Below are positions 1 to 64,000 of a stretch of DNA of 64,000 nucleotides, in pieces. The stretch is taken from IMG/VR virus record IMGVR_UViG_3300009514_000888, positions 64,001 through 128,000 of that record. One strand, 5' to 3'. The stretch's first letter is position 1, and every line of letters starts with the position of its first letter. The notes beneath the pieces were generated by a model. The model did no database searches. It was not told where the DNA came from and saw only the letters and a list, made by a program, of their open reading frames with translations. Source of the DNA: a virus. A program made the position numbers and the translations under genes.

Positions 1-2
1 GC

Positions 3-158
3 CATGCCGATACGAAGAAAGATGTCAAGGAAGCCGTTGCTGCTCCCAAGTTCGTCAAAGTATCTGATTTGAATGACAAGAGCAAGAGCTGGCTTAGGGA
101 CTATTGGAGAAATATCTTCCCAGACGCTTATGTTGACGCGATGCTTGCTGACAAGTAA
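3..158 (+). CDS. 3' end of a hypothetical head-region protein (starts before the window)
   Basis: Open frame HADTKK...FVKVSDL...YWRNIFPDAYVDAMLADK* ending at TAA 156-158; below the ORF-track size cutoff. Confidence 0.6.
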   Translation, partial: HADTKKDVKEAVAAPKFVKVSDLNDKSKSWLRDYWRNIFPDAYVDAMLADK

Positions 159-184
159 TTAGTATCCTCAACGGAGATGATGGG

Positions 185-871
185 ATGTGGATTGTTCCTG
201 TAGGTCGAAAGCGATTGATGATGGCGCAGATGATGAACCCCGATCCTGTGGCATCAGGACAGGGGGAAATTGATACTGGCCTCGATCCAGAGCAGGCTCA
301 ACAGTTTGGACAAGAAACTGCATTGGATGATCGTCCAGTCAATGAGCTGGAAGACGATCTTCATGAAGCGGAAAATCCTGAAGCCAGCTTGACCAAGAAT
401 ATCATTGAATTCCTGGTTCAGCTGGGATATCCGCTTCGTCGTCTGCGCGACTTCAAAAGTCAATTCTATAGCGAAAAAGGCGGTAATGATGGCGGCGCTC
501 AGGTCACCATCACACTCCCTAACCAGTTGTATGATGATCCCGATTCTGTGCTGCCAGGCAGGGCGGTCAAGGCATTTGTTCAAAAGCTACAGGAGGATCA
601 TGGTCTGCATTATGAGGGTTATGACAAAAGCGACGAAAAGCTCATCTTGAAGCTGTCTCGAATAGGAGTCAATGACCGTATGCAGCAAATGCAGGATGGA
701 TTTGGGGATGTTCTTGACCGCGTGTATGGAAATCCGGACAAGGGAAGCAAAGACCCAAGCAAGATCAGGGCGGCAACCATCCGGGAAATGATTAAGTCAG
801 GCAAAGAAAGGGTGACGGTTAAGTTATTGAAAGCCCTAGGAGACTCTAATGTCGCTTCAACCAACAGGTAA
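185..871 (+). CDS. Hypothetical phage protein (head-gene block)
   Basis: 228-aa ORF, co-oriented, overlaps the next gene; no motif recognised. Confidence 0.7.
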   Translation: MWIVPVGRKRLMMAQMMNPDPVASGQGEIDTGLDPEQAQQFGQETALDDRPVNELEDDLHEAENPEASLTKNIIEFLVQLGYPLRRLRDFKSQFYSEKGGNDGGAQVTITLPNQLYDDPDSVLPGRAVKAFVQKLQEDHGLHYEGYDKSDEKLILKLSRIGVNDRMQQMQDGFGDVLDRVYGNPDKGSKDPSKIRAATIREMIKSGKERVTVKLLKALGDSNVASTNR

Positions 872-1668
872 ATCTAAAACCATTCCTTCACTGGAAATCG
901 ACTACGAAGCCCTAGGGAAGGAGATTAATGCTGCCGATAAGGCTCGTAACACCAGGGAGCAGAAGCCAACTCGCGTTGCCAAGCAAACCTCGGGAACGCT
1001 TTATGCGAATGGATCGAATCCTTATAGCATCAATAAACAGCAAATGATTAACTTCCTCAACGGGCAGGAGACTCCTGCTCCAGAATCAACGCCAGTTGAG
1101 AATGTCGATCATCGACAGGCCGCAACTCCTGCCAGCTACGAAAGTAGGAAATTAGACAATAATCCTCATCTGACTGGGAAAAGTATCATGCGATCTGGAG
1201 GAGGGATTGATAATGATGGCGCTACTCCCTATCGCAGAAATAGCAATTCGGAAATGATAAATTCCATTTGGGATTCGGAAAAGATTCATAGGATGTCCAA
1301 TGAATTAGCCTCGACACCAGGAGAGCAGATATCCCAAAATAAAGAAGATAGACAGTCAGTCCTTAAGCAATTGGAGAGCGAACGTAGAGATCAGCTCGCA
1401 GATGCTCTGGAAGCAGGGGTGGAGCAGCGAAAGGACTCTCATGTGACTCATACTGGCGGATCGGGCGAACATGCCTCTCAATACAAGATGCCCAAGAGAA
1501 ATATGAGTATATTTGATACCGATAGTTTTGAGGCGTTTGCTTCTCAGCATCAGACCGATGGAGAAAAAATGTCCGAAGCCAAGAGACAAGCTCGTGCGGA
1601 CATGGATAAAACTGTTCCCAATACGGGAAGAATTGTATCTAGCAAGGGCGTTTTGAACCGACTGTGGG

Positions 1669-3486
<1,818 letters not shown>

Positions 3487-4045
3487 AGATTGCGAATCTT
3501 GTAGACGGTCTTGGGCCTGGCGCATTCAAGGGCGGTCGTCCGCAAAAAGACCCATTCGAATTTAAGCTTCCTGGAGATAAAAACCCAAAGGGCGAGCAGT
3601 TTTCCTGTCCCGCGTGCGGTCGCGATTGCGAAACAGGAGAAATATGCCAATTTTGTAATGTCGCCTGTGAGGGAAGCGGAGAATCTAAGCCATTAAAGCC
3701 AGATGATCCTGGTTCGCAGAAAAATCCTTGGGATCAATATATCCTGGCCCCGCAAGTGCAAAGAGGGGCAGAAGTTATTTTTGATAGCCGTTCTGGTAAG
3801 TTTACAACTTCTCAGATAGACCCTGACGCTGCCTTGATGCGGCGTATGAGAAAAAAGCGCAAGGGTTATCCTCTGGATTTGCCTGATTTGCCGCAAATTA
3901 GACCTCATAAATCAGATACGAAGTATATGCTTGATCCCTCATCAACTCATGGGAAAAAAGTCGATAGAAGACCTGCGACGGAAGAGGAAGCCGATCATGC
4001 CTGCAAATGCTTGGCTATCGATGGCTAAGGAGAAGAATATAACCG

Positions 4046-7000
4046 ATGAAATTGATTCTTCCAGATACCTCCCCGCAAGGGAGGAGACGAAAAGTAGCTG
4101 CGACAGGAGCTATTAGCGCTTCATCTCCAGCAACAGGACATTCGACGGGTTACGCCCGTAGCGTGTCTAGTCTTACTCCTATCACTAAGACATCTCAGTT
4201 TACCGGCTCTGGGGCAAATACCATTTTTACCCAGCCGATGTTTTTCTCCCCATTGCATACCCCGCAGAACTGGCAGATCGCGTCAAAAAGAAGAGAGATT
4301 TATCAATGGAGCTTTATTGATAATGATATAAATCCTTGTTACTTAACGCTTAAGAGCGGACAGCAAAAAAGAATATCTTCCTTTTATACAGATAGCACAT
4401 ATGCTACTTCTTCATATATAACCGATTTGAATCAAGATTATGTGGTTCTGGATGGGCATGGAAATCTCAATAGACCTGACAAAGTATCAAAAAGGTGGGT
4501 ATCTAAGAAGGCCAACAAAATAAAGGCAGTGGGACTACCTGAGTCGCTTGTGGTCACAAGTGATCACAAGTGTAGGGTGATCAAAAGGGCGGATTTACGC
4601 TGCAAGTACCATTCTAGAAAAAATTGTGTTCATGGACACTGTGCTCCAACATGCACAAGATTTAATTGTGATCTGTATAAGAATGTAAGTTATAAAATAT
4701 CAAATGTTTTGGCTTCTGAAATAGAGGTTGGGGACTACATATTGCAGCCTTTCCCAACAGATATTATTGACAGTTGCATTTCTTCGATAGATGAGGCTAG
4801 GTTTGCTGGGCACCTGGGTGCCGATGGCTGGTATTGCAATGGAGATAATGAGACTGGATATAAGGCAGTTGGTGTTTGTATGTCCGTTGATGAAAAAGAG
4901 TATGTAGGAGGTACGGTCGATGCTATTTTCGACCAATACGGAGGATCGGATTGTGAGTATTATAACAATAAAAGCAAAACATTGACAGCGAAGCGCACTT
5001 CTAATGTAAAGACAGTTAAATTTGCTGATAAAATTCTTAAGGGCAAGGGGTCAAAAAAGCGCTTTACAGAACAGGTCACTTTGCTTGATCCTATTTTGCA
5101 AAAGCATGTACTAGGAGCCTATATACAATCTGATGGTTCATACAACAAAGCAAATGATGTTTTTGAGATTACTTCTTATTCTCCGCATCTGGCTAATCAG
5201 TTGTTGATAATGTGCTACAGATGCGGAATTTTGGCTCGTGTGCATAAGCAGCCAATTAGTCGTTCGACAAAAACATTCAAAACCGACAATCAGTATCGTT
5301 ATATACTTTGTATTCCATCATCGGAATGCCGTAAGATATCTGAATACGTTCCTGGAAAATCTTCCAATTTGTCGATCAGAAAAAAGGGGTCTTCATGGAG
5401 ATTTTTTTGGGGTAATAATGTTGTTACCAGAGTTTCGTCAAACGAAGAATTTGATTACGAGGGATTTGTCTACGACATAAGGGTTCCTCCTTCTTTTACT
5501 GTATGCGCCAACGGCGTTTCCGTTCATCAGTGCCGCTTCTATTATGAAAACGAGCCAAAGGTTGCTGCGGGCGTTGACTTCTATTGCTTCGATCCAAAAA
5601 CTCCAGTTTTAATGGCAGATGGATCGCAGAAAGCTATTGAGTCAATTTCGGTAGGCGATGCAGTTCGATCACACGATGGGAGCGTGGGCGCTGTAGAAGA
5701 AGTACATCGCCGACAAGCGGAAGAGCCTATCTATTGTATCCATATTTCTGGGGTTAATAACGGAACTCTTAAAGCAACAGGCGGGCACCGTATCCTTGTA
5801 TCTAGAAAGGAAAAAATTCAATGGATGAATGTTTGCGACTTGAAGAAGGGAGACTTCCTGTTAGCCCCATGTAATTATGAGTCGGTTATTGATGAGTCTG
5901 GAATACGTGATACTCCATACTTTGTTAATGGTAAGTATATTTATCGTCAAGTGTTGTCTGTAAAAAAGAAGCCCTACAAAGGCGATGTATATGACTTAAC
6001 AGTTCACGGGGCGCATACTTACGTGGCAAATAGGGTCGCTGTTCACAATTCGACATTCGCAATGAATGGCTTTAAGTTAGAGTGCAAATCCCAGGATGTT
6101 CTTGAATACTTTGAGCAGCTTATAGAAGATATCGATTTGGCCGATTGGCTGCAACACATCAGCCATGAATATTATCTACTTGGCGATGTTTTTCCGTTCT
6201 TGGAAATTGAGTGCCCAACGTGCAAAGGAAAGGGCGTGGACCCGAAGACCAGGGATCGTTGCAGCCATCCTGGAGGAACATTCCGGTCCATCCGCTTGAT
6301 GAATCCCGATTATATAGAAGTCCAAGACAATGTTTTGGCTGATCATCCTGTGATCGCAATGATGCCGGATGAAGAATTGAGAATGATTATTGCTCGTCGT
6401 CAGCCAAAAGAGATATATGAGAAATTGCCTCAAGAACTGGTTGACCTGGTTGCCACAGGACGACCCATTCCGCTGTCTCCGAGAAGCGTTAGCCATCTCA
6501 AGTTCAATGGCTCTGCCTACGGAACATACGGCACCTCCATGCTGCGCCGTTTGTTTACGATTCTTGCCTATAAAACCAAGATTATGACGGCCAATTGGAT
6601 CGTCGCCGAAAGGATGATCCTGCCTGTTCGCGTTGTCAAGGTTGGAGACAAAGATCGTCCAGCCAGCGAAGACGATTTGCAGGATGTTGCAAATCAGTTG
6701 GCAGCAGTTGTCAATGATCCGAACTTGACAATTATTACTCACCACGCATTTGAATACATGTGGCATGGTGCGACTGGCAAAATTCATAATATTAGCGCTG
6801 AACTTGAAGAAGTTGGTAAAGAAATTCTTGATGGGCTTATGTTGAACCAGGCTATTCTAAACGGGGAGGCAGCAGGATATAATAGTGCGCAGGTTGGCGT
6901 TGAAGTTATGATACGCCGTCTCGAGAATTGGCGCAATAAACTAGCGAAGTGGGTTCAGAATCACATCTTCAAGCCCATCGCTATGATGCAGGGATTTTTA

Positions 7001-8038
7001 GATGATGAGCAAAGCCGTAGCCTTAAGCGGAATATCTATGTTTTCCCGACCGTCAAGTTTAACGAAATGCATTTGCGGGATAAATCGAACTTTATCCAAA
7101 TCCTCATGCAGGCGTATGACAAGGGCATGGTCTCCTTACAGACTGTTTTGGACGAAATGGGTCTGGACTACGATGTCGAAATCGAACGTCGTAGAGAGGA
7201 AAACCTCGTCACCACAGCAACGGGCATGATGATGCCTGGCGCAAATGCCGGACCAATGGGTATGGGCGGCGGCGCTCCGCCAATGGGCGGCGGCGGGCCA
7301 CCTCCACCTGGAGATATGGGAGGCATGGGAGGCGGTCCAGAGATGGGCATGCCTGGCGCTCCGCCTGGCGGAGGGATGGGTGCTGGCGCAGGCGCGCCGG
7401 GCGCAGGAGCGCCTGGTGCAGGCGGGATGGGCGCAGCGGCAGCAGGTCCAGGCATGAGTCCAGAAGAAGGTGTCGCCGCGCCTTCAAAGGTCATGAAAAG
7501 AGGCAAGGGCGATAAGAAAGGCAAGGAAGAAGAGATGGCAGTGGCCCCTAAGCTGTTTAAGTTGACCAAACTTGAGCAGAAGATGAAGAAGATGCTAGAG
7601 ACCCTGGATGTTCCTTATGGGCTTTACGGCCAATATCAGATTCAGCTAGCAGGGCAGCAGCAGCCGTTCTTGCTTGATTTTGCGTATCCGAAGATTGGCA
7701 TAGGAATCGAAACGGATGGAGCTATATGGCATGAGCGACAGGACTTGAAGGAACGAGACAAGATGAGGGACCAGATGTTAGCGAATGTTGGTTGGCGTAT
7801 CCTCAGATTCAATGAGCAAGCAGTTAATGAGAATATGGATATGGTTCGCAATGTTGTCTACAAGAATATCATGGAAGCAGCCAAGGGACGCAAGAAGGCA
7901 GCAGAGAATCAGGATAGTATGTCCAAGTTTGCTGCCATGACAGAAGGCATAAATGATATAAACACAAAGGATTTTAAGGTTAGGCTTGAGGAATTAGACA
8001 ATAATATGGGATATATGTTGCTTGTAGGAACTTCGTAA
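4046..8038 (+). CDS. Portal protein precursor with two inteins, a G/M/P-rich linker and a C-terminal DUF559-like domain (768 aa after splicing)
   Basis: Spliced sequence REIYQW-CRFYYENEPKVAAGVDFY-STFAMNG and YGTSMLRRLF/ILPVRVVKVG segments resemble large-phage portals; lies upstream of protease and capsid. Confidence 0.8.
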   Translation: MKLILPDTSPQGRRRKVAATGAISASSPATGHSTGYARSVSSLTPITKTSQFTGSGANTIFTQPMFFSPLHTPQNWQIASKRREIYQWSFIDNDINPCYLTLKSGQQKRISSFYTDSTYATSSYITDLNQDYVVLDGHGNLNRPDKVSKRWVSKKANKIKAVGLPESLVVTSDHKCRVIKRADLRCKYHSRKNCVHGHCAPTCTRFNCDLYKNVSYKISNVLASEIEVGDYILQPFPTDIIDSCISSIDEARFAGHLGADGWYCNGDNETGYKAVGVCMSVDEKEYVGGTVDAIFDQYGGSDCEYYNNKSKTLTAKRTSNVKTVKFADKILKGKGSKKRFTEQVTLLDPILQKHVLGAYIQSDGSYNKANDVFEITSYSPHLANQLLIMCYRCGILARVHKQPISRSTKTFKTDNQYRYILCIPSSECRKISEYVPGKSSNLSIRKKGSSWRFFWGNNVVTRVSSNEEFDYEGFVYDIRVPPSFTVCANGVSVHQCRFYYENEPKVAAGVDFYCFDPKTPVLMADGSQKAIESISVGDAVRSHDGSVGAVEEVHRRQAEEPIYCIHISGVNNGTLKATGGHRILVSRKEKIQWMNVCDLKKGDFLLAPCNYESVIDESGIRDTPYFVNGKYIYRQVLSVKKKPYKGDVYDLTVHGAHTYVANRVAVHNSTFAMNGFKLECKSQDVLEYFEQLIEDIDLADWLQHISHEYYLLGDVFPFLEIECPTCKGKGVDPKTRDRCSHPGGTFRSIRLMNPDYIEVQDNVLADHPVIAMMPDEELRMIIARRQPKEIYEKLPQELVDLVATGRPIPLSPRSVSHLKFNGSAYGTYGTSMLRRLFTILAYKTKIMTANWIVAERMILPVRVVKVGDKDRPASEDDLQDVANQLAAVVNDPNLTIITHHAFEYMWHGATGKIHNISAELEEVGKEILDGLMLNQAILNGEAAGYNSAQVGVEVMIRRLENWRNKLAKWVQNHIFKPIAMMQGFLDDEQSRSLKRNIYVFPTVKFNEMHLRDKSNFIQILMQAYDKGMVSLQTVLDEMGLDYDVEIERRREENLVTTATGMMMPGANAGPMGMGGGAPPMGGGGPPPPGDMGGMGGGPEMGMPGAPPGGGMGAGAGAPGAGAPGAGGMGAAAAGPGMSPEEGVAAPSKVMKRGKGDKKGKEEEMAVAPKLFKLTKLEQKMKKMLETLDVPYGLYGQYQIQLAGQQQPFLLDFAYPKIGIGIETDGAIWHERQDLKERDKMRDQMLANVGWRILRFNEQAVNENMDMVRNVVYKNIMEAAKGRKKAAENQDSMSKFAAMTEGINDINTKDFKVRLEELDNNMGYMLLVGTS
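4310..5530 (+). mobile_element. Intein 1 in portal (407 aa; Ser1, His-Gln terminus, LAGLIDADG endonuclease)
   Basis: Block B VTSDH, block F VYDIRV, terminus VHQ|C; LAGLIDADG motifs FAGHLGADG and LGAYIQSDG. Confidence 0.88.
5585..6049 (+). mobile_element. Intein 2 in portal (155-aa mini-intein)
   Basis: CFDPKTPVLMADG start, ATGGH block B, VYDLTV block F, VHN|S terminus; no endonuclease. Confidence 0.92.
7560..7880 (+). other. DUF559/Vsr-like PD-(D/E)XK nuclease-like domain fused to the portal C-terminus
   Basis: LDFAYP..GIGIETDGAIWH...RDKMRDQML...GWRILRF. Confidence 0.75.
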
Positions 8039-8413
8039 ATGAAGCAGGTTGTCACTGAATCTTTTCTCAAATTAGCCGCATTCAACTCCGAGAAGTCAGA
8101 ATCTATTCGCAAGGGTATCATTGATTTGCGACCAGACCTGCAACAGGGCTGGTTGTATGTCAATTATTCTGGAGGAGATCTGACTTATTATCTGGACAAG
8201 CACAAGGATGTCAGGGCTACATTGCCTGCGGACCAGCTGCATGCGATGGAGGCCACTGAGATGGCGCAATGGTTTGCCAGGGAACTTGGCGGACAGGTAG
8301 ATGCATTGGGGATTAATCTTGATGAAACAGAACGGCAATGGAAAGGTGACATGGAAGAGTATCGGAGACAGGACCGAGATCCAGAGCATCCGGCTTTTAA
8401 GAGCAAGATTTGA
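8039..8413 (+). CDS. Hypothetical protein
   Basis: 124-aa ORF starting immediately after the portal stop. Confidence 0.65.
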   Translation: MKQVVTESFLKLAAFNSEKSESIRKGIIDLRPDLQQGWLYVNYSGGDLTYYLDKHKDVRATLPADQLHAMEATEMAQWFARELGGQVDALGINLDETERQWKGDMEEYRRQDRDPEHPAFKSKI

Positions 8414-8415
8414 TA

Positions 8416-8901
8416 ATGTCTTTCAACCTGAGAAAACAATCTGATGGAGAGGGTTCAGGCGGCCCGAGAAGGATCAAGGATCGAGGCATCCAGTGGCAAG
8501 AGCAGTACCGAGAAAAGTCAGATGACCTAAAACATCGTTACGAACAGATATTGGGGCCTGGGTCTTATTATCGCTGGGAGGGTCATGATTACACGACTAA
8601 CAGCGATTATTTTGTCGTGGCAGGTCCAGCGATGACCAAGGAGGGTCGAAAGATGTTTTTTGCTGGCATTAAGAAATTACCTCCTGGAGAAGACCCTTCT
8701 AAGCACTTTGCTCCTGCGGGGGAATACTTTGGATCGATGAATGGCGCTTTGAGTCATGCCTCAGAAAAGTGGGGAATTAGGTTTCCGCAGGGCAATCCTA
8801 ATTATCAGAAAGAGCAGCTCGCTCCGCTGGATATTCCGAGGCACGTGAAGGCCAGTTTGTCAGATCAAAAGAAATACTCTCAGGCCAACCCGCAAGCATG
8901 A
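8416..8901 (+). CDS. Hypothetical protein beginning MSFNLRKQS
   Basis: ATG at 8416; shares the FNLRKQ motif with ORF 1669. Confidence 0.75.
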   Translation: MSFNLRKQSDGEGSGGPRRIKDRGIQWQEQYREKSDDLKHRYEQILGPGSYYRWEGHDYTTNSDYFVVAGPAMTKEGRKMFFAGIKKLPPGEDPSKHFAPAGEYFGSMNGALSHASEKWGIRFPQGNPNYQKEQLAPLDIPRHVKASLSDQKKYSQANPQA

Positions 8902-8967
8902 TATATTTCTATTGAGGACAGTACCATAAAGACTATTAAAACATCAGCATACAAGAAGTCTCTATAC

Positions 8968-9315
8968 ATGCGAAAGTATGCGCAGCCCAAAAATCCCTGG
9001 AACGACGTAGGCGAGATGAATCAGAGCGTTCCAGATGATAGCGTATCTGAATTTATGGGGGTAACTGACGAACAACTGTCAGAATGGATCGATCACAAAG
9101 AAGAAAGTCTAGCAGAAATAGACGCTGAAAATGCCAGCGAAACAGCGTTGTTTGGAGACTCTGGACCTGGCTCAGCTGTTGGACTTGGGGAGCAGAGAGC
9201 GTGGCTCAGACGAGCCAAGAAAGAGCTTGCCAGAAGGCGGCCAAGCCCTCCTGCTAAACCAGATTTTGATTTTGGAGAATTTCCTCCTGGCGCAACAGAT
9301 GATGTGCCCTTCTAA
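8968..9315 (+). CDS. Hypothetical acidic protein beginning MRKYAQ
   Basis: 115-aa ORF in the head block. Confidence 0.6.
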   Translation: MRKYAQPKNPWNDVGEMNQSVPDDSVSEFMGVTDEQLSEWIDHKEESLAEIDAENASETALFGDSGPGSAVGLGEQRAWLRRAKKELARRRPSPPAKPDFDFGEFPPGATDDVPF

Positions 9316-9390
9316 GCAGAATAGAGGAATTTCTCATAAATTTCGATACAACATAAGGATAGCTAGCTGGCCAGTTAGCGAGATTGATTC

Positions 9391-12300
9391 ATGAGTTTAA
9401 CAAAGACGGCTACGTCTAACAATTGTTCTATCCATCCCCTCAATAACCCAGGTTGGGATATATACAAGTTGCCAGAGATGGTCAAGATGGCTTCGCTTGA
9501 AAAATCGAAGGGCGAAGACCTCGGTGGTTTCGATCTCGGCGCAGCTGTAAAAGATCACCCAGATAACCTTTTCGTCAAGATTTTCGCCATCAAAGAAGAT
9601 GAAGTCAACGACAATGGCGACTACTTTTCAGCAGAAGAATTAGAGAAATCAGCTGGTACATTTGTTGGCGTTCCAGTATTCACCAATCACCAAAATGACG
9701 ACATCGAACGCGCCAGGGGCGAATGCGTCCACGCATGGTATGACAAGGATGCGCAGGGCATTTTCATTATTGCCAGAGTTGATAAGATCGCTTATCCGAA
9801 ATTAGCCCGAGGCATAGAAGAACAAATCATTAAATCAACCTCAATGGGCGCGTCACGCGGCCATGATCTCGTTACCATGTCCGACTATTCGTATAAGCGG
9901 GTAGACGAATTAAAAATAGGAGATCAGGTTATTACTCATACGGGAAGGACAGAGAGTGTCCATGCCCTTTGCAGAACCCAAGAACATGACGAATTATATC
10001 ACATTAAATGGAATGGCAAGAAATCTGGTCTTGCCCTAAGCCATGAACATCCCGTTCTGATACTTAGGCATGATGATCTTCATTTGGCGCAGCCAACTGG
10101 GGAAAGATGCAGAAAGACTCCGCTAGAGATCAATGAAAACATAAAGCCTGCATTCGTTGAAGCAAGCCAGGTTAGAGAAGGGGATTATGTTCTCGAGATT
10201 ATTGATGGGCCTAGGTCTGATATAGACACCGAGATAGGTAGAGTCGCCTTGAATACAGGGGCTCCAGTCACGCTTTCTGGGCATGATGTCGTTGCCTTGA
10301 CATCTACCGTCATGGACCCTGACGCCGAGTATACGGGACATCATTTTGCTATTTCTGATCCATTGTCAGCATTTTCATACAAAGTAAAGCTAAATAAGCG
10401 ATCCAAAAGACTTAAATTTGACTCATTCTTTTATGACAAATATATTGCTCACAGGGTAGAATCTGTAGATAAGATTAGGAATACAGAACCTACTTATTAT
10501 GTGCAGATAGGGGAGATAGATGATACCGAAAGTGATCATAGCTATATTCTAAACGATATTGCTACTCACAACTGCTCGGTGGAGGGCAGTGTGTGCTCTA
10601 TTTGCCATAATTACTCTACGACAGCTGATTCGTATTGCACGCATATTAGAAATCAAAAAACAAGAAAAACATCAACGACCTGCAAATGCAAATATCACGA
10701 AAGCGCAGATTTAGATGGCAGTAAAAAAGATGAGCCTTGCCCTGTTTGCGGCGCTACCAAGAGTGACTCGAAGCAACTCAAGCACTCTGATCAGGAAGTC
10801 TTTGAATACAACTACGGGCTGAAGTTCATCGAGAACTCGTTCGTGGTCAATCCTGCGTGCCATACCTGCGGCGTTGCATGTATTCTCAATGAACCAGAGA
10901 TAAACAAGAAAGTTGCTTTCCTTCAGGAGCGCATTCAGAAACTTTCTCATGATTTCAATAAGGGAATTAAACTCGGGAAAAATGCTGGGCGAGAAGAATT
11001 AGATGCCCTTCAGGAAGCAATGAACAATATCGAAAAAGTATCCAAGTCTATGTTGGCCCAAAAAGACCAAGTAGACCTGGAATTCGTCAGCGATCTCGTC
11101 AAACTCATGTCTGACTTACAGGATACAACTGACGAACTTATGGAGATGGGATATGCGCAACTCCCGTCTCCTCCAGACTTTGTGACTGGGTCGGGGGTAG
11201 AGGGCGATGTTACATTTCCTGATCCAACTGCGGGTATCCCGCAGCCTGCGCAGCAGATGGGGCCGCCACCGGCGACTCAAACGACTCAGACTCCGTCTGC
11301 GACCCAGACTGACATTATAGGCGGCCTAGGTTCGGTAACTAAGCCTGCAATGTCAACGTTAGTCAATCAAAAGAAGGAGTTTATAAGAACTTCTTCGAAT
11401 CTGGGTAAAAAGATTTCTGCGCTAGCAAGGCGCATAAACAATCTGGCAAGGAGCAGCACTGTGTCCGATGCCCATACGCATGTTTGGGATGATGGGAGTG
11501 ACCCATCTTCCCGCAATGTATTAATAGACGAAACCTATATCACAGAGTCCCAGGGGGATACGGTGCTGCGGGTTTCTGCCATTTCTGAATTACCCACTGA
11601 TCTTCAAAAGATGATTAGGTCGAATCCCCAAGAAGCGGGGAGACGTGTCCTTGCGAGCTATAAGGAGTCTGGATATACCATGAAAGATAACTCAACTGAG
11701 AAGACCGCTGCTGTCGGGCCGTTCGGCAAGGATAGCGCGTCCCAGCAAGAGGTCATTACTGAAAAGCAGTTGCGCAACGAACCTCCTGACCTGCACCCTC
11801 GCTGGGGCGATACCTATGAGCAGATTACTGAGTCCAATGAGCAACTTGGACGCAGCGATGATAAGATGCATGATACCACTTCTGATTCCCCGCAAAAAAG
11901 ACTGGGAACTTATGAAACAATCACTGAGGACCAGCTAAAGGTCGTTACTGATGGTCATATTGTGCGCGCCAATGACTGGCCCGAAGTTGTGACTGAAAAG
12001 CAATGGACTGATATGGCTCGCCTCGTCAGCGCTGAACTACCAGACGACTGGACAGAGCGTATCACCGAAGCACAAATCCGCGATCTTCTGGATCATCACA
12101 GGTTCGTCGGACCTTATGAAACTATTACCGAAGATCAGCTTAAGAATCAGGACTGGGGCATCAAGCGATGGGCCAGCGCGACTTATACACAACAGCTGGC
12201 GAAGGTTGCTGTGAATGCCATCTCTGATGCGATTGCTCGCTTTAATAAGACTCCAGAAGAGATCGACAGGGTAGCGTCATATGTGAATGATAACCCCGTT

Positions 12301-15300
12301 AATACATCAAAGATTGCGTTCCTGACGCTCATCAATGCCCTTCCTTTTAAGAAGAAAGCACGCGAGAAACTCGCCAGGAATGTTGCTTATTTCCAGAAAA
12401 GAGCGTCTAAGAGCGCAGAAATGCCGAATGCCCTCGATGCTCTGATCATTTCTATCGCCAATCATGCCCATCATGGCTTGAGGGCGGAGGATGTCTATGA
12501 AGCTATCGCTCGCTCCCTAAATAACAAGAAGGCGATGGCCAAGGTAGATAGCCTTGTGCAAACTAAATTGGCTTCCGTTCCTGGAATGGAAGATGAGATT
12601 CTTGATAAGTTTTCGGCTATTGATCGCGCCTTCGATATGGTTGATCGCCCCGAAGACGGTAAATGGCAGGTCAAGGCAACGGTTAAGGAGGTCTTGGCTT
12701 CCGCTAATAAGGAAGCTCGCACCAATAAGGCTAAGTTCATCCAGGCTGCCCATGAGTTCGCTTTGGACCAGATCGGACCTGAACTGGATAAGAAAGCTGG
12801 CGTTCTGCTAGAAATCGAAGTCCAGGATGGCACTGTGTCTGTTACTGAAGGCGATAGCGGAATGGGACTTGAGGGTCCAGATGAACTGCTAGAAGATTTC
12901 GACATGGAGCTACTGGGAGATGAGGGCGACCTCGGCGATGGCCTGGGCGGCGACCTCGGCGACGATGAAAAAGACATGGGCGGCATGGCTGGCACCGGCG
13001 GTATGGCCGGAACAGGCGGCGGCGCAGGTATGAGCTATATGGCGTCTCAGAATGCGCGATCTAAAATCACCAAGCAGGCTCAGCTCATGGGCGGGGAAAT
13101 GGGCGGCCAGGGCGGCGCAGCGCAGGCTCCTGGCGCGGGGGCAACTTTGCCCCAGCCCCCAATGGGAGAAGCGCCTCCAATGGAAAGCTTTACTGGTCAG
13201 GATGACGAGTTGGGCGGCGAATCGCATGACCTGTCTCCGAAGCCACCTGGCTCGATTTGCCCTGTTTGTGGCAGCGAAGATGTTGATGTTGCTGAAGGCG
13301 GAAGTCGTTGCGCCAACTGCGGGAGCGACTTCAGCGTCAAGGTTAATCTCGAAGTTAACGATTGGGCGAACCTCACCAGCACCGAAGATAATCTTGAAAG
13401 CGGCGAATTGGGCGGCGAGGATGAAGGGATGGGATTCGAGATGCCAGAAGGCGGCGGGGCAGGCGCTCCTGAAATGCCTATCGCGGCGATGACTCGCATA
13501 TCTCCCGAAGCTCTTCAAAAGGTTGCCAAGATGGCTGAGGCCATCAAGGGTACGAGCGAAGAGAGCTGGGGTAAGTTCTCAAAGCTTGTATCGGATGGAG
13601 GATACGGGTTAAGCCAGAAGATGGCAGAAAGCTATGCGACTAAGCAGGAAGTTAAGCTTGGATCGATTAGTCCATTGACCGGCAATGATAATACCGTCCA
13701 CATGGGCGGAAATGAATACGTTTGTCTTGCGACTGGCACGAAGTATACGGTTGACTTTGCAACCAATACCAAGAAGCCAGAGCATGTTTATGCCCAATGG
13801 GCTTATACGCCTAGGTATGCAAGCGCAATCTGCCCGTCTTGCAATAGGGCAAGAAAGCGTTTCGCTTCACAGCTTAAAGCATTCGGCGTCAAAGAAGACC
13901 AGTTCGATGCTATGAATCCTTATGAAAAGGCCAAGACCATCGTTGCTATGAAGAAGGCTGGCGTTCTCAAGGAAATCAAGACTGCTGATAAGATCGGAAC
14001 AGTGCTCCAGGATTACAAGAAGGCTTACGGCGTCTTTGGGAATGGCGACAAGTTCCCGATGGAATCTTGCCGACATAAGCTGGCTCGTAAGTGGGGAGAA
14101 AACTCCCTGGCTATTAGCGGACCTTGCGAAGGACAGCCTATCCATGAGTGCGTTTGTAATCAGCTAAAGAATGCAGGAATCTATTCAGATCAGGTTGCCA
14201 TCAAGCTCGCATCTGTTTGGAGCGGAGCTGATGGATTCGAAGATTGCGTTACCGACCAGGTCCGATCCAGACTCTCCCTGAGAGAGGCGGCGGTTGTTTG
14301 CTCGGCCCTGAAAACCGCGCTCGCCAATGATGAAGAATTCCTCGGCGACAGCCTTGGAGATGATATGGGCGGCGACCTCGGCGGCGATGATATGTCCGCC
14401 GTTGGCGATGAGCTCGGCGGCGATGAACTCGGCGACGACTTCGATCCGTTTGATGGCGGAATGGAAGGCGGCGACCTGGGCGGCGGGATGGTGACTTTGG
14501 AACTGTCCGAAGATGTTGCGAAGGAACTCGATGCCAACCTGGATGCCGCTCTTGGTAGCGATCCAACTGATGACCTCGGCGAAGGAGAAAGCCTGGGCGA
14601 GGCCGCTCCTGGGCTGGAAGGCGGCGAAGGGCTTGACGCTGGCGGAGACCTTGGCGTGGGCGGCAGCAATATTGATGAGCTAGATATGCTTGACGAGAAT
14701 GCCTGCAAGCCGTGTCATGATGCGAAGCCCATGATGGGCGGCAATAACATGGTGCCTACTGCTGGTAAGAAGGACAAGAATGAAGGAAAGAACGTCGATG
14801 AGTTTGTAAACAATGAACTTAAGGAGCCTGGCGATCTCAAGGGAGTTGAAACCAAGAAATCGTCTGACTCGGTCCAGCACAAGGAGGCCTCTCATATGAG
14901 AAGTAGCTTTAGCAGAACAGGACAGGTAGAAATGGACCTGCTCTCAGTAGCACGAAAACTCGGCCTCTCTAAAGAATCTGGCGAAAAAGAAATTCAACAA
15001 GAACTCGTTCAAGACTCCGGCGATATCGGTTCTTACTCTGCTGGCGACCCGCTCGGCAGCGATCTCCCGTCCGCAATGGGGCATGAAACCGAATCCGTCT
15101 CCACCGCAGAGCATCCCAGCGTTCCTCGCGGCGAAGCCCTGATGGGACACGAGTCTGATAATATTGATAAGTCCGAACCCCTGCCGCATATCCCGTCTGA
15201 TAAAGGCACGATGGGGCATGAGGACGAAGTCGGACTGTCCGGCGGCGATGTCCGCTTCACGGGCGGATATGGGGCTGGCGGAGCTGGCTCTCCTGGCGCT

Positions 15301-16125
15301 GGCCAGGCAGAAACTAATGCCGCCTCCGAAGAGCAACTTCGCAAAGAAGCAGAAGAAAAGGTATTGAATGAAGTTGCCCGCATGAGAGGACTCGGCGGAA
15401 ACACAAAGTCCAGTATCGATTCTCTGGTTGATCGTTTGCTGGCCAATGCCGAAAAACCGCTCAAGCAAGCAGACTTCGGAAAATTAAAGGCCCCTAAGCC
15501 TGTTGCAGATGATAAGGATATCCAGCCAGTCGATGGCGGCGGCAAGGGTATCGCGCATGAACCGAATTTCTCGGCGGATACGCCGACGAATACCGAGGGA
15601 GGCAAGACCACATCCCTGATGGGACATGAGCGAGAATCGCTCGGTGGCGCTCCCAAATCCCCCGCCGATCATCCTACGGTCCCTGCTGATAATCAGCTGA
15701 TGGGTCATGAGGAAGGCGGCGAGGTTGGACCTGAAAAAGGTAGAGAAAACAAGGGTACCGTCATCGCAGGAGACGATGGTGCGTCCGAGGCTCGTACGAA
15801 ACTCGCAACAACCGTTGCGGCTGAAATGATGCAGTCCGGCCTGATCAAGGTCAATGAACTGCATAGTAAAATTGTTGAACTCAGCAAGTATGAGCCTGCC
15901 CAGATTCAAGACATTCGTAAGGCAATGTTTTCAGGGCGTAAAGGACTCGACACGGTATCGGACGGGCTCGAGCGGCCTGTAATCATCAATGAAGCTAGTA
16001 ATCAGAGAGATGGTAATCATGAACTCTCTGAAAAGCTCCAATCGATGTTTACCCTTTCAAAGCGAACAGAAGAGGCTTTGAAAGACCCAGATTTCGCTCT
16101 CAAATATGCTCATAGAGTGTTTTGA
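9391..16125 (+). CDS. Prohead maturation protease fused to a very long scaffold-like region; contains one intein (2003 aa after splicing)
   Basis: N-terminal NDNGDYF/PVFTNH/STSMG|C..CSIC pattern of HK97/assemblin-fold proteases, followed by acidic low-complexity and coiled regions; directly upstream of decoration and capsid genes. Confidence 0.78.
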   Translation: MSLTKTATSNNCSIHPLNNPGWDIYKLPEMVKMASLEKSKGEDLGGFDLGAAVKDHPDNLFVKIFAIKEDEVNDNGDYFSAEELEKSAGTFVGVPVFTNHQNDDIERARGECVHAWYDKDAQGIFIIARVDKIAYPKLARGIEEQIIKSTSMGASRGHDLVTMSDYSYKRVDELKIGDQVITHTGRTESVHALCRTQEHDELYHIKWNGKKSGLALSHEHPVLILRHDDLHLAQPTGERCRKTPLEINENIKPAFVEASQVREGDYVLEIIDGPRSDIDTEIGRVALNTGAPVTLSGHDVVALTSTVMDPDAEYTGHHFAISDPLSAFSYKVKLNKRSKRLKFDSFFYDKYIAHRVESVDKIRNTEPTYYVQIGEIDDTESDHSYILNDIATHNCSVEGSVCSICHNYSTTADSYCTHIRNQKTRKTSTTCKCKYHESADLDGSKKDEPCPVCGATKSDSKQLKHSDQEVFEYNYGLKFIENSFVVNPACHTCGVACILNEPEINKKVAFLQERIQKLSHDFNKGIKLGKNAGREELDALQEAMNNIEKVSKSMLAQKDQVDLEFVSDLVKLMSDLQDTTDELMEMGYAQLPSPPDFVTGSGVEGDVTFPDPTAGIPQPAQQMGPPPATQTTQTPSATQTDIIGGLGSVTKPAMSTLVNQKKEFIRTSSNLGKKISALARRINNLARSSTVSDAHTHVWDDGSDPSSRNVLIDETYITESQGDTVLRVSAISELPTDLQKMIRSNPQEAGRRVLASYKESGYTMKDNSTEKTAAVGPFGKDSASQQEVITEKQLRNEPPDLHPRWGDTYEQITESNEQLGRSDDKMHDTTSDSPQKRLGTYETITEDQLKVVTDGHIVRANDWPEVVTEKQWTDMARLVSAELPDDWTERITEAQIRDLLDHHRFVGPYETITEDQLKNQDWGIKRWASATYTQQLAKVAVNAISDAIARFNKTPEEIDRVASYVNDNPVNTSKIAFLTLINALPFKKKAREKLARNVAYFQKRASKSAEMPNALDALIISIANHAHHGLRAEDVYEAIARSLNNKKAMAKVDSLVQTKLASVPGMEDEILDKFSAIDRAFDMVDRPEDGKWQVKATVKEVLASANKEARTNKAKFIQAAHEFALDQIGPELDKKAGVLLEIEVQDGTVSVTEGDSGMGLEGPDELLEDFDMELLGDEGDLGDGLGGDLGDDEKDMGGMAGTGGMAGTGGGAGMSYMASQNARSKITKQAQLMGGEMGGQGGAAQAPGAGATLPQPPMGEAPPMESFTGQDDELGGESHDLSPKPPGSICPVCGSEDVDVAEGGSRCANCGSDFSVKVNLEVNDWANLTSTEDNLESGELGGEDEGMGFEMPEGGGAGAPEMPIAAMTRISPEALQKVAKMAEAIKGTSEESWGKFSKLVSDGGYGLSQKMAESYATKQEVKLGSISPLTGNDNTVHMGGNEYVCLATGTKYTVDFATNTKKPEHVYAQWAYTPRYASAICPSCNRARKRFASQLKAFGVKEDQFDAMNPYEKAKTIVAMKKAGVLKEIKTADKIGTVLQDYKKAYGVFGNGDKFPMESCRHKLARKWGENSLAISGPCEGQPIHECVCNQLKNAGIYSDQVAIKLASVWSGADGFEDCVTDQVRSRLSLREAAVVCSALKTALANDEEFLGDSLGDDMGGDLGGDDMSAVGDELGGDELGDDFDPFDGGMEGGDLGGGMVTLELSEDVAKELDANLDAALGSDPTDDLGEGESLGEAAPGLEGGEGLDAGGDLGVGGSNIDELDMLDENACKPCHDAKPMMGGNNMVPTAGKKDKNEGKNVDEFVNNELKEPGDLKGVETKKSSDSVQHKEASHMRSSFSRTGQVEMDLLSVARKLGLSKESGEKEIQQELVQDSGDIGSYSAGDPLGSDLPSAMGHETESVSTAEHPSVPRGEALMGHESDNIDKSEPLPHIPSDKGTMGHEDEVGLSGGDVRFTGGYGAGGAGSPGAGQAETNAASEEQLRKEAEEKVLNEVARMRGLGGNTKSSIDSLVDRLLANAEKPLKQADFGKLKAPKPVADDKDIQPVDGGGKGIAHEPNFSADTPTNTEGGKTTSLMGHERESLGGAPKSPADHPTVPADNQLMGHEEGGEVGPEKGRENKGTVIAGDDGASEARTKLATTVAAEMMQSGLIKVNELHSKIVELSKYEPAQIQDIRKAMFSGRKGLDTVSDGLERPVIINEASNQRDGNHELSEKLQSMFTLSKRTEEALKDPDFALKYAHRVF
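9850..10572 (+). mobile_element. Ala1 intein in the prohead protease (241 aa, no intact endonuclease)
   Basis: ASRGHDLVTMSDYSYKRVDELKIGDQVITHTG aligns residue-for-residue to block A with Ala in place of Cys1; SHEH block B; THN|C terminus. Confidence 0.85.
11752..12141 (+). repeat. Six (I/V)TExxx peptide repeats in the scaffold region
   Basis: VITEKQL, YEQITESNEQL, YETITEDQL, VVTEKQW, RITEAQI, YETITEDQL. Confidence 0.8.
15076..15711 (+). repeat. Five MGHE peptide repeats (plus one IAHE) in the scaffold region
   Basis: MGHE codons start at 15076, 15142, 15211, 15619 and 15700. Confidence 0.85.
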
Positions 16126-16147
16126 GCAAAGCTAGGAGAAAGTACAA

Positions 16148-16738
16148 ATGGCTCTCATTGAGATTTACCATGTAGTTGCTGACTTCTTCGATGTTAACCC
16201 CCTCGCCGATTGGACGGCAACTGAAGGGCAATGGGGTTCCCTCGTCGAACAAGGCGGCAAAACCTATGTCGAACCAGCCGGTGCGACTTCAAACGTTATG
16301 GGTTGCTTAGGCGACTCGCGTTTGACCAATACCGCTGGCACGCCATATGCAGCCGATCTGATCATTGGCGCTCACCAGCCCAATCCCACGACTGGCAAGT
16401 CCCGTTCAACCCAGAACCGTGTAAGCGATAGCTTTGACGAAACTCTTGCCTCCGGCAAGATGACCGTCTATCACGGCGGCGGAAAGTTCGCGACTGACCA
16501 GTTCGAAACGTTGACTGGCGGCAACCCAATCGATTACAACCCAGGACAAGCCCTCTATGTTAGCGCTAATGCTAACCTGACTAACGTCGGAACGAGCGGC
16601 ACAAACCCGCGAGTTGGCTTCCTCGTTGAAGGTCCGAAAGACTTCCCAAGCGGAGTCCCAGGTACCGATACGCCGGATGGCTCGCTCTCTCTGGGCAGTT
16701 ATGTCACCTTTGTGATGGACATCCAGAATCCCGACTAA
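16148..16738 (+). CDS. Putative head decoration/cement protein
   Basis: 196-aa G/T/P-rich ORF between protease-scaffold and capsid; AGGAG RBS; assignment by synteny. Confidence 0.55.
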   Translation: MALIEIYHVVADFFDVNPLADWTATEGQWGSLVEQGGKTYVEPAGATSNVMGCLGDSRLTNTAGTPYAADLIIGAHQPNPTTGKSRSTQNRVSDSFDETLASGKMTVYHGGGKFATDQFETLTGGNPIDYNPGQALYVSANANLTNVGTSGTNPRVGFLVEGPKDFPSGVPGTDTPDGSLSLGSYVTFVMDIQNPD

Positions 16739-16835
16739 TTTGTAATAATTAGATTCGGACTAAAAAAAGAATCATCAAATTGCTCCTTGAGGTTTGGAAA
16801 CGAATATTCAAGGGTAATTGATAGGAGAAAGACAA

Positions 16836-19800
16836 ATGAGTCTTGCTAAGAATGGTCTTTCAGACCAAGATAAGGAAATGGTTATTGCCCAAGCGCTGAA
16901 TACCGACGAAGGTCGCACAGCTCTTGCCCAGGCAATGGTAGAGCCTATCCGCCGCTCGCTTGAGTAGATTGATGCTCCTCGTATTGGCAACAATATGAGC
17001 AAACTCGGCTTATTTGCGTGAAACCTAAATCTGAAAAGATATGGTAATACGCAGGGAAGTCTAAAGGAAACTATGATAAACGCAATCTCAAAACCTAATT
17101 ACCAAGACGTTCGCAGTATGTATTGCGAGCAGGGGTATACGTTTGCAGAAATCGCAAATGAATACGAATGCAGCTCGTCTATGATTAGAAAGATTGCGAA
17201 AAGGCATAACATCCCCATTATGAGGGGAAGAAGTAAAACAAGAAAAGTTATTGTTCAAAAATCCAAAATATCACTAGCTCTAACAAGAAATGATATTGAA
17301 CGATTTGGAAACGCCTTCTCCAGACAAGCATATGAGATGTCTATGGGATCGCTCCTGGGAGATGCGTTTTTGAAGGTAAGGCAAAATAAGTATAATTCAA
17401 GGTATAATATTTATTTTGCCCATTCTGTTGATCAGAGGCATTACCTGGAATACAAGAGAGAATTTTTCTCTGATGAAGAAGCCAATGATATCAGAATCGA
17501 ATACAGGGACAATAATGATACTTATATCAAAGGGAAAAAAGTCAACCAGAAAGACTTGGTAGTTTTTTCAACCAAGTCATACAATTTAAGTAATCTTCAT
17601 AGAATGTTATATAAAAACAATGTTAAACGCATTACGATGGAATACTTGAAATTGCTTACTCCATTATCTTTGGCTACATGGTACATGGATGATGGCAGCT
17701 ATAATAAGCAAAATCGTTTGATTAGAATCGCTACAATGTGTTTCACTAATAAAGAAAATAACATACTCAAGGATTACTTCTATAACAGGTTGAAAATGCC
17801 ATGCTTTCTTGAAAAAGTTAATTGTGGACATGGTCGTTCAATTGTATTAACACAAAACTCTACAAGAAAGTTCTTGGCTCTTATATATCCTTATGCCTGC
17901 AAGATGATGCAATACAAGTTTCCTAATGACCCCTCAGAGACTCTGAAAGCTGTTACGACAGTGAGTAAGGAAGCGCTCGCAAGAGTCGCTTAATAGCGCT
18001 GGGCATCCGTATAACGGATGATGATATAGTCCAACCCTCAATGAAAATTGAGAATAGTTGATCAAGCGGTCGGACGTAAGCTGCTGATGGTGGATTAACC
18101 TAAAAAGCTTGTCCACCTAGAATCGCGAGATTCTATCAAAAAAACCAGACTCATATCGGGGAAACCTAAATCGAAAGATAAGGCAATCCCGAGGGAAGTT
18201 TAAGGAAAGTTCTTGAAGGTTCACAATGAGTAAGAAATACGAAATTAACACTGATAAAGTCATTTCTTCTTATATGGAGAAGAATATGACCATGAAAGAG
18301 ATAGCATCTCAATATGGATGTCATCGTAGTGTTATCGCTCGTATTCTTAGTATGGCTTACAAGAATAAGCTTTCTGATAACCCCGTAGAGACTTGCCCAG
18401 ATATGGGCAGAGTGTCAGTACTGAAATGTTCTGATGCTAATACGTCTGGCTCTTCCTCTTATTGGAAGATGATGGTATAGTCCACGGCTCCCGAAAGGGA
18501 TGACCGATTGGAGCTTCCACAAGGCGCTCTTGCTCGTTACGAGCGAGACGTTGCCTCCATCGCTCACGTCGTTTCTCGTCGCGGCGCAGTGCCCGACCAG
18601 ATCGTCGAAGGCGAAGAAATCCTCGTTCCTACTTTCGAAATCGCCGCGAACCCCACGGTTCGTCTTAGCGAAATCAAGGCACGCCGCTTAATGACGATTT
18701 AAGTAGAGGTGGCGTTAAATCCGACCAAATGCTGGAAACCCCTTAGAGCCTTGAATACCAAAGCGTAACAATTTCAAGGATTGGGCAATCAGCAGGAAAG
18801 AACCCGAAAGCATTATGAAACTTATAGAACAACAAGACAAGATAGTAAGAATGTATTTGGATGAAAAGAAATCCATTCGCGCTATTGCTAGACTTTTGGA
18901 TTGTTCTATGTCTGGGATCAAAAGTATTTTGCATAAAAATAATGTCAAGATGAGAAATAAGTGTGAATCTCTAAATTTGTGCCCAGATAGTTTCAGCGAG
19001 GAAGAATTTGATATTGTATTCGGAACTACGCTTGGAGATGGACATATCACCAAGAAGAGAGGACCGAAAGGCGAATGCCAACTATATGTTGGTCATGGCT
19101 TGAAGCAAAGCGATTACTTAAACTGGAAGTACCAGAAAATGTTGCGCTTTGTTTCCGGTATGCCATATGAGCTAAAGCATTACTTGAAATCGAATAAGAA
19201 GACCTATATAACATTGAACTTTATTACTAGAAAAAGTTCATTGTTTACAAAGATGAGAGAAGCCTTTTATCCAGAAGGAAAAAAGGTAATCCCCTGCGAT
19301 TTCGAAGATAAGATTAATGCAAAATCATTAGCTATTTGGTATATGGATGATGGATATAGGTATAAGAACAAAAACAATATCGAAATTCATACTCAATGCT
19401 TTACTCATGAAGATCAATTAAGAATATTGAAAATTCTTAAGAAGAAGTTTGGAATAGTATCTCACATAAGAACCCTTCCCACAAGAAAAGAGATTGTATT
19501 TATACCCTCTGCATCTTGCGGTAAGTTTCTACAAGTTGTGAATGATCATATTGTTCCAAGCATGAGATATAAAGGGTTATCCTCAGAGGCTATTACGTCG
19601 GACATGCTCCTAAAAAAGCATGAAGATAGAGTCCGTTCTGCCAGGAAACTGGTAGAGATAACCTAACGGTTATCTGCCCAAAGAATCCAGATATGGATCA
19701 TGGGTGCAAAAATAACATTAAGTTTACATCGTAGATAGAGCCCAGATTAAGGCCAAAGAAGCTATCCAGAAGGAAGAAGATACGAATATCTTTAATGCGC

Positions 19801-20252
19801 TGATCGCTGCCGCCGATACTCGCGGCGACCAGGTTGTGACGAACGTTGGTACCCTTACCATCGCTAGCCTCAATACTGCGTTCCGCTTGATTGAACAGCA
19901 CGACTTAGTGGCTGCGAAGATTGTCCTGCATGCCAACCAGTATGCTTCCGTAAGAACGTTCGGAAAAGATTTCTACGATGAGGCGACAACTCGAGAAATC
20001 ATCACGACAGGACTTTACGGACACCTGTGGACGGCTGACCTGCATGTTTCTTCCAGAATGGATTCAAATACTGTTCTGGTAGTAGCTTCCGCAGAGAATG
20101 TTGGCGCATTCCCAATCAGGCAGGATATTACTGTCCTTCCTGCTGACGATCCAAAGAAATTAAGATTGGGTTGGGTGATCTACGAGGAAGTAGGAATTGT
20201 TGTAGTCAACGACTACGCAATCTCCAAGATTGACGTTTCCGCTGCTACCTAA
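16836..20252 (+). CDS. Major capsid protein, spliced from 4 exons (16836-16965, 18061-18095, 18511-18688, 19723-20252), 290 aa
   Basis: Joining exons at U|...G| boundaries gives one continuous frame: MSLAKNG...EPIRRSLE-Y-QAVGRKLLMVD-ELPQG...EIKARR-F-YIVDRAQIKAKEAIQKEED...YEEVGIVVVNDYAISKIDVSAAT*; AGGAG RBS and downstream terminator. Confidence 0.9.
16966..18060 (+). mobile_element. Group I intron 1 in the capsid gene (1095 nt)
   Basis: P1 GAGU/GCUC with U.G at the splice site; P10 UUGAU/AUCAA; Q-like AAUACGCAG, R CAGAGACU, S GAUAUAGUCC; terminal G. Confidence 0.9.
17073..17993 (+). CDS. Intron-encoded LAGLIDADG homing endonuclease with N-terminal HTH
   Basis: MGSLLGDAF and LATWYMDDGS motifs; the 3' end overlaps intron element R. 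Confidence 0.88.
   Translation: MINAISKPNYQDVRSMYCEQGYTFAEIANEYECSSSMIRKIAKRHNIPIMRGRSKTRKVIVQKSKISLALTRNDIERFGNAFSRQAYEMSMGSLLGDAFLKVRQNKYNSRYNIYFAHSVDQRHYLEYKREFFSDEEANDIRIEYRDNNDTYIKGKKVNQKDLVVFSTKSYNLSNLHRMLYKNNVKRITMEYLKLLTPLSLATWYMDDGSYNKQNRLIRIATMCFTNKENNILKDYFYNRLKMPCFLEKVNCGHGRSIVLTQNSTRKFLALIYPYACKMMQYKFPNDPSETLKAVTTVSKEALARVA
18096..18510 (+). mobile_element. Group I intron 2 in the capsid gene (415 nt)
   Basis: P1 GGUGGAU/GUCCACC (18111-18117); Q AAUCCCGAG, R GUAGAGACU, S GGUAUAGUCC; terminal G. Confidence 0.9.
18226..18480 (+). pseudogene. Truncated homing-endonuclease remnant (HTH only) in intron 2
   Basis: MTMKEIASQYGCHRSVIARIL resembles the HTH of the intron 1 and 3 endonucleases; no nuclease motif; the frame runs into the intron core. 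Confidence 0.6.
18689..19722 (+). mobile_element. Group I intron 3 in the capsid gene (1034 nt)
   Basis: P1 ACGCCGCU/GGUGGCGU (18708-18715); Q AAUCAGCAG, R CAGAGGCU, S GAUAGAGUCC; terminal G. Confidence 0.9.
18815..19666 (+). CDS. Intron-encoded LAGLIDADG homing endonuclease with N-terminal HTH
   Basis: FGTTLGDGH and LAIWYMDDGY motifs. Confidence 0.88.
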   Translation: MKLIEQQDKIVRMYLDEKKSIRAIARLLDCSMSGIKSILHKNNVKMRNKCESLNLCPDSFSEEEFDIVFGTTLGDGHITKKRGPKGECQLYVGHGLKQSDYLNWKYQKMLRFVSGMPYELKHYLKSNKKTYITLNFITRKSSLFTKMREAFYPEGKKVIPCDFEDKINAKSLAIWYMDDGYRYKNKNNIEIHTQCFTHEDQLRILKILKKKFGIVSHIRTLPTRKEIVFIPSASCGKFLQVVNDHIVPSMRYKGLSSEAITSDMLLKKHEDRVRSARKLVEIT

Positions 20253-20278
20253 TAGACTTACGTAAAACTGAATACCTC

Positions 20279-20307
20279 AAAGCCCCCAAATTAGGGGGCT
20301 TTTTTTT
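20279..20307 (+). terminator. Intrinsic terminator after the capsid gene
   Basis: AAAGCCCCC-AAATTA-GGGGGCTTT followed by a T tract. Confidence 0.85.
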
Positions 20308-20356
20308 AACTCTTTCGTATATAACTTTTTTCCAAATATCTCTTTATATATAACTT

Positions 20357-21583
20357 TTGCTAAAGAGTAGTTGTGATTTAGTCGATGGTAGTGTTATGTC
20401 TAAGGCAGGTAAGATTAAGGTTCTTTTTCCCCATCTTTATCAGGAGCTAGATCGTTTTTCTAATAAGGGTATAGATTTGGATGGATTAACATCTGGCTCC
20501 AATGCATACGTTTGGTGGAGATGTGTCTATGGTCACTCTTGGAAAGCCCAGGTCTATAATCGTGTTAAGGGGACAGGATGCCCTTACTGCTCTGGAAATG
20601 CCATATCAGACAATAGTCTACAAAAGAAGCAACCTGACTTGGCTTCTCAATTCTGTAAGATCAAGAACGATCTGTCTCCAGACGAGATTTCTTTCTGTAG
20701 TAATAAGAAGGTTTGGTGGAAGTGTTCTAAGGCGGATGATCACGTTTGGAAGGCAACGCCCAATGATCGAAACAAAGCATCTGGGTGTCCTTTTTGTTCT
20801 GGTCGCCGAGCATCGAAAGATAATAATTTGCTAGATAAATACCCTGAAATTGCTAATCAATGGCATCCTACAAAAAATGGCGCATTAACACCCTCAGATT
20901 TGACGCCAGCTAGCGGGAAGAAAGTGTGGTGGAAGTGTAAGGTAGCTAGCGACCATGAGTGGCTTGCCTCTCCTAACACAAGAATCAATATGACAAACAG
21001 TTTAAGCTGTCCATTTTGCACAGGTCGCAAGGTGTGTAATTCGAATTGCCTGTCTACCACTCACGAGTTTTTACTAGATAGTTGGGATTTTAAGAAGAAT
21101 GAGATATCTCCTACAGAAATAACTTATTCTTCTCATAAAAAGATTTGGTGGATATGCGACAAGAAGCATAGTTGGTGTGCAAATGTATATAGTAGATCAG
21201 CAGGGAAGGGGTGCCAGCAATGCAATTTATCCAAAGGCGAGGCAAAGGTTGCTAAAGTTTTGTCTGACATGGGGATGTACTTCCAAAAAGAGTATAGATT
21301 TAAGAAATCCAAGATTCCCAGGAGAAAGTTTGATTTTGCGGTGTTTAATCAATCTATCCATTTGATAGAGTATCATGGGATTCAGCATTATGAGCCTGTT
21401 TCTTTTGGCTCTAAGACAGTTAAGGGGCAACAAACTCTAAAAAGAATTCAGCATAGGGATCAACTGAAGAGGGAATGGGTATTGGATAATGGTTATCCTC
21501 TTTTAGAGATACCCTATTGGGATTTTGATCAAATAGAACACTTAATAAGAGATTTTCTTTATGAGCGAAAGAAAGATTCATAA
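20357..21583 (+). CDS. Repeated zinc-ribbon protein with C-terminal PD-(D/E)XK-like endonuclease (free-standing HEG-like)
   Basis: Four to five WWKC..H.W.A....R...GCP.C repeats; FDFAV...LIEYHGIQHY terminus; start codon uncertain. Confidence 0.75.
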   Translation: MLKSSCDLVDGSVMSKAGKIKVLFPHLYQELDRFSNKGIDLDGLTSGSNAYVWWRCVYGHSWKAQVYNRVKGTGCPYCSGNAISDNSLQKKQPDLASQFCKIKNDLSPDEISFCSNKKVWWKCSKADDHVWKATPNDRNKASGCPFCSGRRASKDNNLLDKYPEIANQWHPTKNGALTPSDLTPASGKKVWWKCKVASDHEWLASPNTRINMTNSLSCPFCTGRKVCNSNCLSTTHEFLLDSWDFKKNEISPTEITYSSHKKIWWICDKKHSWCANVYSRSAGKGCQQCNLSKGEAKVAKVLSDMGMYFQKEYRFKKSKIPRRKFDFAVFNQSIHLIEYHGIQHYEPVSFGSKTVKGQQTLKRIQHRDQLKREWVLDNGYPLLEIPYWDFDQIEHLIRDFLYERKKDS

Positions 21584-23255
21584 CTACGAGTCTGTCATCT
21601 TGGTAGAAAAAACAATCCAAGATGAAGGATATAACCCGAACAAACTGGGAAGAACATCTAGGAAGTTCATATGGGCATCTTGCCGTGTATGCGGGGAATC
21701 TCATCGCATTCGTAAGGGATTCTATAATAAGGCAGGATCGGCATGTCATAAAGAGTGTAGGATGCAGGAACAGTCCCAATTCGGCTCTCCTTTTTCTGAT
21801 CCAAAGGTGAAAAAGAAAGCTCAGGAGAATAGGACCAGGAACATATCTCAAAAAGAATTGAACAGACGCATATCTATAGGCCGGAAAAAGGCTCAGTCTA
21901 AGATAGAAGAAACCAACATGCAGAAGTATGGTGTCAGAAATACATTCCAATCTGGAGAAATTAAGGAGAAGATAAAAAAGACTAATTTGGATAGGTATGG
22001 GGTGGCTCATCCTATGCAGTCAGAGGATATTGCGTCCAGGGCGAAGGGAACAGTTAGAGAAAAGTATGGGGTTGACAATGTAATGCAATCCGAGCCGATA
22101 CGGTCTAAGGCAATTGAAACCAATAAGCAGAGATATGGGGTTGCAAATCCTATGCAAGATAAGGATATCTCAGAGAAATCTAGAGCTGGATTTCAAACTG
22201 CTGTAGACGAAGACCTTAATGACAATTATCGACTTATCAATACTTTGAGAGGTGATGATTTTTGGAACAAAATGGCAGAAGAAGAGTTAACCCTTAAAGA
22301 GTTATGTGATTTTTTTGATATTAATTATCAAAGCGCAACTTATAGGCTTGTTCAAGATGAATTCAGAGACAAGTATCATAAAACATATCATTTTCCAAAG
22401 CACCAGGAGCAAATGAGCATATGTAGAATGATTGAGTCTTGCGGGGTAAAGGTGGATGCTAATACCAGGCAAGTTATACCTCCGCTGGAGATAGATATAT
22501 ATTGTCCTGAATCAAAGCTTGCTATTGAATTCAATGGAAGCTATTGGCATTCTGAGGCTTTTTTAGACAGTAGTCAATCAAGGCATAAGCATATAGAGAA
22601 AACCAGAATGTGCAGGGAGAAGGGGATAGAGCTGATTCATGTATTTGAGCATACTTATAGAGAGCGTAAAGATCAAATATTAGGATTCATTCAATCCGCC
22701 CTTGGATCAAATACGGTTAGAATTCATGCTAGAAAATGTAATATTACTCACAATGATTCTTCATGGTTTATGAACAAACATCATGTTCAGGGATCGACCA
22801 AGAGCATTAAGTATTTTAATCTTGAATATGATGGAGAGATAGTTGGGTCTATGACTGCGGGCAAGCATCATGAAAAGGGGGGAGACAGGATGGCATGCGT
22901 ATTAAATAGACTAGCTTTCAAGAGAGGTGTTACTATTCAGGGAGGATCAGGTAGGTTATTCAAATACTTTAGGCAATGGGCCAAAGGAGAGGGATATGAT
23001 CAGATCATTAGTTGGTCAGATTCATCCTTAACCAGTGGCAAGGTATACAATACATTGGGATTTAATATGGAGGTTGAGCATGCCCCTGGATATTTCTATT
23101 TTGACATGAAAAATGGCCGATATTTGAGTCGTCAGTCTCAAAGAAAAACCAATAAGTTGAGGCCAGATGGCGTGACTATTAGAGAATGGAATAGAGCGAG
23201 AGGATTATATCCAATATGGGATTGCGGAAAGAAAAAGTGGACATATCATCTTTAG
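21561..23255 (+). CDS. Hef-like free-standing endonuclease with KYGV repeats
   Basis: Repeated KYGV/RYGV units; EIDIYCPESKLAIEFNGSYWHS nuclease motif; C-terminal ARKC...WDCG domain. Confidence 0.7.
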   Translation: MSERKIHNYESVILVEKTIQDEGYNPNKLGRTSRKFIWASCRVCGESHRIRKGFYNKAGSACHKECRMQEQSQFGSPFSDPKVKKKAQENRTRNISQKELNRRISIGRKKAQSKIEETNMQKYGVRNTFQSGEIKEKIKKTNLDRYGVAHPMQSEDIASRAKGTVREKYGVDNVMQSEPIRSKAIETNKQRYGVANPMQDKDISEKSRAGFQTAVDEDLNDNYRLINTLRGDDFWNKMAEEELTLKELCDFFDINYQSATYRLVQDEFRDKYHKTYHFPKHQEQMSICRMIESCGVKVDANTRQVIPPLEIDIYCPESKLAIEFNGSYWHSEAFLDSSQSRHKHIEKTRMCREKGIELIHVFEHTYRERKDQILGFIQSALGSNTVRIHARKCNITHNDSSWFMNKHHVQGSTKSIKYFNLEYDGEIVGSMTAGKHHEKGGDRMACVLNRLAFKRGVTIQGGSGRLFKYFRQWAKGEGYDQIISWSDSSLTSGKVYNTLGFNMEVEHAPGYFYFDMKNGRYLSRQSQRKTNKLRPDGVTIREWNRARGLYPIWDCGKKKWTYHL

Positions 23256-23647
23256 CAGATGATGATATTGTATCGTTGATTCAGGATAATTTAACTCCTG
23301 ATTTATTGAAGTCAAAGTTCCGAGGCAAGTCTGAAAACAGGCTTTGGGGTCATTGCTACGTGGCAAGTGAGACTTTCTATCATTTGCGCGGCGGGAAAGA
23401 GTTGTATCAGGTGAAGAGAATGAAGGTTGGGAAAGTTAATCATTGGTTTTTGCTCAGAAAAGAAGATGAAGAGATAGTGGATATTACGTCTGGTCAGTTT
23501 GATTTTGAATTAGATTATTCGACGGCGATTAATGCTGTATTTTTGACCAAGAACGCAAGCAAAAGGGCTAAGGTTTTGATTGAGAGAGTTGAGTCATGGA
23601 TACTGGCTGAAACAGGGAACAGATGGAGGAATGGGGCTTTCCAATGA
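23216..23647 (+). CDS. Hypothetical protein with Cys-His-Asp pattern (YunG/transglutaminase-like)
   Basis: GHCY...GG...NHWF...DITSGQF. Confidence 0.45.
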   Translation: MGLRKEKVDISSLADDDIVSLIQDNLTPDLLKSKFRGKSENRLWGHCYVASETFYHLRGGKELYQVKRMKVGKVNHWFLLRKEDEEIVDITSGQFDFELDYSTAINAVFLTKNASKRAKVLIERVESWILAETGNRWRNGAFQ

Positions 23648-23722
23648 GGTGGGATACTGCCCCTTTGTGGAATTATGAATTGAGAACCCCTATTGCTTTA
23701 GCATAGGGAGTACGTCAGAAAG

Positions 23723-24733
23723 ATGAATACGAATAAAGTTTTAGAATGGTACGCCAAGTATATCTGGCCTGCTCATCGCAAGGTCGCCAGGGGACTATCT
23801 CGTCGCTGCAATAATTGTATTATCTCAGAGAAGCAGTCAAGGCTCCTAGGAGGGCTTTGCGGGCCATGCATATTGTACGTCCCAGAGGAAAAAGAAGAAT
23901 CTCAGGTAGACCTCCAGGCTTTTGATAGGGAGATGCGATCATATGTCGGAAGCGGCAAGAAATACGATATTGCTTTGATGCTTAGCGGCGGCAAGGACAG
24001 CGCATACATTCTGCATCGATTGAGGCAAGAATATTCTGGCCTGAGAATCGCTTGTATCTTGGTTAACAACGGATTCATGAGTCCAGTTGCCATTGACAAT
24101 GCCAAGCAGACAGCATTGAAGTGCGAAGCTGACTTGATGATTGTTAATTCGTTTATCCCAGAGTTCAAGGCTGCGTTCAGGCAGGCATTTCTGGGACTCA
24201 AAGGTCAGCCGTGTTACGGCGTTGTGGACTATGCGGATGGGAGTCTTGTTTTTCAGGCTGGAGAAAAGATTGCAAAGTCGATGGGTTTGCCCGCCATGAT
24301 TGGCGGCTTGTCTTGGGTACAGGTCGAGATCATTCTGGGGATTGACGGGTTTGAGCAGATTGCAGATGACAATTTCAGGACTCTATTTCCGTTATGGGCA
24401 TGGCGAACGCATGAGCAGGACATCAGGGAGTATGTCCTGGAGCATAGACTTATTCCCAAGGGAAATGATAGTCCGGTTGTCAGTAATAGCCAATTGATCT
24501 TGGCGATGAGCGCGATAGATGTTATGAATTTGGGATATTGCAGTTTTGAGCCAGAATTCGCGAAATTGGTTCGGGAGGGCAAGGCGGACAGGAAAGTGTG
24601 GCTGCATTTGTTTGAGTTATTGGAGTATGGAGTCAAGAAAGGGCATTTGGACAAGGATGTTAAGGCGACATTGGCGAAGTTAGATTTATCCTTGGAAGAG
24701 GTAGTCGGACATTGGAGCTCAAAGCCTATGTAA
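23723..24733 (+). CDS. N-type ATP pyrophosphatase, N-acetyl-sugar amidotransferase-like
   Basis: PP-loop SGGKDS and N-terminal CxxC...CxxC. Confidence 0.7.
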   Translation: MNTNKVLEWYAKYIWPAHRKVARGLSRRCNNCIISEKQSRLLGGLCGPCILYVPEEKEESQVDLQAFDREMRSYVGSGKKYDIALMLSGGKDSAYILHRLRQEYSGLRIACILVNNGFMSPVAIDNAKQTALKCEADLMIVNSFIPEFKAAFRQAFLGLKGQPCYGVVDYADGSLVFQAGEKIAKSMGLPAMIGGLSWVQVEIILGIDGFEQIADDNFRTLFPLWAWRTHEQDIREYVLEHRLIPKGNDSPVVSNSQLILAMSAIDVMNLGYCSFEPEFAKLVREGKADRKVWLHLFELLEYGVKKGHLDKDVKATLAKLDLSLEEVVGHWSSKPM

Positions 24734-25704
24734 CGGGAGCGACCGGCTGCGTAGGTCGCAATCTGATTGATGCGTTGCTTTCGAGCGGATGGGACACTAC
24801 TGTCCTTCATCGCAAAACATCTGATCTTTCTCGATTAGATGAATGCAACGTCAAGTTCAGAGAAGTCAATCTTTACGATCTGGAATCGGTTCGCTCGGCT
24901 ATCCCAGAGGACGTGAATGCGCTGTTTCATGTGGCTGGTAGCACATCATATTGGTGGAAAGATCGCAAGCAGCAATGGAAGGATAACGTTCTTGCAACGC
25001 GCAACCTTGTTCATATTGCGATTGAGAAGAAGGTAGGTAGATTCATTTTTACGTCCACAGGAGCAACTTGGTCTTATCATGATACAGTCAAGACCCATCG
25101 GGAAGCGAAGAAGAAGATTGGCATTTCATATGTGCGCACGAAGCGGATGGCGGAGATAGAAATTGAGCAAGGTATAAAGAGCGGGTTGGACGCAGTGATA
25201 CTGAACCCTGTGATTGTTCTGGGCAAGTATGATTATAGCACGTATTCCAGCCTCTTCACGGGTATCAATCGTGGAAAAATTAAGAAGGCATTGCCGGGCC
25301 AGTTCGCTTTTTGTCATGCCGAGGATGTCGCCAGGGCGCACGTGCAGGCATATAAGCATGGCAAGCCTGGGCAACGGTATTGCCTGGACGGACCTTGGGC
25401 GACCTGGCTGGAGGTTTTCTGGAGGATTGCGAGGCTTGCGGGCAGCGATCCTATTATCGAGACGATTCCTGTTTGGCAGGTTAGGCTTACATCGTATGCT
25501 ATGGTTTTCTGGTCGTTTTTCTCAGGCAAGCGTCCGCTCTTGACGCCAGAGATATCATCTCTCTTGGTGAGCGATAATAAGCATACTCCGGAATTGTGGG
25601 AAATGACTGCTATTACAAGGGAGGATTTGGATTATCGATCCAGGCCCATCTCGAATATGATTGAAGATTGCTATTCATGGATGGCGGAAAACGACAGGTT
25701 ATGA
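24712..25704 (+). CDS. NAD-dependent epimerase/dehydratase (extended SDR)
   Basis: VTGATGCVG, FHVAG, FTST, YxxxK (YVRTK), LNP. Confidence 0.85.
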   Translation: MELKAYVTGATGCVGRNLIDALLSSGWDTTVLHRKTSDLSRLDECNVKFREVNLYDLESVRSAIPEDVNALFHVAGSTSYWWKDRKQQWKDNVLATRNLVHIAIEKKVGRFIFTSTGATWSYHDTVKTHREAKKKIGISYVRTKRMAEIEIEQGIKSGLDAVILNPVIVLGKYDYSTYSSLFTGINRGKIKKALPGQFAFCHAEDVARAHVQAYKHGKPGQRYCLDGPWATWLEVFWRIARLAGSDPIIETIPVWQVRLTSYAMVFWSFFSGKRPLLTPEISSLLVSDNKHTPELWEMTAITREDLDYRSRPISNMIEDCYSWMAENDRL

Positions 25705-26273
25705 GCTGGTATCATCAGTCACAAAATGACATTCATCAGCATTTGCGAGAGCGGGGCGTAGACCCTGGTCGCACGCCTGTTTACGTGGACCCCGAGAGCG
25801 GCGTAGCGACGTTTCCTATTTATGATGGACAGGGGCGTATGGTTGGTTATCAGCAGTACAACCCTGCGGGAGCCAAGAGGCCAGGGAATGATGAGGACAC
25901 TGGACGCTACTATACGTATATCTCAGACGAGTTCAAGCGGATCGGGGTTTGGGGTCTACATACAGTCAATTTGCTCTCAGATACGATCCTGTTTATCACA
26001 GAGGGCATCTTTGATGCGGTCAAGATTCATAATGCTGGATACCCTGCCATTGCGGCTTTGGGGAATGCGGCATCGAGGGAGCTGAAGGCCCAAGTGAAGC
26101 TATGGGCGATTTACACCATTGGCATTATGGACAGGGATGAAGCTGGATCGAAGTTGGCGGCGTTGGTGGATCGCGCGGTCGTTGTTCCTGAGCCATATCA
26201 TGATTTAGGGGATATGCCCCAAGAAGAGGTGAATGTCTTTCTGCAAGGTCTTTTGCAGGGAAGGGATAGTTGA
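25701..26273 (+). CDS. Stand-alone Toprim-domain (primase-like) protein beginning MSWYHQSQ
   Basis: FITEGIFDA, AALG, DRDEAG, HDLGD; ATGA overlap with the upstream gene. Confidence 0.75.
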   Translation: MSWYHQSQNDIHQHLRERGVDPGRTPVYVDPESGVATFPIYDGQGRMVGYQQYNPAGAKRPGNDEDTGRYYTYISDEFKRIGVWGLHTVNLLSDTILFITEGIFDAVKIHNAGYPAIAALGNAASRELKAQVKLWAIYTIGIMDRDEAGSKLAALVDRAVVVPEPYHDLGDMPQEEVNVFLQGLLQGRDS

Positions 26274-26322
26274 AAAATAGGCCGAAAGCTTGGTATAGAC
26301 TTTGCTTTGGAGCTTTCGATCT

Positions 26323-28785
26323 TTGAACTGGTATCGCAGACTCAAGACGGCTCTTGTGCTCAAGGTTCCATTATACGTTAAGCTGGCCGCTGGCTTTGAT
26401 ACGTTTACGTGGCATGGCCCGGCAGGTCTATTCTTTTCTGTTGGAGGTAGCGCGATCTGGGGCGTTCGTCCGCAGCTGGAGGGCTTGGGGTTCAGGCTCA
26501 CCAAGGGAACGGATGAGAACCCTGGTTATTGGCATTTCTATATCAAGGCTGACGCGATTACCAGCTCTCCGGAATTGCAGCAATCTCTCGCCCCTTTGGG
26601 TGTTCCGCTTGAAGAGTTGGGCATATTCCCTGGTGTGTCGCAGCAAGCCCCTGCGCCTCCTCTTCCGCAGATGCAGCCTGTTCAACAGAGTCAGCAGCCG
26701 GTTCAGAGCCAATGGTTTCTGAGCAAGGCCGTAAGATTAGAGGGCGTTCCGTCCCAATCGCCTGTTGTGGTATCCAGGAGTCCTAACGGCAGTTGGCAGG
26801 TGATGGATGAGGGCGGCAATCGAATGGAGGTCGGTAATGATCAGATTCAAAAGGCGGTTCAGTCAGTGAGAGATGATCATAACAAGCCCTATGCGTCTAC
26901 TGATCCGGAAGAACTGTTCAATCTTATTAACGAGATTGAGGGCAAACCTGATTTGGTTGAAGACACGAGCGGTCGCCCATCCCCAGAAGACGTTCGTCTC
27001 CCAGAAGAATGGATGACAGTATATAATAAGGCTATTGAGGATAAGTTCATAAATGGTGTTAGCGAGGATGGTAAACCAGCTAATATCATGATCAACGCAT
27101 TAGCTGGCACAGGTAAGACTACTACATTAAAACATCTATCATCTTTCATACAGCCTGGTGAACGCTGGTTGTATTTGGTTTTCAACAAAAAAAATCAAGT
27201 AGAAAGCGCCGAGAAGTTTCCGGCTGGCGTTGATGTGATGACCACCCATTCGTTTTTGGGCAAGGTTTTGCGGATGAATGGCCCGGATGTCGGCGGCAAG
27301 ACTGAATTACCAGATCGAGACTTCAGGGGCACCAAGGTTAGGGCGGTTGCGGACAAGATGATCGACCCGTTGTGGCCAGAGCCAACCATGACTAGCCATA
27401 ATCGTCGTTTAGGGAGAGACTTCAGCGTATTCAACTGGAAGGGAAAGAGTGCAGTAACGCATGTGGTGGAGATGGCGAAAGCGTATGCGATTGATCCTCG
27501 CTCGCCATCTCTGATGGAGGAATTGGCTGACGTAGTTGTCAAGTCCCATATCGATCTCGATTTATCCAGTGAGCGACATGAGCAGCCCAGGGATTACACG
27601 CCGGACATCTTGCAGAAGGCGGCTGATCTATTGCAGGCATCTTTGCCTGGGCAGTTGCCTCCCGGTGTGGACAGAAAATTTGCTAACATGCGGGATCAGG
27701 ATGACACGCTTTGGTATAGCGCGATTAATGCAGATATGATTCGATGGAATGCTGGCAACTTGGGGTATGATGTGGTTCTGATGGATGAGGTTCAGGACTT
27801 CAATGCTTGTCAGCTAAAGATGGCAGAAATGCTCAAGCAAAACAAGGCCAGAGTGGTAGGGGTCGGTGATCCTCACCAGTCGTTATATTATTTCAGAGGC
27901 GCAGATGAAACGGCATTTGAGCAGCTGGGGCAGATTATCTCTGGCGACGATGAGCCGATGAATTTGCCCATCAATTTTCGAAGCGGAAGCAACATCTTGG
28001 ACTATGTTGCCGCTGCTACTGGTATTAATATTTTGGCGGCCGAGCATAATCAGGGCAAGGGAGTGGTTAATACGGATACCAAATACGATGACTTCATGGC
28101 GCAGTCAACCAATGAGTATCATGAAAATGGCGGGATGATGAAAGAGGCAACAGCGATGATCTGCCCCACCAATGCCCCGCTGACGCAGGCGGCCTTGTCT
28201 TTGCTCAAGAATAACGTTGAGTTCGAGATCATGGGCAAGGAGCTGTATCGCGACATTGAAAAGATGATCAAGAAAGTAACTTGGCAGAAGCCGCAGGGAA
28301 CTGACATCTATGATTTAGCGGATGCCCTGGCATCTCACAATGCAGAGCTGCAAGACAGGTGGGGTCATAAGGTATCCAAGAAAGACGAGTTGAAGGAGAG
28401 CCAGGAATATACGGATGCCATTTTGTCGGTGATGCAATATTTGTCCGAGTCTGATTTTACTGATCCTTCTAGGGAAAATTCGCGTCCAATGCGGACAGCG
28501 ATGGATTTCCTGAAATATCTGGAAGACAAGATCGGCGGGTTGGACCCAGAAAATGCCAGAGACGCGCAAATCATCGAGGACATTGATCCTCGTAAGGTCG
28601 TGACACTGACGACTGCTCACAAGTCAAAAGGACTGGAATTCGAGAGAGTGTTTGTTATGAATCCTGACTCTTTTCTGCCCAAGGAGGGCATGAGTCCGTC
28701 AGAGATCAAGCAATTACAGAATGCATTCTATGTGTCTCTGACTCGGGCCATGAAAACTCTGTATGTTTCCGCAGACAGTCAATAA
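26323..28785 (+). CDS. SF1 UvrD/Rep-like helicase with ~220-aa N-terminal extension; probable TTG start giving MNWYRRLKTA
   Basis: ALAGTGKTT, MDEVQD, VGDPHQSLYYFRGA, TAHKSKGLEF, YVSLTRA; GGAG RBS at 26309. Confidence 0.88.
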   Translation: MNWYRRLKTALVLKVPLYVKLAAGFDTFTWHGPAGLFFSVGGSAIWGVRPQLEGLGFRLTKGTDENPGYWHFYIKADAITSSPELQQSLAPLGVPLEELGIFPGVSQQAPAPPLPQMQPVQQSQQPVQSQWFLSKAVRLEGVPSQSPVVVSRSPNGSWQVMDEGGNRMEVGNDQIQKAVQSVRDDHNKPYASTDPEELFNLINEIEGKPDLVEDTSGRPSPEDVRLPEEWMTVYNKAIEDKFINGVSEDGKPANIMINALAGTGKTTTLKHLSSFIQPGERWLYLVFNKKNQVESAEKFPAGVDVMTTHSFLGKVLRMNGPDVGGKTELPDRDFRGTKVRAVADKMIDPLWPEPTMTSHNRRLGRDFSVFNWKGKSAVTHVVEMAKAYAIDPRSPSLMEELADVVVKSHIDLDLSSERHEQPRDYTPDILQKAADLLQASLPGQLPPGVDRKFANMRDQDDTLWYSAINADMIRWNAGNLGYDVVLMDEVQDFNACQLKMAEMLKQNKARVVGVGDPHQSLYYFRGADETAFEQLGQIISGDDEPMNLPINFRSGSNILDYVAAATGINILAAEHNQGKGVVNTDTKYDDFMAQSTNEYHENGGMMKEATAMICPTNAPLTQAALSLLKNNVEFEIMGKELYRDIEKMIKKVTWQKPQGTDIYDLADALASHNAELQDRWGHKVSKKDELKESQEYTDAILSVMQYLSESDFTDPSRENSRPMRTAMDFLKYLEDKIGGLDPENARDAQIIEDIDPRKVVTLTTAHKSKGLEFERVFVMNPDSFLPKEGMSPSEIKQLQNAFYVSLTRAMKTLYVSADSQ

Positions 28786-28817
28786 TATTTCTTGCCGTAT
28801 GAGCCGATAGAACTGGC

Positions 28818-29036
28818 ATGGGCTATGCAGTCTGTCCAAAGTGTAAGACAGTGTTTGAGATTGATGACCTGTACTGTCCCAATGGGCTGGTGCCTGCCCG
28901 ATGTCTCGGTTGTCGAGAGGCTGGTGTTGATGCTCTTGGAGTTAGACTTGGACCTCTTTACTCGTCAGCACATGCTCCGCAGAACTGGGAAATCGACAGC
29001 AAGGGGCGAGTCAAATGGAGAAAATACCAGACATGA
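28818..29036 (+). CDS. Small zinc-finger-like protein
   Basis: CPKC and CLGC pairs. Confidence 0.5.
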   Translation: MGYAVCPKCKTVFEIDDLYCPNGLVPARCLGCREAGVDALGVRLGPLYSSAHAPQNWEIDSKGRVKWRKYQT

Positions 29037-29248
29037 TAGGATGGGACTCGACAGAATGGGCTTGGCAGAGCCTATTGGGGAGACAGGTGGAGAGGCGGAC
29101 CTATTATGCGGTTTGCTCCAATTGTGGTAATCTACATTTGATTGAGCTGGATGATTCTACCTTTTGTCAGTCGGTCGCGCAGAATGGGGGACTGCTGCAT
29201 GATCGCTGCTCGGGCTGTTGTGTTAATATGAGGTTTGCAGATGATTAA
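29015..29248 (+). CDS. Small zinc-finger-like protein
   Basis: CSNC and CSGC pairs; overlaps both neighbours. Confidence 0.5.
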   Translation: MEKIPDMIGWDSTEWAWQSLLGRQVERRTYYAVCSNCGNLHLIELDDSTFCQSVAQNGGLLHDRCSGCCVNMRFADD

Positions 29249-30296
29249 GAGAACAACTGTAACAAGAGATGATGGAGCTTGGCAGGGACATCCGGACGTA
29301 GCCTTCTTTAAGGGGAAATTCTACGTCGCTTTTCGCCAGTCCGAAAAACACAAGTCAGATAGTCATACATCTATTCGAATTGTGAAATCAGAAGATGGCA
29401 TTGGATACTCGAAGCCAAAGACGCTATTGCGCAGCAAGGACATGCGATGGAACTGTCCTCGATTGTCTGTTGTGGATGGGAGGCTTTTTCTGGTTGCTGA
29501 TTTGGTGGATCAGGGTAAGATCGATTTTGTTTTGTCCGAGAACGATCCTTCGTTGGTCAATGTTTATATGATTTCAACAGCAGACGGCAAGAATTGGTCT
29601 GATCCTGTTTTGACGGCAATCAATGGTATTGTCCCGGATCGTCTTTTGAAAGCAGGAGACAAATATCTTTTGGCAGCGCATATCTTTGAAGGCAAGCACC
29701 TGGTCCAGCGTATTTGGAGTTCAACTGATTTAGACAGATGGAAGCCTGACTTCACCTTGCGCATGGAGGGCCTGAATCTTTGCGAGGCCAGCCTGTTTCC
29801 GATCAAGGGAGATACGAGGTTGGGGTGCTTGATGCGAGAGAATTCTCAAAAGGGATTGCCTGCGTATTACTCGATGTGCGGGGCTGGTTTTGATACTGAA
29901 TGGTGGACGCAGCCCGAGCAGACTCGACTGTTTGGATGTCATCGCCCGACTGCTGGAATGCTCAGGTCAAATCGCTGGTTTGTCACTTACAGAGAACAGA
30001 CGATGCCATTTAACCAAGCTTCCTGGGCGAGGAATGTTTTCGCATGTCTATGCGAAGGCGGGATTGGTTTTGAAAGAGATGCAGCGATTTTGCCCTTGGA
30101 CCATGATGCGAGCCATAAGCCAGACGGGGGATATACGGGTTGGGTGCAGTTGGAAGACGAAAGCATCTATATTGTCAATTACATTACTGATGATGCGCCT
30201 AAGCCGTACATTGTCTCTTATCGCATCAAAGAGTCTGATATTTTTAAGGAGTCTCCAAAAACAGCTCCGCAAGAATTGCGGCTCATAGCAAGTTGA
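29235..30296 (+). CDS. Sialidase/BNR-repeat beta-propeller protein
   Basis: Asp-box-like SEDG, STADGKNW and SSTDLDRW; Arg-containing PRL, PDRL and HRP segments. Confidence 0.7.
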   Translation: MQMIKRTTVTRDDGAWQGHPDVAFFKGKFYVAFRQSEKHKSDSHTSIRIVKSEDGIGYSKPKTLLRSKDMRWNCPRLSVVDGRLFLVADLVDQGKIDFVLSENDPSLVNVYMISTADGKNWSDPVLTAINGIVPDRLLKAGDKYLLAAHIFEGKHLVQRIWSSTDLDRWKPDFTLRMEGLNLCEASLFPIKGDTRLGCLMRENSQKGLPAYYSMCGAGFDTEWWTQPEQTRLFGCHRPTAGMLRSNRWFVTYREQTMPFNQASWARNVFACLCEGGIGFERDAAILPLDHDASHKPDGGYTGWVQLEDESIYIVNYITDDAPKPYIVSYRIKESDIFKESPKTAPQELRLIAS

Positions 30297-30420
30297 AAAT
30301 GTTTTGGAGAAACAAAAGGAAACATTCATCTTTTGTTTGGAATACAATGGGCTGGTTCCCCTAGAGGAGAGCTCTGGTTCTGCCAATAATTAGTAGAAGC
30401 ACTATATTCTGGAGGCTTCT

Positions 30421-30756
30421 ATGAAATTCTTACTGGGGTTTGGGTTGGGTGTATTGCTTTGTTGGGGTGTGGCATATCTATCGCACACTCATGAAGAGAT
30501 GGGGTTCCATGATGATCACAAGGCGAGGCTGACCATTGTGATTGGCTATGATCCGTCTTTAGAGGCTTCGGTTCAGGAGCAGTCGTTTTTGTCGCAAGAA
30601 CCCAAGTCAGCAACTCAGAATCATCAATTGATTGAAAAGAAAGTGTTTACGATTCGTGACATAGATATGTTCTTGGCGGTAAGAGCATATTTTCTACAAT
30701 TCCGTGTATTTGGGCCTGACCAGGTGCAACCGCAAAGTGCGCCGCCGGGAAAATAA
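30421..30756 (+). CDS. Hypothetical protein with N-terminal membrane anchor/signal
   Basis: MKFLLGFGLGVLLCWGVAY. Confidence 0.6.
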   Translation: MKFLLGFGLGVLLCWGVAYLSHTHEEMGFHDDHKARLTIVIGYDPSLEASVQEQSFLSQEPKSATQNHQLIEKKVFTIRDIDMFLAVRAYFLQFRVFGPDQVQPQSAPPGK

Positions 30757-30837
30757 AGGAGCCTCGTATAGCGGGGCGCAAAGTTCTGTTCTCTGATGGC
30801 CGATAGCAGTGATAGCGTTTAAGGTATATCGACTGTT

Positions 30838-31014
30838 ATGAAACCATCCCAACTCGTCTACACAGCCTTGTGCATGCTGCCTGCCTTACTCTGTTTTGCG
30901 ATATCTGGTGTGCTGATTTGCGAAGAGCAACAGGGTTGGGGATGGTTTCTATTGACGGGATTGCTGGTGTTAGTCATTCCTGGTGGAACGAACAACAGCG
31001 GAGGCCGTCCATGA
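30838..31014 (+). CDS. Small two-TM membrane protein (58 aa, not in ORF track)
   Basis: MKPSQLVYTALCMLPALLCFAISGVLICEEQQGWGWFLLTGLLVLVIPGG...; ATGA overlap with the next gene. Confidence 0.55.
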   Translation: MKPSQLVYTALCMLPALLCFAISGVLICEEQQGWGWFLLTGLLVLVIPGGTNNSGGRP

Positions 31015-31244
31015 CAGAGGATATGGACTACGAAGTTCAATTCGATGAAGTTCGCATCATACGGCAGCGAGGGCGCTATGCCATTGTCATTCGCAGGGAC
31101 AACGGTAATCGCGCTACGATCTGGGACGATGAGGGCGTAGCCGAAGAATTGTTCCTGGAAATTGTCGATAGGTATGATGATCTAATGGAGGATGTAATTC
31201 ATCCCATCTTAGAGCAATGCACTGATCCCGAAGATTCACAATGA
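31011..31244 (+). CDS. Small acidic hypothetical protein (start ATG 31011)
   Basis: 3' part of track ORF 30870-31244; GGAGG RBS upstream. Confidence 0.55.
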   Translation: MTEDMDYEVQFDEVRIIRQRGRYAIVIRRDNGNRATIWDDEGVAEELFLEIVDRYDDLMEDVIHPILEQCTDPEDSQ

Positions 31245-31302
31245 AGATTTTTTGCAGATCATTGATCGAGGGAAACGCGCAAGGCGAATCGGGTAATTGA
31301 AA

Positions 31303-31328
31303 AGGATTTGTCTTTTTTAGGGTGTAAC
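31303..31328 (+). promoter_or_regulatory. Putative promoter AGGA-N17-GTAAC
   Basis: Same spacing as sites at 32799, 38816 and 44984. Confidence 0.3.
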
Positions 31329-31401
31329 CAGTAAGAAGTATTTTTTTCTTACGGATTATGCCATTTTTATCATCGATTGGACAACTGCGTTACTGATATC
31401 T

Positions 31402-31965
31402 TTGGGATTAATCGCTATTGCGATTCTGGTCGTTTTTTGGTGGGCAGAGACACGTTACCAGAGAGAACGATCCAAGCGTATCGGTCAATTTGCTGGCATT
31501 AAGCATCCCTATGTTTGTAATGTATGCGCTTATGACATGATTGCTCATGTTGCCAAGGGTTTGAATAAATGCCCAGAATGCGGGAATACTGTTTTTTTGT
31601 CGCATTATGATATCATAATCGCCAAAACGCTGATTACGCTGGAGCGCGTTCCAACCTCCTTTGCTCCATATCATCTTTATAAGCCTATAGCGAAAGATAA
31701 TAGAGTTGCCTATCATTATTGCCGCACGATAGTTGCAGAAAGCGCCCATACTGCTCAGATGGCTTCTGAGAGGCTTTACGGCAATGATGCTCTGTCGATA
31801 GGGGCAAGCGGGCTAAAGCATCAGGGGCGGTTCCTGGTCCAACCTGTGTTAGTCCTGTCACATCCAGCCAACGCCCTCGCTATCCTTAAAGATGACGACC
31901 TTGGGTTATCGGACATTAGTGATGTTATACCGACCCCAGGGGAGACTATAGTCGATAGTCGATAG
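31402..31965 (+). CDS. Membrane-anchored protein with zinc ribbon
   Basis: N-terminal hydrophobic helix, CNVC and CPEC; start uncertain. Confidence 0.55.
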   Translation: MGLIAIAILVVFWWAETRYQRERSKRIGQFAGIKHPYVCNVCAYDMIAHVAKGLNKCPECGNTVFLSHYDIIIAKTLITLERVPTSFAPYHLYKPIAKDNRVAYHYCRTIVAESAHTAQMASERLYGNDALSIGASGLKHQGRFLVQPVLVLSHPANALAILKDDDLGLSDISDVIPTPGETIVDSR

Positions 31966-31983
31966 TTAAGATTGCTTATGTAG

Positions 31984-32601
31984 ATGGCTATTGGTGGCCC
32001 AATGATATTCATGCACATTCCCAGGACAGCTGGGACATCGATTTACATAGCCTTGATGCGAGAGGTTTGGCTTCCTGACAAATCGATCAATCTGGATACG
32101 AGATGGGACAAGTACGCAACATACCATGAGTGTCGCGGACATTTTACGGCCGAGACAGCTTTGCTCCATTTGGGGCAGGATCGTTTTGATCGAGAGTTCA
32201 AATTTTCATTTGTCAGGAACCCGTGGGACAGGGTGGTGTCGTCTTTCGAGTACAATTGCGCATCTAATTGGTGTGAGAATTTGATATTTGACCAGTATGT
32301 TTTTCAGATATTGAGTCCCATAGAGAATGATAGGCACATTGTGCATTCCCTTAACTGCGTGGACATCTTATCCATAGATGGAGAGATGGCAGTTGATTAC
32401 ATAGGCAGATTCGAGAACTTGCAACATGACTTTAATGAGCTGTGCCAGATGCAATTGGGGCGAACGGTTCTCCTGCCTCATCTGTCCCCGACTGCCCGTG
32501 ATCATTACTCGACTTATTATACGAAAGACACCAGGGAGAGGGTGGGAGAGATTTTTCAGAAGGATATTGAGCGATTTGGGTATAAATTTGAAACAGCATG
32601 A
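31984..32601 (+). CDS. Sulfotransferase (Sulfotransfer_2-like)
   Basis: FMHIPRTAGTS (5'-PSB), FVRNPWDRVVS (3'-PB), GRFENL. Confidence 0.85.
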   Translation: MAIGGPMIFMHIPRTAGTSIYIALMREVWLPDKSINLDTRWDKYATYHECRGHFTAETALLHLGQDRFDREFKFSFVRNPWDRVVSSFEYNCASNWCENLIFDQYVFQILSPIENDRHIVHSLNCVDILSIDGEMAVDYIGRFENLQHDFNELCQMQLGRTVLLPHLSPTARDHYSTYYTKDTRERVGEIFQKDIERFGYKFETA

Positions 32602-32798
32602 ATTGGTATAAAAGAGCAGAGTCCGTCCAGAAGGAAATGTCCGATCTATCTTTGGTCAATCTCGATCTCATTGCCGGTCATGTCGCAGATGTCAAGGGCT
32701 GGGTTGAGCAGGGCAAGAAGTTGAAGCCCTGGATGATTGATAAGATTGCAACAGCTAGAAACGACTTGAATGATGTGAATATGTGCCTTTCCAAATAG
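32598..32798 (+). CDS. Small hypothetical protein beginning MNWYKRAES
   Basis: 66 aa; ATGA overlap. Confidence 0.6.
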   Translation: MNWYKRAESVQKEMSDLSLVNLDLIAGHVADVKGWVEQGKKLKPWMIDKIATARNDLNDVNMCLSK

Positions 32799-32824
32799 AG
32801 GATTCTCTCTATTTTTATTGAATA
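32799..32824 (+). promoter_or_regulatory. Putative promoter AGGA-N17-GAATA
   Basis: Intergenic, upstream of the subtilase RBS; resembles a sigma-H-type consensus. Confidence 0.45.
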
Positions 32825-32864
32825 AATTTATAGGAGACACTTTCTTTGTAGGAGGGGAAAGGAT

Positions 32865-34541
32865 ATGGCTAAGCCAGAACAGTGGATCGCTGCCAACGTG
32901 ACGGATCGTTACATATCGGTAGGCGACATGCCCAGGTTACCAACATTCGAACCTAGATCATCTGTCAATTTATTGGTTTATTATGACAAGAGAAATGTTG
33001 ATCAATCATCTGATCTGAAGGAGTTGGTTCGCGTTGGCTGGATCAAGATGGACAAGAAGTCTACTTTCAGCACCGTTAGGATTGTTGAGAAGCAGACGAA
33101 GGTCATTGAAAAACAAACAATTGTAAAGAACGAAGTTCGCAAGTCTGACAAATCATATCAGCCCTTGTCCCTAGAGCATTGGGACATGAATCCGCCTAAG
33201 AATATTACAGATGCCCTTGATCGTCTTGCCGAGAAAGTGCATAACTATTGTTTTAGGGTATCTGAGATGGCAGATCATCGCCTTCGTTGCCGCTTGCCTC
33301 ATATAGAGTATGGCGACTCTGTCAATGTTGCTGCGATGTCGCAGTATGTCGGTTATCAGGTAGCCGCTCATAACCTCCCCGATGTTTGGCTTGAGACGCA
33401 AGGAGAGGGCATCGTGATTGCGGTTCTTGATACGGGCTGTGATGTAGGGCATGTAGACTTGAAGAATTCGTTTGCAGAGGTAACTGGATATAGCGCTGAT
33501 GTGACGGATGGCAATGGCCACGGCACTCACTGTGTCGGCATCATCAGCGCAAACAATAATACGGCAGGTATCGTTGGCGTCGCTCCAATGGCAATGATCC
33601 TGCCGATAAAGGTGTTGAATGATGATGGCTGGGGATATGAGGACGATATCGCTCACGGCATTCATATAGCTATTGATATGGGTGCCGACATCATCAGCAT
33701 GTCACTGGGAGCGGACATGGACCTTCCCTTGGTTCACGAAGCAATCAAGAGGGCATATGACGCGAACATTCCGGTCGTTTGCGCGGCTGGCAACTCAGGC
33801 GATACTGGAACCGACATTAACTTTCCGGCGCGCTACCATGAATCTATTTCTGTTGGCGCTCTTGACAAAGATCGTTTGAGAGCAGAGTTCAGTCAAACCG
33901 GATCGAGCCTGGATTTTATGGCTCCTGGCGTTTCGATCCTGTCTACGGTCCCAGATAACCGCTACCAATATATGAGCGGGACTTCGATGGCGACTCCTTG
34001 GGTTGCTGGTGTTATTGCCTTGATGATGTCCAAGCATCGTCGCTTAGGCGGCCAGACGCCACTGGATTCGATAGATGCAATCAAGGAGCATCTGTCGCGT
34101 ACGGCCATCGACATGGGAGACGTGGGCAAGGATAATTTGACTGGGTATGGCTTAATCGATGTTCCAGAGGTTGTGAAGTCAATTGAAGCAATCGAGAAGC
34201 ATCCTGATGTGATCATTGCTGCCATTCAGGGGGATGCTCCTGGGCATGAGTTTGAGAACGTATATCATGAATGGATTCAGTTTCTCAATGTCAGCGGCAC
34301 AGCCCTTAACATGACAGGGTGGTACGTGGAGGATGCCGCAGGTTGGCATTATGACTTCCCAGAGAACTACATATTCCTCAAGGGTTCCCTGATGAGGCTC
34401 AGAACAGGAAAGGGAGAGGATACTGTATCTGATCTTCACTGGGGTTATGGTCGCCCAATTCTGAATAACGAGGGAGATACAGTTTACCTGTATAACAAGG
34501 ACGCAAGGCTCGTTACGCAATATACATACGTCGTCGAGTAA
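32865..34541 (+). CDS. S8 subtilase with N-terminal module and C-terminal lamin-tail-like domain
   Basis: VLDTG, GHGTH, AAGN, GTSMA; EWIQFLN.SG.A.N.TGW...D and LNNEGDTV.L in the C-terminal domain. Confidence 0.88.
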   Translation: MAKPEQWIAANVTDRYISVGDMPRLPTFEPRSSVNLLVYYDKRNVDQSSDLKELVRVGWIKMDKKSTFSTVRIVEKQTKVIEKQTIVKNEVRKSDKSYQPLSLEHWDMNPPKNITDALDRLAEKVHNYCFRVSEMADHRLRCRLPHIEYGDSVNVAAMSQYVGYQVAAHNLPDVWLETQGEGIVIAVLDTGCDVGHVDLKNSFAEVTGYSADVTDGNGHGTHCVGIISANNNTAGIVGVAPMAMILPIKVLNDDGWGYEDDIAHGIHIAIDMGADIISMSLGADMDLPLVHEAIKRAYDANIPVVCAAGNSGDTGTDINFPARYHESISVGALDKDRLRAEFSQTGSSLDFMAPGVSILSTVPDNRYQYMSGTSMATPWVAGVIALMMSKHRRLGGQTPLDSIDAIKEHLSRTAIDMGDVGKDNLTGYGLIDVPEVVKSIEAIEKHPDVIIAAIQGDAPGHEFENVYHEWIQFLNVSGTALNMTGWYVEDAAGWHYDFPENYIFLKGSLMRLRTGKGEDTVSDLHWGYGRPILNNEGDTVYLYNKDARLVTQYTYVVE

Positions 34542-34564
34542 TCACACGAGGGCGTTCGCTACCG

Positions 34565-34586
34565 ACCCCCCGCAAGGGGGGTTTTT
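34565..34586 (+). terminator. Intrinsic terminator
   Basis: ACCCCCC-GCAA-GGGGGGT plus TTTT. Confidence 0.8.
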
Positions 34587-34619
34587 CTATCAATTTGGGG
34601 GCAGGAGTCCTGACCTGAT

Positions 34620-35408
34620 TTGGGCGGATATATAGGGCAATGGGGTATTAAATCGATTACATTAGGGAGCAGGAAAATGATTATAGTTAGTTTTACGTCT
34701 ACATCTTACCGCTTGCCCCAAATGGAGCCTGCTCTAAAGTCTATTTGTGAGGGCAGCCTACACCCGAACCATATCTTTTTGCATCTGTCTACCGCTGCTT
34801 TTGGGCATGACGAGGGCGTATCGGAAGTTCCCGAGTTTGTCCTCAAGTATCCTGTCAAAATTTGTTGGGGAGAGAACCATGGCCCGTATCGCAAGCTACT
34901 GCCTACGTTGCGCAAGTTCTGGAACAAGCCAGACTACATGGTGGTTACGTGTGATGACGACTGGATATATCCTTCGTTCTGGCTTGAGAGGATGGTTGAA
35001 GCCGCAGAGTTACATACTGATAAATGCATCTGTTATGCGGCTAGGAGGATTGCGGTCGGCGGTGACGGCAAAATCAGACCTTACGTTGAGTGGGAAAACT
35101 TGCGATCATCGTATGGGCTGACTCAGGCGGACAGGGTTTTGGCTTTGGGCGGGCATGGCGTGTTGTATCGTCCCAGGTTTTTTAATTCTGAAATCTTTGA
35201 TGTTCAGAAAGCTTTTGAGGTTGCTCAGTTTTGCGATGATTTCTGGTTTTCTGGACAGTTATGCAAAAGGGGAGTTTCGGTACGTGTGCTAGAGAGCTGC
35301 TGGGAGGATTTCGATCATTTGGAGCTGGACTTTCCGCTTTGGGATGATAATAAGGATCGTAATAATCAGTACGCGATCAATGCTAAGCGGCTATTCGGGT
35401 TCTGGTGA
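34620..35408 (+). CDS. GT-A fold glycosyltransferase (likely start 34677)
   Basis: GPYRKLLP, VTCDDD (DxD-like), DDFWFS. Confidence 0.7.
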   Translation: MGGYIGQWGIKSITLGSRKMIIVSFTSTSYRLPQMEPALKSICEGSLHPNHIFLHLSTAAFGHDEGVSEVPEFVLKYPVKICWGENHGPYRKLLPTLRKFWNKPDYMVVTCDDDWIYPSFWLERMVEAAELHTDKCICYAARRIAVGGDGKIRPYVEWENLRSSYGLTQADRVLALGGHGVLYRPRFFNSEIFDVQKAFEVAQFCDDFWFSGQLCKRGVSVRVLESCWEDFDHLELDFPLWDDNKDRNNQYAINAKRLFGFW

Positions 35409-35654
35409 TTGGTTCACGATCTTGGATTCTAGGACTTCCGCTATTTCTTTGATTGATGACTGTTCTAGTTGATCCAGCTCTTCTTCTAGGCTGATTTTGC
35501 GGTCCAGGATATCTAGAATGGTAAAGTGGCATCTACCGTATTCCTGGGAGCCGACTTCATGTTGCCCCTGCTCCCACTTGAGGCGGTGAAATTCTTGTTG
35601 CGTTTCGCTTAACGCTTGAAGCACTTTTTGAATAGGGCTAGATTCCTTATCCAC
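35391..35654 (-). CDS. Small coiled-coil hypothetical protein, divergent from guaC
   Basis: GGAGG RBS 5 nt before GTG at 35654; part of track ORF 35391-35684. Confidence 0.5.
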   Translation of the reverse strand: MDKESSPIQKVLQALSETQQEFHRLKWEQGQHEVGSQEYGRCHFTILDILDRKISLEEELDQLEQSSIKEIAEVLESKIVNQSPEPE

Positions 35655-35753
35655 TCTTGCCTCCGTACAAATTGTCTTCAGCAAAAAGGATTATCTATCC
35701 TTCATATTTCGTTGTGCCGATACAACTGTGTACTAAAGAAGGAGACATTAAGG

Positions 35754-36686
35754 ATGAGAATAGAGCAGGAAGTCAAACTTGATTTCAAAGACGTTCTGAT
35801 CCGCCCCAAAAGATCGACGATGGATACACGCAAGCAGGTCAGTTTGGATCGGGAATTTCAGACATTGCATTCCGGTCTTGTGGTCAAGGGTGTCCCTGTC
35901 ATTGCATCCAATATTGACACCATCGGCACATTTGCGATGGCTAAGTCATTGGCTGAATTTGGGATGTTTACTGCACTGCATAAGCATTATGCTGTTGACG
36001 ATGTGGCCAGGTTTATGGTCAATAATATTGATCTTTGGGATCGTGTTTTCTACACCTTGGGTATGACACAGAAAGATTCCGAGAAGCTAGAGGCGGTCCA
36101 GAATCGCATGGTGGATATCGCCTTGCATGAGGACGTGAAGATATTTCAGGAGGACGACTTCCTCGACAATATGCGCAAGATGAGCAGTGGATTCCCCAGG
36201 CTCTTGTGTCTTGATGTCGCCAATGGGTATATCAAACAATTCCATGAGTTTGTTAAAACGATTCGCGATGCCGCTCCGCATGCAATTATCATGGCCGGGA
36301 ATGTTGCGACACCAGAGATGGTGCAGCAGCTTTTGGAATGCGGAGCAGATATCGTCAAGATAGGCACGGGTAATGGCTGTTTTGTTCCCGGAACTAAAGT
36401 CAAACTAAAAGACGGGTGCAAAAATATAGAAGATATCGAAGTTGGAGATGAAGTGCTTACTCATCGAGGGGAATATAAGAAAGTCATAGCAACAACCAGT
36501 AGAGAAGAAAATAAAGAAGTGTACAGTATTAATGATATTCAATGTACTGGTAATCATGAGTTCTATGTGCTTCATAAAAAGTATAGGAATATAGTGAATG
36601 ATGAAAACATGGATGAGTTTGCTGAATGGATTTCAGCGGAGAATCTTACCAAAGATTATGTTCTTCTAAAAATTAAGAAGGATTGA
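35754..36686 (+). CDS. guaC: GMP reductase N-terminal half fused to N-intein
   Basis: LDFKDVLIRPKRST, ALHKHY, CLDVANGY, MAGNVAT, GADIVKIG, then CFVPG intein start and a stop codon. Confidence 0.9.
   Translation: MRIEQEVKLDFKDVLIRPKRSTMDTRKQVSLDREFQTLHSGLVVKGVPVIASNIDTIGTFAMAKSLAEFGMFTALHKHYAVDDVARFMVNNIDLWDRVFYTLGMTQKDSEKLEAVQNRMVDIALHEDVKIFQEDDFLDNMRKMSSGFPRLLCLDVANGYIKQFHEFVKTIRDAAPHAIIMAGNVATPEMVQQLLECGADIVKIGTGNGCFVPGTKVKLKDGCKNIEDIEVGDEVLTHRGEYKKVIATTSREENKEVYSINDIQCTGNHEFYVLHKKYRNIVNDENMDEFAEWISAENLTKDYVLLKIKKD
36378..36683 (+). mobile_element. Split intein N-fragment (102 aa)
   Basis: CFVPGTKV block A, CTGNHEFY block B, ends at stop with no block F/G. Confidence 0.9.
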
Positions 36687-36737
36687 GTTAGGAATATCCT
36701 AATTACTAAGTGTGGACTTGGCACTGGTAATTAGGAG
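36687..36737 (+). promoter_or_regulatory. Competing hairpins covering the endonuclease RBS
   Basis: TCCTAATTAC (36697-36706) pairs with GTAATTAGGA (36727-36736) over AGGAG; the alternative TTAGGA-ATA-TCCTAA (36687-36701) excludes it. Confidence 0.55.
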
Positions 36738-36745
36738 ACATAGAA

Positions 36746-37657
36746 GTGATTAATAAGATACATGTGGTTAATTTTGGAAATCAAGAAATATTAGGATGTC
36801 GAAAAGAAGGCAGAATGAAGTTTTGGTTATTGGAAAACGGAATTGAGATTAATAGTAATGATTTGTATAAGAAGCCAGTTAATATTGAATGTCATCAATG
36901 TCACAAAAGTAAGCGTGTTAAGTTTTATGGGGGAAATAATGGTCTTATTAAAAGGCAATACATATGCCAATCATGTAGCAAGCAGGGAGATAGGAATGCC
37001 TTTTTTGGGAAGAAGCATTCTGATGAAACAAAGAAGAGTATATCAGAGTCTAATACAGGGAATCTAGTGGGTGATAAAAATCCTATGTGGGGAAAAAGCG
37101 TTTGGGACACGTACTCTCCAAAGCAATTTGAATCTATTCGAAAGAAGATAAGTAAAAAATCGCAGGGTAGTGGTAATGCGTTTTGGGGAAGAACCCATAC
37201 AGATGAATTTAAGAAAAAGAAAGCAAAGCAAGCAAGACAATGGATAATAGATCATCCAGAGCATTTGAGGAAAATGGTGGCCCATTCTTTGGAGGCTCAA
37301 AAAAGGTTTAGGAAAACGGGGATAGAGGCAGTGACAGAGGTAGAATTGCAAAGAAGAAAGATACCTCATAAATACAATAAGATATTGCACAGGAAATATC
37401 AGTATGATTTTTTGATAGGAGATAAATTTTTGTTAGAAGTTCATGGTGATTATTGGCATGCTAACCCAGAGATATATGGACCAGGTAAGCGATCTCTAAA
37501 TGATAGACAGATATTCAAAGTTGAGCAAGATAAGTCGAAAAAAGTGTTTGCTGAAAAATATGGTTACAAGATTTTTTACATATGGGAAACGGAAATAAAT
37601 AATTTGGATTTTACTGTTATTTCTCAAATAGAAAGGATATTAAATGGCGTTATCTAA
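36746..37657 (+). CDS. Free-standing homing endonuclease (NUMOD3 repeats + Vsr-like domain) between the intein halves
   Basis: [13 protein letters not shown] and [11 protein letters not shown]; YDFLI...[12 protein letters not shown]; AT-rich relative to the flanks. Confidence 0.85.
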
Positions 37658-37772
37658 ATACGAATTTGTTGAAATAGAATATATTCAGGTTTCTCCATAT
37701 TCAGGGAAAGTTTATGATTTTGAAGTGGAAGAAGATCATTCGTACAATGTGGGTGGTATAGCTGTGCATAAT
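37644..37772 (+). mobile_element. Split intein C-fragment (43 aa)
   Basis: Own ATG; blocks F and G ending HN|S. Confidence 0.9.
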
Positions 37773-38372
37773 TCAGTTTGCACGACTCGCGTCAAGACTG
37801 CTGTCGGATACCCGTCCTTGTCTTCGATAGCCGAGTGCGCTGATGCGGCTCATGGTTATCGTCGAGGGCTTGTATGCGCCGATGGCGGATGCGTTGATTC
37901 CGGGGATGTTTGCCGAGCATTCGGCGCTGGTGCTGATTTTGTGATGCTGGGAGGCATGTTCGCTGGAACAGATGAGTGCGACGGGGAATGGGAATACAAC
38001 TATGAAGAAAGCATGGCTTCTACAACGTTCAATGAATCAATGCACATGGCGCATGGCTTCGGTTGGGTGGGATCAGCTGTTTCTGCCACTGGAGATGCGA
38101 GACATAAGAAGTTCCTGAAGTTCTATGGCATGTCTTCCAAGGAGGCTATGCAGAAGCACGATGGAGGCGTAGCATCTCACAGAACCGAGGAGGGGAAATG
38201 CGTTAAAATTCCATATAAGGGCCCGTCTGGTGAGGTTGCCCAGGATATTATGGGAGGATTGCGATCATGTTGCACATACGTTGGGGCAACGTGTCTCAAA
38301 GAACTGCCCAAGTGTTGCACGTTTGTTCGCGTGGCCAATGGCAGAACGCATAATACAGTTTTTGGAGGATGA
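37644..38372 (+). CDS. guaC: C-intein fused to GMP reductase C-terminal half
   Basis: [21 protein letters not shown]|[41 protein letters not shown]. Confidence 0.9.
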
Positions 38373-38813
38373 ATGGCGGATGCTCAAAAAGTTCGATTAG
38401 CAACTGCTTCGGATTTGACGCAGGTTGTGGAGTTATTGGGACAATTGAGTCCCCTGAATGGTGCCTGGCCCAGGCATCGCTTGGAGCTGTTGTTGGATGA
38501 AATTTTGCATGATGACAAGCATCATCTTTTTGTTTATGATGTCGGCGGCAAGATCGTGGGAGAGGGCATGGTTATGATACGCTTAAACTTGTCGCATGGC
38601 GGCAGGGCGGTAGCATATGCCGAGAATATTGTGGTTGACCAGTCTTATCGTGGGCAGGGCATCGGCGCGCAATTAATGGCCAAGATTGCGGAAACTGCCA
38701 AGAAGCATCATTGCTATAAGTTGCTTTTGGATTGTTCAGAACAGAATGTGCCATTCTACCAGAAGTTGGGATTTGAAATCACATTCGAGAAAAATATGCG
38801 CATGGACTTTTAG
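38373..38813 (+). CDS. GNAT acetyltransferase (glucosamine-6-phosphate N-acetyltransferase-like)
   Basis: ENIVVDQSYRGQGIG, CYKLLLDC, FYQKLGF. Confidence 0.85.
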   Translation: MADAQKVRLATASDLTQVVELLGQLSPLNGAWPRHRLELLLDEILHDDKHHLFVYDVGGKIVGEGMVMIRLNLSHGGRAVAYAENIVVDQSYRGQGIGAQLMAKIAETAKKHHCYKLLLDCSEQNVPFYQKLGFEITFEKNMRMDF

Positions 38814-38815
38814 CG

Positions 38816-38841
38816 AGGATTCTGGAGCCAAAATGAGTATT
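38816..38841 (+). promoter_or_regulatory. Putative promoter AGGA-N17-GTATT
   Basis: Intergenic; same spacing as 32799 and 44984. Confidence 0.4.
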
Positions 38842-38848
38842 CTCCATT

Positions 38849-39526
38849 ATGGGGGATATTCGAAAAGTCCAGCGGAGAATTGCGAGGTTTATATGCGGGA
38901 AGGTTGATGCGGCAACGGCAGTGATGCAAAAGGACATTGCCGCTGGCCGACCTCCTCGTAAGTTTATGTCGGCTATCAAACGAGTTTGGAAGACTCGCAA
39001 AGATGGTCATTACAGTATTCCTGTGAGCAAGGTGCCCTATCCATATTCCCAATTGAAGGTTGCTTTCATCAAGTCTGCCACATCGAGTTTGGACGGCTGG
39101 ATGATGAAGATTAGCTCTTCGAGAATGCGTAAAGCTAATACGAAAGAGGAGGCAGAAAGAGCCAGGGTTATCATCAATGGGGTAGTTTACCATGAAGTAG
39201 AGCATATCTTTTTTAGCGGAACGCATGTGGATCGCAAGAAAAAGGATAAGATGAATGCTTATATTGAGTATCTGATTCATCCTGGAGAGATTAGAGCGTA
39301 TGCCAAGATGTACGCCTACATCTTCAGCCAAGCATTTCCGGGAGAGCCATTCGACTATCGCAAGATGTCTAGACTGTCTAGAGATTGGCAGGTTTACAGC
39401 GCCGTTTACTATTTCGAAGTGTTTAACGATGCTCATTTTGTGAAAAAATATCCGAGGGTTCGCGGGATTCAAAAGAAGGCGCGGAAATTAACGAAGAAAC
39501 TTCTAGAGAAGGAGTTTCGCTCTTGA
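38849..39526 (+). CDS. Hypothetical protein with HExxH zincin-like motif
   Basis: VYHEVEH and downstream GEIRAYA. Confidence 0.5.
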   Translation: MGDIRKVQRRIARFICGKVDAATAVMQKDIAAGRPPRKFMSAIKRVWKTRKDGHYSIPVSKVPYPYSQLKVAFIKSATSSLDGWMMKISSSRMRKANTKEEAERARVIINGVVYHEVEHIFFSGTHVDRKKKDKMNAYIEYLIHPGEIRAYAKMYAYIFSQAFPGEPFDYRKMSRLSRDWQVYSAVYYFEVFNDAHFVKKYPRVRGIQKKARKLTKKLLEKEFRS

Positions 39527-40431
39527 AGAACTTGCATCTAGACTTAGTCAGGGTTACAGAGGGCGCGGCTATCGCGGCCTCCAAATGGGTTGGGTCTGGG
39601 GAGAAGGAATTGGCAGATAAGTTTGCGACAGAGGCTATGCGCAAGCGATTGAACAGAATGGACTTTTCTGCGATAGTATCTATAGGAGAAGGGGTAAAGG
39701 ACAATTCTTTTGGTATATTTAGAGGAGAGAAACTAGGAATTCTAAGAGATAAAGAAGAGGATTTTTGTTTAGCAATAGACCCTATCGAAGGGACTACGCC
39801 AACCAGCAAGGGTGGATATGAGGCTATGAGCGTTATTGCGCTCGGTAAGAAAAATGCCTTCTACCAGACAGATCAGTTTTACATGCACAAGCTCGCTGCC
39901 GGAGAAGAATTAGCCCAGGCTGCTAGACTGTCATTATCCGATCCTGTCCATACAACGATAGAAAAGGCGAAGATTGCTTTGCAAAAGCAGGTTACGGTTT
40001 GCGTTTTAGATCGGGACAGACATGATGAACTGGTTGCTACTTTGAGAGAGATGGGCTGTCGCGTATTCTTGATCTCTGATTGCGATGTTAGCGGGTGCAT
40101 TTCGACCTGCATGCCAGAGAGCGGCATTGATCTTTACATGGGGATTGGCGGCGCTCCTGAGGCTGTTATTACCGCAGCGGCGCTCAAGTGCATGGGAGGG
40201 TTCTTCCAGGCACAGGCTTGCGATAGAAGCGGGCAGGCAGGGGCTATCGCAGATATTCTGGGTATTGAACGATTGGTCAGTGGTCCTACTATATTTGCAG
40301 CCACCGGCATTACGGATGGCAAACTGCTGAAGGGTGTCAGATATACTTCCAAGGGTCCGGTGACGCATTCTCTGACTATGCGATCTGAAAGCGGGACAAT
40401 ACGCAAGATTGAGACAATTCATGGCAACTAA
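39523..40431 (+). CDS. glpX: Class II fructose-1,6-bisphosphatase
   Basis: VRVTEGAA, IGEG, AIDPIEGT, LDRDRH, DCDV, GIGGAPE, FAATGITDG. Confidence 0.92.
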   Translation: MKNLHLDLVRVTEGAAIAASKWVGSGEKELADKFATEAMRKRLNRMDFSAIVSIGEGVKDNSFGIFRGEKLGILRDKEEDFCLAIDPIEGTTPTSKGGYEAMSVIALGKKNAFYQTDQFYMHKLAAGEELAQAARLSLSDPVHTTIEKAKIALQKQVTVCVLDRDRHDELVATLREMGCRVFLISDCDVSGCISTCMPESGIDLYMGIGGAPEAVITAAALKCMGGFFQAQACDRSGQAGAIADILGIERLVSGPTIFAATGITDGKLLKGVRYTSKGPVTHSLTMRSESGTIRKIETIHGN

Positions 40432-40699
40432 TAGATACCTGTCTGATGAGATGAGGGTTCTGCTTCACTATTATTCTGGACAATATGCAAGTCAGGCTAT
40501 GGCATGGGAAGAGGAGTCCCTAGAACCTCCCACGAAACATAATCTTGTGCAATTCCTGAAAGAGAGAGGAGCTTATGCTGGAGAGATATGGAGATGGGGA
40601 TATCCGGTCAGCCAAGTTGTCATGGCAGCGCAGGTGGGCGATGAAGATCATGGAGAGTATGGGCTTGGAGGGGATTGGTGGAAACAGGGAGTTGAGTGA
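40409..40699 (+). CDS. Hypothetical protein (likely start 40421)
   Basis: Short ORF overlapping both neighbours. Confidence 0.5.
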   Translation: MRQFMATNRYLSDEMRVLLHYYSGQYASQAMAWEEESLEPPTKHNLVQFLKERGAYAGEIWRWGYPVSQVVMAAQVGDEDHGEYGLGGDWWKQGVE

Positions 40700-41817
40700 A
40701 GACGATCAGTCTGTATTTTGATGGAAGCATTCTGCGCGCCGCGCGCGCCTCAGATGGACAATATCTTGTGAAGGACAACAATTACTCCGTTGGGCTATGG
40801 TCCGGAGAGCATGTCAAGGCAGCTGTGCCGCCTTCTCCGCTAGAAATGCCGCCTGTTTCGTCATTTAAGCCTTACTTAAATGGGCGATATGAAGTCTCTA
40901 TGGGTATCTATTCTATCGGGACCGATTTTGGGAATGGCGAAGCAGATAAGCGCATTTTTCAAATTGACAGAGATTTTTATCGTTACCAGGAAGCCAAGAG
41001 AGAATCTGCCAGGAGTCAGATTGGGCATATTCATTTACGTGGAGGGCTAGGCAATGACGCGGAGGCGTCGGCCACATCTTACTTTGTGCATACTTTATCG
41101 AGGGAGTATCCGGACTATTTCTCTCTAAGACGTATGAGGCATGGGTATCTTGAATTTCGTTCTTACTTAGATGGATATGTCTTAACGCTCAATCGTCGTA
41201 TGCAATTATTGGGCGTCTACAATCAATACGATCCAGGCACTTATGACAGGGATATGAGCCTGAACTTGACATCTTTGGACTGTTTGGGTTTTATGATTCA
41301 GGCAGACTTTGCAATTGTAGAATTCAACAAAAACAGGGATTGGGTCAGTTACATGCATGTATCCATGCCTTCGGGTTGGCGTCCGAAGGATAAAATTATG
41401 AAGAGCTTTTCTGATGTGCATAAGCCCGTTCCTGGCATGGGCAAGCTGCGTAAACAAGGGTTCCAAATTAGCCAGACGATTTGCCGAAAAGGACCATTTG
41501 TGCGATTTGTCTGGGGGCCAACTAGCGATTTGGACCTAGATCACCATCCAGATAGGTTTTCGCCTAAAGGTTGGGGGAATATTTACCTCCGCGTAGAAAG
41601 ACAGGTAACGGTGCCTTTTCCGGATTGTAATGCATGTTTATTCTTAATTCACGTGTATCCGGTCGATGTAGATTGGGGAGTCGATACCGAAACGAGTGCC
41701 GCTATCATATCAGCAATCGAGGGCATGACAGGGGAGGAGCTGCGCTACAAAGGGCTGGATGGCTGGGAAGACAGAATAGTTGGATATATAGAAAGGAAGT
41801 GCAAAAAGCGCATTTGA
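40696..41817 (+). CDS. DUF3445 / heme-dependent oxidative N-demethylase alpha-subunit-like protein
   Basis: Q.DFAI, PSGW.P.DKI...F.DVH.PVP, YLRVERQ....FP...LF.I pattern. Confidence 0.65.
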   Translation: MKTISLYFDGSILRAARASDGQYLVKDNNYSVGLWSGEHVKAAVPPSPLEMPPVSSFKPYLNGRYEVSMGIYSIGTDFGNGEADKRIFQIDRDFYRYQEAKRESARSQIGHIHLRGGLGNDAEASATSYFVHTLSREYPDYFSLRRMRHGYLEFRSYLDGYVLTLNRRMQLLGVYNQYDPGTYDRDMSLNLTSLDCLGFMIQADFAIVEFNKNRDWVSYMHVSMPSGWRPKDKIMKSFSDVHKPVPGMGKLRKQGFQISQTICRKGPFVRFVWGPTSDLDLDHHPDRFSPKGWGNIYLRVERQVTVPFPDCNACLFLIHVYPVDVDWGVDTETSAAIISAIEGMTGEELRYKGLDGWEDRIVGYIERKCKKRI

Positions 41818-41860
41818 ATTACAAATGAATTAGTGTATTTGCACCAAAGAAGGGGACGGC

Positions 41861-42610
41861 ATGCCTAATCGTAAGAAAGAAAAGACACAGAGCAGATCAC
41901 GGAAAGCAAAAGAGGCGGCTAATCATTTTATCCAATGCTTTGACGAGACTGATGGAGCAGAAAACCTAGAAGAGCTTACTGAAGCCGTATCTGAATCCGT
42001 ATCTGAATCCGTATCTGAATCCGTATCTGAATCTACTGCTACAGAAAATCAATCATTATCAGTTACCCGCAAGCCATACGTCGCCCAGCGAGTTCCCTAT
42101 CTACGATGGTGGTTGTTGCTGTGTAGCATTTTGGTTGGAGCATATTTGTGCTGGAAACTTGGTTTCTTTCATACAGTGATGGAACACGACATCACAAAGA
42201 TCAGCCTATTGATTGCGGCTATTTTTATATACATGACGATCTTGTGCGGCTACTTGACGTGGAGGGTCAGTTGTTATGTAGATATGCTGGGTATGAAGGT
42301 GGATGTTCGCCCTGGCGGAGAGATGGTGTCGCTGGAGAGGCTCAGACATCGGGCGGAGGTTGGTTGGTTTTTCAGCGATCAATGTTTGACGCTAGGCATG
42401 ATTGGTACTGTCGTTGGTTTTATCATCATGTTAGCTGGCGGGTTTCAGCAACTAACAGGAGGAGACACTACAGCCATACAAGCATTGATCGGCAAGATTA
42501 GCGCTGGCATGGCAACCGCTCTCTATACCACTCTTGTGGGATTGGTATGCAGCTTGCTTTTGAAGTTACAATATTTCAATCTTAGTCGAGCAATAGAAGA
42601 ATTGAAATGA
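41861..42610 (+). CDS. MotA/TolQ/ExbB-family proton channel protein
   Basis: Four hydrophobic helices; LGMIGTVVGF and GMATALYTTLVGL. Confidence 0.85.
   Translation: MPNRKKEKTQSRSRKAKEAANHFIQCFDETDGAENLEELTEAVSESVSESVSESVSESTATENQSLSVTRKPYVAQRVPYLRWWLLLCSILVGAYLCWKLGFFHTVMEHDITKISLLIAAIFIYMTILCGYLTWRVSCYVDMLGMKVDVRPGGEMVSLERLRHRAEVGWFFSDQCLTLGMIGTVVGFIIMLAGGFQQLTGGDTTAIQALIGKISAGMATALYTTLVGLVCSLLLKLQYFNLSRAIEELK
41981..42034 (+). repeat. 12-bp tandem repeat (GAATCCGTATCT, ~4.5 copies) encoding ESVS
   Basis: In-frame, near-perfect tandem repeat in the ExbB-like N-terminus. Confidence 0.9.
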
Positions 42611-43296
42611 GAAAATATGGCGCTCAAACTGCGTTTCTGGACGTGTTGTTCTTATCCTTATTAGGCTTCGTGGCACTGACCCTTTTGGAGTTACTGCTTA
42701 TCAATCCGATTGAGCAGAATAAGACTATTGAGGCCAGGGCAGAATTTATGATTACCGTGAGTTGGCCGGATGATCTTGCTCATGATGTAGATACATGGGT
42801 AGAAGACCCTGTTGGCAATGTTGTCTCGTTTAAGCAGAGAGAAAAAGGCTTGATGCATCTGGATCGTGATGATCTTGGACATCGGAATGACACGATTATG
42901 ACTGAATACGGGAGGGTGGAGTTCAAGGGTAATCGAGAGATTGTAACAGTTCGTGGGATAGTCCCTGGCGAATACATCGTCAATGTCCACCTGTATCGTA
43001 TGGAGAGCCAGGATGAAGCCCTGGTCACTGTTCAATTGGATAAGATCAGTCCTTTTAAGACTGTCATTGTTAAAATGGTAACGCTTGTGAGTCATGGAGA
43101 AGAATTAACAGCATTTCGTTTTTATGTCAATAGAGATGGACAGGTTTCGAATCTCAATGAATTGCCTAAGTTTGTGGCTCAACCGCAGCTGAACCCAGGG
43201 TTTGTCGGAACGCCACCGGCGTCGCGTCCGAATGCCATCAACCCGCCCAACCATGACGGAGTCCCTAACCTGATCCCTGACGAGGAAGATGAATGA
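42607..43296 (+). CDS. ExbD/TolR-like single-TM partner with extracytoplasmic beta domain
   Basis: FLDVLF (membrane Asp) at the N-terminus; W....DVD.WV.DP, LDRDD.G, PGEY.VNVH; follows the ExbB-like gene. Confidence 0.6.
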   Translation: MRKYGAQTAFLDVLFLSLLGFVALTLLELLLINPIEQNKTIEARAEFMITVSWPDDLAHDVDTWVEDPVGNVVSFKQREKGLMHLDRDDLGHRNDTIMTEYGRVEFKGNREIVTVRGIVPGEYIVNVHLYRMESQDEALVTVQLDKISPFKTVIVKMVTLVSHGEELTAFRFYVNRDGQVSNLNELPKFVAQPQLNPGFVGTPPASRPNAINPPNHDGVPNLIPDEEDE

Positions 43297-43904
43297 GTAT
43301 CACGATTCCCCTTGCCTTCATTATGATGAATGCCATTGTCTTGTGGCTGATCATCGGGACCAAGGGATCAAAAGTCAACCCTGGTGCCCCTGGCAGCTCA
43401 ATACTGAAGCTGATGGTACTGTTGATGGCTAACTATTTTGCTATAGCCATTTGGCATTCCTTAGATAGCTATAAAGGATGGGCAACCCCGGATGCCTTAC
43501 CAGCGGAATTTGTGGTCATAGGAGCAGATGTGATAGAACCCAAGAAGACCACTGGCGATCCAGGATATGTATACTTGTGGATCAAAATCATAGACAAGGA
43601 TACGGATCAGGATCGCATATTGTCCTGGATGGGATATCATGCCGGTCCGGGGGAGCCTCGGGCCTATGCATTGCCATACTCTCGTAAACTTCATGAGCAA
43701 GTCAACCAGATACAACAGATGTTGCGTGACGGGAAAATGGTTAAGGGACAAAATGGAAAACCAGGAGAAGGCGACGGGATCAAGGACAAAGATGGCGACA
43801 AGGATGGCAGTAGTGGTGAAGGGGATATGAGTCAAGAGCAGGAAATAGAATTTCATGAGCTGAGGCCAGGATCATTGCCAGACAAGTATAAGAGACATCA
43901 TTGA
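43293..43904 (+). CDS. Membrane protein, third gene of the ExbBD-like trio
   Basis: Two N-terminal TM helices, G/D/K-rich tail; ATGA overlap. Confidence 0.6.
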   Translation: MSITIPLAFIMMNAIVLWLIIGTKGSKVNPGAPGSSILKLMVLLMANYFAIAIWHSLDSYKGWATPDALPAEFVVIGADVIEPKKTTGDPGYVYLWIKIIDKDTDQDRILSWMGYHAGPGEPRAYALPYSRKLHEQVNQIQQMLRDGKMVKGQNGKPGEGDGIKDKDGDKDGSSGEGDMSQEQEIEFHELRPGSLPDKYKRHH

Positions 43905-44116
43905 TGATTTGGGCAGTTATTGATTTAGGGAACAACGAGCAGGTCGTGCATCGCAAGGACATCTTGTATGTAATGCTTAGTAGAGAGCAATACAGACCTC
44001 TGAGCTGGCAGGTGTTAATGGAATGGGAGGACGAGGAGATGGAGGGCTTCCTGTATTCTATGCAGGCGGCGGGTGCCTCTGACCCTGTAATTACTTATCC
44101 CTACAAAATGGAATGA
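43901..44116 (+). CDS. Hypothetical protein
   Basis: 71 aa, overlaps both neighbours. Confidence 0.45.
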   Translation: MMIWAVIDLGNNEQVVHRKDILYVMLSREQYRPLSWQVLMEWEDEEMEGFLYSMQAAGASDPVITYPYKME

Positions 44117-44997
44117 TATTTGACTACGAAACTGCTTTCTCCCGTAACCTTGGATGGTTGACTCTTGATGAGCAGCAAATTCTAAGGGGGAAATGTGTCG
44201 CCATTGCTGGGTTGGGCGGCGTAGGCGGGCATTACTTATTAACATTAGCCAGGATGGGTATCGGTTCGTTTCGCATATCTGATATTGACGATTTTGAGTT
44301 AGAAAACTTTAATCGACAAATGGGAGCAACTTTGCGGACAATTGGGAACCCCAAGGTAGGTATTTTGCGAGATCAAGCCCTGGATATCAACCCAGAATTG
44401 AATATAGAGATATTCCCCAATGGCGTGTTCCGATACAATGTGTCGGATTTTTTGAGAGGCGCAGATATCTTTGTAGATGGATTTGACTTGTTTGCCATAC
44501 AAGAGCGACAAGACACTTTTGCCATGTGTCATAGAATGAAGATGCCTGCCATTACCTCCGCGCCGCTTGGGATGGGGGCATCCTGCATTTCTTTCTTCCC
44601 GGACAAAATGACTTTTGAAGAATATTTTCGCCTAGAAGGGCATTCCCCGGTCGAGCAGCTGATCAGGTTTTTGGTGGGCATGTCTCCTCGCGCTTTGCAT
44701 GCCAAATATCTCGCAGACTTTTCTCACATTGACTTCGAAAACCGGCAGGTGCCTTCGACGGCAATGGGCTGTTATTTGGCGGCAGGCTGGGTGGGCGCTC
44801 AGGTAGTCAAGATTCTTCTGGGTCGCAGGGGCATGAAATATGCGCCTCATATTTATCATTTCGATGCCTATCGTGGCATGATGAAACATTCTTGGCGTCC
44901 ATTCGGCAATAACAACCCTTTACAGAAGATTATCTTGAGCCTGGCTCGCCGTAAATACGCCAGATTATCTAGGCAAATAAAGAAGGAATTGTCCTAG
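44113..44997 (+). CDS. ThiF/MoeB/E1-like adenylyltransferase
   Basis: AFSRN, IAGLGGVGG, DIDDFELENFNRQ, PKV. Confidence 0.88.
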   Translation: MIFDYETAFSRNLGWLTLDEQQILRGKCVAIAGLGGVGGHYLLTLARMGIGSFRISDIDDFELENFNRQMGATLRTIGNPKVGILRDQALDINPELNIEIFPNGVFRYNVSDFLRGADIFVDGFDLFAIQERQDTFAMCHRMKMPAITSAPLGMGASCISFFPDKMTFEEYFRLEGHSPVEQLIRFLVGMSPRALHAKYLADFSHIDFENRQVPSTAMGCYLAAGWVGAQVVKILLGRRGMKYAPHIYHFDAYRGMMKHSWRPFGNNNPLQKIILSLARRKYARLSRQIKKELS

Positions 44998-45009
44998 AAA
45001 AATAGTATT
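44984..45009 (+). promoter_or_regulatory. Putative promoter AGGA-N17-GTATT
   Basis: Spans the ThiF stop, upstream of ORF 45037. Confidence 0.4.
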
Positions 45010-45036
45010 ATTACATAGGAGATAAGGAGGGAAGAG

Positions 45037-45285
45037 ATGCGTAAACTTTGGCATTTCATCGGTATGCTATTCGGATTTTGCGTTCGTCCCAAAGGGCGAG
45101 AATGGGTCTTGGTAGACAAGACTGTTTTGCCGTCTGCTTGGCAGCAGATGATTGACAAAGGACTGACGCCGAGGACCGTGGATACGACAGAAGCAGGCGC
45201 AACATTTTTCCGCAACAAAGTAGTTTATACGTATCGTTGCAGGAGAACGAAAGAAGTAAAAAAAGTCGTAGAGTATAATCCTTGA
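45037..45285 (+). CDS. Hypothetical protein
   Basis: 82 aa, AGGAGG RBS. Confidence 0.6.
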   Translation: MRKLWHFIGMLFGFCVRPKGREWVLVDKTVLPSAWQQMIDKGLTPRTVDTTEAGATFFRNKVVYTYRCRRTKEVKKVVEYNP

Positions 45286-45423
45286 TTTTCACAGAAATTA
45301 AGACCCAAGTTGTATAAAGCTTGCGAGTCTTAGAAGGAGTACTGCCTACGTAGATGGTAGTACATACCTAGATCAGCTGATCAAAAATATCAGTAAGCCA
45401 CAAACCTAATAGGAGGGTACGAA

Positions 45424-45843
45424 ATGGCTGAATTGCTCCCTGAATCCGGAGAAGAGATCAATCCTCGTAAGGGCGAGGATAATTACCAGATTCTCTTCAA
45501 CAATGCCAAGCTGACCTACGATAAGTTTCTGGATATCATCTCTCGCGAGAGTGTACGTTCCAGCGACCATTCTGCTCAGTTGAACAACATTGCTGTTCAG
45601 CACTTGCAGAATGCCGTAGAGAATGCTAACCTGATTTCCAAGAACAGCATTGTTAACCTTGACCTGTGCGACAAGCACGCCATGAACAACTTCGCTCTGA
45701 GCGTTAATAAGCTCTGGAATCTTGAGGTTCCCGAGGCTGCAAGCCAGGCTGAAGTTCTGAAGGCTGTTGGCATGGATCAGGCCACTATCGCTGCTATTCA
45801 GGCTGCCGTCGTTGCGGCTGTCCAGAATGCAGTCGCTAAGTAA
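45424..45843 (+). CDS. Ala/Asn/Gln-rich helical protein, paralog A
   Basis: AGGAGG RBS; PESGEEINPRKGEDNYQ, LQNAVENAN and WNLEV shared with paralog B. Confidence 0.8.
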   Translation: MAELLPESGEEINPRKGEDNYQILFNNAKLTYDKFLDIISRESVRSSDHSAQLNNIAVQHLQNAVENANLISKNSIVNLDLCDKHAMNNFALSVNKLWNLEVPEAASQAEVLKAVGMDQATIAAIQAAVVAAVQNAVAK

Positions 45844-45854
45844 TTGGTAATCCA

Positions 45855-45882
45855 CGTTATAGCCGGGAAACCGGCTATAACG
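45855..45882 (+). promoter_or_regulatory. Perfect 12-bp hairpin with GAAA loop between the paralogs (attenuator or stabiliser)
   Basis: CGTTATAGCCGG-GAAA-CCGGCTATAACG followed by GTTTTGTT. Confidence 0.7.
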
Positions 45883-45928
45883 GTTTTGTTAACGTTAACG
45901 TCCACTTGATATCAAGGAGAACGAAGAG

Positions 45929-46399
45929 ATGGCTGAAACGATTGAAAATGGCGAGACTCTGAATCCTGAGTCCGGAGAGGAAGTAAATCCCCGTAAGGGA
46001 GAGGATAACTACCAGAACTTGTTCAACAACTCTAAGCTCACGTATGACAAATTCCTCGACCTGATTACGCGCGATAGCCATCGCAGTAGCGATCATGGCG
46101 CGCAGATGAATCACATTGCGATGCAGGCGCTTCAAAATGCTGTTGAAAATGCAAATATGTTAGCGAAGAACAATCTTACCAATGCTGACCTGCTGAATAA
46201 GCACAGTATGAATAATTTTGCGGTAGCCACCGATAGGATGTGGAACCTAGAAGTGACGGAGGCTGCTTCTATGTCCAGTCTGCTTAAGGCGTCTGGCATG
46301 AACCAGGCCACCATTGCGGCTATACAGTCCCTAATTGTCAAGACTGTTCAAGACACGTTGGCAAATATGGCTGCCGGTGACGAAGACGGCGGCGAGTGA
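45929..46399 (+). CDS. Ala/Asn/Gln-rich helical protein, paralog B
   Basis: AAGGAG RBS; collinear similarity to paralog A. Confidence 0.8.
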   Translation: MAETIENGETLNPESGEEVNPRKGEDNYQNLFNNSKLTYDKFLDLITRDSHRSSDHGAQMNHIAMQALQNAVENANMLAKNNLTNADLLNKHSMNNFAVATDRMWNLEVTEAASMSSLLKASGMNQATIAAIQSLIVKTVQDTLANMAAGDEDGGE

Positions 46400-46426
46400 A
46401 AGGGCTAAATGCCTAAACAGAAATCT

Positions 46427-46455
46427 AGCCCCGCTCTATGAGCGGGGCTTTTTTT
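46427..46455 (+). terminator. Intrinsic terminator
   Basis: AGCCCCGCTC-TAT-GAGCGGGGCT followed by a T tract. Confidence 0.88.
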
Positions 46456-46504
46456 CGTGCGATAATTTGCCGATAGAAACCAGAGACAACAGACGGAGAC
46501 AATC

Positions 46505-46918
46505 ATGCTATCCTCTACCATTGTTGATGAAGCGTTCAAGCCTATCGTTTTTGGGCTTGATTTAGGCGCGTTGCTCGTTTTGGGATGTTTTGTGGCTTAT
46601 GCTGCTTTGACGCTAGTGGTCTTCTGGAAGGCGCATGAGAAGGGCAAGAGATGCGGCGTCTATGAAGGCTACTCCACTGGATACCAGGCAGGACAATCGC
46701 CAGAACCAGAACCAGAACCAGAAGCAGAACCGTCACTGGAGCCCCTGCTAGAGATGGACCCGGAGCCAGCAAAGACGGTTCGAAGAACTGTCAAGGTCAG
46801 GACGAGCAAGAAAGGAGAGCAGACCGCAGTGGCTCCCAAGCGAAGGGGCAGACCTCCTGGGTCTAAGAATAAGAAAAAAACTCCAGCCAAGAAAGCCTCT
46901 CACAAAAAGAGGGATTAG
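46505..46918 (+). CDS. Membrane-anchored protein with (PE)n linker and C-terminal AT-hook-like motif
   Basis: TM helix at about aa 13-41, PEPEPEPE, PKRRGRPPGSKNKK. Confidence 0.7.
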   Translation: MLSSTIVDEAFKPIVFGLDLGALLVLGCFVAYAALTLVVFWKAHEKGKRCGVYEGYSTGYQAGQSPEPEPEPEAEPSLEPLLEMDPEPAKTVRRTVKVRTSKKGEQTAVAPKRRGRPPGSKNKKKTPAKKASHKKRD

Positions 46919-46960
46919 CCCTATGGGTGGGCAAGGTATGCATAGGAAAGGATGCGAATT

Positions 46961-47068
46961 ATGGTTTGGTTTATCCTGGGGTTCGTATGCGGCGTCTTGT
47001 TTGCCCTTCCCGCACGCGCTTTGTGGGGCAATCTTATGCGCTGGATCAATAAGAAACTGGACAAATAA
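46961..47068 (+). CDS. 35-aa single-TM peptide (not in ORF track)
   Basis: MVWFILGFVCGVLFALPARALWGNLMRWINKKLDK*; AGGA RBS. Confidence 0.45.
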   Translation: MVWFILGFVCGVLFALPARALWGNLMRWINKKLDK

Positions 47069-47140
47069 AGATCAATCGAGCACCAGCGCATAGCCAGGTT
47101 CGAAAGAAAGACTAATTGTTCGTGCCTCCTGTCGCTTCAT

Positions 47141-47179
47141 AACAAGCCCAGCGTTTTCTCGACGTTGGGCTTGTTTTTT
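47141..47179 (+). terminator. Intrinsic terminator
   Basis: AACAAGCCCAGCGTT / GACGTTGGGCTTGTT stem plus TTTT. Confidence 0.75.
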
Positions 47180-47198
47180 GTCGATATCTAATTATGCC

Positions 47199-48584
47199 AT
47201 GAAGTTTATCAACGAGACGAAAAACACTGTTTACCTACATGATATAGATAAGCATATAACTTACCAGGGAGATGAGCCTCAGGAGATAGATGCAGATACT
47301 ATTTTGAAGTCTCATGGCTTCCAAAAGCTAGTAGAGATAGGGAAGTTCAGGATCGTATCTATTGGCTCTAGTCGCATAGAGAAAAACCTGCTGCGAATAC
47401 AGAAAATGAAGATTGTTAATGCCCATCCTGTTGTCACTGAAAACCAGCACATAGCAACGGACCTGGAGGTCCTGATCAAAGGACACTTCCTGGAAGCCGG
47501 AGGATATGCCAAGGTGAACCGGAACCTCGCGCTTGGGTTGCAGAAATTGGGTGTCAACGTCAAGGTGGATATCGTAGGCGGCACAAAGTCAGAATTGACA
47601 GCACAGGAGATGAAATCTATTCTGAGGCTCAGGGGTAAGCCCAGCCGTAATGCTATTCGATTGGACAGCGTAGTCCCCACGTTTGGCGTCTGTAGTCCAG
47701 GGAAGCACAAGATACTCTATACGACGGTCGAGGCTCATTCGGTCCCAGATCAATTCATAGAAGCCGCAAATATATATGACGAAGTCTGGGTAACATCCAA
47801 CTTTTGCGCGGATATTCTAACGAAATCAGGACTTGCAAAGCCTGTATTTGTTTTGCCAGATTCGATAGATACATCCCTATATACCGAGGAAGGGGAAGAA
47901 TACGAGTTCCAGCCATCTCTTAGCAACCATTTTGTGTTTGTAAGTGTATTTGGTTGGTCTTATCGCAAGGGATACGATGTCCTGCTGAAAGCATATTTGC
48001 GGGAATTCAGCGGAGATGATCCTGTTACATTGTTGCTGGTTAGCCGATTCCAGAACCGCTCATCCAATAGACAGCATATTAAAGATGAGGTATCTTCCTA
48101 TATCAGGCAATATGGGGGCGATAACCCGCCCAATATTGTGCGATGCTCCAAAGTGATACCAGAACATCAGATGCCGTCTTTATATCGGGCATGTGATGCG
48201 TTTGTGCTTTTTACTCGCGGCGAGGGATTTTCTCTTTGTTATCCAGAGGCATCGTTGTGCGGTTTGCCTATTATTGGCACCAATTGTAGCGGGCAAACTA
48301 TGTTCTTGAATCATCAGAACTCTTATCTTTTGGAGCCAGATCGATTTGCCAAGATGCCGCCTGGGAAGATGCATGTGCATTACTGGGACAATCAAGTCTT
48401 CCCCGTGTTAACATCCGATGAAGTTATTGATGAGGCCGGCGGGCTCATGAGAGCAGTATATGAGGATGTCATAACAGCAGTTAAGAAAAATGACAAGCTA
48501 CAGAAGTGGGTAAGAGAGAATTACCCGATAGAAACAGTCGCCCAGAAAGCGAAGGATCAGCTGTTAAGGAATTGGAGACCATAA
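47199..48584 (+). CDS. GT4-family glycosyltransferase with N-terminal ~55-aa module
   Basis: GGYAKVNR, YRKGYDVLLKAY, TRGEGFSLCYPEASLCGLPII; start ATG 47199 inferred. Confidence 0.85.
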   Translation: MKFINETKNTVYLHDIDKHITYQGDEPQEIDADTILKSHGFQKLVEIGKFRIVSIGSSRIEKNLLRIQKMKIVNAHPVVTENQHIATDLEVLIKGHFLEAGGYAKVNRNLALGLQKLGVNVKVDIVGGTKSELTAQEMKSILRLRGKPSRNAIRLDSVVPTFGVCSPGKHKILYTTVEAHSVPDQFIEAANIYDEVWVTSNFCADILTKSGLAKPVFVLPDSIDTSLYTEEGEEYEFQPSLSNHFVFVSVFGWSYRKGYDVLLKAYLREFSGDDPVTLLLVSRFQNRSSNRQHIKDEVSSYIRQYGGDNPPNIVRCSKVIPEHQMPSLYRACDAFVLFTRGEGFSLCYPEASLCGLPIIGTNCSGQTMFLNHQNSYLLEPDRFAKMPPGKMHVHYWDNQVFPVLTSDEVIDEAGGLMRAVYEDVITAVKKNDKLQKWVRENYPIETVAQKAKDQLLRNWRP

Positions 48585-49273
48585 TGTTAGCTGTGGTAGA
48601 CCCGTCTCGGCACACGATAATCTTGTATGGGAGCTTTGGGGAAAGGGCTTTTACTTTTTCCCAGGTTCGAGAGTTCGAGGCGGCATTCGACAGAACTCCC
48701 ATGACTTATGTGACAGCCGCGATTCATACATCAGGGGCAGAGGTCGCAAACCTGGTGCGCAGCATGAGTGAGGGGCCTGCCACGGATGCGCCGACAGAAC
48801 CCGTGAGTCAGTTCTACTATCTTCGTTCGACAGCCAAGGGTTCATGCGTTATTAGTGGAACTAGCTTATCGTTTACAGGGCCAAGCGATGCCAAGAGGCT
48901 TGACGAAGACTTGGTTCAATTAATTCAGAATAGCGATGTTTTGCAGAACCTTATCAAGCAGGGAAGGCTTGAGATCATTAGCGAGCATCAATTCAAACAG
49001 GTTTGCAGAGATCATCAGGCGTATCTATCTAAAAGACATAAGCTAGAGCATTTGCGGGATAAGAAGGAATTGGATTCTATCCTGATCCAGAATGATAAGC
49101 CTGGGTCAGCGTTAGAGGTAGCGATTGGGGGGCGTCCAGACCCAGACGATATTGTCGTCACAGAGGATATGACGGAAGATATAAACAAAGGACGTAGGTC
49201 TTTGGAAGATTTGAATCCTGATGATTTAACGCCGGAAGAATTAGCATCTCTTTATGGCGGGGATTTCGCGTGA
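48584..49273 (+). CDS. Hypothetical protein containing the shared ~55-aa module
   Basis: TAATG overlap with the GT4 stop; YLRSTAKGSCVISG...NSDVLQNLIKQGRLEI. Confidence 0.65.
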   Translation: MLAVVDPSRHTIILYGSFGERAFTFSQVREFEAAFDRTPMTYVTAAIHTSGAEVANLVRSMSEGPATDAPTEPVSQFYYLRSTAKGSCVISGTSLSFTGPSDAKRLDEDLVQLIQNSDVLQNLIKQGRLEIISEHQFKQVCRDHQAYLSKRHKLEHLRDKKELDSILIQNDKPGSALEVAIGGRPDPDDIVVTEDMTEDINKGRRSLEDLNPDDLTPEELASLYGGDFA

Positions 49274-50004
49274 CAGATATTTTGGTTGTTCATCTTGGCT
49301 CTGTGTCCGAGAATGTGGTCGCATCATCCATTTTGCGCGGTCTTTGTAAGAAATATAAGAATCCCAACATCTACTGGGTGGTTGCCAATCAGGACGCTCT
49401 CGGCTTGTGGCGACATAATAAGGATGTCCGTCGATCCATCATGCTTGATGAGTTTGTCAAACATGGGCCTCACAAGGTGGATGTCCTGATTAATTTACAC
49501 CCTAGCTTTGCCAATGATGATTGCATGTCTATTGATGCCGAAGAGCGCATGGGTTTTAATATTAACGAGGGCGCTTCGCATCTGGCCAAAGCCATGTATG
49601 GATATGAAGATAGCAAAATGAGCCTGTTTCAGATTTACTATCGCTTGGCAGGCATGAGATGGAGGGGATCGGGGTATGGCCTGGGATACTTTCCCCAGAC
49701 TAAGAGTAAGAAGAAAAGAGCCGGTATAGCAGTTGCCAACAGTAATTTGAGGCATTATATACTGCCGAAATTAAACTTATCATCGATGACGCTATGGGTT
49801 GTTCCGTTTCGAAAGAATGTATTCCGAAAGATGGATGAGATCAATAGATGTGGCACGATTGTCACAGATGATATGCTTACATTACACTTGTCAATCTTTC
49901 TTCGCAAGTATGTTTACTTCCTGGAGACCATGCCCTTGAATATACGAACAGAGTTTTTCGGCAAAGGACAGGTTTACTCTGTTCCTATGAGCTTACTGAA
50001 ATGA
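49270..50004 (+). CDS. GT9-like (heptosyltransferase-fold) protein, divergent
   Basis: LVVHLGS..E.V..S.IL..L...Y N-terminus, DVLINL. Confidence 0.55.
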   Translation: MTDILVVHLGSVSENVVASSILRGLCKKYKNPNIYWVVANQDALGLWRHNKDVRRSIMLDEFVKHGPHKVDVLINLHPSFANDDCMSIDAEERMGFNINEGASHLAKAMYGYEDSKMSLFQIYYRLAGMRWRGSGYGLGYFPQTKSKKKRAGIAVANSNLRHYILPKLNLSSMTLWVVPFRKNVFRKMDEINRCGTIVTDDMLTLHLSIFLRKYVYFLETMPLNIRTEFFGKGQVYSVPMSLLK

Positions 50005-50813
50005 GCAAAAGTCACAAGTACACTATTGTAGGAAATCAGACCGCCAATATCCTGGACGACATGGAGCACCCTTTCTATTACCGATCTGAATGCTTCGGAT
50101 TCGGTGAGCGGCAGGTAGGGAAGGGCGTTCGCATATGTATTATAGATACTGGGGTGCCGAGACACAAGGACTTGATCTCCGTGGCAGGCGGAGTGGACCT
50201 GAGTGATGTGTCCGTGACTTCCCGAGATACAGTTGGTCATGCCACTATGTTATCTGGTATCATTGGGGCCTGTAATCCAGATACGCTCGTTGGCATTGCT
50301 CCAGCCGCAGAACTCATCTATGCCAAAGCGGTTAACTCATATGGTAGTTGTCAATATAATGCTCTGATAGCTTCTGTGCTGTGGGCTATCATTAAGAAGT
50401 CTGATATTATCTTGATGTCACTGGGATCATCCACGGATTACTCTGTTTTTCATGATGCCATCAAAAAGGCTCACGGCCATAACGTGGCAGTGATTGCAGC
50501 GGCTAGCCAGGATGGTCAATCGCTTGCTTATCCTGCCAGATACCCAGAAGTATTTGCGGTGGGGGTTGGTAAAAGAACTAAGAGAAAGTCTCGCAAGCCA
50601 GATGATCCTAATTTGTCCGTTCCTATAGAGGAATACTATACAACCTATTTGGGACATACCTATGTCAAGAGTTATGGGGCCAGTCTGGCTGCGGCGCTGA
50701 CAGCTGGTTTGGCTGCTCTGGTCATTGAGAAAAGGACATTATTGGGAGAGGAGAGTATTCCGGTAGATAGTATTTATGAGGAATTGTCGTTTCTCAAATA
50801 CAAGGCTAGATAA
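50001..50813 (+). CDS. Divergent S8 subtilase (no signal peptide)
   Basis: IIDTGV, GHAT, YPARYPEV; GAS replaces GTS; AASQ replaces AAGN. Confidence 0.75.
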   Translation: MSKSHKYTIVGNQTANILDDMEHPFYYRSECFGFGERQVGKGVRICIIDTGVPRHKDLISVAGGVDLSDVSVTSRDTVGHATMLSGIIGACNPDTLVGIAPAAELIYAKAVNSYGSCQYNALIASVLWAIIKKSDIILMSLGSSTDYSVFHDAIKKAHGHNVAVIAAASQDGQSLAYPARYPEVFAVGVGKRTKRKSRKPDDPNLSVPIEEYYTTYLGHTYVKSYGASLAAALTAGLAALVIEKRTLLGEESIPVDSIYEELSFLKYKAR

Positions 50814-50825
50814 AAGGCGAAGAAT

Positions 50826-51242
50826 ATGCCCAAAGAGGATAATACAAAATCATCTCCTGACGAGAATATTTCCGAGCAGAACGCTGGACAGGATGAGATT
50901 ATCAGATTGATGAAAAACCTTCACCAGGCTGAAATACGAGTCGTGAAGAATGACATAGAAGAAGTGAAAAATCAGATTGCGGCTGTTGAGGAAAGACTCA
51001 ATGTCAAGCTGGACCAAATAGACATGGCCCTTCGCGGCAATACCAAGGATGGGGCTACGAACGGGATCGGCCTGTTTGAGCAGTATCGTCGTATGAGAAC
51101 CAATCTCAAGATCATTGCTCTTGCAGTGTTTGTGCTGTATGGCGCGAAAATATACGGGTTGACTCTTGAAAATTTCGTTAAGAACCTCTTCTCCGGAGAG
51201 CAAACCTCTTCCCACGTAGAGAAAGAAATGGAATCAGAATAG
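50826..51242 (+). CDS. Coiled-coil plus single-TM hypothetical protein
   Basis: Heptad-like segment followed by IIALAVFVLYG. Confidence 0.55.
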   Translation: MPKEDNTKSSPDENISEQNAGQDEIIRLMKNLHQAEIRVVKNDIEEVKNQIAAVEERLNVKLDQIDMALRGNTKDGATNGIGLFEQYRRMRTNLKIIALAVFVLYGAKIYGLTLENFVKNLFSGEQTSSHVEKEMESE

Positions 51243-51278
51243 CATATCGTTTGGCCGATTCACACTGGGGAGATTCCC

Positions 51279-52352
51279 ATGAGAATAGGCATTTTTTCAA
51301 AACTGGAAATGGCTGGGGGATCGGAGTTTCGTTGCGCTGAAATGGCGAATGGAATTGCTCGTTATTCTGATCACAAAAGTATTCTGATCTCCGAAAAAGA
51401 CATCCCCAGCCGCATATGCGAATACCTGCATCCCGATGTCGAGATGAGGACCAATATCTTTCGCGGGAACACCAGGGATATTGAGTCATTTTACGGCCTG
51501 GACTCGCTGCTGATTATCAATACGGATTCCAAGTCTTTCGCCCATTATGATTACTGGTCAGGGAAGTCCGAAAGGCATGGTGTCTCCATAGACCTTACTC
51601 GCGTGAAGCAGATGGTTTTCCTGTTCAATTTTTTGGTCAGCCCATCCCAGCATCTTCATACGCTCGAAAAGTACTGTCGTAACATACGCATCTTGACAAC
51701 CAATACCAAGTTTTTCGACGAGATCAATAAACAAGATAGGTATCTGCAAGTTCGTCATTTTCCCAGGATGATTTTGCGCAGTCCCATTGATCCTGACAGA
51801 TATACAACATCAAAGAACCATAGTTGCGAAACAGGCAAGGTTAGATTGGGGATGCACTCAAAGGGGGTTGATAATAAATGGAATGATGGATGGGCGAAAC
51901 TGATTGAGATGTGTAACGAAAGGCTGGGAGATAGGATTGAGTTCGATTTTATGGGGATGAATAGCAAAATAGCTTATACGCTTAAAGACTTCCAGAATGT
52001 AATCTGCCGCAAAGAAGACAGTATCTCTGTTAAGGAATATTTGTCAGGTATCGATATATTTACATTCCTTCCGTCCTGGAAGCGAGAGGAGCCTTGGTCG
52101 AGAGTTGTGGCCGAAGCTATGATGAGCCAATGCCCTATTATTGCGACTAATCGCGGCGGGAATGTTGACCAGGTGATACCTGGAAATAATGGCTATCTGT
52201 GCAAAGATATTGACCAGTTCTTCAAGAACACTGTTCACCTGGTTAATCATTCCGTTCTTAGGGCGCAGATGGCAGAGAATTCCAGGCGGTTATCTAGGGA
52301 TTTCAGGACGAATAAAGTGATAGAACAATTCCTTGAGTTTATTGAGGGCTGA
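51279..52352 (+). CDS. GT4-family glycosyltransferase
   Basis: GGSE N-terminus; EEPWSRVVAEAMMSQCPIIATNRGG. Confidence 0.8.
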   Translation: MRIGIFSKLEMAGGSEFRCAEMANGIARYSDHKSILISEKDIPSRICEYLHPDVEMRTNIFRGNTRDIESFYGLDSLLIINTDSKSFAHYDYWSGKSERHGVSIDLTRVKQMVFLFNFLVSPSQHLHTLEKYCRNIRILTTNTKFFDEINKQDRYLQVRHFPRMILRSPIDPDRYTTSKNHSCETGKVRLGMHSKGVDNKWNDGWAKLIEMCNERLGDRIEFDFMGMNSKIAYTLKDFQNVICRKEDSISVKEYLSGIDIFTFLPSWKREEPWSRVVAEAMMSQCPIIATNRGGNVDQVIPGNNGYLCKDIDQFFKNTVHLVNHSVLRAQMAENSRRLSRDFRTNKVIEQFLEFIEG

Positions 52353-52353
52353 T

Positions 52354-53229
52354 ATGGATGCTGAATTACGAAAACAACTGCACGAAGCAAAGCAGAGATA
52401 TGCTGCGGAATTGGAGGAGCTGGAGAAGCATCCAACTCTGGTGTCTTTGCATCAGAACACCAGATATTGGGATGGGGAATTCACGAAACCATGTATTCGT
52501 CAATACAAGATTTCTCTTTGCACCACCTGCATGGGAAGGCTGGAATGCCTTAAGCAAACGCTGCCAAAGAATATGGAGGACAATAAAACATATCCTAACG
52601 CGGAATTTCTGATACTGGACTATAACAGCAAGGATGGACTCGGAGACTGGGTGAGGGACAATATGATGCATCATATCGAATCCGGGAGATTGGTATACTG
52701 CCGAACCGAAGACCCAGAGTTTTATAGTATGACACATTCCAGAAACTTGGCTTTCAAATTGGCAAGCGGAGAAATCGTCAATAACGTAGATGCAGATAAC
52801 TACGTGAATCAAGACTTTATTTTCTACTTGAATAGACTGGCAAACCAGGTTGGGCAAAAATCTATATTTGCCAAGGGTCGTCGCATGCTCCGCGGGCGTC
52901 TGGGATTCTTCAAGCATGAATTCATGGATATCCTGGGCGGATATGAGGAAGACATTGAGGACTATGGGCATGATGATCATGATCTGATGTATAGAGCATA
53001 TGCTTTCGGATTTACGCTGATGTGGTATGGAGGTCAGTTTTATGATAATACTGGCTCCAGTAAACATCAAACAGGTAATATGAAAAACGTTCATTGGAAA
53101 AATACAGAACTCAGAAACAAAGTGATATCTACCAGGAATTTGATTGCCGGGAAGCTCAAGGCAAACTGGGGGCGGGAATGGGGCAAGGCACATGTGGTTA
53201 AGAATTTCGCCGAGGAGATAGATGTTTGA
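52354..53229 (+). CDS. GT2/GT7-like glycosyltransferase
   Basis: ISLCTTCMGR, ILDYNSKDG, NVDADN, GGYEE...YGHDDHDL. Confidence 0.8.
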   Translation: MDAELRKQLHEAKQRYAAELEELEKHPTLVSLHQNTRYWDGEFTKPCIRQYKISLCTTCMGRLECLKQTLPKNMEDNKTYPNAEFLILDYNSKDGLGDWVRDNMMHHIESGRLVYCRTEDPEFYSMTHSRNLAFKLASGEIVNNVDADNYVNQDFIFYLNRLANQVGQKSIFAKGRRMLRGRLGFFKHEFMDILGGYEEDIEDYGHDDHDLMYRAYAFGFTLMWYGGQFYDNTGSSKHQTGNMKNVHWKNTELRNKVISTRNLIAGKLKANWGREWGKAHVVKNFAEEIDV

Positions 53230-53281
53230 AACATCAAAAGGCATATTCATAGACCTTGGGAGTCATGATGGCGATGTATAG
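53222..53281 (+). pseudogene. 19-codon remnant of a FkbM-type methyltransferase N-terminus
   Basis: MFETSKGIFIDLGSHDGDV*; overlaps the upstream stop like other genes in the operon. Confidence 0.5.
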
Positions 53282-53299
53282 ATATCCGGACGGCCTACA

Positions 53300-54073
53300 A
53301 TGAAGAATTTTATGGTAGCCAATTTGCGCGGCAAGGGTCGGTATGATGACCAGAAAATACAGACTCTTCTCAAGGCTCAAATTGAGAATAGTATAGAGGT
53401 TGGATGGTCTAGGTCTGATATCATTGTCCTGTCTAATTTTGAGTTTGAATACATGGGCGTCCGGCCTATCCTGACAGACTTGAATAAGTTCTGCTGGACA
53501 GGCTCCAAGATGTTCGGTATGAAATACCTCATGGATAATAATCTGGTATCTGATGGCATCATATGGGCGCGCGATCTAGACGCATGGCAAGGAGTATGGT
53601 TTGAGGAACCTGATGTGGCCGATGTTGGAGCGTCATATTATAGCCGTCCCACTTTTAATGGAGGAAGCGTGTTTTGGAGATTATCTGCTAAAGATATTGT
53701 AGATGATATTGTTGACAGGCTCGTTCAGGATAAGTCCAAAAGAGAAGAGCCTACGCTGAATGAGGTATTTAAGAGCGAACAATATAGCAGCCGAGTTACT
53801 GTGCTAAATTGCACGTATAATGTAGGGTGCTCAGGATATGTTCCCAGATATGAGCGCAGTATTAAGCCCATTCGAGTCTATCATTTCCACCCGTATAATC
53901 GCATTGCGTGGGAAACGCATTGCTTAGACAGAAATGGCCTGGGAGAAAAAGGACTGAATATCAGGCTAGAAAAACTCATTCGTAGGCATTATCCCAACCT
54001 CGCCACTGAATTGAGCGAAGAGGGCAAGTTGAGAGCCAAGCAAAAACGAGAAGATAGAATGGTCAAGAAATAA
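53300..54073 (+). CDS. Putative GT-A-like protein
   Basis: WARDLDAW (DxD), FNGGSVFW, LN.TYNVG, HFHP. Confidence 0.5.
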   Translation: MKNFMVANLRGKGRYDDQKIQTLLKAQIENSIEVGWSRSDIIVLSNFEFEYMGVRPILTDLNKFCWTGSKMFGMKYLMDNNLVSDGIIWARDLDAWQGVWFEEPDVADVGASYYSRPTFNGGSVFWRLSAKDIVDDIVDRLVQDKSKREEPTLNEVFKSEQYSSRVTVLNCTYNVGCSGYVPRYERSIKPIRVYHFHPYNRIAWETHCLDRNGLGEKGLNIRLEKLIRRHYPNLATELSEEGKLRAKQKREDRMVKK

Positions 54074-54663
54074 TGGGTTATGATAGCAAATATTACAGCA
54101 GACATTTGGTGCAATATCGAGATTGGGAAATGTCTATATCTCGGGATATTGTCAGCAGATATGGAATCAAGTCCATCATTGATTTGGGGTGCGGCGTCGG
54201 ATCATACCTGGAGGGGGCGCATGAGATGGGCATCCGCCCTTTACTTGGCTTAGAAATTAACTACAACATATCCAGGCATTTTACGCCTGCCGATATTTTA
54301 CCGTATATCAAAAAAGCAGATATTACACAACCCTTGGACTTCGGCAAGTTTGATTGCGCATGGTCCATAGAGGCCGCAGAGCATATTCGGACAGAAGGGA
54401 CCGAGCAATTCCTGGAAAATCTGTGTAATTCCGCCGAGAGATATGTTGTTATGTCTGCTGCTCCGCCAGGGCAAAAAGGAACAGGCCATATTAACCTGCG
54501 GCCTCAGTCATTCTGGATTAAGGAAATTGCGAGCAGAGGCTTCGCCTATCTGCCCGAGGAAGCTGAAAAAACGGTCGAGGTATGGGCGGATTGGAATCGA
54601 AAGAAAATACATAAGGTGCCTTGGTACCTGTATCGTAATCTCATGATATTCCTCAAGCCATAA
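54073..54663 (+). CDS. Class I SAM-dependent methyltransferase
   Basis: IDLGCGVG, EAAEH, GHINL. Confidence 0.85.
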   Translation: MGYDSKYYSRHLVQYRDWEMSISRDIVSRYGIKSIIDLGCGVGSYLEGAHEMGIRPLLGLEINYNISRHFTPADILPYIKKADITQPLDFGKFDCAWSIEAAEHIRTEGTEQFLENLCNSAERYVVMSAAPPGQKGTGHINLRPQSFWIKEIASRGFAYLPEEAEKTVEVWADWNRKKIHKVPWYLYRNLMIFLKP

Positions 54664-55565
54664 TGCCAGATAAGCCAGATATCCCTAGAGAGGTCATACA
54701 GCAGAGTCGGTTGTTGAGAACGATTTATGCGGGTTCAGACAAACCGACTCTGTTTACGCCTAATTACGGGGAATTTGGGCCTGTCCCGGACAAGATTATT
54801 CCTCTAGTTCATTATTTTGACAGTCCCCATAAAGCGGTTTGCTGCAAACGCGGAGATGAAGTTTTCTATCCTACCGCAAGCGAATTCTATTATGACTGGG
54901 AAGACTATATTGAGGATGAATATCGCTGGGGAGTTTTTGCTTACAAAAATAAATCCAAGAATCCCAAGATAGATGAACACGTTCGTATTTATCACGAACA
55001 GTTTCAGAAGATATTAGACCAATATGGGAGCCAATTCACATACATCCATATTTGGAAATTCCAGGTGGATCACTTGTGGAATGAATATGGCTGTCAGTTT
55101 CCGGTAAGCCTGCAACCGCTGATCACCAGACATATTCAAGCGGATATTGTCATATCCCCTAGAAACAGAAAATCCAGACCAGAAAACAATCTCATGATTT
55201 GGGATCAATTTATTGAAGCCATGCATACACATGGACATTCCGTTGGAAGTATTGGAGTTAAACACTATTCTTTAGAATTGGCACATTGCGATGTCAACTC
55301 ATGGGACTATGAAGACAATAGTAGCGCCGTCGTAGAGATGTTGCAAAATTGTAAGCTCTATGTGGGGCTGGATACTGGATCATCGCACTTGGCGTCCCTG
55401 CTGTCTGTTCCTATGATTGTTTTTTCACATGCTAATCAAAGATACTATCATACCGAATTGATGAGCAGGAGAACGTCGGGATACTATTTGGATTTGGGGA
55501 AAACCATAGATGACATCGAAATAGTAATAGACAAGACATTGGAGTATCTGAATGGCTCACAATAA
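54663..55565 (+). CDS. GT9-like protein
   Basis: GEFG N-terminus; YVGLDTGSSHLA. Confidence 0.6.
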   Translation: MPDKPDIPREVIQQSRLLRTIYAGSDKPTLFTPNYGEFGPVPDKIIPLVHYFDSPHKAVCCKRGDEVFYPTASEFYYDWEDYIEDEYRWGVFAYKNKSKNPKIDEHVRIYHEQFQKILDQYGSQFTYIHIWKFQVDHLWNEYGCQFPVSLQPLITRHIQADIVISPRNRKSRPENNLMIWDQFIEAMHTHGHSVGSIGVKHYSLELAHCDVNSWDYEDNSSAVVEMLQNCKLYVGLDTGSSHLASLLSVPMIVFSHANQRYYHTELMSRRTSGYYLDLGKTIDDIEIVIDKTLEYLNGSQ

Positions 55566-56847
55566 ATACAATTGGGGTATTCTAACAGATACAGATGTTG
55601 AACTTATCATGGAATCTCTGTCTATGCTCGTCGAAAGATTTGGACGGGAAGAAACCCTGAAAGTCATGGAGGTTGGCGTCTGTCGCGGCAAGACCAGCCG
55701 AGGTATCAAGCATGAACTCGACAGACTGAGGGCAGTATATGAATATTGGGCCGTGGATTCAGGCGCAGGTATGGCAGGCAATGTGCTGCCGCCATTTGAG
55801 GGATGTAGGCTAGTGATTGGGAACTCGGAGGAATCATATATGGAGTTCCCTGATGATCTGCATTGGGTTTTTATTGATGGATGTCATTGTATTAATCATG
55901 TTATGTTGGATATACTGCATTATGCTCCCAAAGTTAGAGATGGCGGATTGATTGTTTTGCATGACACTAGCCCGCTTGCACAGGCTTGTAATCGACATCC
56001 GCCAGACTATCAAAAGCATGGACCCAGACATGCCGATTTTGGGACGGCTATTTTAGCGGCATTTGACAAATTGGACGTAGAGCATCGCCGAGATATGCAA
56101 TTGGTTCGATCTGCTCAAGACGAAGATGCATGTTGGGGAGGGGTATCGGTATTTAAGAAGGTCAAGAACCCAGAGGGAGCTCCGGTATATAGGGGCAAGG
56201 AGGGGCAGGACCGTTGGGCGATGGAGGTGCTGGGATATAAGCGCAATGGATACTTTGTGGATATTGGAGCACACAATGGGTACAACGATAGCAACTCCTA
56301 TGTCATGGAAAAATACTTCGACTGGGAAGGCATTTGCGTAGAGCCTAATACATATACCGAGGGCGAATTGCGCAAATATCGAAATTGCCATATCGAAACA
56401 TCATGTATTTCTGATGTCAATGGAGAAGTCGATTTTGTGCAGAGAGGGAGAAGAAAACAAGTCTCAGGTATTTATCATCCGGACGCCGACGAACATGTAC
56501 TTAGTCCGGTTGACCAATATAAACATCCACTCATCAAAAAGCCGTCGCTTACGCTAATCGCCCTATTGAAGAAATATCAGGCTCCCAGAATTATTGATTA
56601 TCTCAGCGTTGATGTGGAGGGCGCAGAACACCTGATACTCCAGGGGTTCGACTTCTCCAGATACAAGTTCTTGACTTTAACGATTGAACACAATTATTTT
56701 GAGGGCAATGGCTTTCCAAAGAAGAACCTCCAAAGAAGGCAGAAGGTGCAAGATACCCTTTTGTCCAATGGGTATCATCTGAATAAAACAGTAGTTGCCG
56801 ATGATTGGTTCTCGGTTTGGGAAGGACAGTCAACTACCCTCAGCTAA
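55552..56847 (+). CDS. Two-domain methyltransferase (Methyltransf_24-like + FkbM-like); stop codon supplied by the IsrB element
   Basis: MEVGV, FIDGCH, LHDT; FVDIGAHNG, GICVEPN, YLSVDVEGAE. Confidence 0.85.
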   Translation: MAHNKYNWGILTDTDVELIMESLSMLVERFGREETLKVMEVGVCRGKTSRGIKHELDRLRAVYEYWAVDSGAGMAGNVLPPFEGCRLVIGNSEESYMEFPDDLHWVFIDGCHCINHVMLDILHYAPKVRDGGLIVLHDTSPLAQACNRHPPDYQKHGPRHADFGTAILAAFDKLDVEHRRDMQLVRSAQDEDACWGGVSVFKKVKNPEGAPVYRGKEGQDRWAMEVLGYKRNGYFVDIGAHNGYNDSNSYVMEKYFDWEGICVEPNTYTEGELRKYRNCHIETSCISDVNGEVDFVQRGRRKQVSGIYHPDADEHVLSPVDQYKHPLIKKPSLTLIALLKKYQAPRIIDYLSVDVEGAEHLILQGFDFSRYKFLTLTIEHNYFEGNGFPKKNLQRRQKVQDTLLSNGYHLNKTVVADDWFSVWEGQSTTLS

Positions 56848-57127
56848 AGCACGAGGGCTTGTCAGAGAGAGCTGACATCTTGAAAGATTCGTAGAATCTT
56901 TCAAGAGTTGACTAGACTAAGCAGAAAGGAGTGTTCTCCTAATATGCTACGTTAAGAGAGCTACAAGTACCAAGGGATGCCGCCCTAGTCCCCTGCTCTA
57001 CGCTAGACCTCTTTAATAGCACGTTTCCTGCAAAAGCAGGAAACTAAGCTCTCTTAACATTGTCGAAGGGCAATATACACAGGTTCCCAGTCCTGGCTTA
57101 CCGCATTAAAACTGGAACAAAAACACT
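56829..57127 (+). ncRNA. Putative omegaRNA scaffold
   Basis: ~300-nt ORF-free stretch with multiple hairpins between the element end and the PLMP start. Confidence 0.7.
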
Positions 57128-58144
57128 ATGTTCATGCCAGTAGTTCATTCTGATCAGCAGCCCTTGATGCCAACAACGTCGAGCAGGGCGAGGCGTTGGA
57201 TGGCTCAAGGCAGGGCTACTGGATTCTACAAGAAAGGAGTATTCTGTGTTCGACTCAACGTAACTCCATCAGACACCAAAACCCAGACAATCGCTGTAGG
57301 CATCGATCCAGGATCAAAGCGAGAAGCTTACACAGTTAAATCGCAATCTCATACATACCTCAATCTGCTGTCTGACGCAGTAGATTGGGTGAAGGAAGCA
57401 GTAGAACAACGCCGTAACATGCGACGAGCAAGACGCTCCAGGAAAACCAGATATCGAATTGCCAGATTCAATAACAGAAAAAAGAGCAAGATTGCGCCTT
57501 CCACGAAATCCAGGTGGCACCTGAAACTTAGAATCTGTGATTTATTGTCACAGATATTCCCTGTATCACAGTTCGTTGTTGAAGACATCAAAGCTAAAAC
57601 AACTGGTAAAAAGCGCTGGGACACCAGTTTCTCCCCTCTTGAAGTAGGCAAGCAGTGGTTTTATGAGCAGCTGAGTAGTTTTGCTCATGTTGTGACCAGA
57701 CAGGGATATGAGACAAAAGCGTTGAGAGACGAACTGGGACTCAAGAAGTCGAGTTCTAAGTTAGCTGACAAGTTTGAGTGTCACAATGTAGACAGTTGGG
57801 TTCTTGCGAATGCCGCCGTTGGCGGTCATTCGCATCCGGACAACAAGAGGATACATAGGCTACATCTGATCAGGTTGCACAGGAGACAGTTGCATGCGTT
57901 TCAGCATGGTAAGGGCGGCGTTCGCCGCCCTTACGGAGGGACGCGTAGTTTGGGATTTAAGCGAGGAAGCTTCGTACAGCACAAGAGGAGAGGAGTATGC
58001 TTTGTAGGCGGGACGAGCAAGGACAGGGTCAGTTTGCATTGTATGCAAACTGGCAAGCGTTTAACGCAATCAGCTGAAGTTGTTGATTGCAGATTTTTGA
58101 GTTATTCTAGTTGGAGAGTAGGCATCGTTTCCTCCCCACACTAA
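57128..58144 (+). CDS. isrB: IsrB RNA-guided nickase
   Basis: PLMP, GIDPG (RuvC-I), Arg-rich bridge helix, VVEDI (RuvC-II), HNVD (RuvC-III); 338 aa, no HNH. Confidence 0.85.
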   Translation: MFMPVVHSDQQPLMPTTSSRARRWMAQGRATGFYKKGVFCVRLNVTPSDTKTQTIAVGIDPGSKREAYTVKSQSHTYLNLLSDAVDWVKEAVEQRRNMRRARRSRKTRYRIARFNNRKKSKIAPSTKSRWHLKLRICDLLSQIFPVSQFVVEDIKAKTTGKKRWDTSFSPLEVGKQWFYEQLSSFAHVVTRQGYETKALRDELGLKKSSSKLADKFECHNVDSWVLANAAVGGHSHPDNKRIHRLHLIRLHRRQLHAFQHGKGGVRRPYGGTRSLGFKRGSFVQHKRRGVCFVGGTSKDRVSLHCMQTGKRLTQSAEVVDCRFLSYSSWRVGIVSSPH

Positions 58145-58163
58145 AGTATTGGGGGTTTCCACG

Positions 58164-58934
58164 ATGCTGATCACTATGATTTTTCTGCATAATGGTGCAA
58201 CAGGAGATATCGTTTATTCTCTGCCCTCGGCAATCGCAATGGGAGGAGGGCACTACCAGGTCAAAAAGCCAGGCCAGTTCCGCCTTCTCAAACGGCTCCT
58301 CGAAGCACAGCCCTACCTGACGCAAGTATCTCATTACAATAAGCTCACTGGATATGCACAGTTCGGAGATCAGCCCTTTTTCGACTTTGATAGATATAGG
58401 GAACATCCCAGGGTCAAGAGGTTTTATGACCATCCAGAAGAGGCGATTAATATCGCCAAAGCCCATCTGGAAACCGCCAATGTTCATTTTGATCTTGCCC
58501 AACAATGGCTATTCAATATAGAACCAAAAACGGAGGCAGATATCGTCATCCATAAGACCGAGAAGTATCGTAACTTTGAAGGCAAGAACTATATTCCTAC
58601 AATCGACTGGACGCTTTTGGAGGCATATGCAGATCGGTGCGTGTTTGTGGGATATGAGAAGGAACAAAAGATATTTAATCGCTGGTATACAGACCGCAAA
58701 TTCGAAGTCCCCTGGTATGGCTGCCAAGATATCTACGAAATGGCTCAGATCATTGCTGGGTCGAAGATGTTCATAGGCAATCAGTCCATCGGATTTGCTG
58801 CGGCAGAAGGCATGAAACACCCCAGGGTTCAGGAAACATGCCTGCGCATACCGAACTGTTTGCCGCATGGCAAGGACGGCCATACAGAATTGAGCATAGA
58901 GCTGATTGAGAAATACCTGAATAGGACAGCATGA
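58164..58934 (+). CDS. GT9-like protein
   Basis: GATGDIVYSLP; FIGNQS. Confidence 0.65.
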   Translation: MLITMIFLHNGATGDIVYSLPSAIAMGGGHYQVKKPGQFRLLKRLLEAQPYLTQVSHYNKLTGYAQFGDQPFFDFDRYREHPRVKRFYDHPEEAINIAKAHLETANVHFDLAQQWLFNIEPKTEADIVIHKTEKYRNFEGKNYIPTIDWTLLEAYADRCVFVGYEKEQKIFNRWYTDRKFEVPWYGCQDIYEMAQIIAGSKMFIGNQSIGFAAAEGMKHPRVQETCLRIPNCLPHGKDGHTELSIELIEKYLNRTA

Positions 58935-59536
58935 TGCATAACTTGGAAATCCAGAAATTAGCGCAAGATACGGTTGTCGGTAGATATGATATCTACAAAC
59001 TCGTTAAAAAGATTGGGCTTAATAACAATGTTGCCGAGATAGGGGTGGCAAAAGGTAAGAACTTCGCCAAAATCGTCTGGTATGCTCTGCCCAAGTATGC
59101 GGTGGGCATTGATCTTTGGGAATGGACAGAAGACAATTTGTGGTGGACACAGGAGTTCTTTGATAGTTACCGACGTAAAATAATAGAAGCAAAACCCGCT
59201 CTGGAAGAAAAGACCGGGGCTAAAATTGACTACATCAAGGGCGACTGCCACAAAATAGTTCATCAGTTTGAGGATGAATTTTTTGACTTCATATACATCG
59301 ACTGCGACCATAGATACGAATATGTCAAAAGAGACCTGAATGACTGGTGGCCCAAGCTGCGATCTGGAGGGATCATGGCAGGGCATGACTATCTAGAGAA
59401 ATCTTGCTGGAAAGGCGCGTGGACCTACGGAGTCGTGACTGCCGTGAATGAGTTTGTGAAGGAACATGAACTTTCCTGGATGCATTTAACTACTAAAGAT
59501 AGCGATCCTAGCTATATGTTCCTGAAACCAGAGTGA
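58931..59536 (+). CDS. Methyltransf_24-like methyltransferase
   Basis: AEIGV, DFIYIDCDH, GGIMAGHDY. Confidence 0.85.
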   Translation: MMHNLEIQKLAQDTVVGRYDIYKLVKKIGLNNNVAEIGVAKGKNFAKIVWYALPKYAVGIDLWEWTEDNLWWTQEFFDSYRRKIIEAKPALEEKTGAKIDYIKGDCHKIVHQFEDEFFDFIYIDCDHRYEYVKRDLNDWWPKLRSGGIMAGHDYLEKSCWKGAWTYGVVTAVNEFVKEHELSWMHLTTKDSDPSYMFLKPE

Positions 59537-59656
59537 GTGTAAGCAACGGGGGACAAACTGAGCCATATCGAATTTGCCAATGCATTTCGCGGTTTCAGCC
59601 CCCAACAACTGACGAGCGTTAAGCACCTTTCTAACTTCATTTGCTGCCAGGCTGGT

Positions 59657-60244
59657 TTGGCTCTCAATCGAAAATCAATCGATATGGACCTTTCCCGTTT
59701 GATAGAATGTTGGGGCGGCGTCAAATGCAAACAGTATCCCGATGAGCTGGCTCGATTACTGGTTTATATCTATAATAATAAGCATAAAATCAATAGTTAC
59801 CTGGAAGTGGGTATAGAAAATGGGGGAACGTTTTTTGTGATAGACAGCTTCTTGAGAGCAGTCAATCCGAAATACGAAGGGGGGTACGGGGTGGATGTGC
59901 GATATCGTCGCGGTAGCCTCAATATGATCTTGGACTACCAGATGGCGTACCCTGATAGCTATATCAAGATAGTTCATGCCAACCATGTTTATGAATGGAC
60001 GGTTCCCAAAACCTTTGACCTGTGTTTCATCGATGCAGAACATCGCTATCATGCAGTTCTTAGGGATTACACGAAGTATAAGCCGTTCTCAAAGATTATG
60101 GCTTTTCATGATATTGCGTTGCCTATGCGAGAGAAGTCCACATCGGATTTGTGGGAAGAAATTAAAACAGAAGATTCGATAGAAATATTGAATGAGGACG
60201 ATAGATTTCGTACTCCGGTTGGAATCGGAATACTGAATCCGTGA
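59657..60244 (+). CDS. Methyltransf_24-like methyltransferase (5' end uncertain; frame open from 59543)
   Basis: YLEVGI..GG, DLCFIDAEH, AFHDI. Confidence 0.75.
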   Translation: MALNRKSIDMDLSRLIECWGGVKCKQYPDELARLLVYIYNNKHKINSYLEVGIENGGTFFVIDSFLRAVNPKYEGGYGVDVRYRRGSLNMILDYQMAYPDSYIKIVHANHVYEWTVPKTFDLCFIDAEHRYHAVLRDYTKYKPFSKIMAFHDIALPMREKSTSDLWEEIKTEDSIEILNEDDRFRTPVGIGILNP

Positions 60245-60984
60245 AACCAACTCAGAAATCAGCAGATATCTACCGATGCTTCGGCACTGGACTCGGGGAC
60301 ATTCTTATATCCCTGAGTGTTTATTATGACTACAGTCAGAACCGCAATGAGATCATGCAACTGTCCTCGTGGTATCCTAAATATATAGGAGAATCCTGCA
60401 AACATCGAAACTGCGATCTTAAATTAAGAGAGATATATTCCCTGATTGAGGAACCCGAAAATGCCGCGATAGAAATTGTCAAAGATGAGCCTACGCATAT
60501 ATTTAATGTGGATGCCATGAATCAAACAGTATTTAAGAGATCAAGGCCATGTTGGCTACCGCGTCAGCATAAGACTATATCTTATCAATTGAATGCATCC
60601 TCCAAAAGGCGTTACAATATGTCTCAGGAACAGCAGGGAGAGTTGATATGCCAATGGCAGAAAAAGGGATATGAGACAGTGGGTTTGGGGACTCGCTTCT
60701 CTTTGGAAGAATGCGCCAAAGTGTTGTCGAACAGCTGGGCGTTCGTGGGGGCTGCAAGCGGAATGGCTTCTCTCGGATATGCGGTAGGCGTGCCTGTGTT
60801 TTTGATACGTAATGGATTCTGCTTGGACTATCTGATGCAAATCAGGCATGGTCATTTTGTTATTGTCGAGGATTATGACGAGTTCCAGGAGACGTTCCCT
60901 CAATATCTGTCGCATGGCATGGATTATTATAGACAGATCGCTTGTAATGCAGACCTCCTGAATCATCCGATACAAACGTCATGA
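60241..60984 (+). CDS. GT-B/GT9-like hypothetical protein
   Basis: GLGDIL; FVGAASGM. Confidence 0.5.
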   Translation: MKPTQKSADIYRCFGTGLGDILISLSVYYDYSQNRNEIMQLSSWYPKYIGESCKHRNCDLKLREIYSLIEEPENAAIEIVKDEPTHIFNVDAMNQTVFKRSRPCWLPRQHKTISYQLNASSKRRYNMSQEQQGELICQWQKKGYETVGLGTRFSLEECAKVLSNSWAFVGAASGMASLGYAVGVPVFLIRNGFCLDYLMQIRHGHFVIVEDYDEFQETFPQYLSHGMDYYRQIACNADLLNHPIQTS

Positions 60985-61748
60985 ATGTATTAGTCACAGG
61001 CCATAGCGGATTCATTGGCTCGCATCTCTATCGTGCTCTTTTGGCTGACGGCCATTATGTTCTGGGATGGGATGATGTCCGGAACCCATCTTCCATTACC
61101 ATGGCCGTCAGTCAAGCAGATGTCATTTTTCATCTAGGCGCTCGCGTCAATACATTGGAACAGGATGTGAATCGCATTATGTTCGAGAACTACCATATCA
61201 CAAAGATATTGGTTGATGAGGCAGAAGAAAATGGAGCAAAGGTTGTATTCGCATCTTCTGCGGCGACTTATGGCGTCTCTGGTACACCAGCAAATGCCTA
61301 TGGATGGAGCAAGTATTGCGCCGAGCAATATGGACTTAAAGCTTGCTCTAGATTTGTCTCCTTACGCTACTTTAATGTCTATGGACCAGGAGAGGGGCAC
61401 AAGGGAGCGATGGCGTCCGTGGCTACACAGTCGATGCAGAAAGGAAGTTTTACACTATTTCCAGGTAAACCATCAAGAGATTTCGTTTATGTCTTTGATG
61501 TTGTTAACGCGAATATCTGGGCCATGGAAAATATTGAGCATGGAGTTTATGAGGTAGGTAGCGGAGAATCCAGAACCTTTGAGGATGTATTAAGCATATT
61601 GGGCATTCCATTCGATTACCATGACGCATCATCCATTCCGCATGGATATCAGATGCGAACACAGTCTGATTGCGAACAATGGATGCCTGGCTGGAGTCCA
61701 CGCTATACGCTAGAATCCGGGTTAACGGAATATTTGAGATCGCCATGA
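60981..61748 (+). CDS. NAD-dependent epimerase, HldD/RfaD-like
   Basis: VTGHSGFIG, ASSAATYG, YGWSK, LRYFNVYGP.E.HKG.MASV. Confidence 0.75.
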   Translation: MNVLVTGHSGFIGSHLYRALLADGHYVLGWDDVRNPSSITMAVSQADVIFHLGARVNTLEQDVNRIMFENYHITKILVDEAEENGAKVVFASSAATYGVSGTPANAYGWSKYCAEQYGLKACSRFVSLRYFNVYGPGEGHKGAMASVATQSMQKGSFTLFPGKPSRDFVYVFDVVNANIWAMENIEHGVYEVGSGESRTFEDVLSILGIPFDYHDASSIPHGYQMRTQSDCEQWMPGWSPRYTLESGLTEYLRSP

Positions 61749-62725
61749 AGAAAGCATATATCATTGGTATATCTGGCCAGGACGGTTCTTTGATGGCGGA
61801 TTTGTTGCATCGAAAGGGATACCAGGTGGCGGGCTGCTGCCGAAACGAACGGCAAGCATCCGCCTATCTCAGGGAGAAAGCAAAAGTCAATCGCGTTGAC
61901 TTGAATGTAGATATCAAGAAGATTGTCCATCGTATCGCTAGATTCTGTCCAAACGAAATATATAATTTTGCAGGCGTAACAGAACTGGAAACATCTCTTG
62001 ATTTCCCTGCCTATACTATGAACGTGAATGCATATGTCATTATGGAGATGATCGAAAAACTGAGCCAGATTCGCAAGTTTGCAAGACACCAGATCAAGTT
62101 CTGCTTGGCGAATTCATGCGAAATCTTTGGCGATCATCCAGGCCCGCATACAGAATTGACGCCGCTTAGCCCGCAATCCCCCTATGCTACAGCCAAGGCT
62201 GCTCTTTTGGAGATGTCCAGGCATTACCGTCGAAAGGGTATCTTTGTCTCAAATGCTATTTTACACAATCACGAGAGTCATGCGAGGCGAAAGGGGGTCG
62301 TTTACAGGGTTACATCTTTTGCCAAAGCATACGCAGCTTCGTCGCTGACGCTTGGCAATGTCGATACCTGCCGAGACTGGGGGTATGCCCAGGATTACAT
62401 GGATGCCATGTGGCTCATGAACCAGCATGACTCGCCTGACGACTATGTTGTTGCTTCTGGGGTATCTCATTCTGTGAAAGAGATGTGTACGATGGCGATG
62501 AGGCAGAGGGATATAGAGATGGAATGGACGACCGGCCCGGAGATATTCGCTTATGACAAGCGAACTGGATATAAGGTGTTTGTGTCTGATCCTGGAAGAA
62601 GTCGTCCAGGAGATGTCCCCAAACGATCTGGGAACATCTCTAAGATTCAGAAGGCTCTTGGCTGGAGCCCGCAGATGACATTTTCTGAGATGATTCGACT
62701 TCTTGTTTCTGGCGAATCTGCTTGA
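61745..62725 (+). CDS. gmd: GDP-mannose 4,6-dehydratase-like
   Basis: GISGQDG, SPYATAK, NHES, LGN....RDWGYA.DY. Confidence 0.8.
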   Translation: MKKAYIIGISGQDGSLMADLLHRKGYQVAGCCRNERQASAYLREKAKVNRVDLNVDIKKIVHRIARFCPNEIYNFAGVTELETSLDFPAYTMNVNAYVIMEMIEKLSQIRKFARHQIKFCLANSCEIFGDHPGPHTELTPLSPQSPYATAKAALLEMSRHYRRKGIFVSNAILHNHESHARRKGVVYRVTSFAKAYAASSLTLGNVDTCRDWGYAQDYMDAMWLMNQHDSPDDYVVASGVSHSVKEMCTMAMRQRDIEMEWTTGPEIFAYDKRTGYKVFVSDPGRSRPGDVPKRSGNISKIQKALGWSPQMTFSEMIRLLVSGESA

Positions 62726-63704
62726 TTTTTTCAGCATCGCTGCCGTAATGGAGAGCGCCGCCCTCGTAATACCATTCGATTGCCCGAATCACATCCATCG
62801 GCTTGATCATGTCCATGCACCTTGGGATGACCAGGTGATCGCTGATTCTCACGGGATATTCGCATAAATCCTTGCGATCTTTAATATCTCCATCGCCTAT
62901 TTTTTGGCAGCGAGATTTCCAGCATCCGCCATTATCGCAACAGTCCAGGCTACCATTGACCGCCAAGAAGCGATGGTGCGGATAGGCTTCCCACTGGGGC
63001 GGTTCACGGCCTCCGGCTATGACAACTGCGGCCCTGTTTAGGGGGCGGCCTGGCTTGACTGGAGCGGCTGCGGCAAGATGCATCGCCCATGTTACAGGGC
63101 ATAACACTCCCACTGAATGATAAACCAGGCGAATGAATTGACGGGCATCTGTTTTTCCAATGAGATCAATCACATTTTCTAGCTTAGGATGAAAATGACC
63201 CTTTTCTCCAACCTGTACAAATGTGATTCTGCCTAAAAAATGGTTGACGACCTGCTGATACCAGTCAGGATTCCACCACTTGCTTGAGAAGTCCGTCTTC
63301 CCACCAGCCACAATGACCCAAAAGTCGTCGTCCAAACCTATCTCCTGAACTTGACTCATCCAAGACTGCTCGTCCTCCGAAAGATGAATATCTCCCTTGA
63401 AATCGATGGGCCTGAGGTTGATCTCTAATTGATCAGATAGAAAGTCATGAAAACCATGAATGAAGTGATAAGGAGAGGTATTGCTGCGATGGATCAATGG
63501 ATATTCGCATTCCAGGACTTTAACATCATCATCATTTTCGTCTAACTTTATAATGTAGGGATTGTTTTCCCAGATTGCGTCGCATGGTGTGCGAACATCC
63601 GTTTGATATTGGTCAGGAAATGTAATATGCAGATCGCGTATCGCCGCTGTCAGCATCATGATGTCGCCAGGACAAAGGCTGTGCTTAAGAACATATTTCT
63701 TCAT
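62640..63704 (-). CDS. GT9-like glycosyltransferase, convergent with gmd
   Basis: PGDIMMLTAAIRDL, DLIGKT..RQ, HLAAA. Confidence 0.75.
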   Translation of the reverse strand: MKKYVLKHSLCPGDIMMLTAAIRDLHITFPDQYQTDVRTPCDAIWENNPYIIKLDENDDDVKVLECEYPLIHRSNTSPYHFIHGFHDFLSDQLEINLRPIDFKGDIHLSEDEQSWMSQVQEIGLDDDFWVIVAGGKTDFSSKWWNPDWYQQVVNHFLGRITFVQVGEKGHFHPKLENVIDLIGKTDARQFIRLVYHSVGVLCPVTWAMHLAAAAPVKPGRPLNRAAVVIAGGREPPQWEAYPHHRFLAVNGSLDCCDNGGCWKSRCQKIGDGDIKDRKDLCEYPVRISDHLVIPRCMDMIKPMDVIRAIEWYYEGGALHYGSDAEKIKQIRQKQEVESSQKMSSAGSSQEPSES

Positions 63705-63991
63705 GCATCATATTTCGGTTTTTCTGCTTTGTCGCTTTTGCCTCGTCCGCTGCGAGACAGTTCTTCCTCCGTCCATTCATCGCGGAAGCCTGCCCCGAGA
63801 CGCCCATAGTCTTTGACAATAGGCAGTAGCTTGGTGGAAGAGAACGCCCCTATCACCGTCTGAATGTCCTCAATATCTTCCTCGGTTTTCAACTTTTTCG
63901 CAAAATCTGAAATACCCAATGCGAGAGCCATGCTCCCCAGCATGCCGTCTTCCGTGCCGGATAGCTTGTCGCTGATATCAAAATGATCCAA
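63701..63991 (-). CDS. Hypothetical protein
   Basis: 96 aa; ATGA overlap with the GT9-like gene. Confidence 0.55.
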   Translation of the reverse strand: MDHFDISDKLSGTEDGMLGSMALALGISDFAKKLKTEEDIEDIQTVIGAFSSTKLLPIVKDYGRLGAGFRDEWTEEELSRSGRGKSDKAEKPKYDA

Positions 63992-64000
63992 AAGCCTCCG

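Follow-up and report, generated by a model that had tools for sequence, protein, structure and literature searches.

The DNA analysed here, a 64,000-nucleotide window of a 186-kb viral record (IMG/VR IMGVR_UViG_3300009514_000888), contains a plus-strand capsid gene that spans 3417 nt (16836-20252) and is split into four exons by three introns (Table 1). The exons (130 + 35 + 178 + 530 = 873 nt) join into a single frame of 290 amino acids and a stop codon; the 3417-nt span, the 873-nt total, the 35-nt micro-exon and the 290-aa frame all agree with the initial annotation. The gene lies at its normal place in the order portal, protease-scaffold, decoration, capsid, and its neighbourhood also holds inteins and free-standing endonuclease genes. 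Between positions 16000 and 20600 the hairpin and U-run downstream of the capsid stop is the sole terminator-like site on the plus strand, which fits a single primary transcript over all exons. Without splicing, the frame meets a stop codon at, or no more than four codons from, every 5' splice site: an in-frame TAG overlaps that of intron 1, so that the read-through frame of exon 1 stops at the junction, and a TAA directly follows that of intron 2. The expectation that ORF callers miss the gene was borne out, as the public gene call on the record is a 121-aa C-terminal fragment. With such a call the giant-phage capsid marker used in phylogeny and classification would be missed or truncated, and the exon map repairs it.

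Table 1. Features of the split capsid gene, in window coordinates. A hyphen within an RNA sequence marks the ligated junction.
Feature	Position	Strand	Description	Basis
Ribosome binding site	16823..16828	+	AGGAGA, 7 nt upstream of capsid ATG	read from sequence
Exon 1	16836..16965	+	130 nt; codons 1-43 and base 1 of codon 44; last base U	PHROG 2522 major head protein, profile positions 38-72; gap-free homologue alignment
Intron 1	16966..18060	+	1095 nt, 36% GC; group I, IA2-like (P2, P7.1, P7.2)	RF00028 at 16956-17192 (27.3 bits, E 4e-4) and 17782-18053 (38.5 bits, E 1.8e-7)
Intron 1 guide	16969-16977	+	UUGAUGCUC	pairs with GAGU-AUCAA
Intron 1 helices	P2 16978-16999; P3 17004-17009/17998-18003; P4 17015-17019/17049-17053; P7 17939-17942/18028-18031; P8 18004-18020; P9 18037-18052			
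Intron 1 ORF	17073..17993	+	306 aa; N-terminal helix-turn-helix	two LAGLIDADG motifs (..SLLGDAF.., ..WYMDDGS..)
Exon 2 (micro-exon)	18061..18095	+	35 nt; last two bases of codon 44 to codon 55	encodes YQAVGRKLLMVD
Intron 2	18096..18510	+	415 nt; group I, architecture as intron 1	RF00028 at 18086-18503 (27.2 bits, E 4.3e-4)
Intron 2 guide	18105-18117	+	AAGCUUGUCCACC	pairs with GGUGGAU-GAGCUU
Intron 2 helices	P2 18118-18135; P3 18145-18150/18444-18449; P4 18157-18160/18188-18191; P7 18390-18393/18479-18482; P7.1 18395-18408; P8 18452-18468; P9 18490-18499			
Intron 2 ORF	18226..18480	+	84 aa	N-terminal helix-turn-helix alone resembles intron 1 and 3 enzymes
Exon 3	18511..18688	+	178 nt; codons 56-114 and base 1 of codon 115	PHROG 2522, profile positions 87-145, E 1.3e-8; homologue alignment
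Intron 3	18689..19722	+	1034 nt; group I, other architecture (P5a, P9.1, P9.2; without P2, P7.1, P7.2)	RF00028 at 19534-19655 (34.3 bits, E 3.4e-6)
Intron 3 guide	18703-18715	+	GUAGAGGUGGCGU	pairs with ACGCCGCU-UUUAC
Intron 3 helices	P3 18721-18725/19597-19601; P4 18731-18735/18789-18793; P5a 18749-18779; P6 18794-18797/19580-19583; P7 19588-19591/19630-19633; P8 19603-19622; P9 19638-19655; P9.1 19656-19675			
Intron 3 ORF	18815..19666	+	283 aa; N-terminal helix-turn-helix	two LAGLIDADG motifs (..TTLGDGH.., ..WYMDDGY..)
Exon 4	19723..20252	+	530 nt including stop; last two bases of codon 115 to codon 290	PHROG 2522 E 2.3e-34; phage G gp27, 49% identity; PDB 6wkk_A E 1.4e-48
Intrinsic terminator-like hairpin and U-run	20279..20302	+	27 nt past capsid stop	

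The predicted spliced product is the major capsid protein of the phage G gp27 family (PHROG 2522). It aligned without gaps, and with 79-95% identity, to 109 uninterrupted homologues of 290 aa, and exons 1, 3 and 4 are collinear on the PHROG profile. An uninterrupted homologue that is 95% identical (P0001) matched 6wkk_A, the solved structure of the phage G capsid protein gp27 (E 1.3e-94, residues 7-284), and exon 4 alone matched the same structure, in keeping with the capsid identity first proposed. The HK97 fold of 6WKK is taken from the literature, where such capsids are termed HK97-style (PMC12484599). The peptide encoded by exon 2 is invariant across the 109 homologues, and joining the exons recreates the invariant peptides RRSLE-YQAVGRKLLMVD-ELPQGA and ARR-FYIVDRAQ at the junctions. 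No protein identical to the spliced 290-aa product is on record.

Splice signals and ribozyme cores

The positions of the junctions come, independently, from aligning protein and DNA with uninterrupted alleles. At these positions all 5' exons end in T (U in the RNA) and all introns end in G (18060, 18510 and 19722); exon 2 ends in GAU, where intron-free alleles carry GAC. P1 is formed by GAGU/GCUC in intron 1, GGUGGAU/GUCCACC in intron 2 and ACGCCGCU/GGUGGCGU in intron 3, with standard pairs throughout and a final U.G pair at the cut, although P1 of intron 1 comprises only 4 bp. Directly abutting P1, P10 adds 5, 6 and 5 pairs in introns 1, 2 and 3 (AUCAA/UUGAU, GAGCUU/AAGCUU and UUUAC/GUAGA), so that pairing of the guides over the ligated junctions extends to 9, 13 and 13 contiguous pairs. 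By our own arithmetic, the joint chance of such complementarity at junctions fixed by homology is ~1e-10, and each guide is specific to its own junction.

R-type (AGAGACU or AGAGGCU) and S-type (AUAGUCC or AGAGUCC) core elements were found in every intron; the U.G pair in P1, P10 and the terminal G, also named in the initial annotation, are likewise present in all three. Helix checks recovered full sets of helices for introns 1-3, with 100% standard pairs except in P7.2 of intron 1, and the peripheral hairpins are capped by GNRA or UNCG. The cores comprise the P3-P8 and P4-P6 domains, with the P3/P7 pseudoknot and the J8/7-P7 motifs. Introns 1 and 2, on either side of the 35-nt exon, are alike in architecture and nearly identical in the P4-P6 segment. 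An unconstrained minimum free energy fold of intron 2 recovered P1, P2, P3 (with a 300-nt range), P4/P5, P7.1, P7.2 and P8, and none of 100 shuffled sequences was as stable (z = -6.6). The GC content of the introns is 36-40%, compared with ~50% in the exons.

A search with the Rfam group I model, as initially suggested, gave matches confined to the inserts (RF00028; 38.5, 34.3, 27.3 and 27.2 bits), though all scored below the gathering score of 50 bits and each is broken by an ORF of 0.25-0.9 kb. Searching the whole 186-kb record gave the same picture, with only four matches, all within the three inserts (E 2e-9 to 4.5e-6). An ORF-less orthologue of intron 3, located at the same capsid codon in allele L086, scored 86.8 bits, above the cut-off of 50. 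Comparison of this orthologue with intron 3 of the window revealed double compensatory changes in P1, P3, P8 and P9, those in P1 tracking synonymous changes in the exon. An orthologue of intron 2 at the same site in allele L085 likewise showed compensatory changes, in P7.1 and P8, while the search for homologues for covariation analysis returned none for intron 1.

Intron-encoded endonucleases and variation among alleles

Introns 1 and 3 each have an ORF that encodes a protein with two LAGLIDADG motifs, both with an acidic last residue; the two proteins matched Pfam LAGLIDADG_2 (PF03161; cut-off 25 bits) at 104.7 bits (E 6.8e-30) and 121.1 bits (E 6e-35), respectively. The intron 1 protein also matched PHROG 11023, is 24% identical to the intron 3 enzyme (E 2e-15), and had no close relative among viral contigs. 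Over 33 aa the ORF of intron 2 was 42% identical to the intron 1 enzyme at its N-terminus (E 3e-5), and it gave weak matches to PHROG helix-turn-helix and endonuclease N-terminal families; a LAGLIDADG domain is absent and there were zero Pfam matches. We read this ORF as a probable decayed homing endonuclease gene. At its 3' end the intron 1 ORF overlaps P6', P7, P7.1 and P7.2, and that of intron 3 overlaps P6' through P9.1; translation of these ORFs, which run through core helices, could disturb folding.

The three introns interrupt codons 43/44, 55/56 and 114/115, sites at the 78th-94th percentile of capsid conservation, and their presence is polymorphic. L085 (from ENA) has the intron 2 type and lacks intron 3, L086 and L087 (both from Logan) have an intron at the intron 2 site and also the intron 3 type, and L088, L089 and 70-odd viral contigs carry the capsid gene without any of the three inserts. 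The 3' part of intron 2 is 85.8% identical between the window and L085; the exons of the same alleles are 75.4% identical. Inserts near codons 33 and 90 were seen in other alleles.

From allele to allele each intron varies independently of the others, and the three behave as selfish elements, given their endonuclease genes, their sites in the most conserved blocks, this independent variation, and the inteins and free-standing endonucleases nearby. In this clade introns seem to have targeted the capsid gene repeatedly, and since they come and go independently the family could be used as a natural system for homing, endonuclease decay and retargeting of guide sequences. The intron-free junctions in L005-L016, L088 and L089 would be candidate substrates for the endonucleases.

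Predicted splicing, alternative readings and related systems

With high probability the locus belongs to an uncultured giant phage, a relative of Bacillus phage G, and is its major capsid gene, into which three mobile group I introns have independently inserted at three of the most conserved sites. One precursor of ~3.4 kb would be transcribed, as far as the terminator that closely follows the stop codon. The guide of every intron would form P1 with the last bases of the exon before it, with U.G at the cut, and P10 with the first bases of the exon after it, and the ribozyme core would perform two guanosine-initiated transesterifications; ligation of the four exons would yield the 873-nt frame and a normal HK97-fold capsid subunit of 290 aa. 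The stop codons by the 5' splice sites should halt ribosomes on unspliced RNA. What the sequence itself shows is the exon structure, the product's identity, RNA helices with covariation, the endonuclease domains and the polymorphic presence of the introns; that splicing takes place, efficiently and by autocatalysis, is inferred. Published work on phage G implies on the order of thousands of capsid protein copies in each virion, a demand that would call for efficient splicing. For a normal protein, the single capsid-shell gene found in the fragment must rely on this predicted splicing.

The LAGLIDADG enzymes of introns 1 and 3 are probably active and targeted to the capsid gene, and presumably cut the intron-free capsid alleles of co-infecting relatives, into which the intron would then be copied by repair (homing). 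Intron 2, its endonuclease lost, would persist as a splicing-competent passenger.

It is also conceivable, but unlikely, that at least one intron needs its own LAGLIDADG protein as a maturase, the protein of the neighbouring intron or a host factor in vivo. Organellar group I introns provide the precedent, as their LAGLIDADG proteins can be maturases (I-AniI, bI3 maturase). The short P1 of intron 1, the ORFs that cross the core helices of introns 1 and 3, and the position of the enzyme-less intron 2, 35 nt from intron 1, are consistent with such assistance. However, each of the three cores is complete, with capped hairpins and a guide that pairs over a long stretch; for introns 2 and 3 there are orthologues that lack a full ORF or have other neighbours; and, as far as we know, in vitro self-splicing is shown by the phage group I introns characterised to date.

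While the major capsid gene, group I introns, micro-exon and 290-aa product of the initial annotation stand, its further suggestion that splicing gates or delays capsid synthesis and times assembly, or that exon skipping makes functional capsid variants, is very improbable. Skipping between similar group I introns is known, for a 23-nt exon in Twort orf142 and a 34-nt exon in Coxiella 23S rRNA (PMC10136302), exon skipping is also documented in phage SIOphi's polymerase gene (PMC11878797), and the likeness of introns 1 and 2 on either side of the micro-exon would lend itself to it. Skipping of exon 2 or exon 3 alone, however, shifts the frame and leads to a stop at codon 44 or 59, and although the product of exons 1 and 4 is in frame (219 aa), this double skip removes residues 44-114 (71 residues), including the most conserved blocks of the family. 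The majority of relatives are intronless and make the same protein, so that no intron is needed for regulation; moreover, the introns occur independently among alleles, behave as selfish elements, and have guides specific to their own junctions. We would hardly expect, either, a programmed alternative splice, built on the two similar introns around the micro-exon and on intron 3, in which the introns were co-opted for timing the assembly of a giant capsid or for a second product, be it the in-frame exon 1-exon 4 message or deliberately truncated N-terminal peptides of 43 or 58 aa. A weaker form of this reading would make the capsid gene of the clade a battleground, with the intron endonucleases as weapons between co-infecting giant phages.

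We attach very little weight to the gene being dead or dying, that is, to at least one intron remaining unspliced, to a pseudogene in a defective genome, or to a second intact gene in the unseen 60%. The record is ~39% complete, so an intact second capsid gene might lie elsewhere in the genome, the endonuclease gene of intron 2 has decayed, and a 45-nt string over both exon 2 junctions was not found in a collection of metagenome contigs. Yet no second copy was found in the 186 kb, the four exons are intact, without frameshift or stop, as are the splice signals and cores of all three introns, and the gene has its usual neighbours and its own ribosome binding site and terminator. Differences from relatives are overwhelmingly synonymous, given proteins that are 79-95% identical and a nucleotide identity of ~77% to the closest alleles. 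A misassembly that placed the inserts in the capsid gene has a negligible probability: the record is a metagenome assembly and the GC content of the inserts is below that of their flanks, but the guide of every insert is complementary to the capsid gene's own exon ends, and independently assembled sequences from other samples (L085, L086 and L087) have orthologous introns at these codons.

The intron-split capsid gene is real, but is a further example of a type already described in phages. The rarity implied in the initial annotation was overstated, as capsid-gene introns, multi-intron genes and micro-exons have been published (PMC7886860, PMC3706429, PMC10136302, PMC11878797). According to the passages that deal with it in PMC10136302 and PMC11878797, Twort orf142 is one late structural gene with three group I introns (Landthaler and Shub, 1999). 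As described there, two similar IA2-type introns flank a micro-exon, as they do here, with a length (23 nt in Twort, 35 nt here) that is in neither case a multiple of three; orf142, however, encodes a tail tube protein and its splicing and exon skipping were demonstrated by experiment, whereas splicing is predicted from sequence for the present gene, whose intron 3 is of a different structural type. The Twort introns are, to our knowledge, free of ORFs; here, LAGLIDADG genes lie in two of the three introns.

Capsid genes with several group I introns occur in the Delta and Zeta groups of crAss-like phages (cMAG OLRF01000054; Yutin et al., 2021; PMC7886860). There too an uncultured phage capsid gene is fragmented by endonuclease-bearing introns, annotation was defeated, and the genome is rich in inteins and other selfish elements (PMC7886860). 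Those phages belong to a different lineage and capsid family from the phage G-like one here, and their introns were found via protein domains (PMC7886860), whereas splice sites, guides and helices are resolved here to the base. Mycobacteriophage LittleE and lactococcal phage Tuc2009 have a group I-type intron in the major capsid gene; as here, the exon ends in U, the intron ends in G and there is a LAGLIDADG-like endonuclease ORF. In LittleE efficient splicing was demonstrated by RT-PCR and N-terminal sequencing, although capsid protein is needed in very large amounts (Pope et al., 2013; PMC3706429). These are single introns in small siphoviruses, with the LittleE endonuclease on the opposite strand (PMC3706429), in contrast to three introns with same-strand ORFs in a giant phage.

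The huge gut Jug phages, a different clade, similarly have huge genomes with a heavy load of inteins, homing endonucleases and group I introns, by which essential genes are split, and about half of their predicted introns were confirmed by metatranscriptome reads; those introns, however, average ~206 nt, are mostly ORF-less, and split terL, nrdD and DNA polymerase, not capsid, genes (PMC12880540). Classical phage introns of type IA2 that contain a homing endonuclease gene (those of T4 td, nrdB and nrdD and of the SPO1 and Bastille DNA polymerase genes) lie in genes of nucleotide and DNA metabolism and encode GIY-YIG or HNH enzymes (PMC3984707, PMC11878797), in contrast to the capsid gene and LAGLIDADG enzymes here. 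The case leaves knowledge of how such introns work unchanged; with it, a giant phage of the phage G kind joins the viruses whose top-expressed structural gene would rely on several ribozyme reactions.

Exon structure and identity of the capsid gene

In the ORF listing, the capsid gene region shows a capsid-like protein in pieces only (49, 64 and 138 aa), alternating with two ORFs of ~300 aa and one of 84 aa. GC content is 32-39% in the ORF-bearing inserts versus ~50% in the regions of exons 3 and 4. Exon borders were set from the translated frames and from comparisons with related sequences, giving four exons (E1-E4) separated by three inserts (I1-I3). The exon lengths add up to 873 nt and the joined reading frame encodes 290 aa plus a stop codon, so that the exon numbers of the initial annotation (873 nt of exon, a 290-aa frame and a 35-nt micro-exon) were reproduced to the base. 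The only product recorded for the source contig is a 121-aa fragment, residues 170-290, and no recorded protein is identical to the predicted spliced product. The source, an IMG/VR virus record, is 186,298 bp long, of which the window comprises bases 64001-128000; at its CheckV completeness of ~39%, the full genome would measure several hundred kb.

Coordinates of the capsid gene, its exons and other features (window positions)
Feature	Position	Strand	Length
Portal ORF	4046-8038	+	1330 aa
Protease-scaffold ORF	9391-16125	+	2244 aa
Insert in protease-scaffold ORF	~9850-10572		~240 aa
ORF directly upstream of capsid gene	16148-16738	+	196 aa
Capsid gene	16836-20252	+	
E1	16836-16965	+	130 nt
E2 (micro-exon)	18061-18095	+	35 nt
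E3	18511-18688	+	178 nt
E4	19723-20252	+	530 nt
DUF4379 gene	20357-21583	+	
DUF7487 gene	21561-23255	+	
HEARO RNA (RF02033)	56829-57078	+	
RRXRR-domain ORF	57128-58144	+	338 aa

The proposed identity of the product as a capsid protein was borne out by profile, structural and family comparisons. PHROG 2522 ('major head protein') was matched collinearly by E1, E3 and E4 (profile positions 38-72, 87-145 and 149-315, respectively), and the micro-exon, with 12 codons, corresponds to the gap between the E1 and E3 matches. E4 is 49% identical to gp27, the capsid protein of Bacillus phage G, and its match to the capsid chain (gp27) in PDB 6WKK has an E-value of 1.4e-48. With E4 as query, the protein collection yielded ~1000 relatives; among the best 120, most are uninterrupted proteins of 286-296 aa, and 109 align without gaps to the predicted spliced product at 79-95% identity. 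The closest of these 109, P0001, itself matches 6wkk_A over residues 7-284 (E 1.3e-94). Another relative, P0102, was considered as a sign of another intron site and rejected, as it is cut off by a contig end.

Joining the exons restores invariant peptides at the three junctions, RRSLE^YQAVGRKLLMVD^ELPQGA and ARR^FYIVDRAQ (carets mark junctions). The uninterrupted genes of two related contigs, L088 and L089, are exactly 873 nt long and align base for base with the joined exons at ~77% DNA identity; thus, no further small insert is concealed in the window's capsid gene. A 45-nt sequence spanning the E1/E2/E3 junction, which would mark spliced RNA or an intron-free allele almost identical to this gene, had 0 matches in metagenome contigs.

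Splice signals and ribozyme cores of the inserts

All three inserts carry the sequence features of group I introns. Every 5' exon ends in T and every insert ends in G. The codon preceding intron 2 is GAT in the window and GAC in eight intron-free alleles, a synonymous difference that supplies the splice-site U. At its start, each insert contains a guide sequence, which pairs with the 5' exon (P1) and the 3' exon (P10) and is contiguous across the ligated junction: UUGAUGCUC for I1 (GAGU^AUCAA), AAGCUUGUCCACC for I2 (GGUGGAU^GAGCUU) and GUAGAGGUGGCGU for I3 (ACGCCGCU^UUUAC). The splice-site U is paired with G in each.

Helices P2-P9 were placed for each intron, with pairings checked by script. 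I1 and I2 share a common architecture (P2, P7.1, P7.2 and hairpins capped by GNRA or UNCG loops) and a nearly identical P4-P6 segment, their overall identity being just ~50-59%. I3 is of another type, without P2, P7.1 and P7.2 and with P5a, P9.1 and P9.2. An unconstrained energy fold of I2 and its flanks recovered P1, P2, P3 (pairing over a 300-nt range), P4/P5, P7.1, P7.2 and P8 (z = -6.6; 0/100 shuffles as stable).

At gathering thresholds, Rfam found no group I intron in the whole window, the single match being a HEARO RNA elsewhere; the introns are visible to a permissive Rfam search only. In such a search the group I model RF00028 matched the inserts at 38.5, 34.3, 27.3 and 27.2 bits (E 1.8e-7 to 4.3e-4), scores that do not reach the gathering score of 50 bits and that belong to matches interrupted by internal ORFs. 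The same sub-threshold, ORF-split situation has been described for Bastillevirinae introns (PMC11878797). These four are the only RF00028 matches at E <= 0.01 in the 186-kb record, and all lie within the three inserts. A regex scan for more cores in the window was discarded as too crude, since introns 2 and 3 themselves were missed.

Two other readings of the inserts were considered. That they are inteins was rejected because the exon frame meets a stop codon at or near every 5' splice site: TAG at that of I1, TAA directly after that of I2, and a stop four codons into I3. Such stops are a feature treated for bacterial group I introns (PMC3984707). A group II reading was rejected, the permissive Rfam search giving no group II match. 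Taken with the orthologues described below, the splice-site bases, guides, helices and the confinement of the sub-threshold RF00028 matches to the inserts support the initial structural reading of the inserts as three group I introns, with splicing predicted.

Orthologous introns, intron ORFs and insertion sites

Relatives of I2 and I3 were found in other alleles of the capsid gene. Two Logan assemblies, L086 and L087, carry an ORF-less intron at the codon of intron 3 that scores above the curated cut-off of RF00028 (86.8 bits, E 3e-21). Compared with I3 of the window, P1 differs at two positions that track synonymous exon changes (ACGCCGCU/GGUGGCGU versus ACGUCGGU/GCUGACGU), P3 shows two double changes (CCGAC/GUCGG in the window, CCCGC/GCGGG in the L086/L087 type), and the P8 and P9 hairpins are kept despite differing sequences and GNRA loops. 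In this orthologue (L086 1131-1430, also in L087), a clear P1 and P10 predict an in-frame junction, CGG UU^C UAU (RRFYI), at which the final intron base is U, not G; were the closest G upstream used instead, the frame would gain five codons (LTINI).

An ENA assembly, L085, has an I2 orthologue that ends at the same position and shows compensatory changes in P7.1 and P8, and is without intron 3. The 3' part of I2 is 85.8% identical between L085 and the window, versus 75.4% for the adjoining exons. The distribution of the I2 and I3 types among these alleles indicates that the introns are distributed independently of each other and of the host gene, the pattern expected of mobile elements. Searches of viral contigs for relatives of I1 and I2 by their shared P4-P6 pattern gave 0 matches; with no known relative, I1 has no covariation support. 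A 22-nt P9 pattern of I2 had one match, dismissed as coincidence because it lies in an unrelated GC-rich coding region without a capsid gene or RF00028 match. A 16-nt core pattern of I3 was matched in at least 119 viral contigs, 16 of them group I-like by a crude motif filter, which suggests that this core type is widespread in phage contigs.

The ORFs of I1 and I3 encode LAGLIDADG_2 proteins, scoring 104.7 and 121.1 bits (cut-off 25). Both have a helix-turn-helix at the N-terminus and a pair of LAGLIDADG motifs in which the acidic residues are present. The two enzymes are 24% identical. The 84-aa ORF of I2, which keeps the helix-turn-helix alone (42% identical to the I1 enzyme over 33 aa), is interpreted as the decayed remnant of an endonuclease gene. 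Each of the three ORFs begins 3' of the P6 5' strand, and those of I1 and I3 extend into the 3' core helices. No relatives of the I1 endonuclease were found in viral contigs, and those of the I3 enzyme are only 25-38% identical. When 14-residue windows of the capsid family are ranked by conservation, the intron sites fall at the 92nd, 78th and 94th percentile; homing elements usually favour conserved sites (PMC12908238).

Further alleles are interrupted elsewhere. L058/L059 (~3925-5000) and L078 (~3776-5006) have a ~1.2 kb insert near codon 33, with R/S-like motifs seen by eye in its flanks and an ORF of ~300 aa for a two-motif LAGLIDADG protein of another type (..GFFEGEGS.., ..GIIDAEGT..). 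RF00028 did not match these inserts even at E <= 5. A partial duplication is a possible alternative in L058 and L059, because their upstream and downstream capsid pieces overlap (query residues 5-60 and 34-290). In the short ENA contig L244, AT-rich non-homologous sequence (1-150) ends in G directly before ILVPTF (codon ~91), and there may be a further intron site near codon 90.

Proposed regulation, precedents and putative selfish elements nearby

An AGGAGA site lies 7 nt upstream of the capsid ATG, and a terminator-like hairpin, the only one on the + strand in 16000-20600, lies 27 nt 3' of the stop codon. The 186-kb record (~39% complete) holds no second copy of the gene. The suggestion that splicing gates the late protein found no support, as most relatives make the capsid protein intron-free. 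Nor did the idea of useful variants by exon skipping: loss of E2 or E3 alone causes a frameshift, and an in-frame E1-E4 product would lose 71 highly conserved residues. Exon skipping may occur as a by-product, Twort orf142 and Coxiella being the analogous cases (PMC10136302).

Each element of the gene has precedent. In Twort, the tail tube gene orf142 is likewise a late structural gene interrupted by three group I introns; a micro-exon separates two similar introns of IA2 type, and exon skipping occurs (PMC10136302, PMC11878797). Group I introns split capsid genes of crAss-like phages into up to five fragments (PMC7886860); the capsid-gene intron of mycobacteriophage LittleE carries a LAGLIDADG-like ORF and is spliced efficiently, and Tuc2009 also has a capsid-gene intron (PMC3706429). 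In huge Jug phages, introns and inteins are dense, and metatranscriptomes confirmed splicing (PMC12880540). The present gene, judged from sequence, adds to these cases a phage G-like giant phage with three group I introns in its capsid gene. The main value lies in the corrected annotation and in the capsid family as a natural system in which several intron sites are occupied independently.

The entire morphogenesis block is colonised by putative selfish elements. The portal ORF matches Portal_Mu at residues 804-1027. It contains an intein (Hint/Intein_splicing at ~511-668, LAGLIDADG_3 at ~355-425) and ends in a DUF559/MTES_1575 nuclease-like domain (residues 1207-1275). In the protease-scaffold ORF, in which no Pfam domains were found, an insert at residues ~154-394 starts with Ala after SMG, ends at THN^C and is missing from the 1979-aa L089 homologue; these features fit an intein. 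Directly 3' of the capsid terminator lie two free-standing homing-endonuclease-like genes, one encoding four DUF4379 treble-clef zinc fingers (PHROG 559/9084) and the other DUF7487 and an MTES_1575-like domain (PHROG 3339, E 1.9e-103). A DUF7487 gene is likewise found 3' of the capsid gene in L243.

The ORF directly upstream of the capsid gene has no Pfam or PHROG match, and an ORF is kept at this position in L058, L078, L088 and L089 (190-224 aa). It is by position a candidate decoration protein gene; in phage G, the decoration protein gene adjoins gp27 (PMC12484599). Elsewhere in the window, the HEARO RNA (111 bits, above cut-off) is directly followed by the RRXRR-domain ORF (PF14239, E 1.8e-38), and together they are a predicted IscB/IsrB-type RNA-guided nuclease module within the phage.

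Follow-up and report, generated by a model that had tools for sequence, protein, structure and literature searches.

A phage guaC gene in two halves, with a predicted split intein of the IMPDH-1 family and a Vsr-like endonuclease gene between them

The closest described systems to the locus reported here are the fractured genes, in which an enzyme gene occupies two adjacent ORFs on the same strand, the first ending in IntN and a stop codon and the second opening with its own start codon and IntC. A hairpin precedes the start codon of the endonuclease gene in 15 of 16 such loci, and that gene overlaps the downstream ORF by 6-69 bp (Dassa 2009, PMC2677866). [quoted passage not shown] For the endonuclease, the reference is I-Bth0305I, the prototype of the EDxHD homing-endonuclease family (PMC3239194; PDB 3r3p). 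For the host enzyme it is the GMP reductase (GMPR) of E. coli, whose activity requires Cys186, Thr188 and Glu289 (PMC2525682).

Our analysis indicates that the locus is very probably a fractured phage guaC, the halves of which would be trans-spliced by a split intein with a selfish endonuclease gene lying between them. It was found in a stretch of 64,000 nucleotides (the window) of a 186-kb IMG/VR virus record with an estimated CheckV completeness of 39%. Long ORFs in the window are nearly all on the + strand, and a portal gene is present, so the source is a large phage. In the searched DNA of this 39% complete record, neither a second PF00478 gene nor a second copy of the endonuclease was found; with no more than an estimated 39% of the genome covered, an intact second guaC may yet exist. 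Searched as DNA against GenBank phages, the whole locus gave no match.

The locus consists of three + strand ORFs spanning 35754-38372. ORF1 begins with the ATG at 35754, 9 nt after a Shine-Dalgarno sequence, AGGAG, that can be read directly in the letters (35740..35744, + strand). It encodes a GuaC N-extein of 208 aa that ends in GTGNG (35754..36377; Pfam IMPDH, E 1.7e-21; NCBIfam NF003470, 201.6 bits), followed by an IntN of 102 aa that starts CFVPGT, with Cys1, carries block B as T57-x-x-H60, matches Hint_2 and Hom_end_hint, and is closed by a TGA at 36684-36686 (36378..36686). The endonuclease ORF (36746..37657; 303 aa; Pfam NUMOD3) is free-standing and lies in a frame different from that of ORF1 and ORF3. 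Its GTG start, 8 nt downstream of another AGGAG (36733-36737), is supported by a homologue from a related locus, which aligns from residue 1. The 3′ end of this ORF overlaps the start of ORF3 by 14 nt. ORF3 has its own AAAGGA and an ATG at 37644, and encodes an IntC of 43 aa with a C-terminal VHN (37644..37772; Pfam Intein_splicing) and a GuaC C-extein of 199 aa (37773..38372, coding to 38369, then the stop; NF003470, 221.5 bits; Pfam IMPDH/GMPR, E 6.6e-32). The C-extein starts SVCTTR, which provides Ser+1, the catalytic Cys+3 and Thr+5, and it also contains the Glu of an EEGK motif. The Pfam matches at the locus are far beyond chance. Re-reading of the ORFs, starts and stops confirmed the part lengths and junction given in a first-pass annotation of this DNA, and the ORF positions and Pfam matches bear out the layout it proposed, namely guaC-N plus IntN, endonuclease, and IntC plus guaC-C.

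Judged by profile scores, the host gene is a type-1 guaC. The type-1 GMP reductase model NF003470 was the top NCBIfam model for both exteins, far above the IMPDH models, and the two halves, scored separately, reach 423 bits by simple addition, with a curated whole-protein cut-off of 397. The closest intein-free homologues, two phage proteins (P0050 and P0052) that are 51-52% identical, score 472-475 bits, above this cut-off. Among solved structures, human GMPR1 and GMPR2 were the best relatives of the C-extein (E 2.4e-52). In GMPRs of 345 aa the active-site loop reads G183-S184-V185-C186-T187-T188 (reference numbering), which puts Gly183 and Ser184 on either side of the intein and makes Cys186 residue +3 and Thr188 residue +5. 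In the alignment with human GMPR1, the Glu of EEGK falls on that of SEGK, and equivalents of Cys186, Thr188 and Glu289 are all present in the split GuaC. The loop alignment, the human GMPR match and the work on the E. coli enzyme (PMC2525682) together uphold the earlier placement of the catalytic Cys at +3 of the junction. In a syntenic relative, which shares with the window the UvrD helicase, a 225-aa ORF, the GT4 gene and the genes around them, guaC is uninterrupted and its sequence is continuous exactly at the intein junction. Enzyme activity of the joined protein appears plausible, but is not certain given its GTGNG loop and two extein insertions relative to the 345-aa GMPRs.

We have also found that the intein pair belongs, on sequence comparison, to the IMPDH-1 family. 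The IntC is 51% identical to the published IMPDH-1 IntC (20/39 residues, E 8e-15; PMC7090010 supplement), and the IntN is 44% identical to that of an IMG/VR allele of IMPDH-1, L053 (44/101, E 1e-30). L053 and a second IMG/VR allele, L051, differ from the published IntN at 5/101 positions and have the junction GGG/SIC; a hand count of the window IntN against the published IntN gave 46/101. The resemblance of both halves to IMPDH-1, noted in the first-pass annotation, therefore holds on alignment. When the IntN alone was searched against PDB sequences, matches were weak, with the gp41-1 intein at E 0.0034. The insertion site, in the PF00478 catalytic loop at G|S-x-C, is shared with IMPDH-1, as is the split point (IntN of 101-102 aa, IntC of 40-43 aa), and both use Cys1 and Ser+1 chemistry. 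The assignment to this family rests on the shared site and split point together with the significant similarity of both halves. Among related sequences, Cys1 and the Thr and His of block B are invariant in 28 N-halves, and all of 49 distinct C-halves (100%) have V-H-N|S-x-C. Based on the conservation of blocks A, B, F and G and the known activity of IMPDH-1, we predict that the products of ORF1 and ORF3 undergo protein trans-splicing. At an identity of 44-51%, however, the speed and efficiency of IMPDH-1 are not transferable to the window pair.

The endonuclease, from its predicted structure, is a member of the EDxHD/Vsr-like family of I-Bth0305I (PMC3239194). It comprises an N-terminal beta domain, a CxxC...CxxC pair, NUMOD3 repeats and a C-terminal EDxHD/Vsr-like nuclease domain. 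Its AlphaFold (AF2) model has a pLDDT of 94.8, and the best Foldseek match was the catalytic domain of I-Bth0305I (3r3p; TM 0.76 by target, probability 1.00), followed by Vsr (1cw0). In an alignment of 46 members, the four Cys residues and D221, E231, H238 and D262 are invariant or nearly so; the latter four can, by inference, be mapped onto the EDxHD motif. It is this agreement of predicted fold and conserved residues with I-Bth0305I and Vsr that supports the placement, and with the Pfam NUMOD3 match it substantiates the earlier description of the protein as NUMOD3/Vsr-like. The family is large, with 4353 representative clusters at E <= 0.001 in an exhaustive search, and its profile finds the DNA-binding domain of I-TevI at E 3.5e-6, I-Bth0305I at E 0.0029 and the Vsr of E. 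coli at E 0.012. Matches to RecA in the profile search were discarded as low-score repeats with no significant stretch. The window protein shares with I-Bth0305I the Vsr-like C-terminal fold, the invariant acidic and His residues and a modular DNA-binding region, N-terminal in both. Identity over the nuclease domain is only about 23%, and cleavage by the window protein is a prediction. The genetic settings also differ: the I-Bth0305I gene resides in a group I intron of a phage recA, whereas the window endonuclease gene is free-standing inside a split intein.

A hairpin predicted by RNAfold at 36697-36736 (+ strand) covers the ribosome-binding site of the endonuclease gene and pairs 4/5 bases of its AGGAG. 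With a folding energy of -19.5 kcal/mol (z -3.25), it was not equalled by any of 200 shuffled sequences (0/200), and it probably holds endonuclease translation down.

From the 100 related loci returned by an IMG/VR scan, 80 were retained; with two further loci, L005 and L007, from a metagenome and an NCBI assembly, the classified set came to 82. The halves were split with a homologous NUMOD3 plus Vsr-like endonuclease at 36/82 loci, 12 of which are in GuaC-type hosts, and split without an endonuclease at 14/82; contiguous mini-inteins were present at 6/82. A protein search also recovered dozens of clusters of N-halves of about 280 aa with a related IntN, some of which carry the JGI name GMP reductase. 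GuaC-hosted alleles with the same endonuclease are therefore frequently encountered in public collections of viral contigs and proteins, and the novelty and interest claimed by the first-pass annotation were overstated. In the open literature covered, which is limited, we found no paper naming an intein in a GMP reductase. Four of the loci (L016-L019) are deletion derivatives of the type represented by L013-L015, in which the endonuclease gene is reduced to its last ~27 codons, and these continue to provide the beginning of the IntC ORF. Presence/absence polymorphism of the endonuclease and deletion remnants are thus both seen among the relatives. Taken with the window, these loci represent stages of a homing cycle: an empty guaC, inteins in one piece, inteins that are split and accompanied by an endonuclease gene, and loci with a remnant of that gene.

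We propose that each half of the locus would be translated separately from its own ribosome-binding site. The IntN at the end of ORF1 and the IntC at the start of ORF3 would then associate into a class-1 HINT fold. Cys1 would begin an N-S acyl shift, the N-extein would pass to Ser+1, and Asn43 of IntC would cyclise; the joined exteins would form a type-1 GMP reductase of 407 aa with the active-site loop G-N-G-S-V-C-T-T. The split itself probably arose when the EDxHD (Vsr-like) homing-endonuclease gene entered the intein at the loop where endonucleases are usually inserted, the 3′ end of that gene now providing the start region of the IntC ORF. The gene would spread by cutting endonuclease-free alleles. 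The first-pass annotation had named the intact guaC site as the target; by analogy with the published loci, the likely target is instead an endonuclease-free intein allele (PMC2677866).

Two other explanations were weighed against trans-splicing of a fractured guaC. The middle ORF could lie in a self-splicing RNA intron, removal of which would leave a contiguous, cis-splicing mini-intein in one guaC mRNA. This would agree with the shared frame of ORF1 and ORF3, the segment 36684-37643 being 960 nt and a multiple of 3, and with the occurrence of EDxHD endonucleases in group I introns as well (PMC2677866, PMC3239194). However, the stop codon of ORF1 falls exactly at the canonical split point, and ORF3 opens with an ATG behind a ribosome-binding site of its own. 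Further, in related split loci with a homologous endonuclease, same-frame and different-frame halves are about equally frequent, and the IMPDH-1 allele of the same layout functions as two polypeptides. A group I intron around the endonuclease ORF was also searched for and rejected: no Rfam covariance model matched within 35000-39000 at E <= 1 with permissive filters. As Rfam at the gathering threshold reported no intron anywhere in the window, this negative stands without a positive control. Taken together, these observations make the intron explanation extremely improbable.

Alternatively, the locus could be a decaying remnant, in which insertion of the endonuclease killed guaC and no active enzyme is made, or in which the halves associate without ligation. 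Endonuclease genes do decay in relatives, as in L016-L019, where only a 3′ tail is left; the catalytic loop is off consensus (GTGNG); and if guaC were dispensable, an intact second copy would be unnecessary. Against this, each of the three ORFs is intact and has a good ribosome-binding site, and every catalytic residue is retained in intein, GMPR and endonuclease alike. The split layout also persists over dozens of diverged loci at 40-70% identity, and this degree of divergence with intact ORFs and motifs indicates purifying selection on both halves. Since catalytic residues are kept in all three proteins, we regard a dead locus as unlikely, and a trans-spliced, fractured guaC, as the first-pass annotation had proposed, is the reading that we retain as the most likely.

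With the host subfamilies in mind, we compared the inteins across both. The IMPDH-1-type host is short, lacks the CBS part and scores best with the TIGR01302 IMPDH model (166 + 129 bits; NF003470, 102 + 108 bits), whereas the window scores best with NF003470, in agreement with the earlier suggestion of an allele in GuaC rather than IMPDH. The closest relatives of the window IntN span both hosts, one being GuaC-type (P0002, 71% identical) and another IMPDH-like (P0121, 68%). Placing all GuaC-hosted inteins in one clade is rejected by an AU test (p 1.3e-4), with host classes that are crude, being assigned by the best BLAST score against two references. Resolution of the IntN tree, built on 100 columns, is poor: by parsimony there are 17 host switches, but the supported branches force only one. 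The rejected clade and the close relatives from both hosts suggest transfer of the intein between GuaC-type and IMPDH-like host proteins.

The charges at the split site differ between the two types. In IMPDH-1 the IntN tail is acidic (...LLIELE) and the IntC head basic (MKFKLK...); in the window type the IntN tail is basic (...LLKIKKD) and the IntC head acidic ([13 protein letters not shown]). Over the 14 C-terminal residues of IntN and the 14 N-terminal residues of IntC, the window is net basic and net acidic, respectively, and the IMPDH-1 alleles are reversed. Across 45 distinct pairs, the charges of IntN tail and IntC head gave a raw Spearman rho of -0.81; because the tree permits only 1-3 independent switches of polarity, this pattern is a description of two classes and not a test of co-evolution. 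Designed charge swaps are known to render split inteins orthogonal. With this precedent and the reversed split-site charges, the window pair may be one that does not cross-react with IMPDH-1. Our wider proposal, that the IMPDH-1 family comprises two natural polarity classes, with the window pair in the opposite class and orthogonal to IMPDH-1, and that the intein has moved between hosts, is tentative, and we consider it somewhat more apt to fail than to hold. If true, it would offer a ready-made partner that is orthogonal to the fast IMPDH-1 intein, yet related to it. Split inteins of this family are used for protein ligation and orthogonal pairs are in demand; to the natural pairs available the locus adds another, hosted by a type-1 GMP reductase.

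In conclusion, the locus adds one member to a known and common layout and to a known intein family, IMPDH-1, and the current understanding of fractured genes is unchanged. Like the fractured genes described by Dassa (2009), it has an enzyme gene in two adjacent same-strand ORFs, one with IntN and a stop and the other with its own start and IntC, and its hairpin and 14-nt overlap fit the published anatomy. The IMPDH-1 locus and the window both have a free-standing NUMOD3 plus Vsr-like endonuclease gene that follows a hairpin and overlaps the downstream ORF; the two endonucleases are 29% identical. The hosts differ in that the window intein interrupts a type-1 GuaC (GNG/SVC), whereas the IMPDH-1 alleles are in a CBS-less, IMPDH-like protein (GGG/SIC). 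Compared with the type-1 GMP reductases of E. coli (GuaC) and human (GMPR1/2), the host enzyme has this family as its best match and carries equivalents of the catalytic residues, but it is encoded in two pieces and its loop reads GTGNG instead of the usual GIGPG. Relative to the 345-aa GMPRs it carries insertions of ~25 aa in the N-half and 39 aa in the C-half, both of which are also present in the intein-free phage homologues P0050 and P0052.

Stages of the homing cycle were recognized by comparing related phage loci. Around the fractured gene, the IMG/VR loci L013-L015 and L016-L019 share DNA identity of ~90-92%; compared with L013-L015, L016-L019 have undergone a ~785 bp deletion that takes out the endonuclease gene, of which only the last ~27 codons are left as a remnant between IntN and IntC. 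This difference represents a natural stage of endonuclease loss in the homing cycle. A related phage, L088, whose gene order is common to that of the window phage, carries an uninterrupted guaC of 419 aa (L088 5001-6260) with the loop GIGPGSSCTT. This gene is a natural empty-site allele.

The immediate downstream neighbours of the fractured gene in the window are a GNAT acetyltransferase (38373-38813, + strand) and a complete class II fructose-1,6-bisphosphatase, glpX (39523-40431, + strand; E 6e-98). Farther upstream, an ORF with four DUF4379 treble-clef zinc-finger repeats (20357-21583, + strand) is followed by a DUF7487 ORF (21561-23255, + strand), and both may be additional mobile nuclease genes. 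In L007, a locus from a metagenome or assembly contig, the fractured gene is flanked by DUF7487 genes. An Rfam search at the gathering threshold matched no intron family anywhere in the window, positions 16836-20252 included.

Other intein-like sequences were also found in this genome. The phage portal gene, a 1330-aa ORF (4046-8038, + strand; phrog_16240, E 2e-39), contains an in-frame mini-intein at approximately residues 514-668 (Intein_splicing, E 8.5e-18), and its residues 1207-1275 form a DUF559/Vsr-superfamily nuclease-like domain. A 2244-aa ORF (9391-16125, + strand) was matched by no Pfam family; within it, positions 9892-10008 show weak Hint-like similarity to the window's IntN (E 1.3e-4). 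A second intein-like match lies beyond the window, at genome positions 45786-46121, in a 1157-aa frame.

The window also has a full-length HEARO RNA match (56829-57078, + strand; RF02033, 111 bits, E 4e-22), directly followed by an ORF for a 338-aa RRXRR-domain protein (57128-58144, + strand). Taken as a unit, the RNA and the ORF resemble an RNA-guided nuclease module of the IscB/OMEGA type, residing within the phage.
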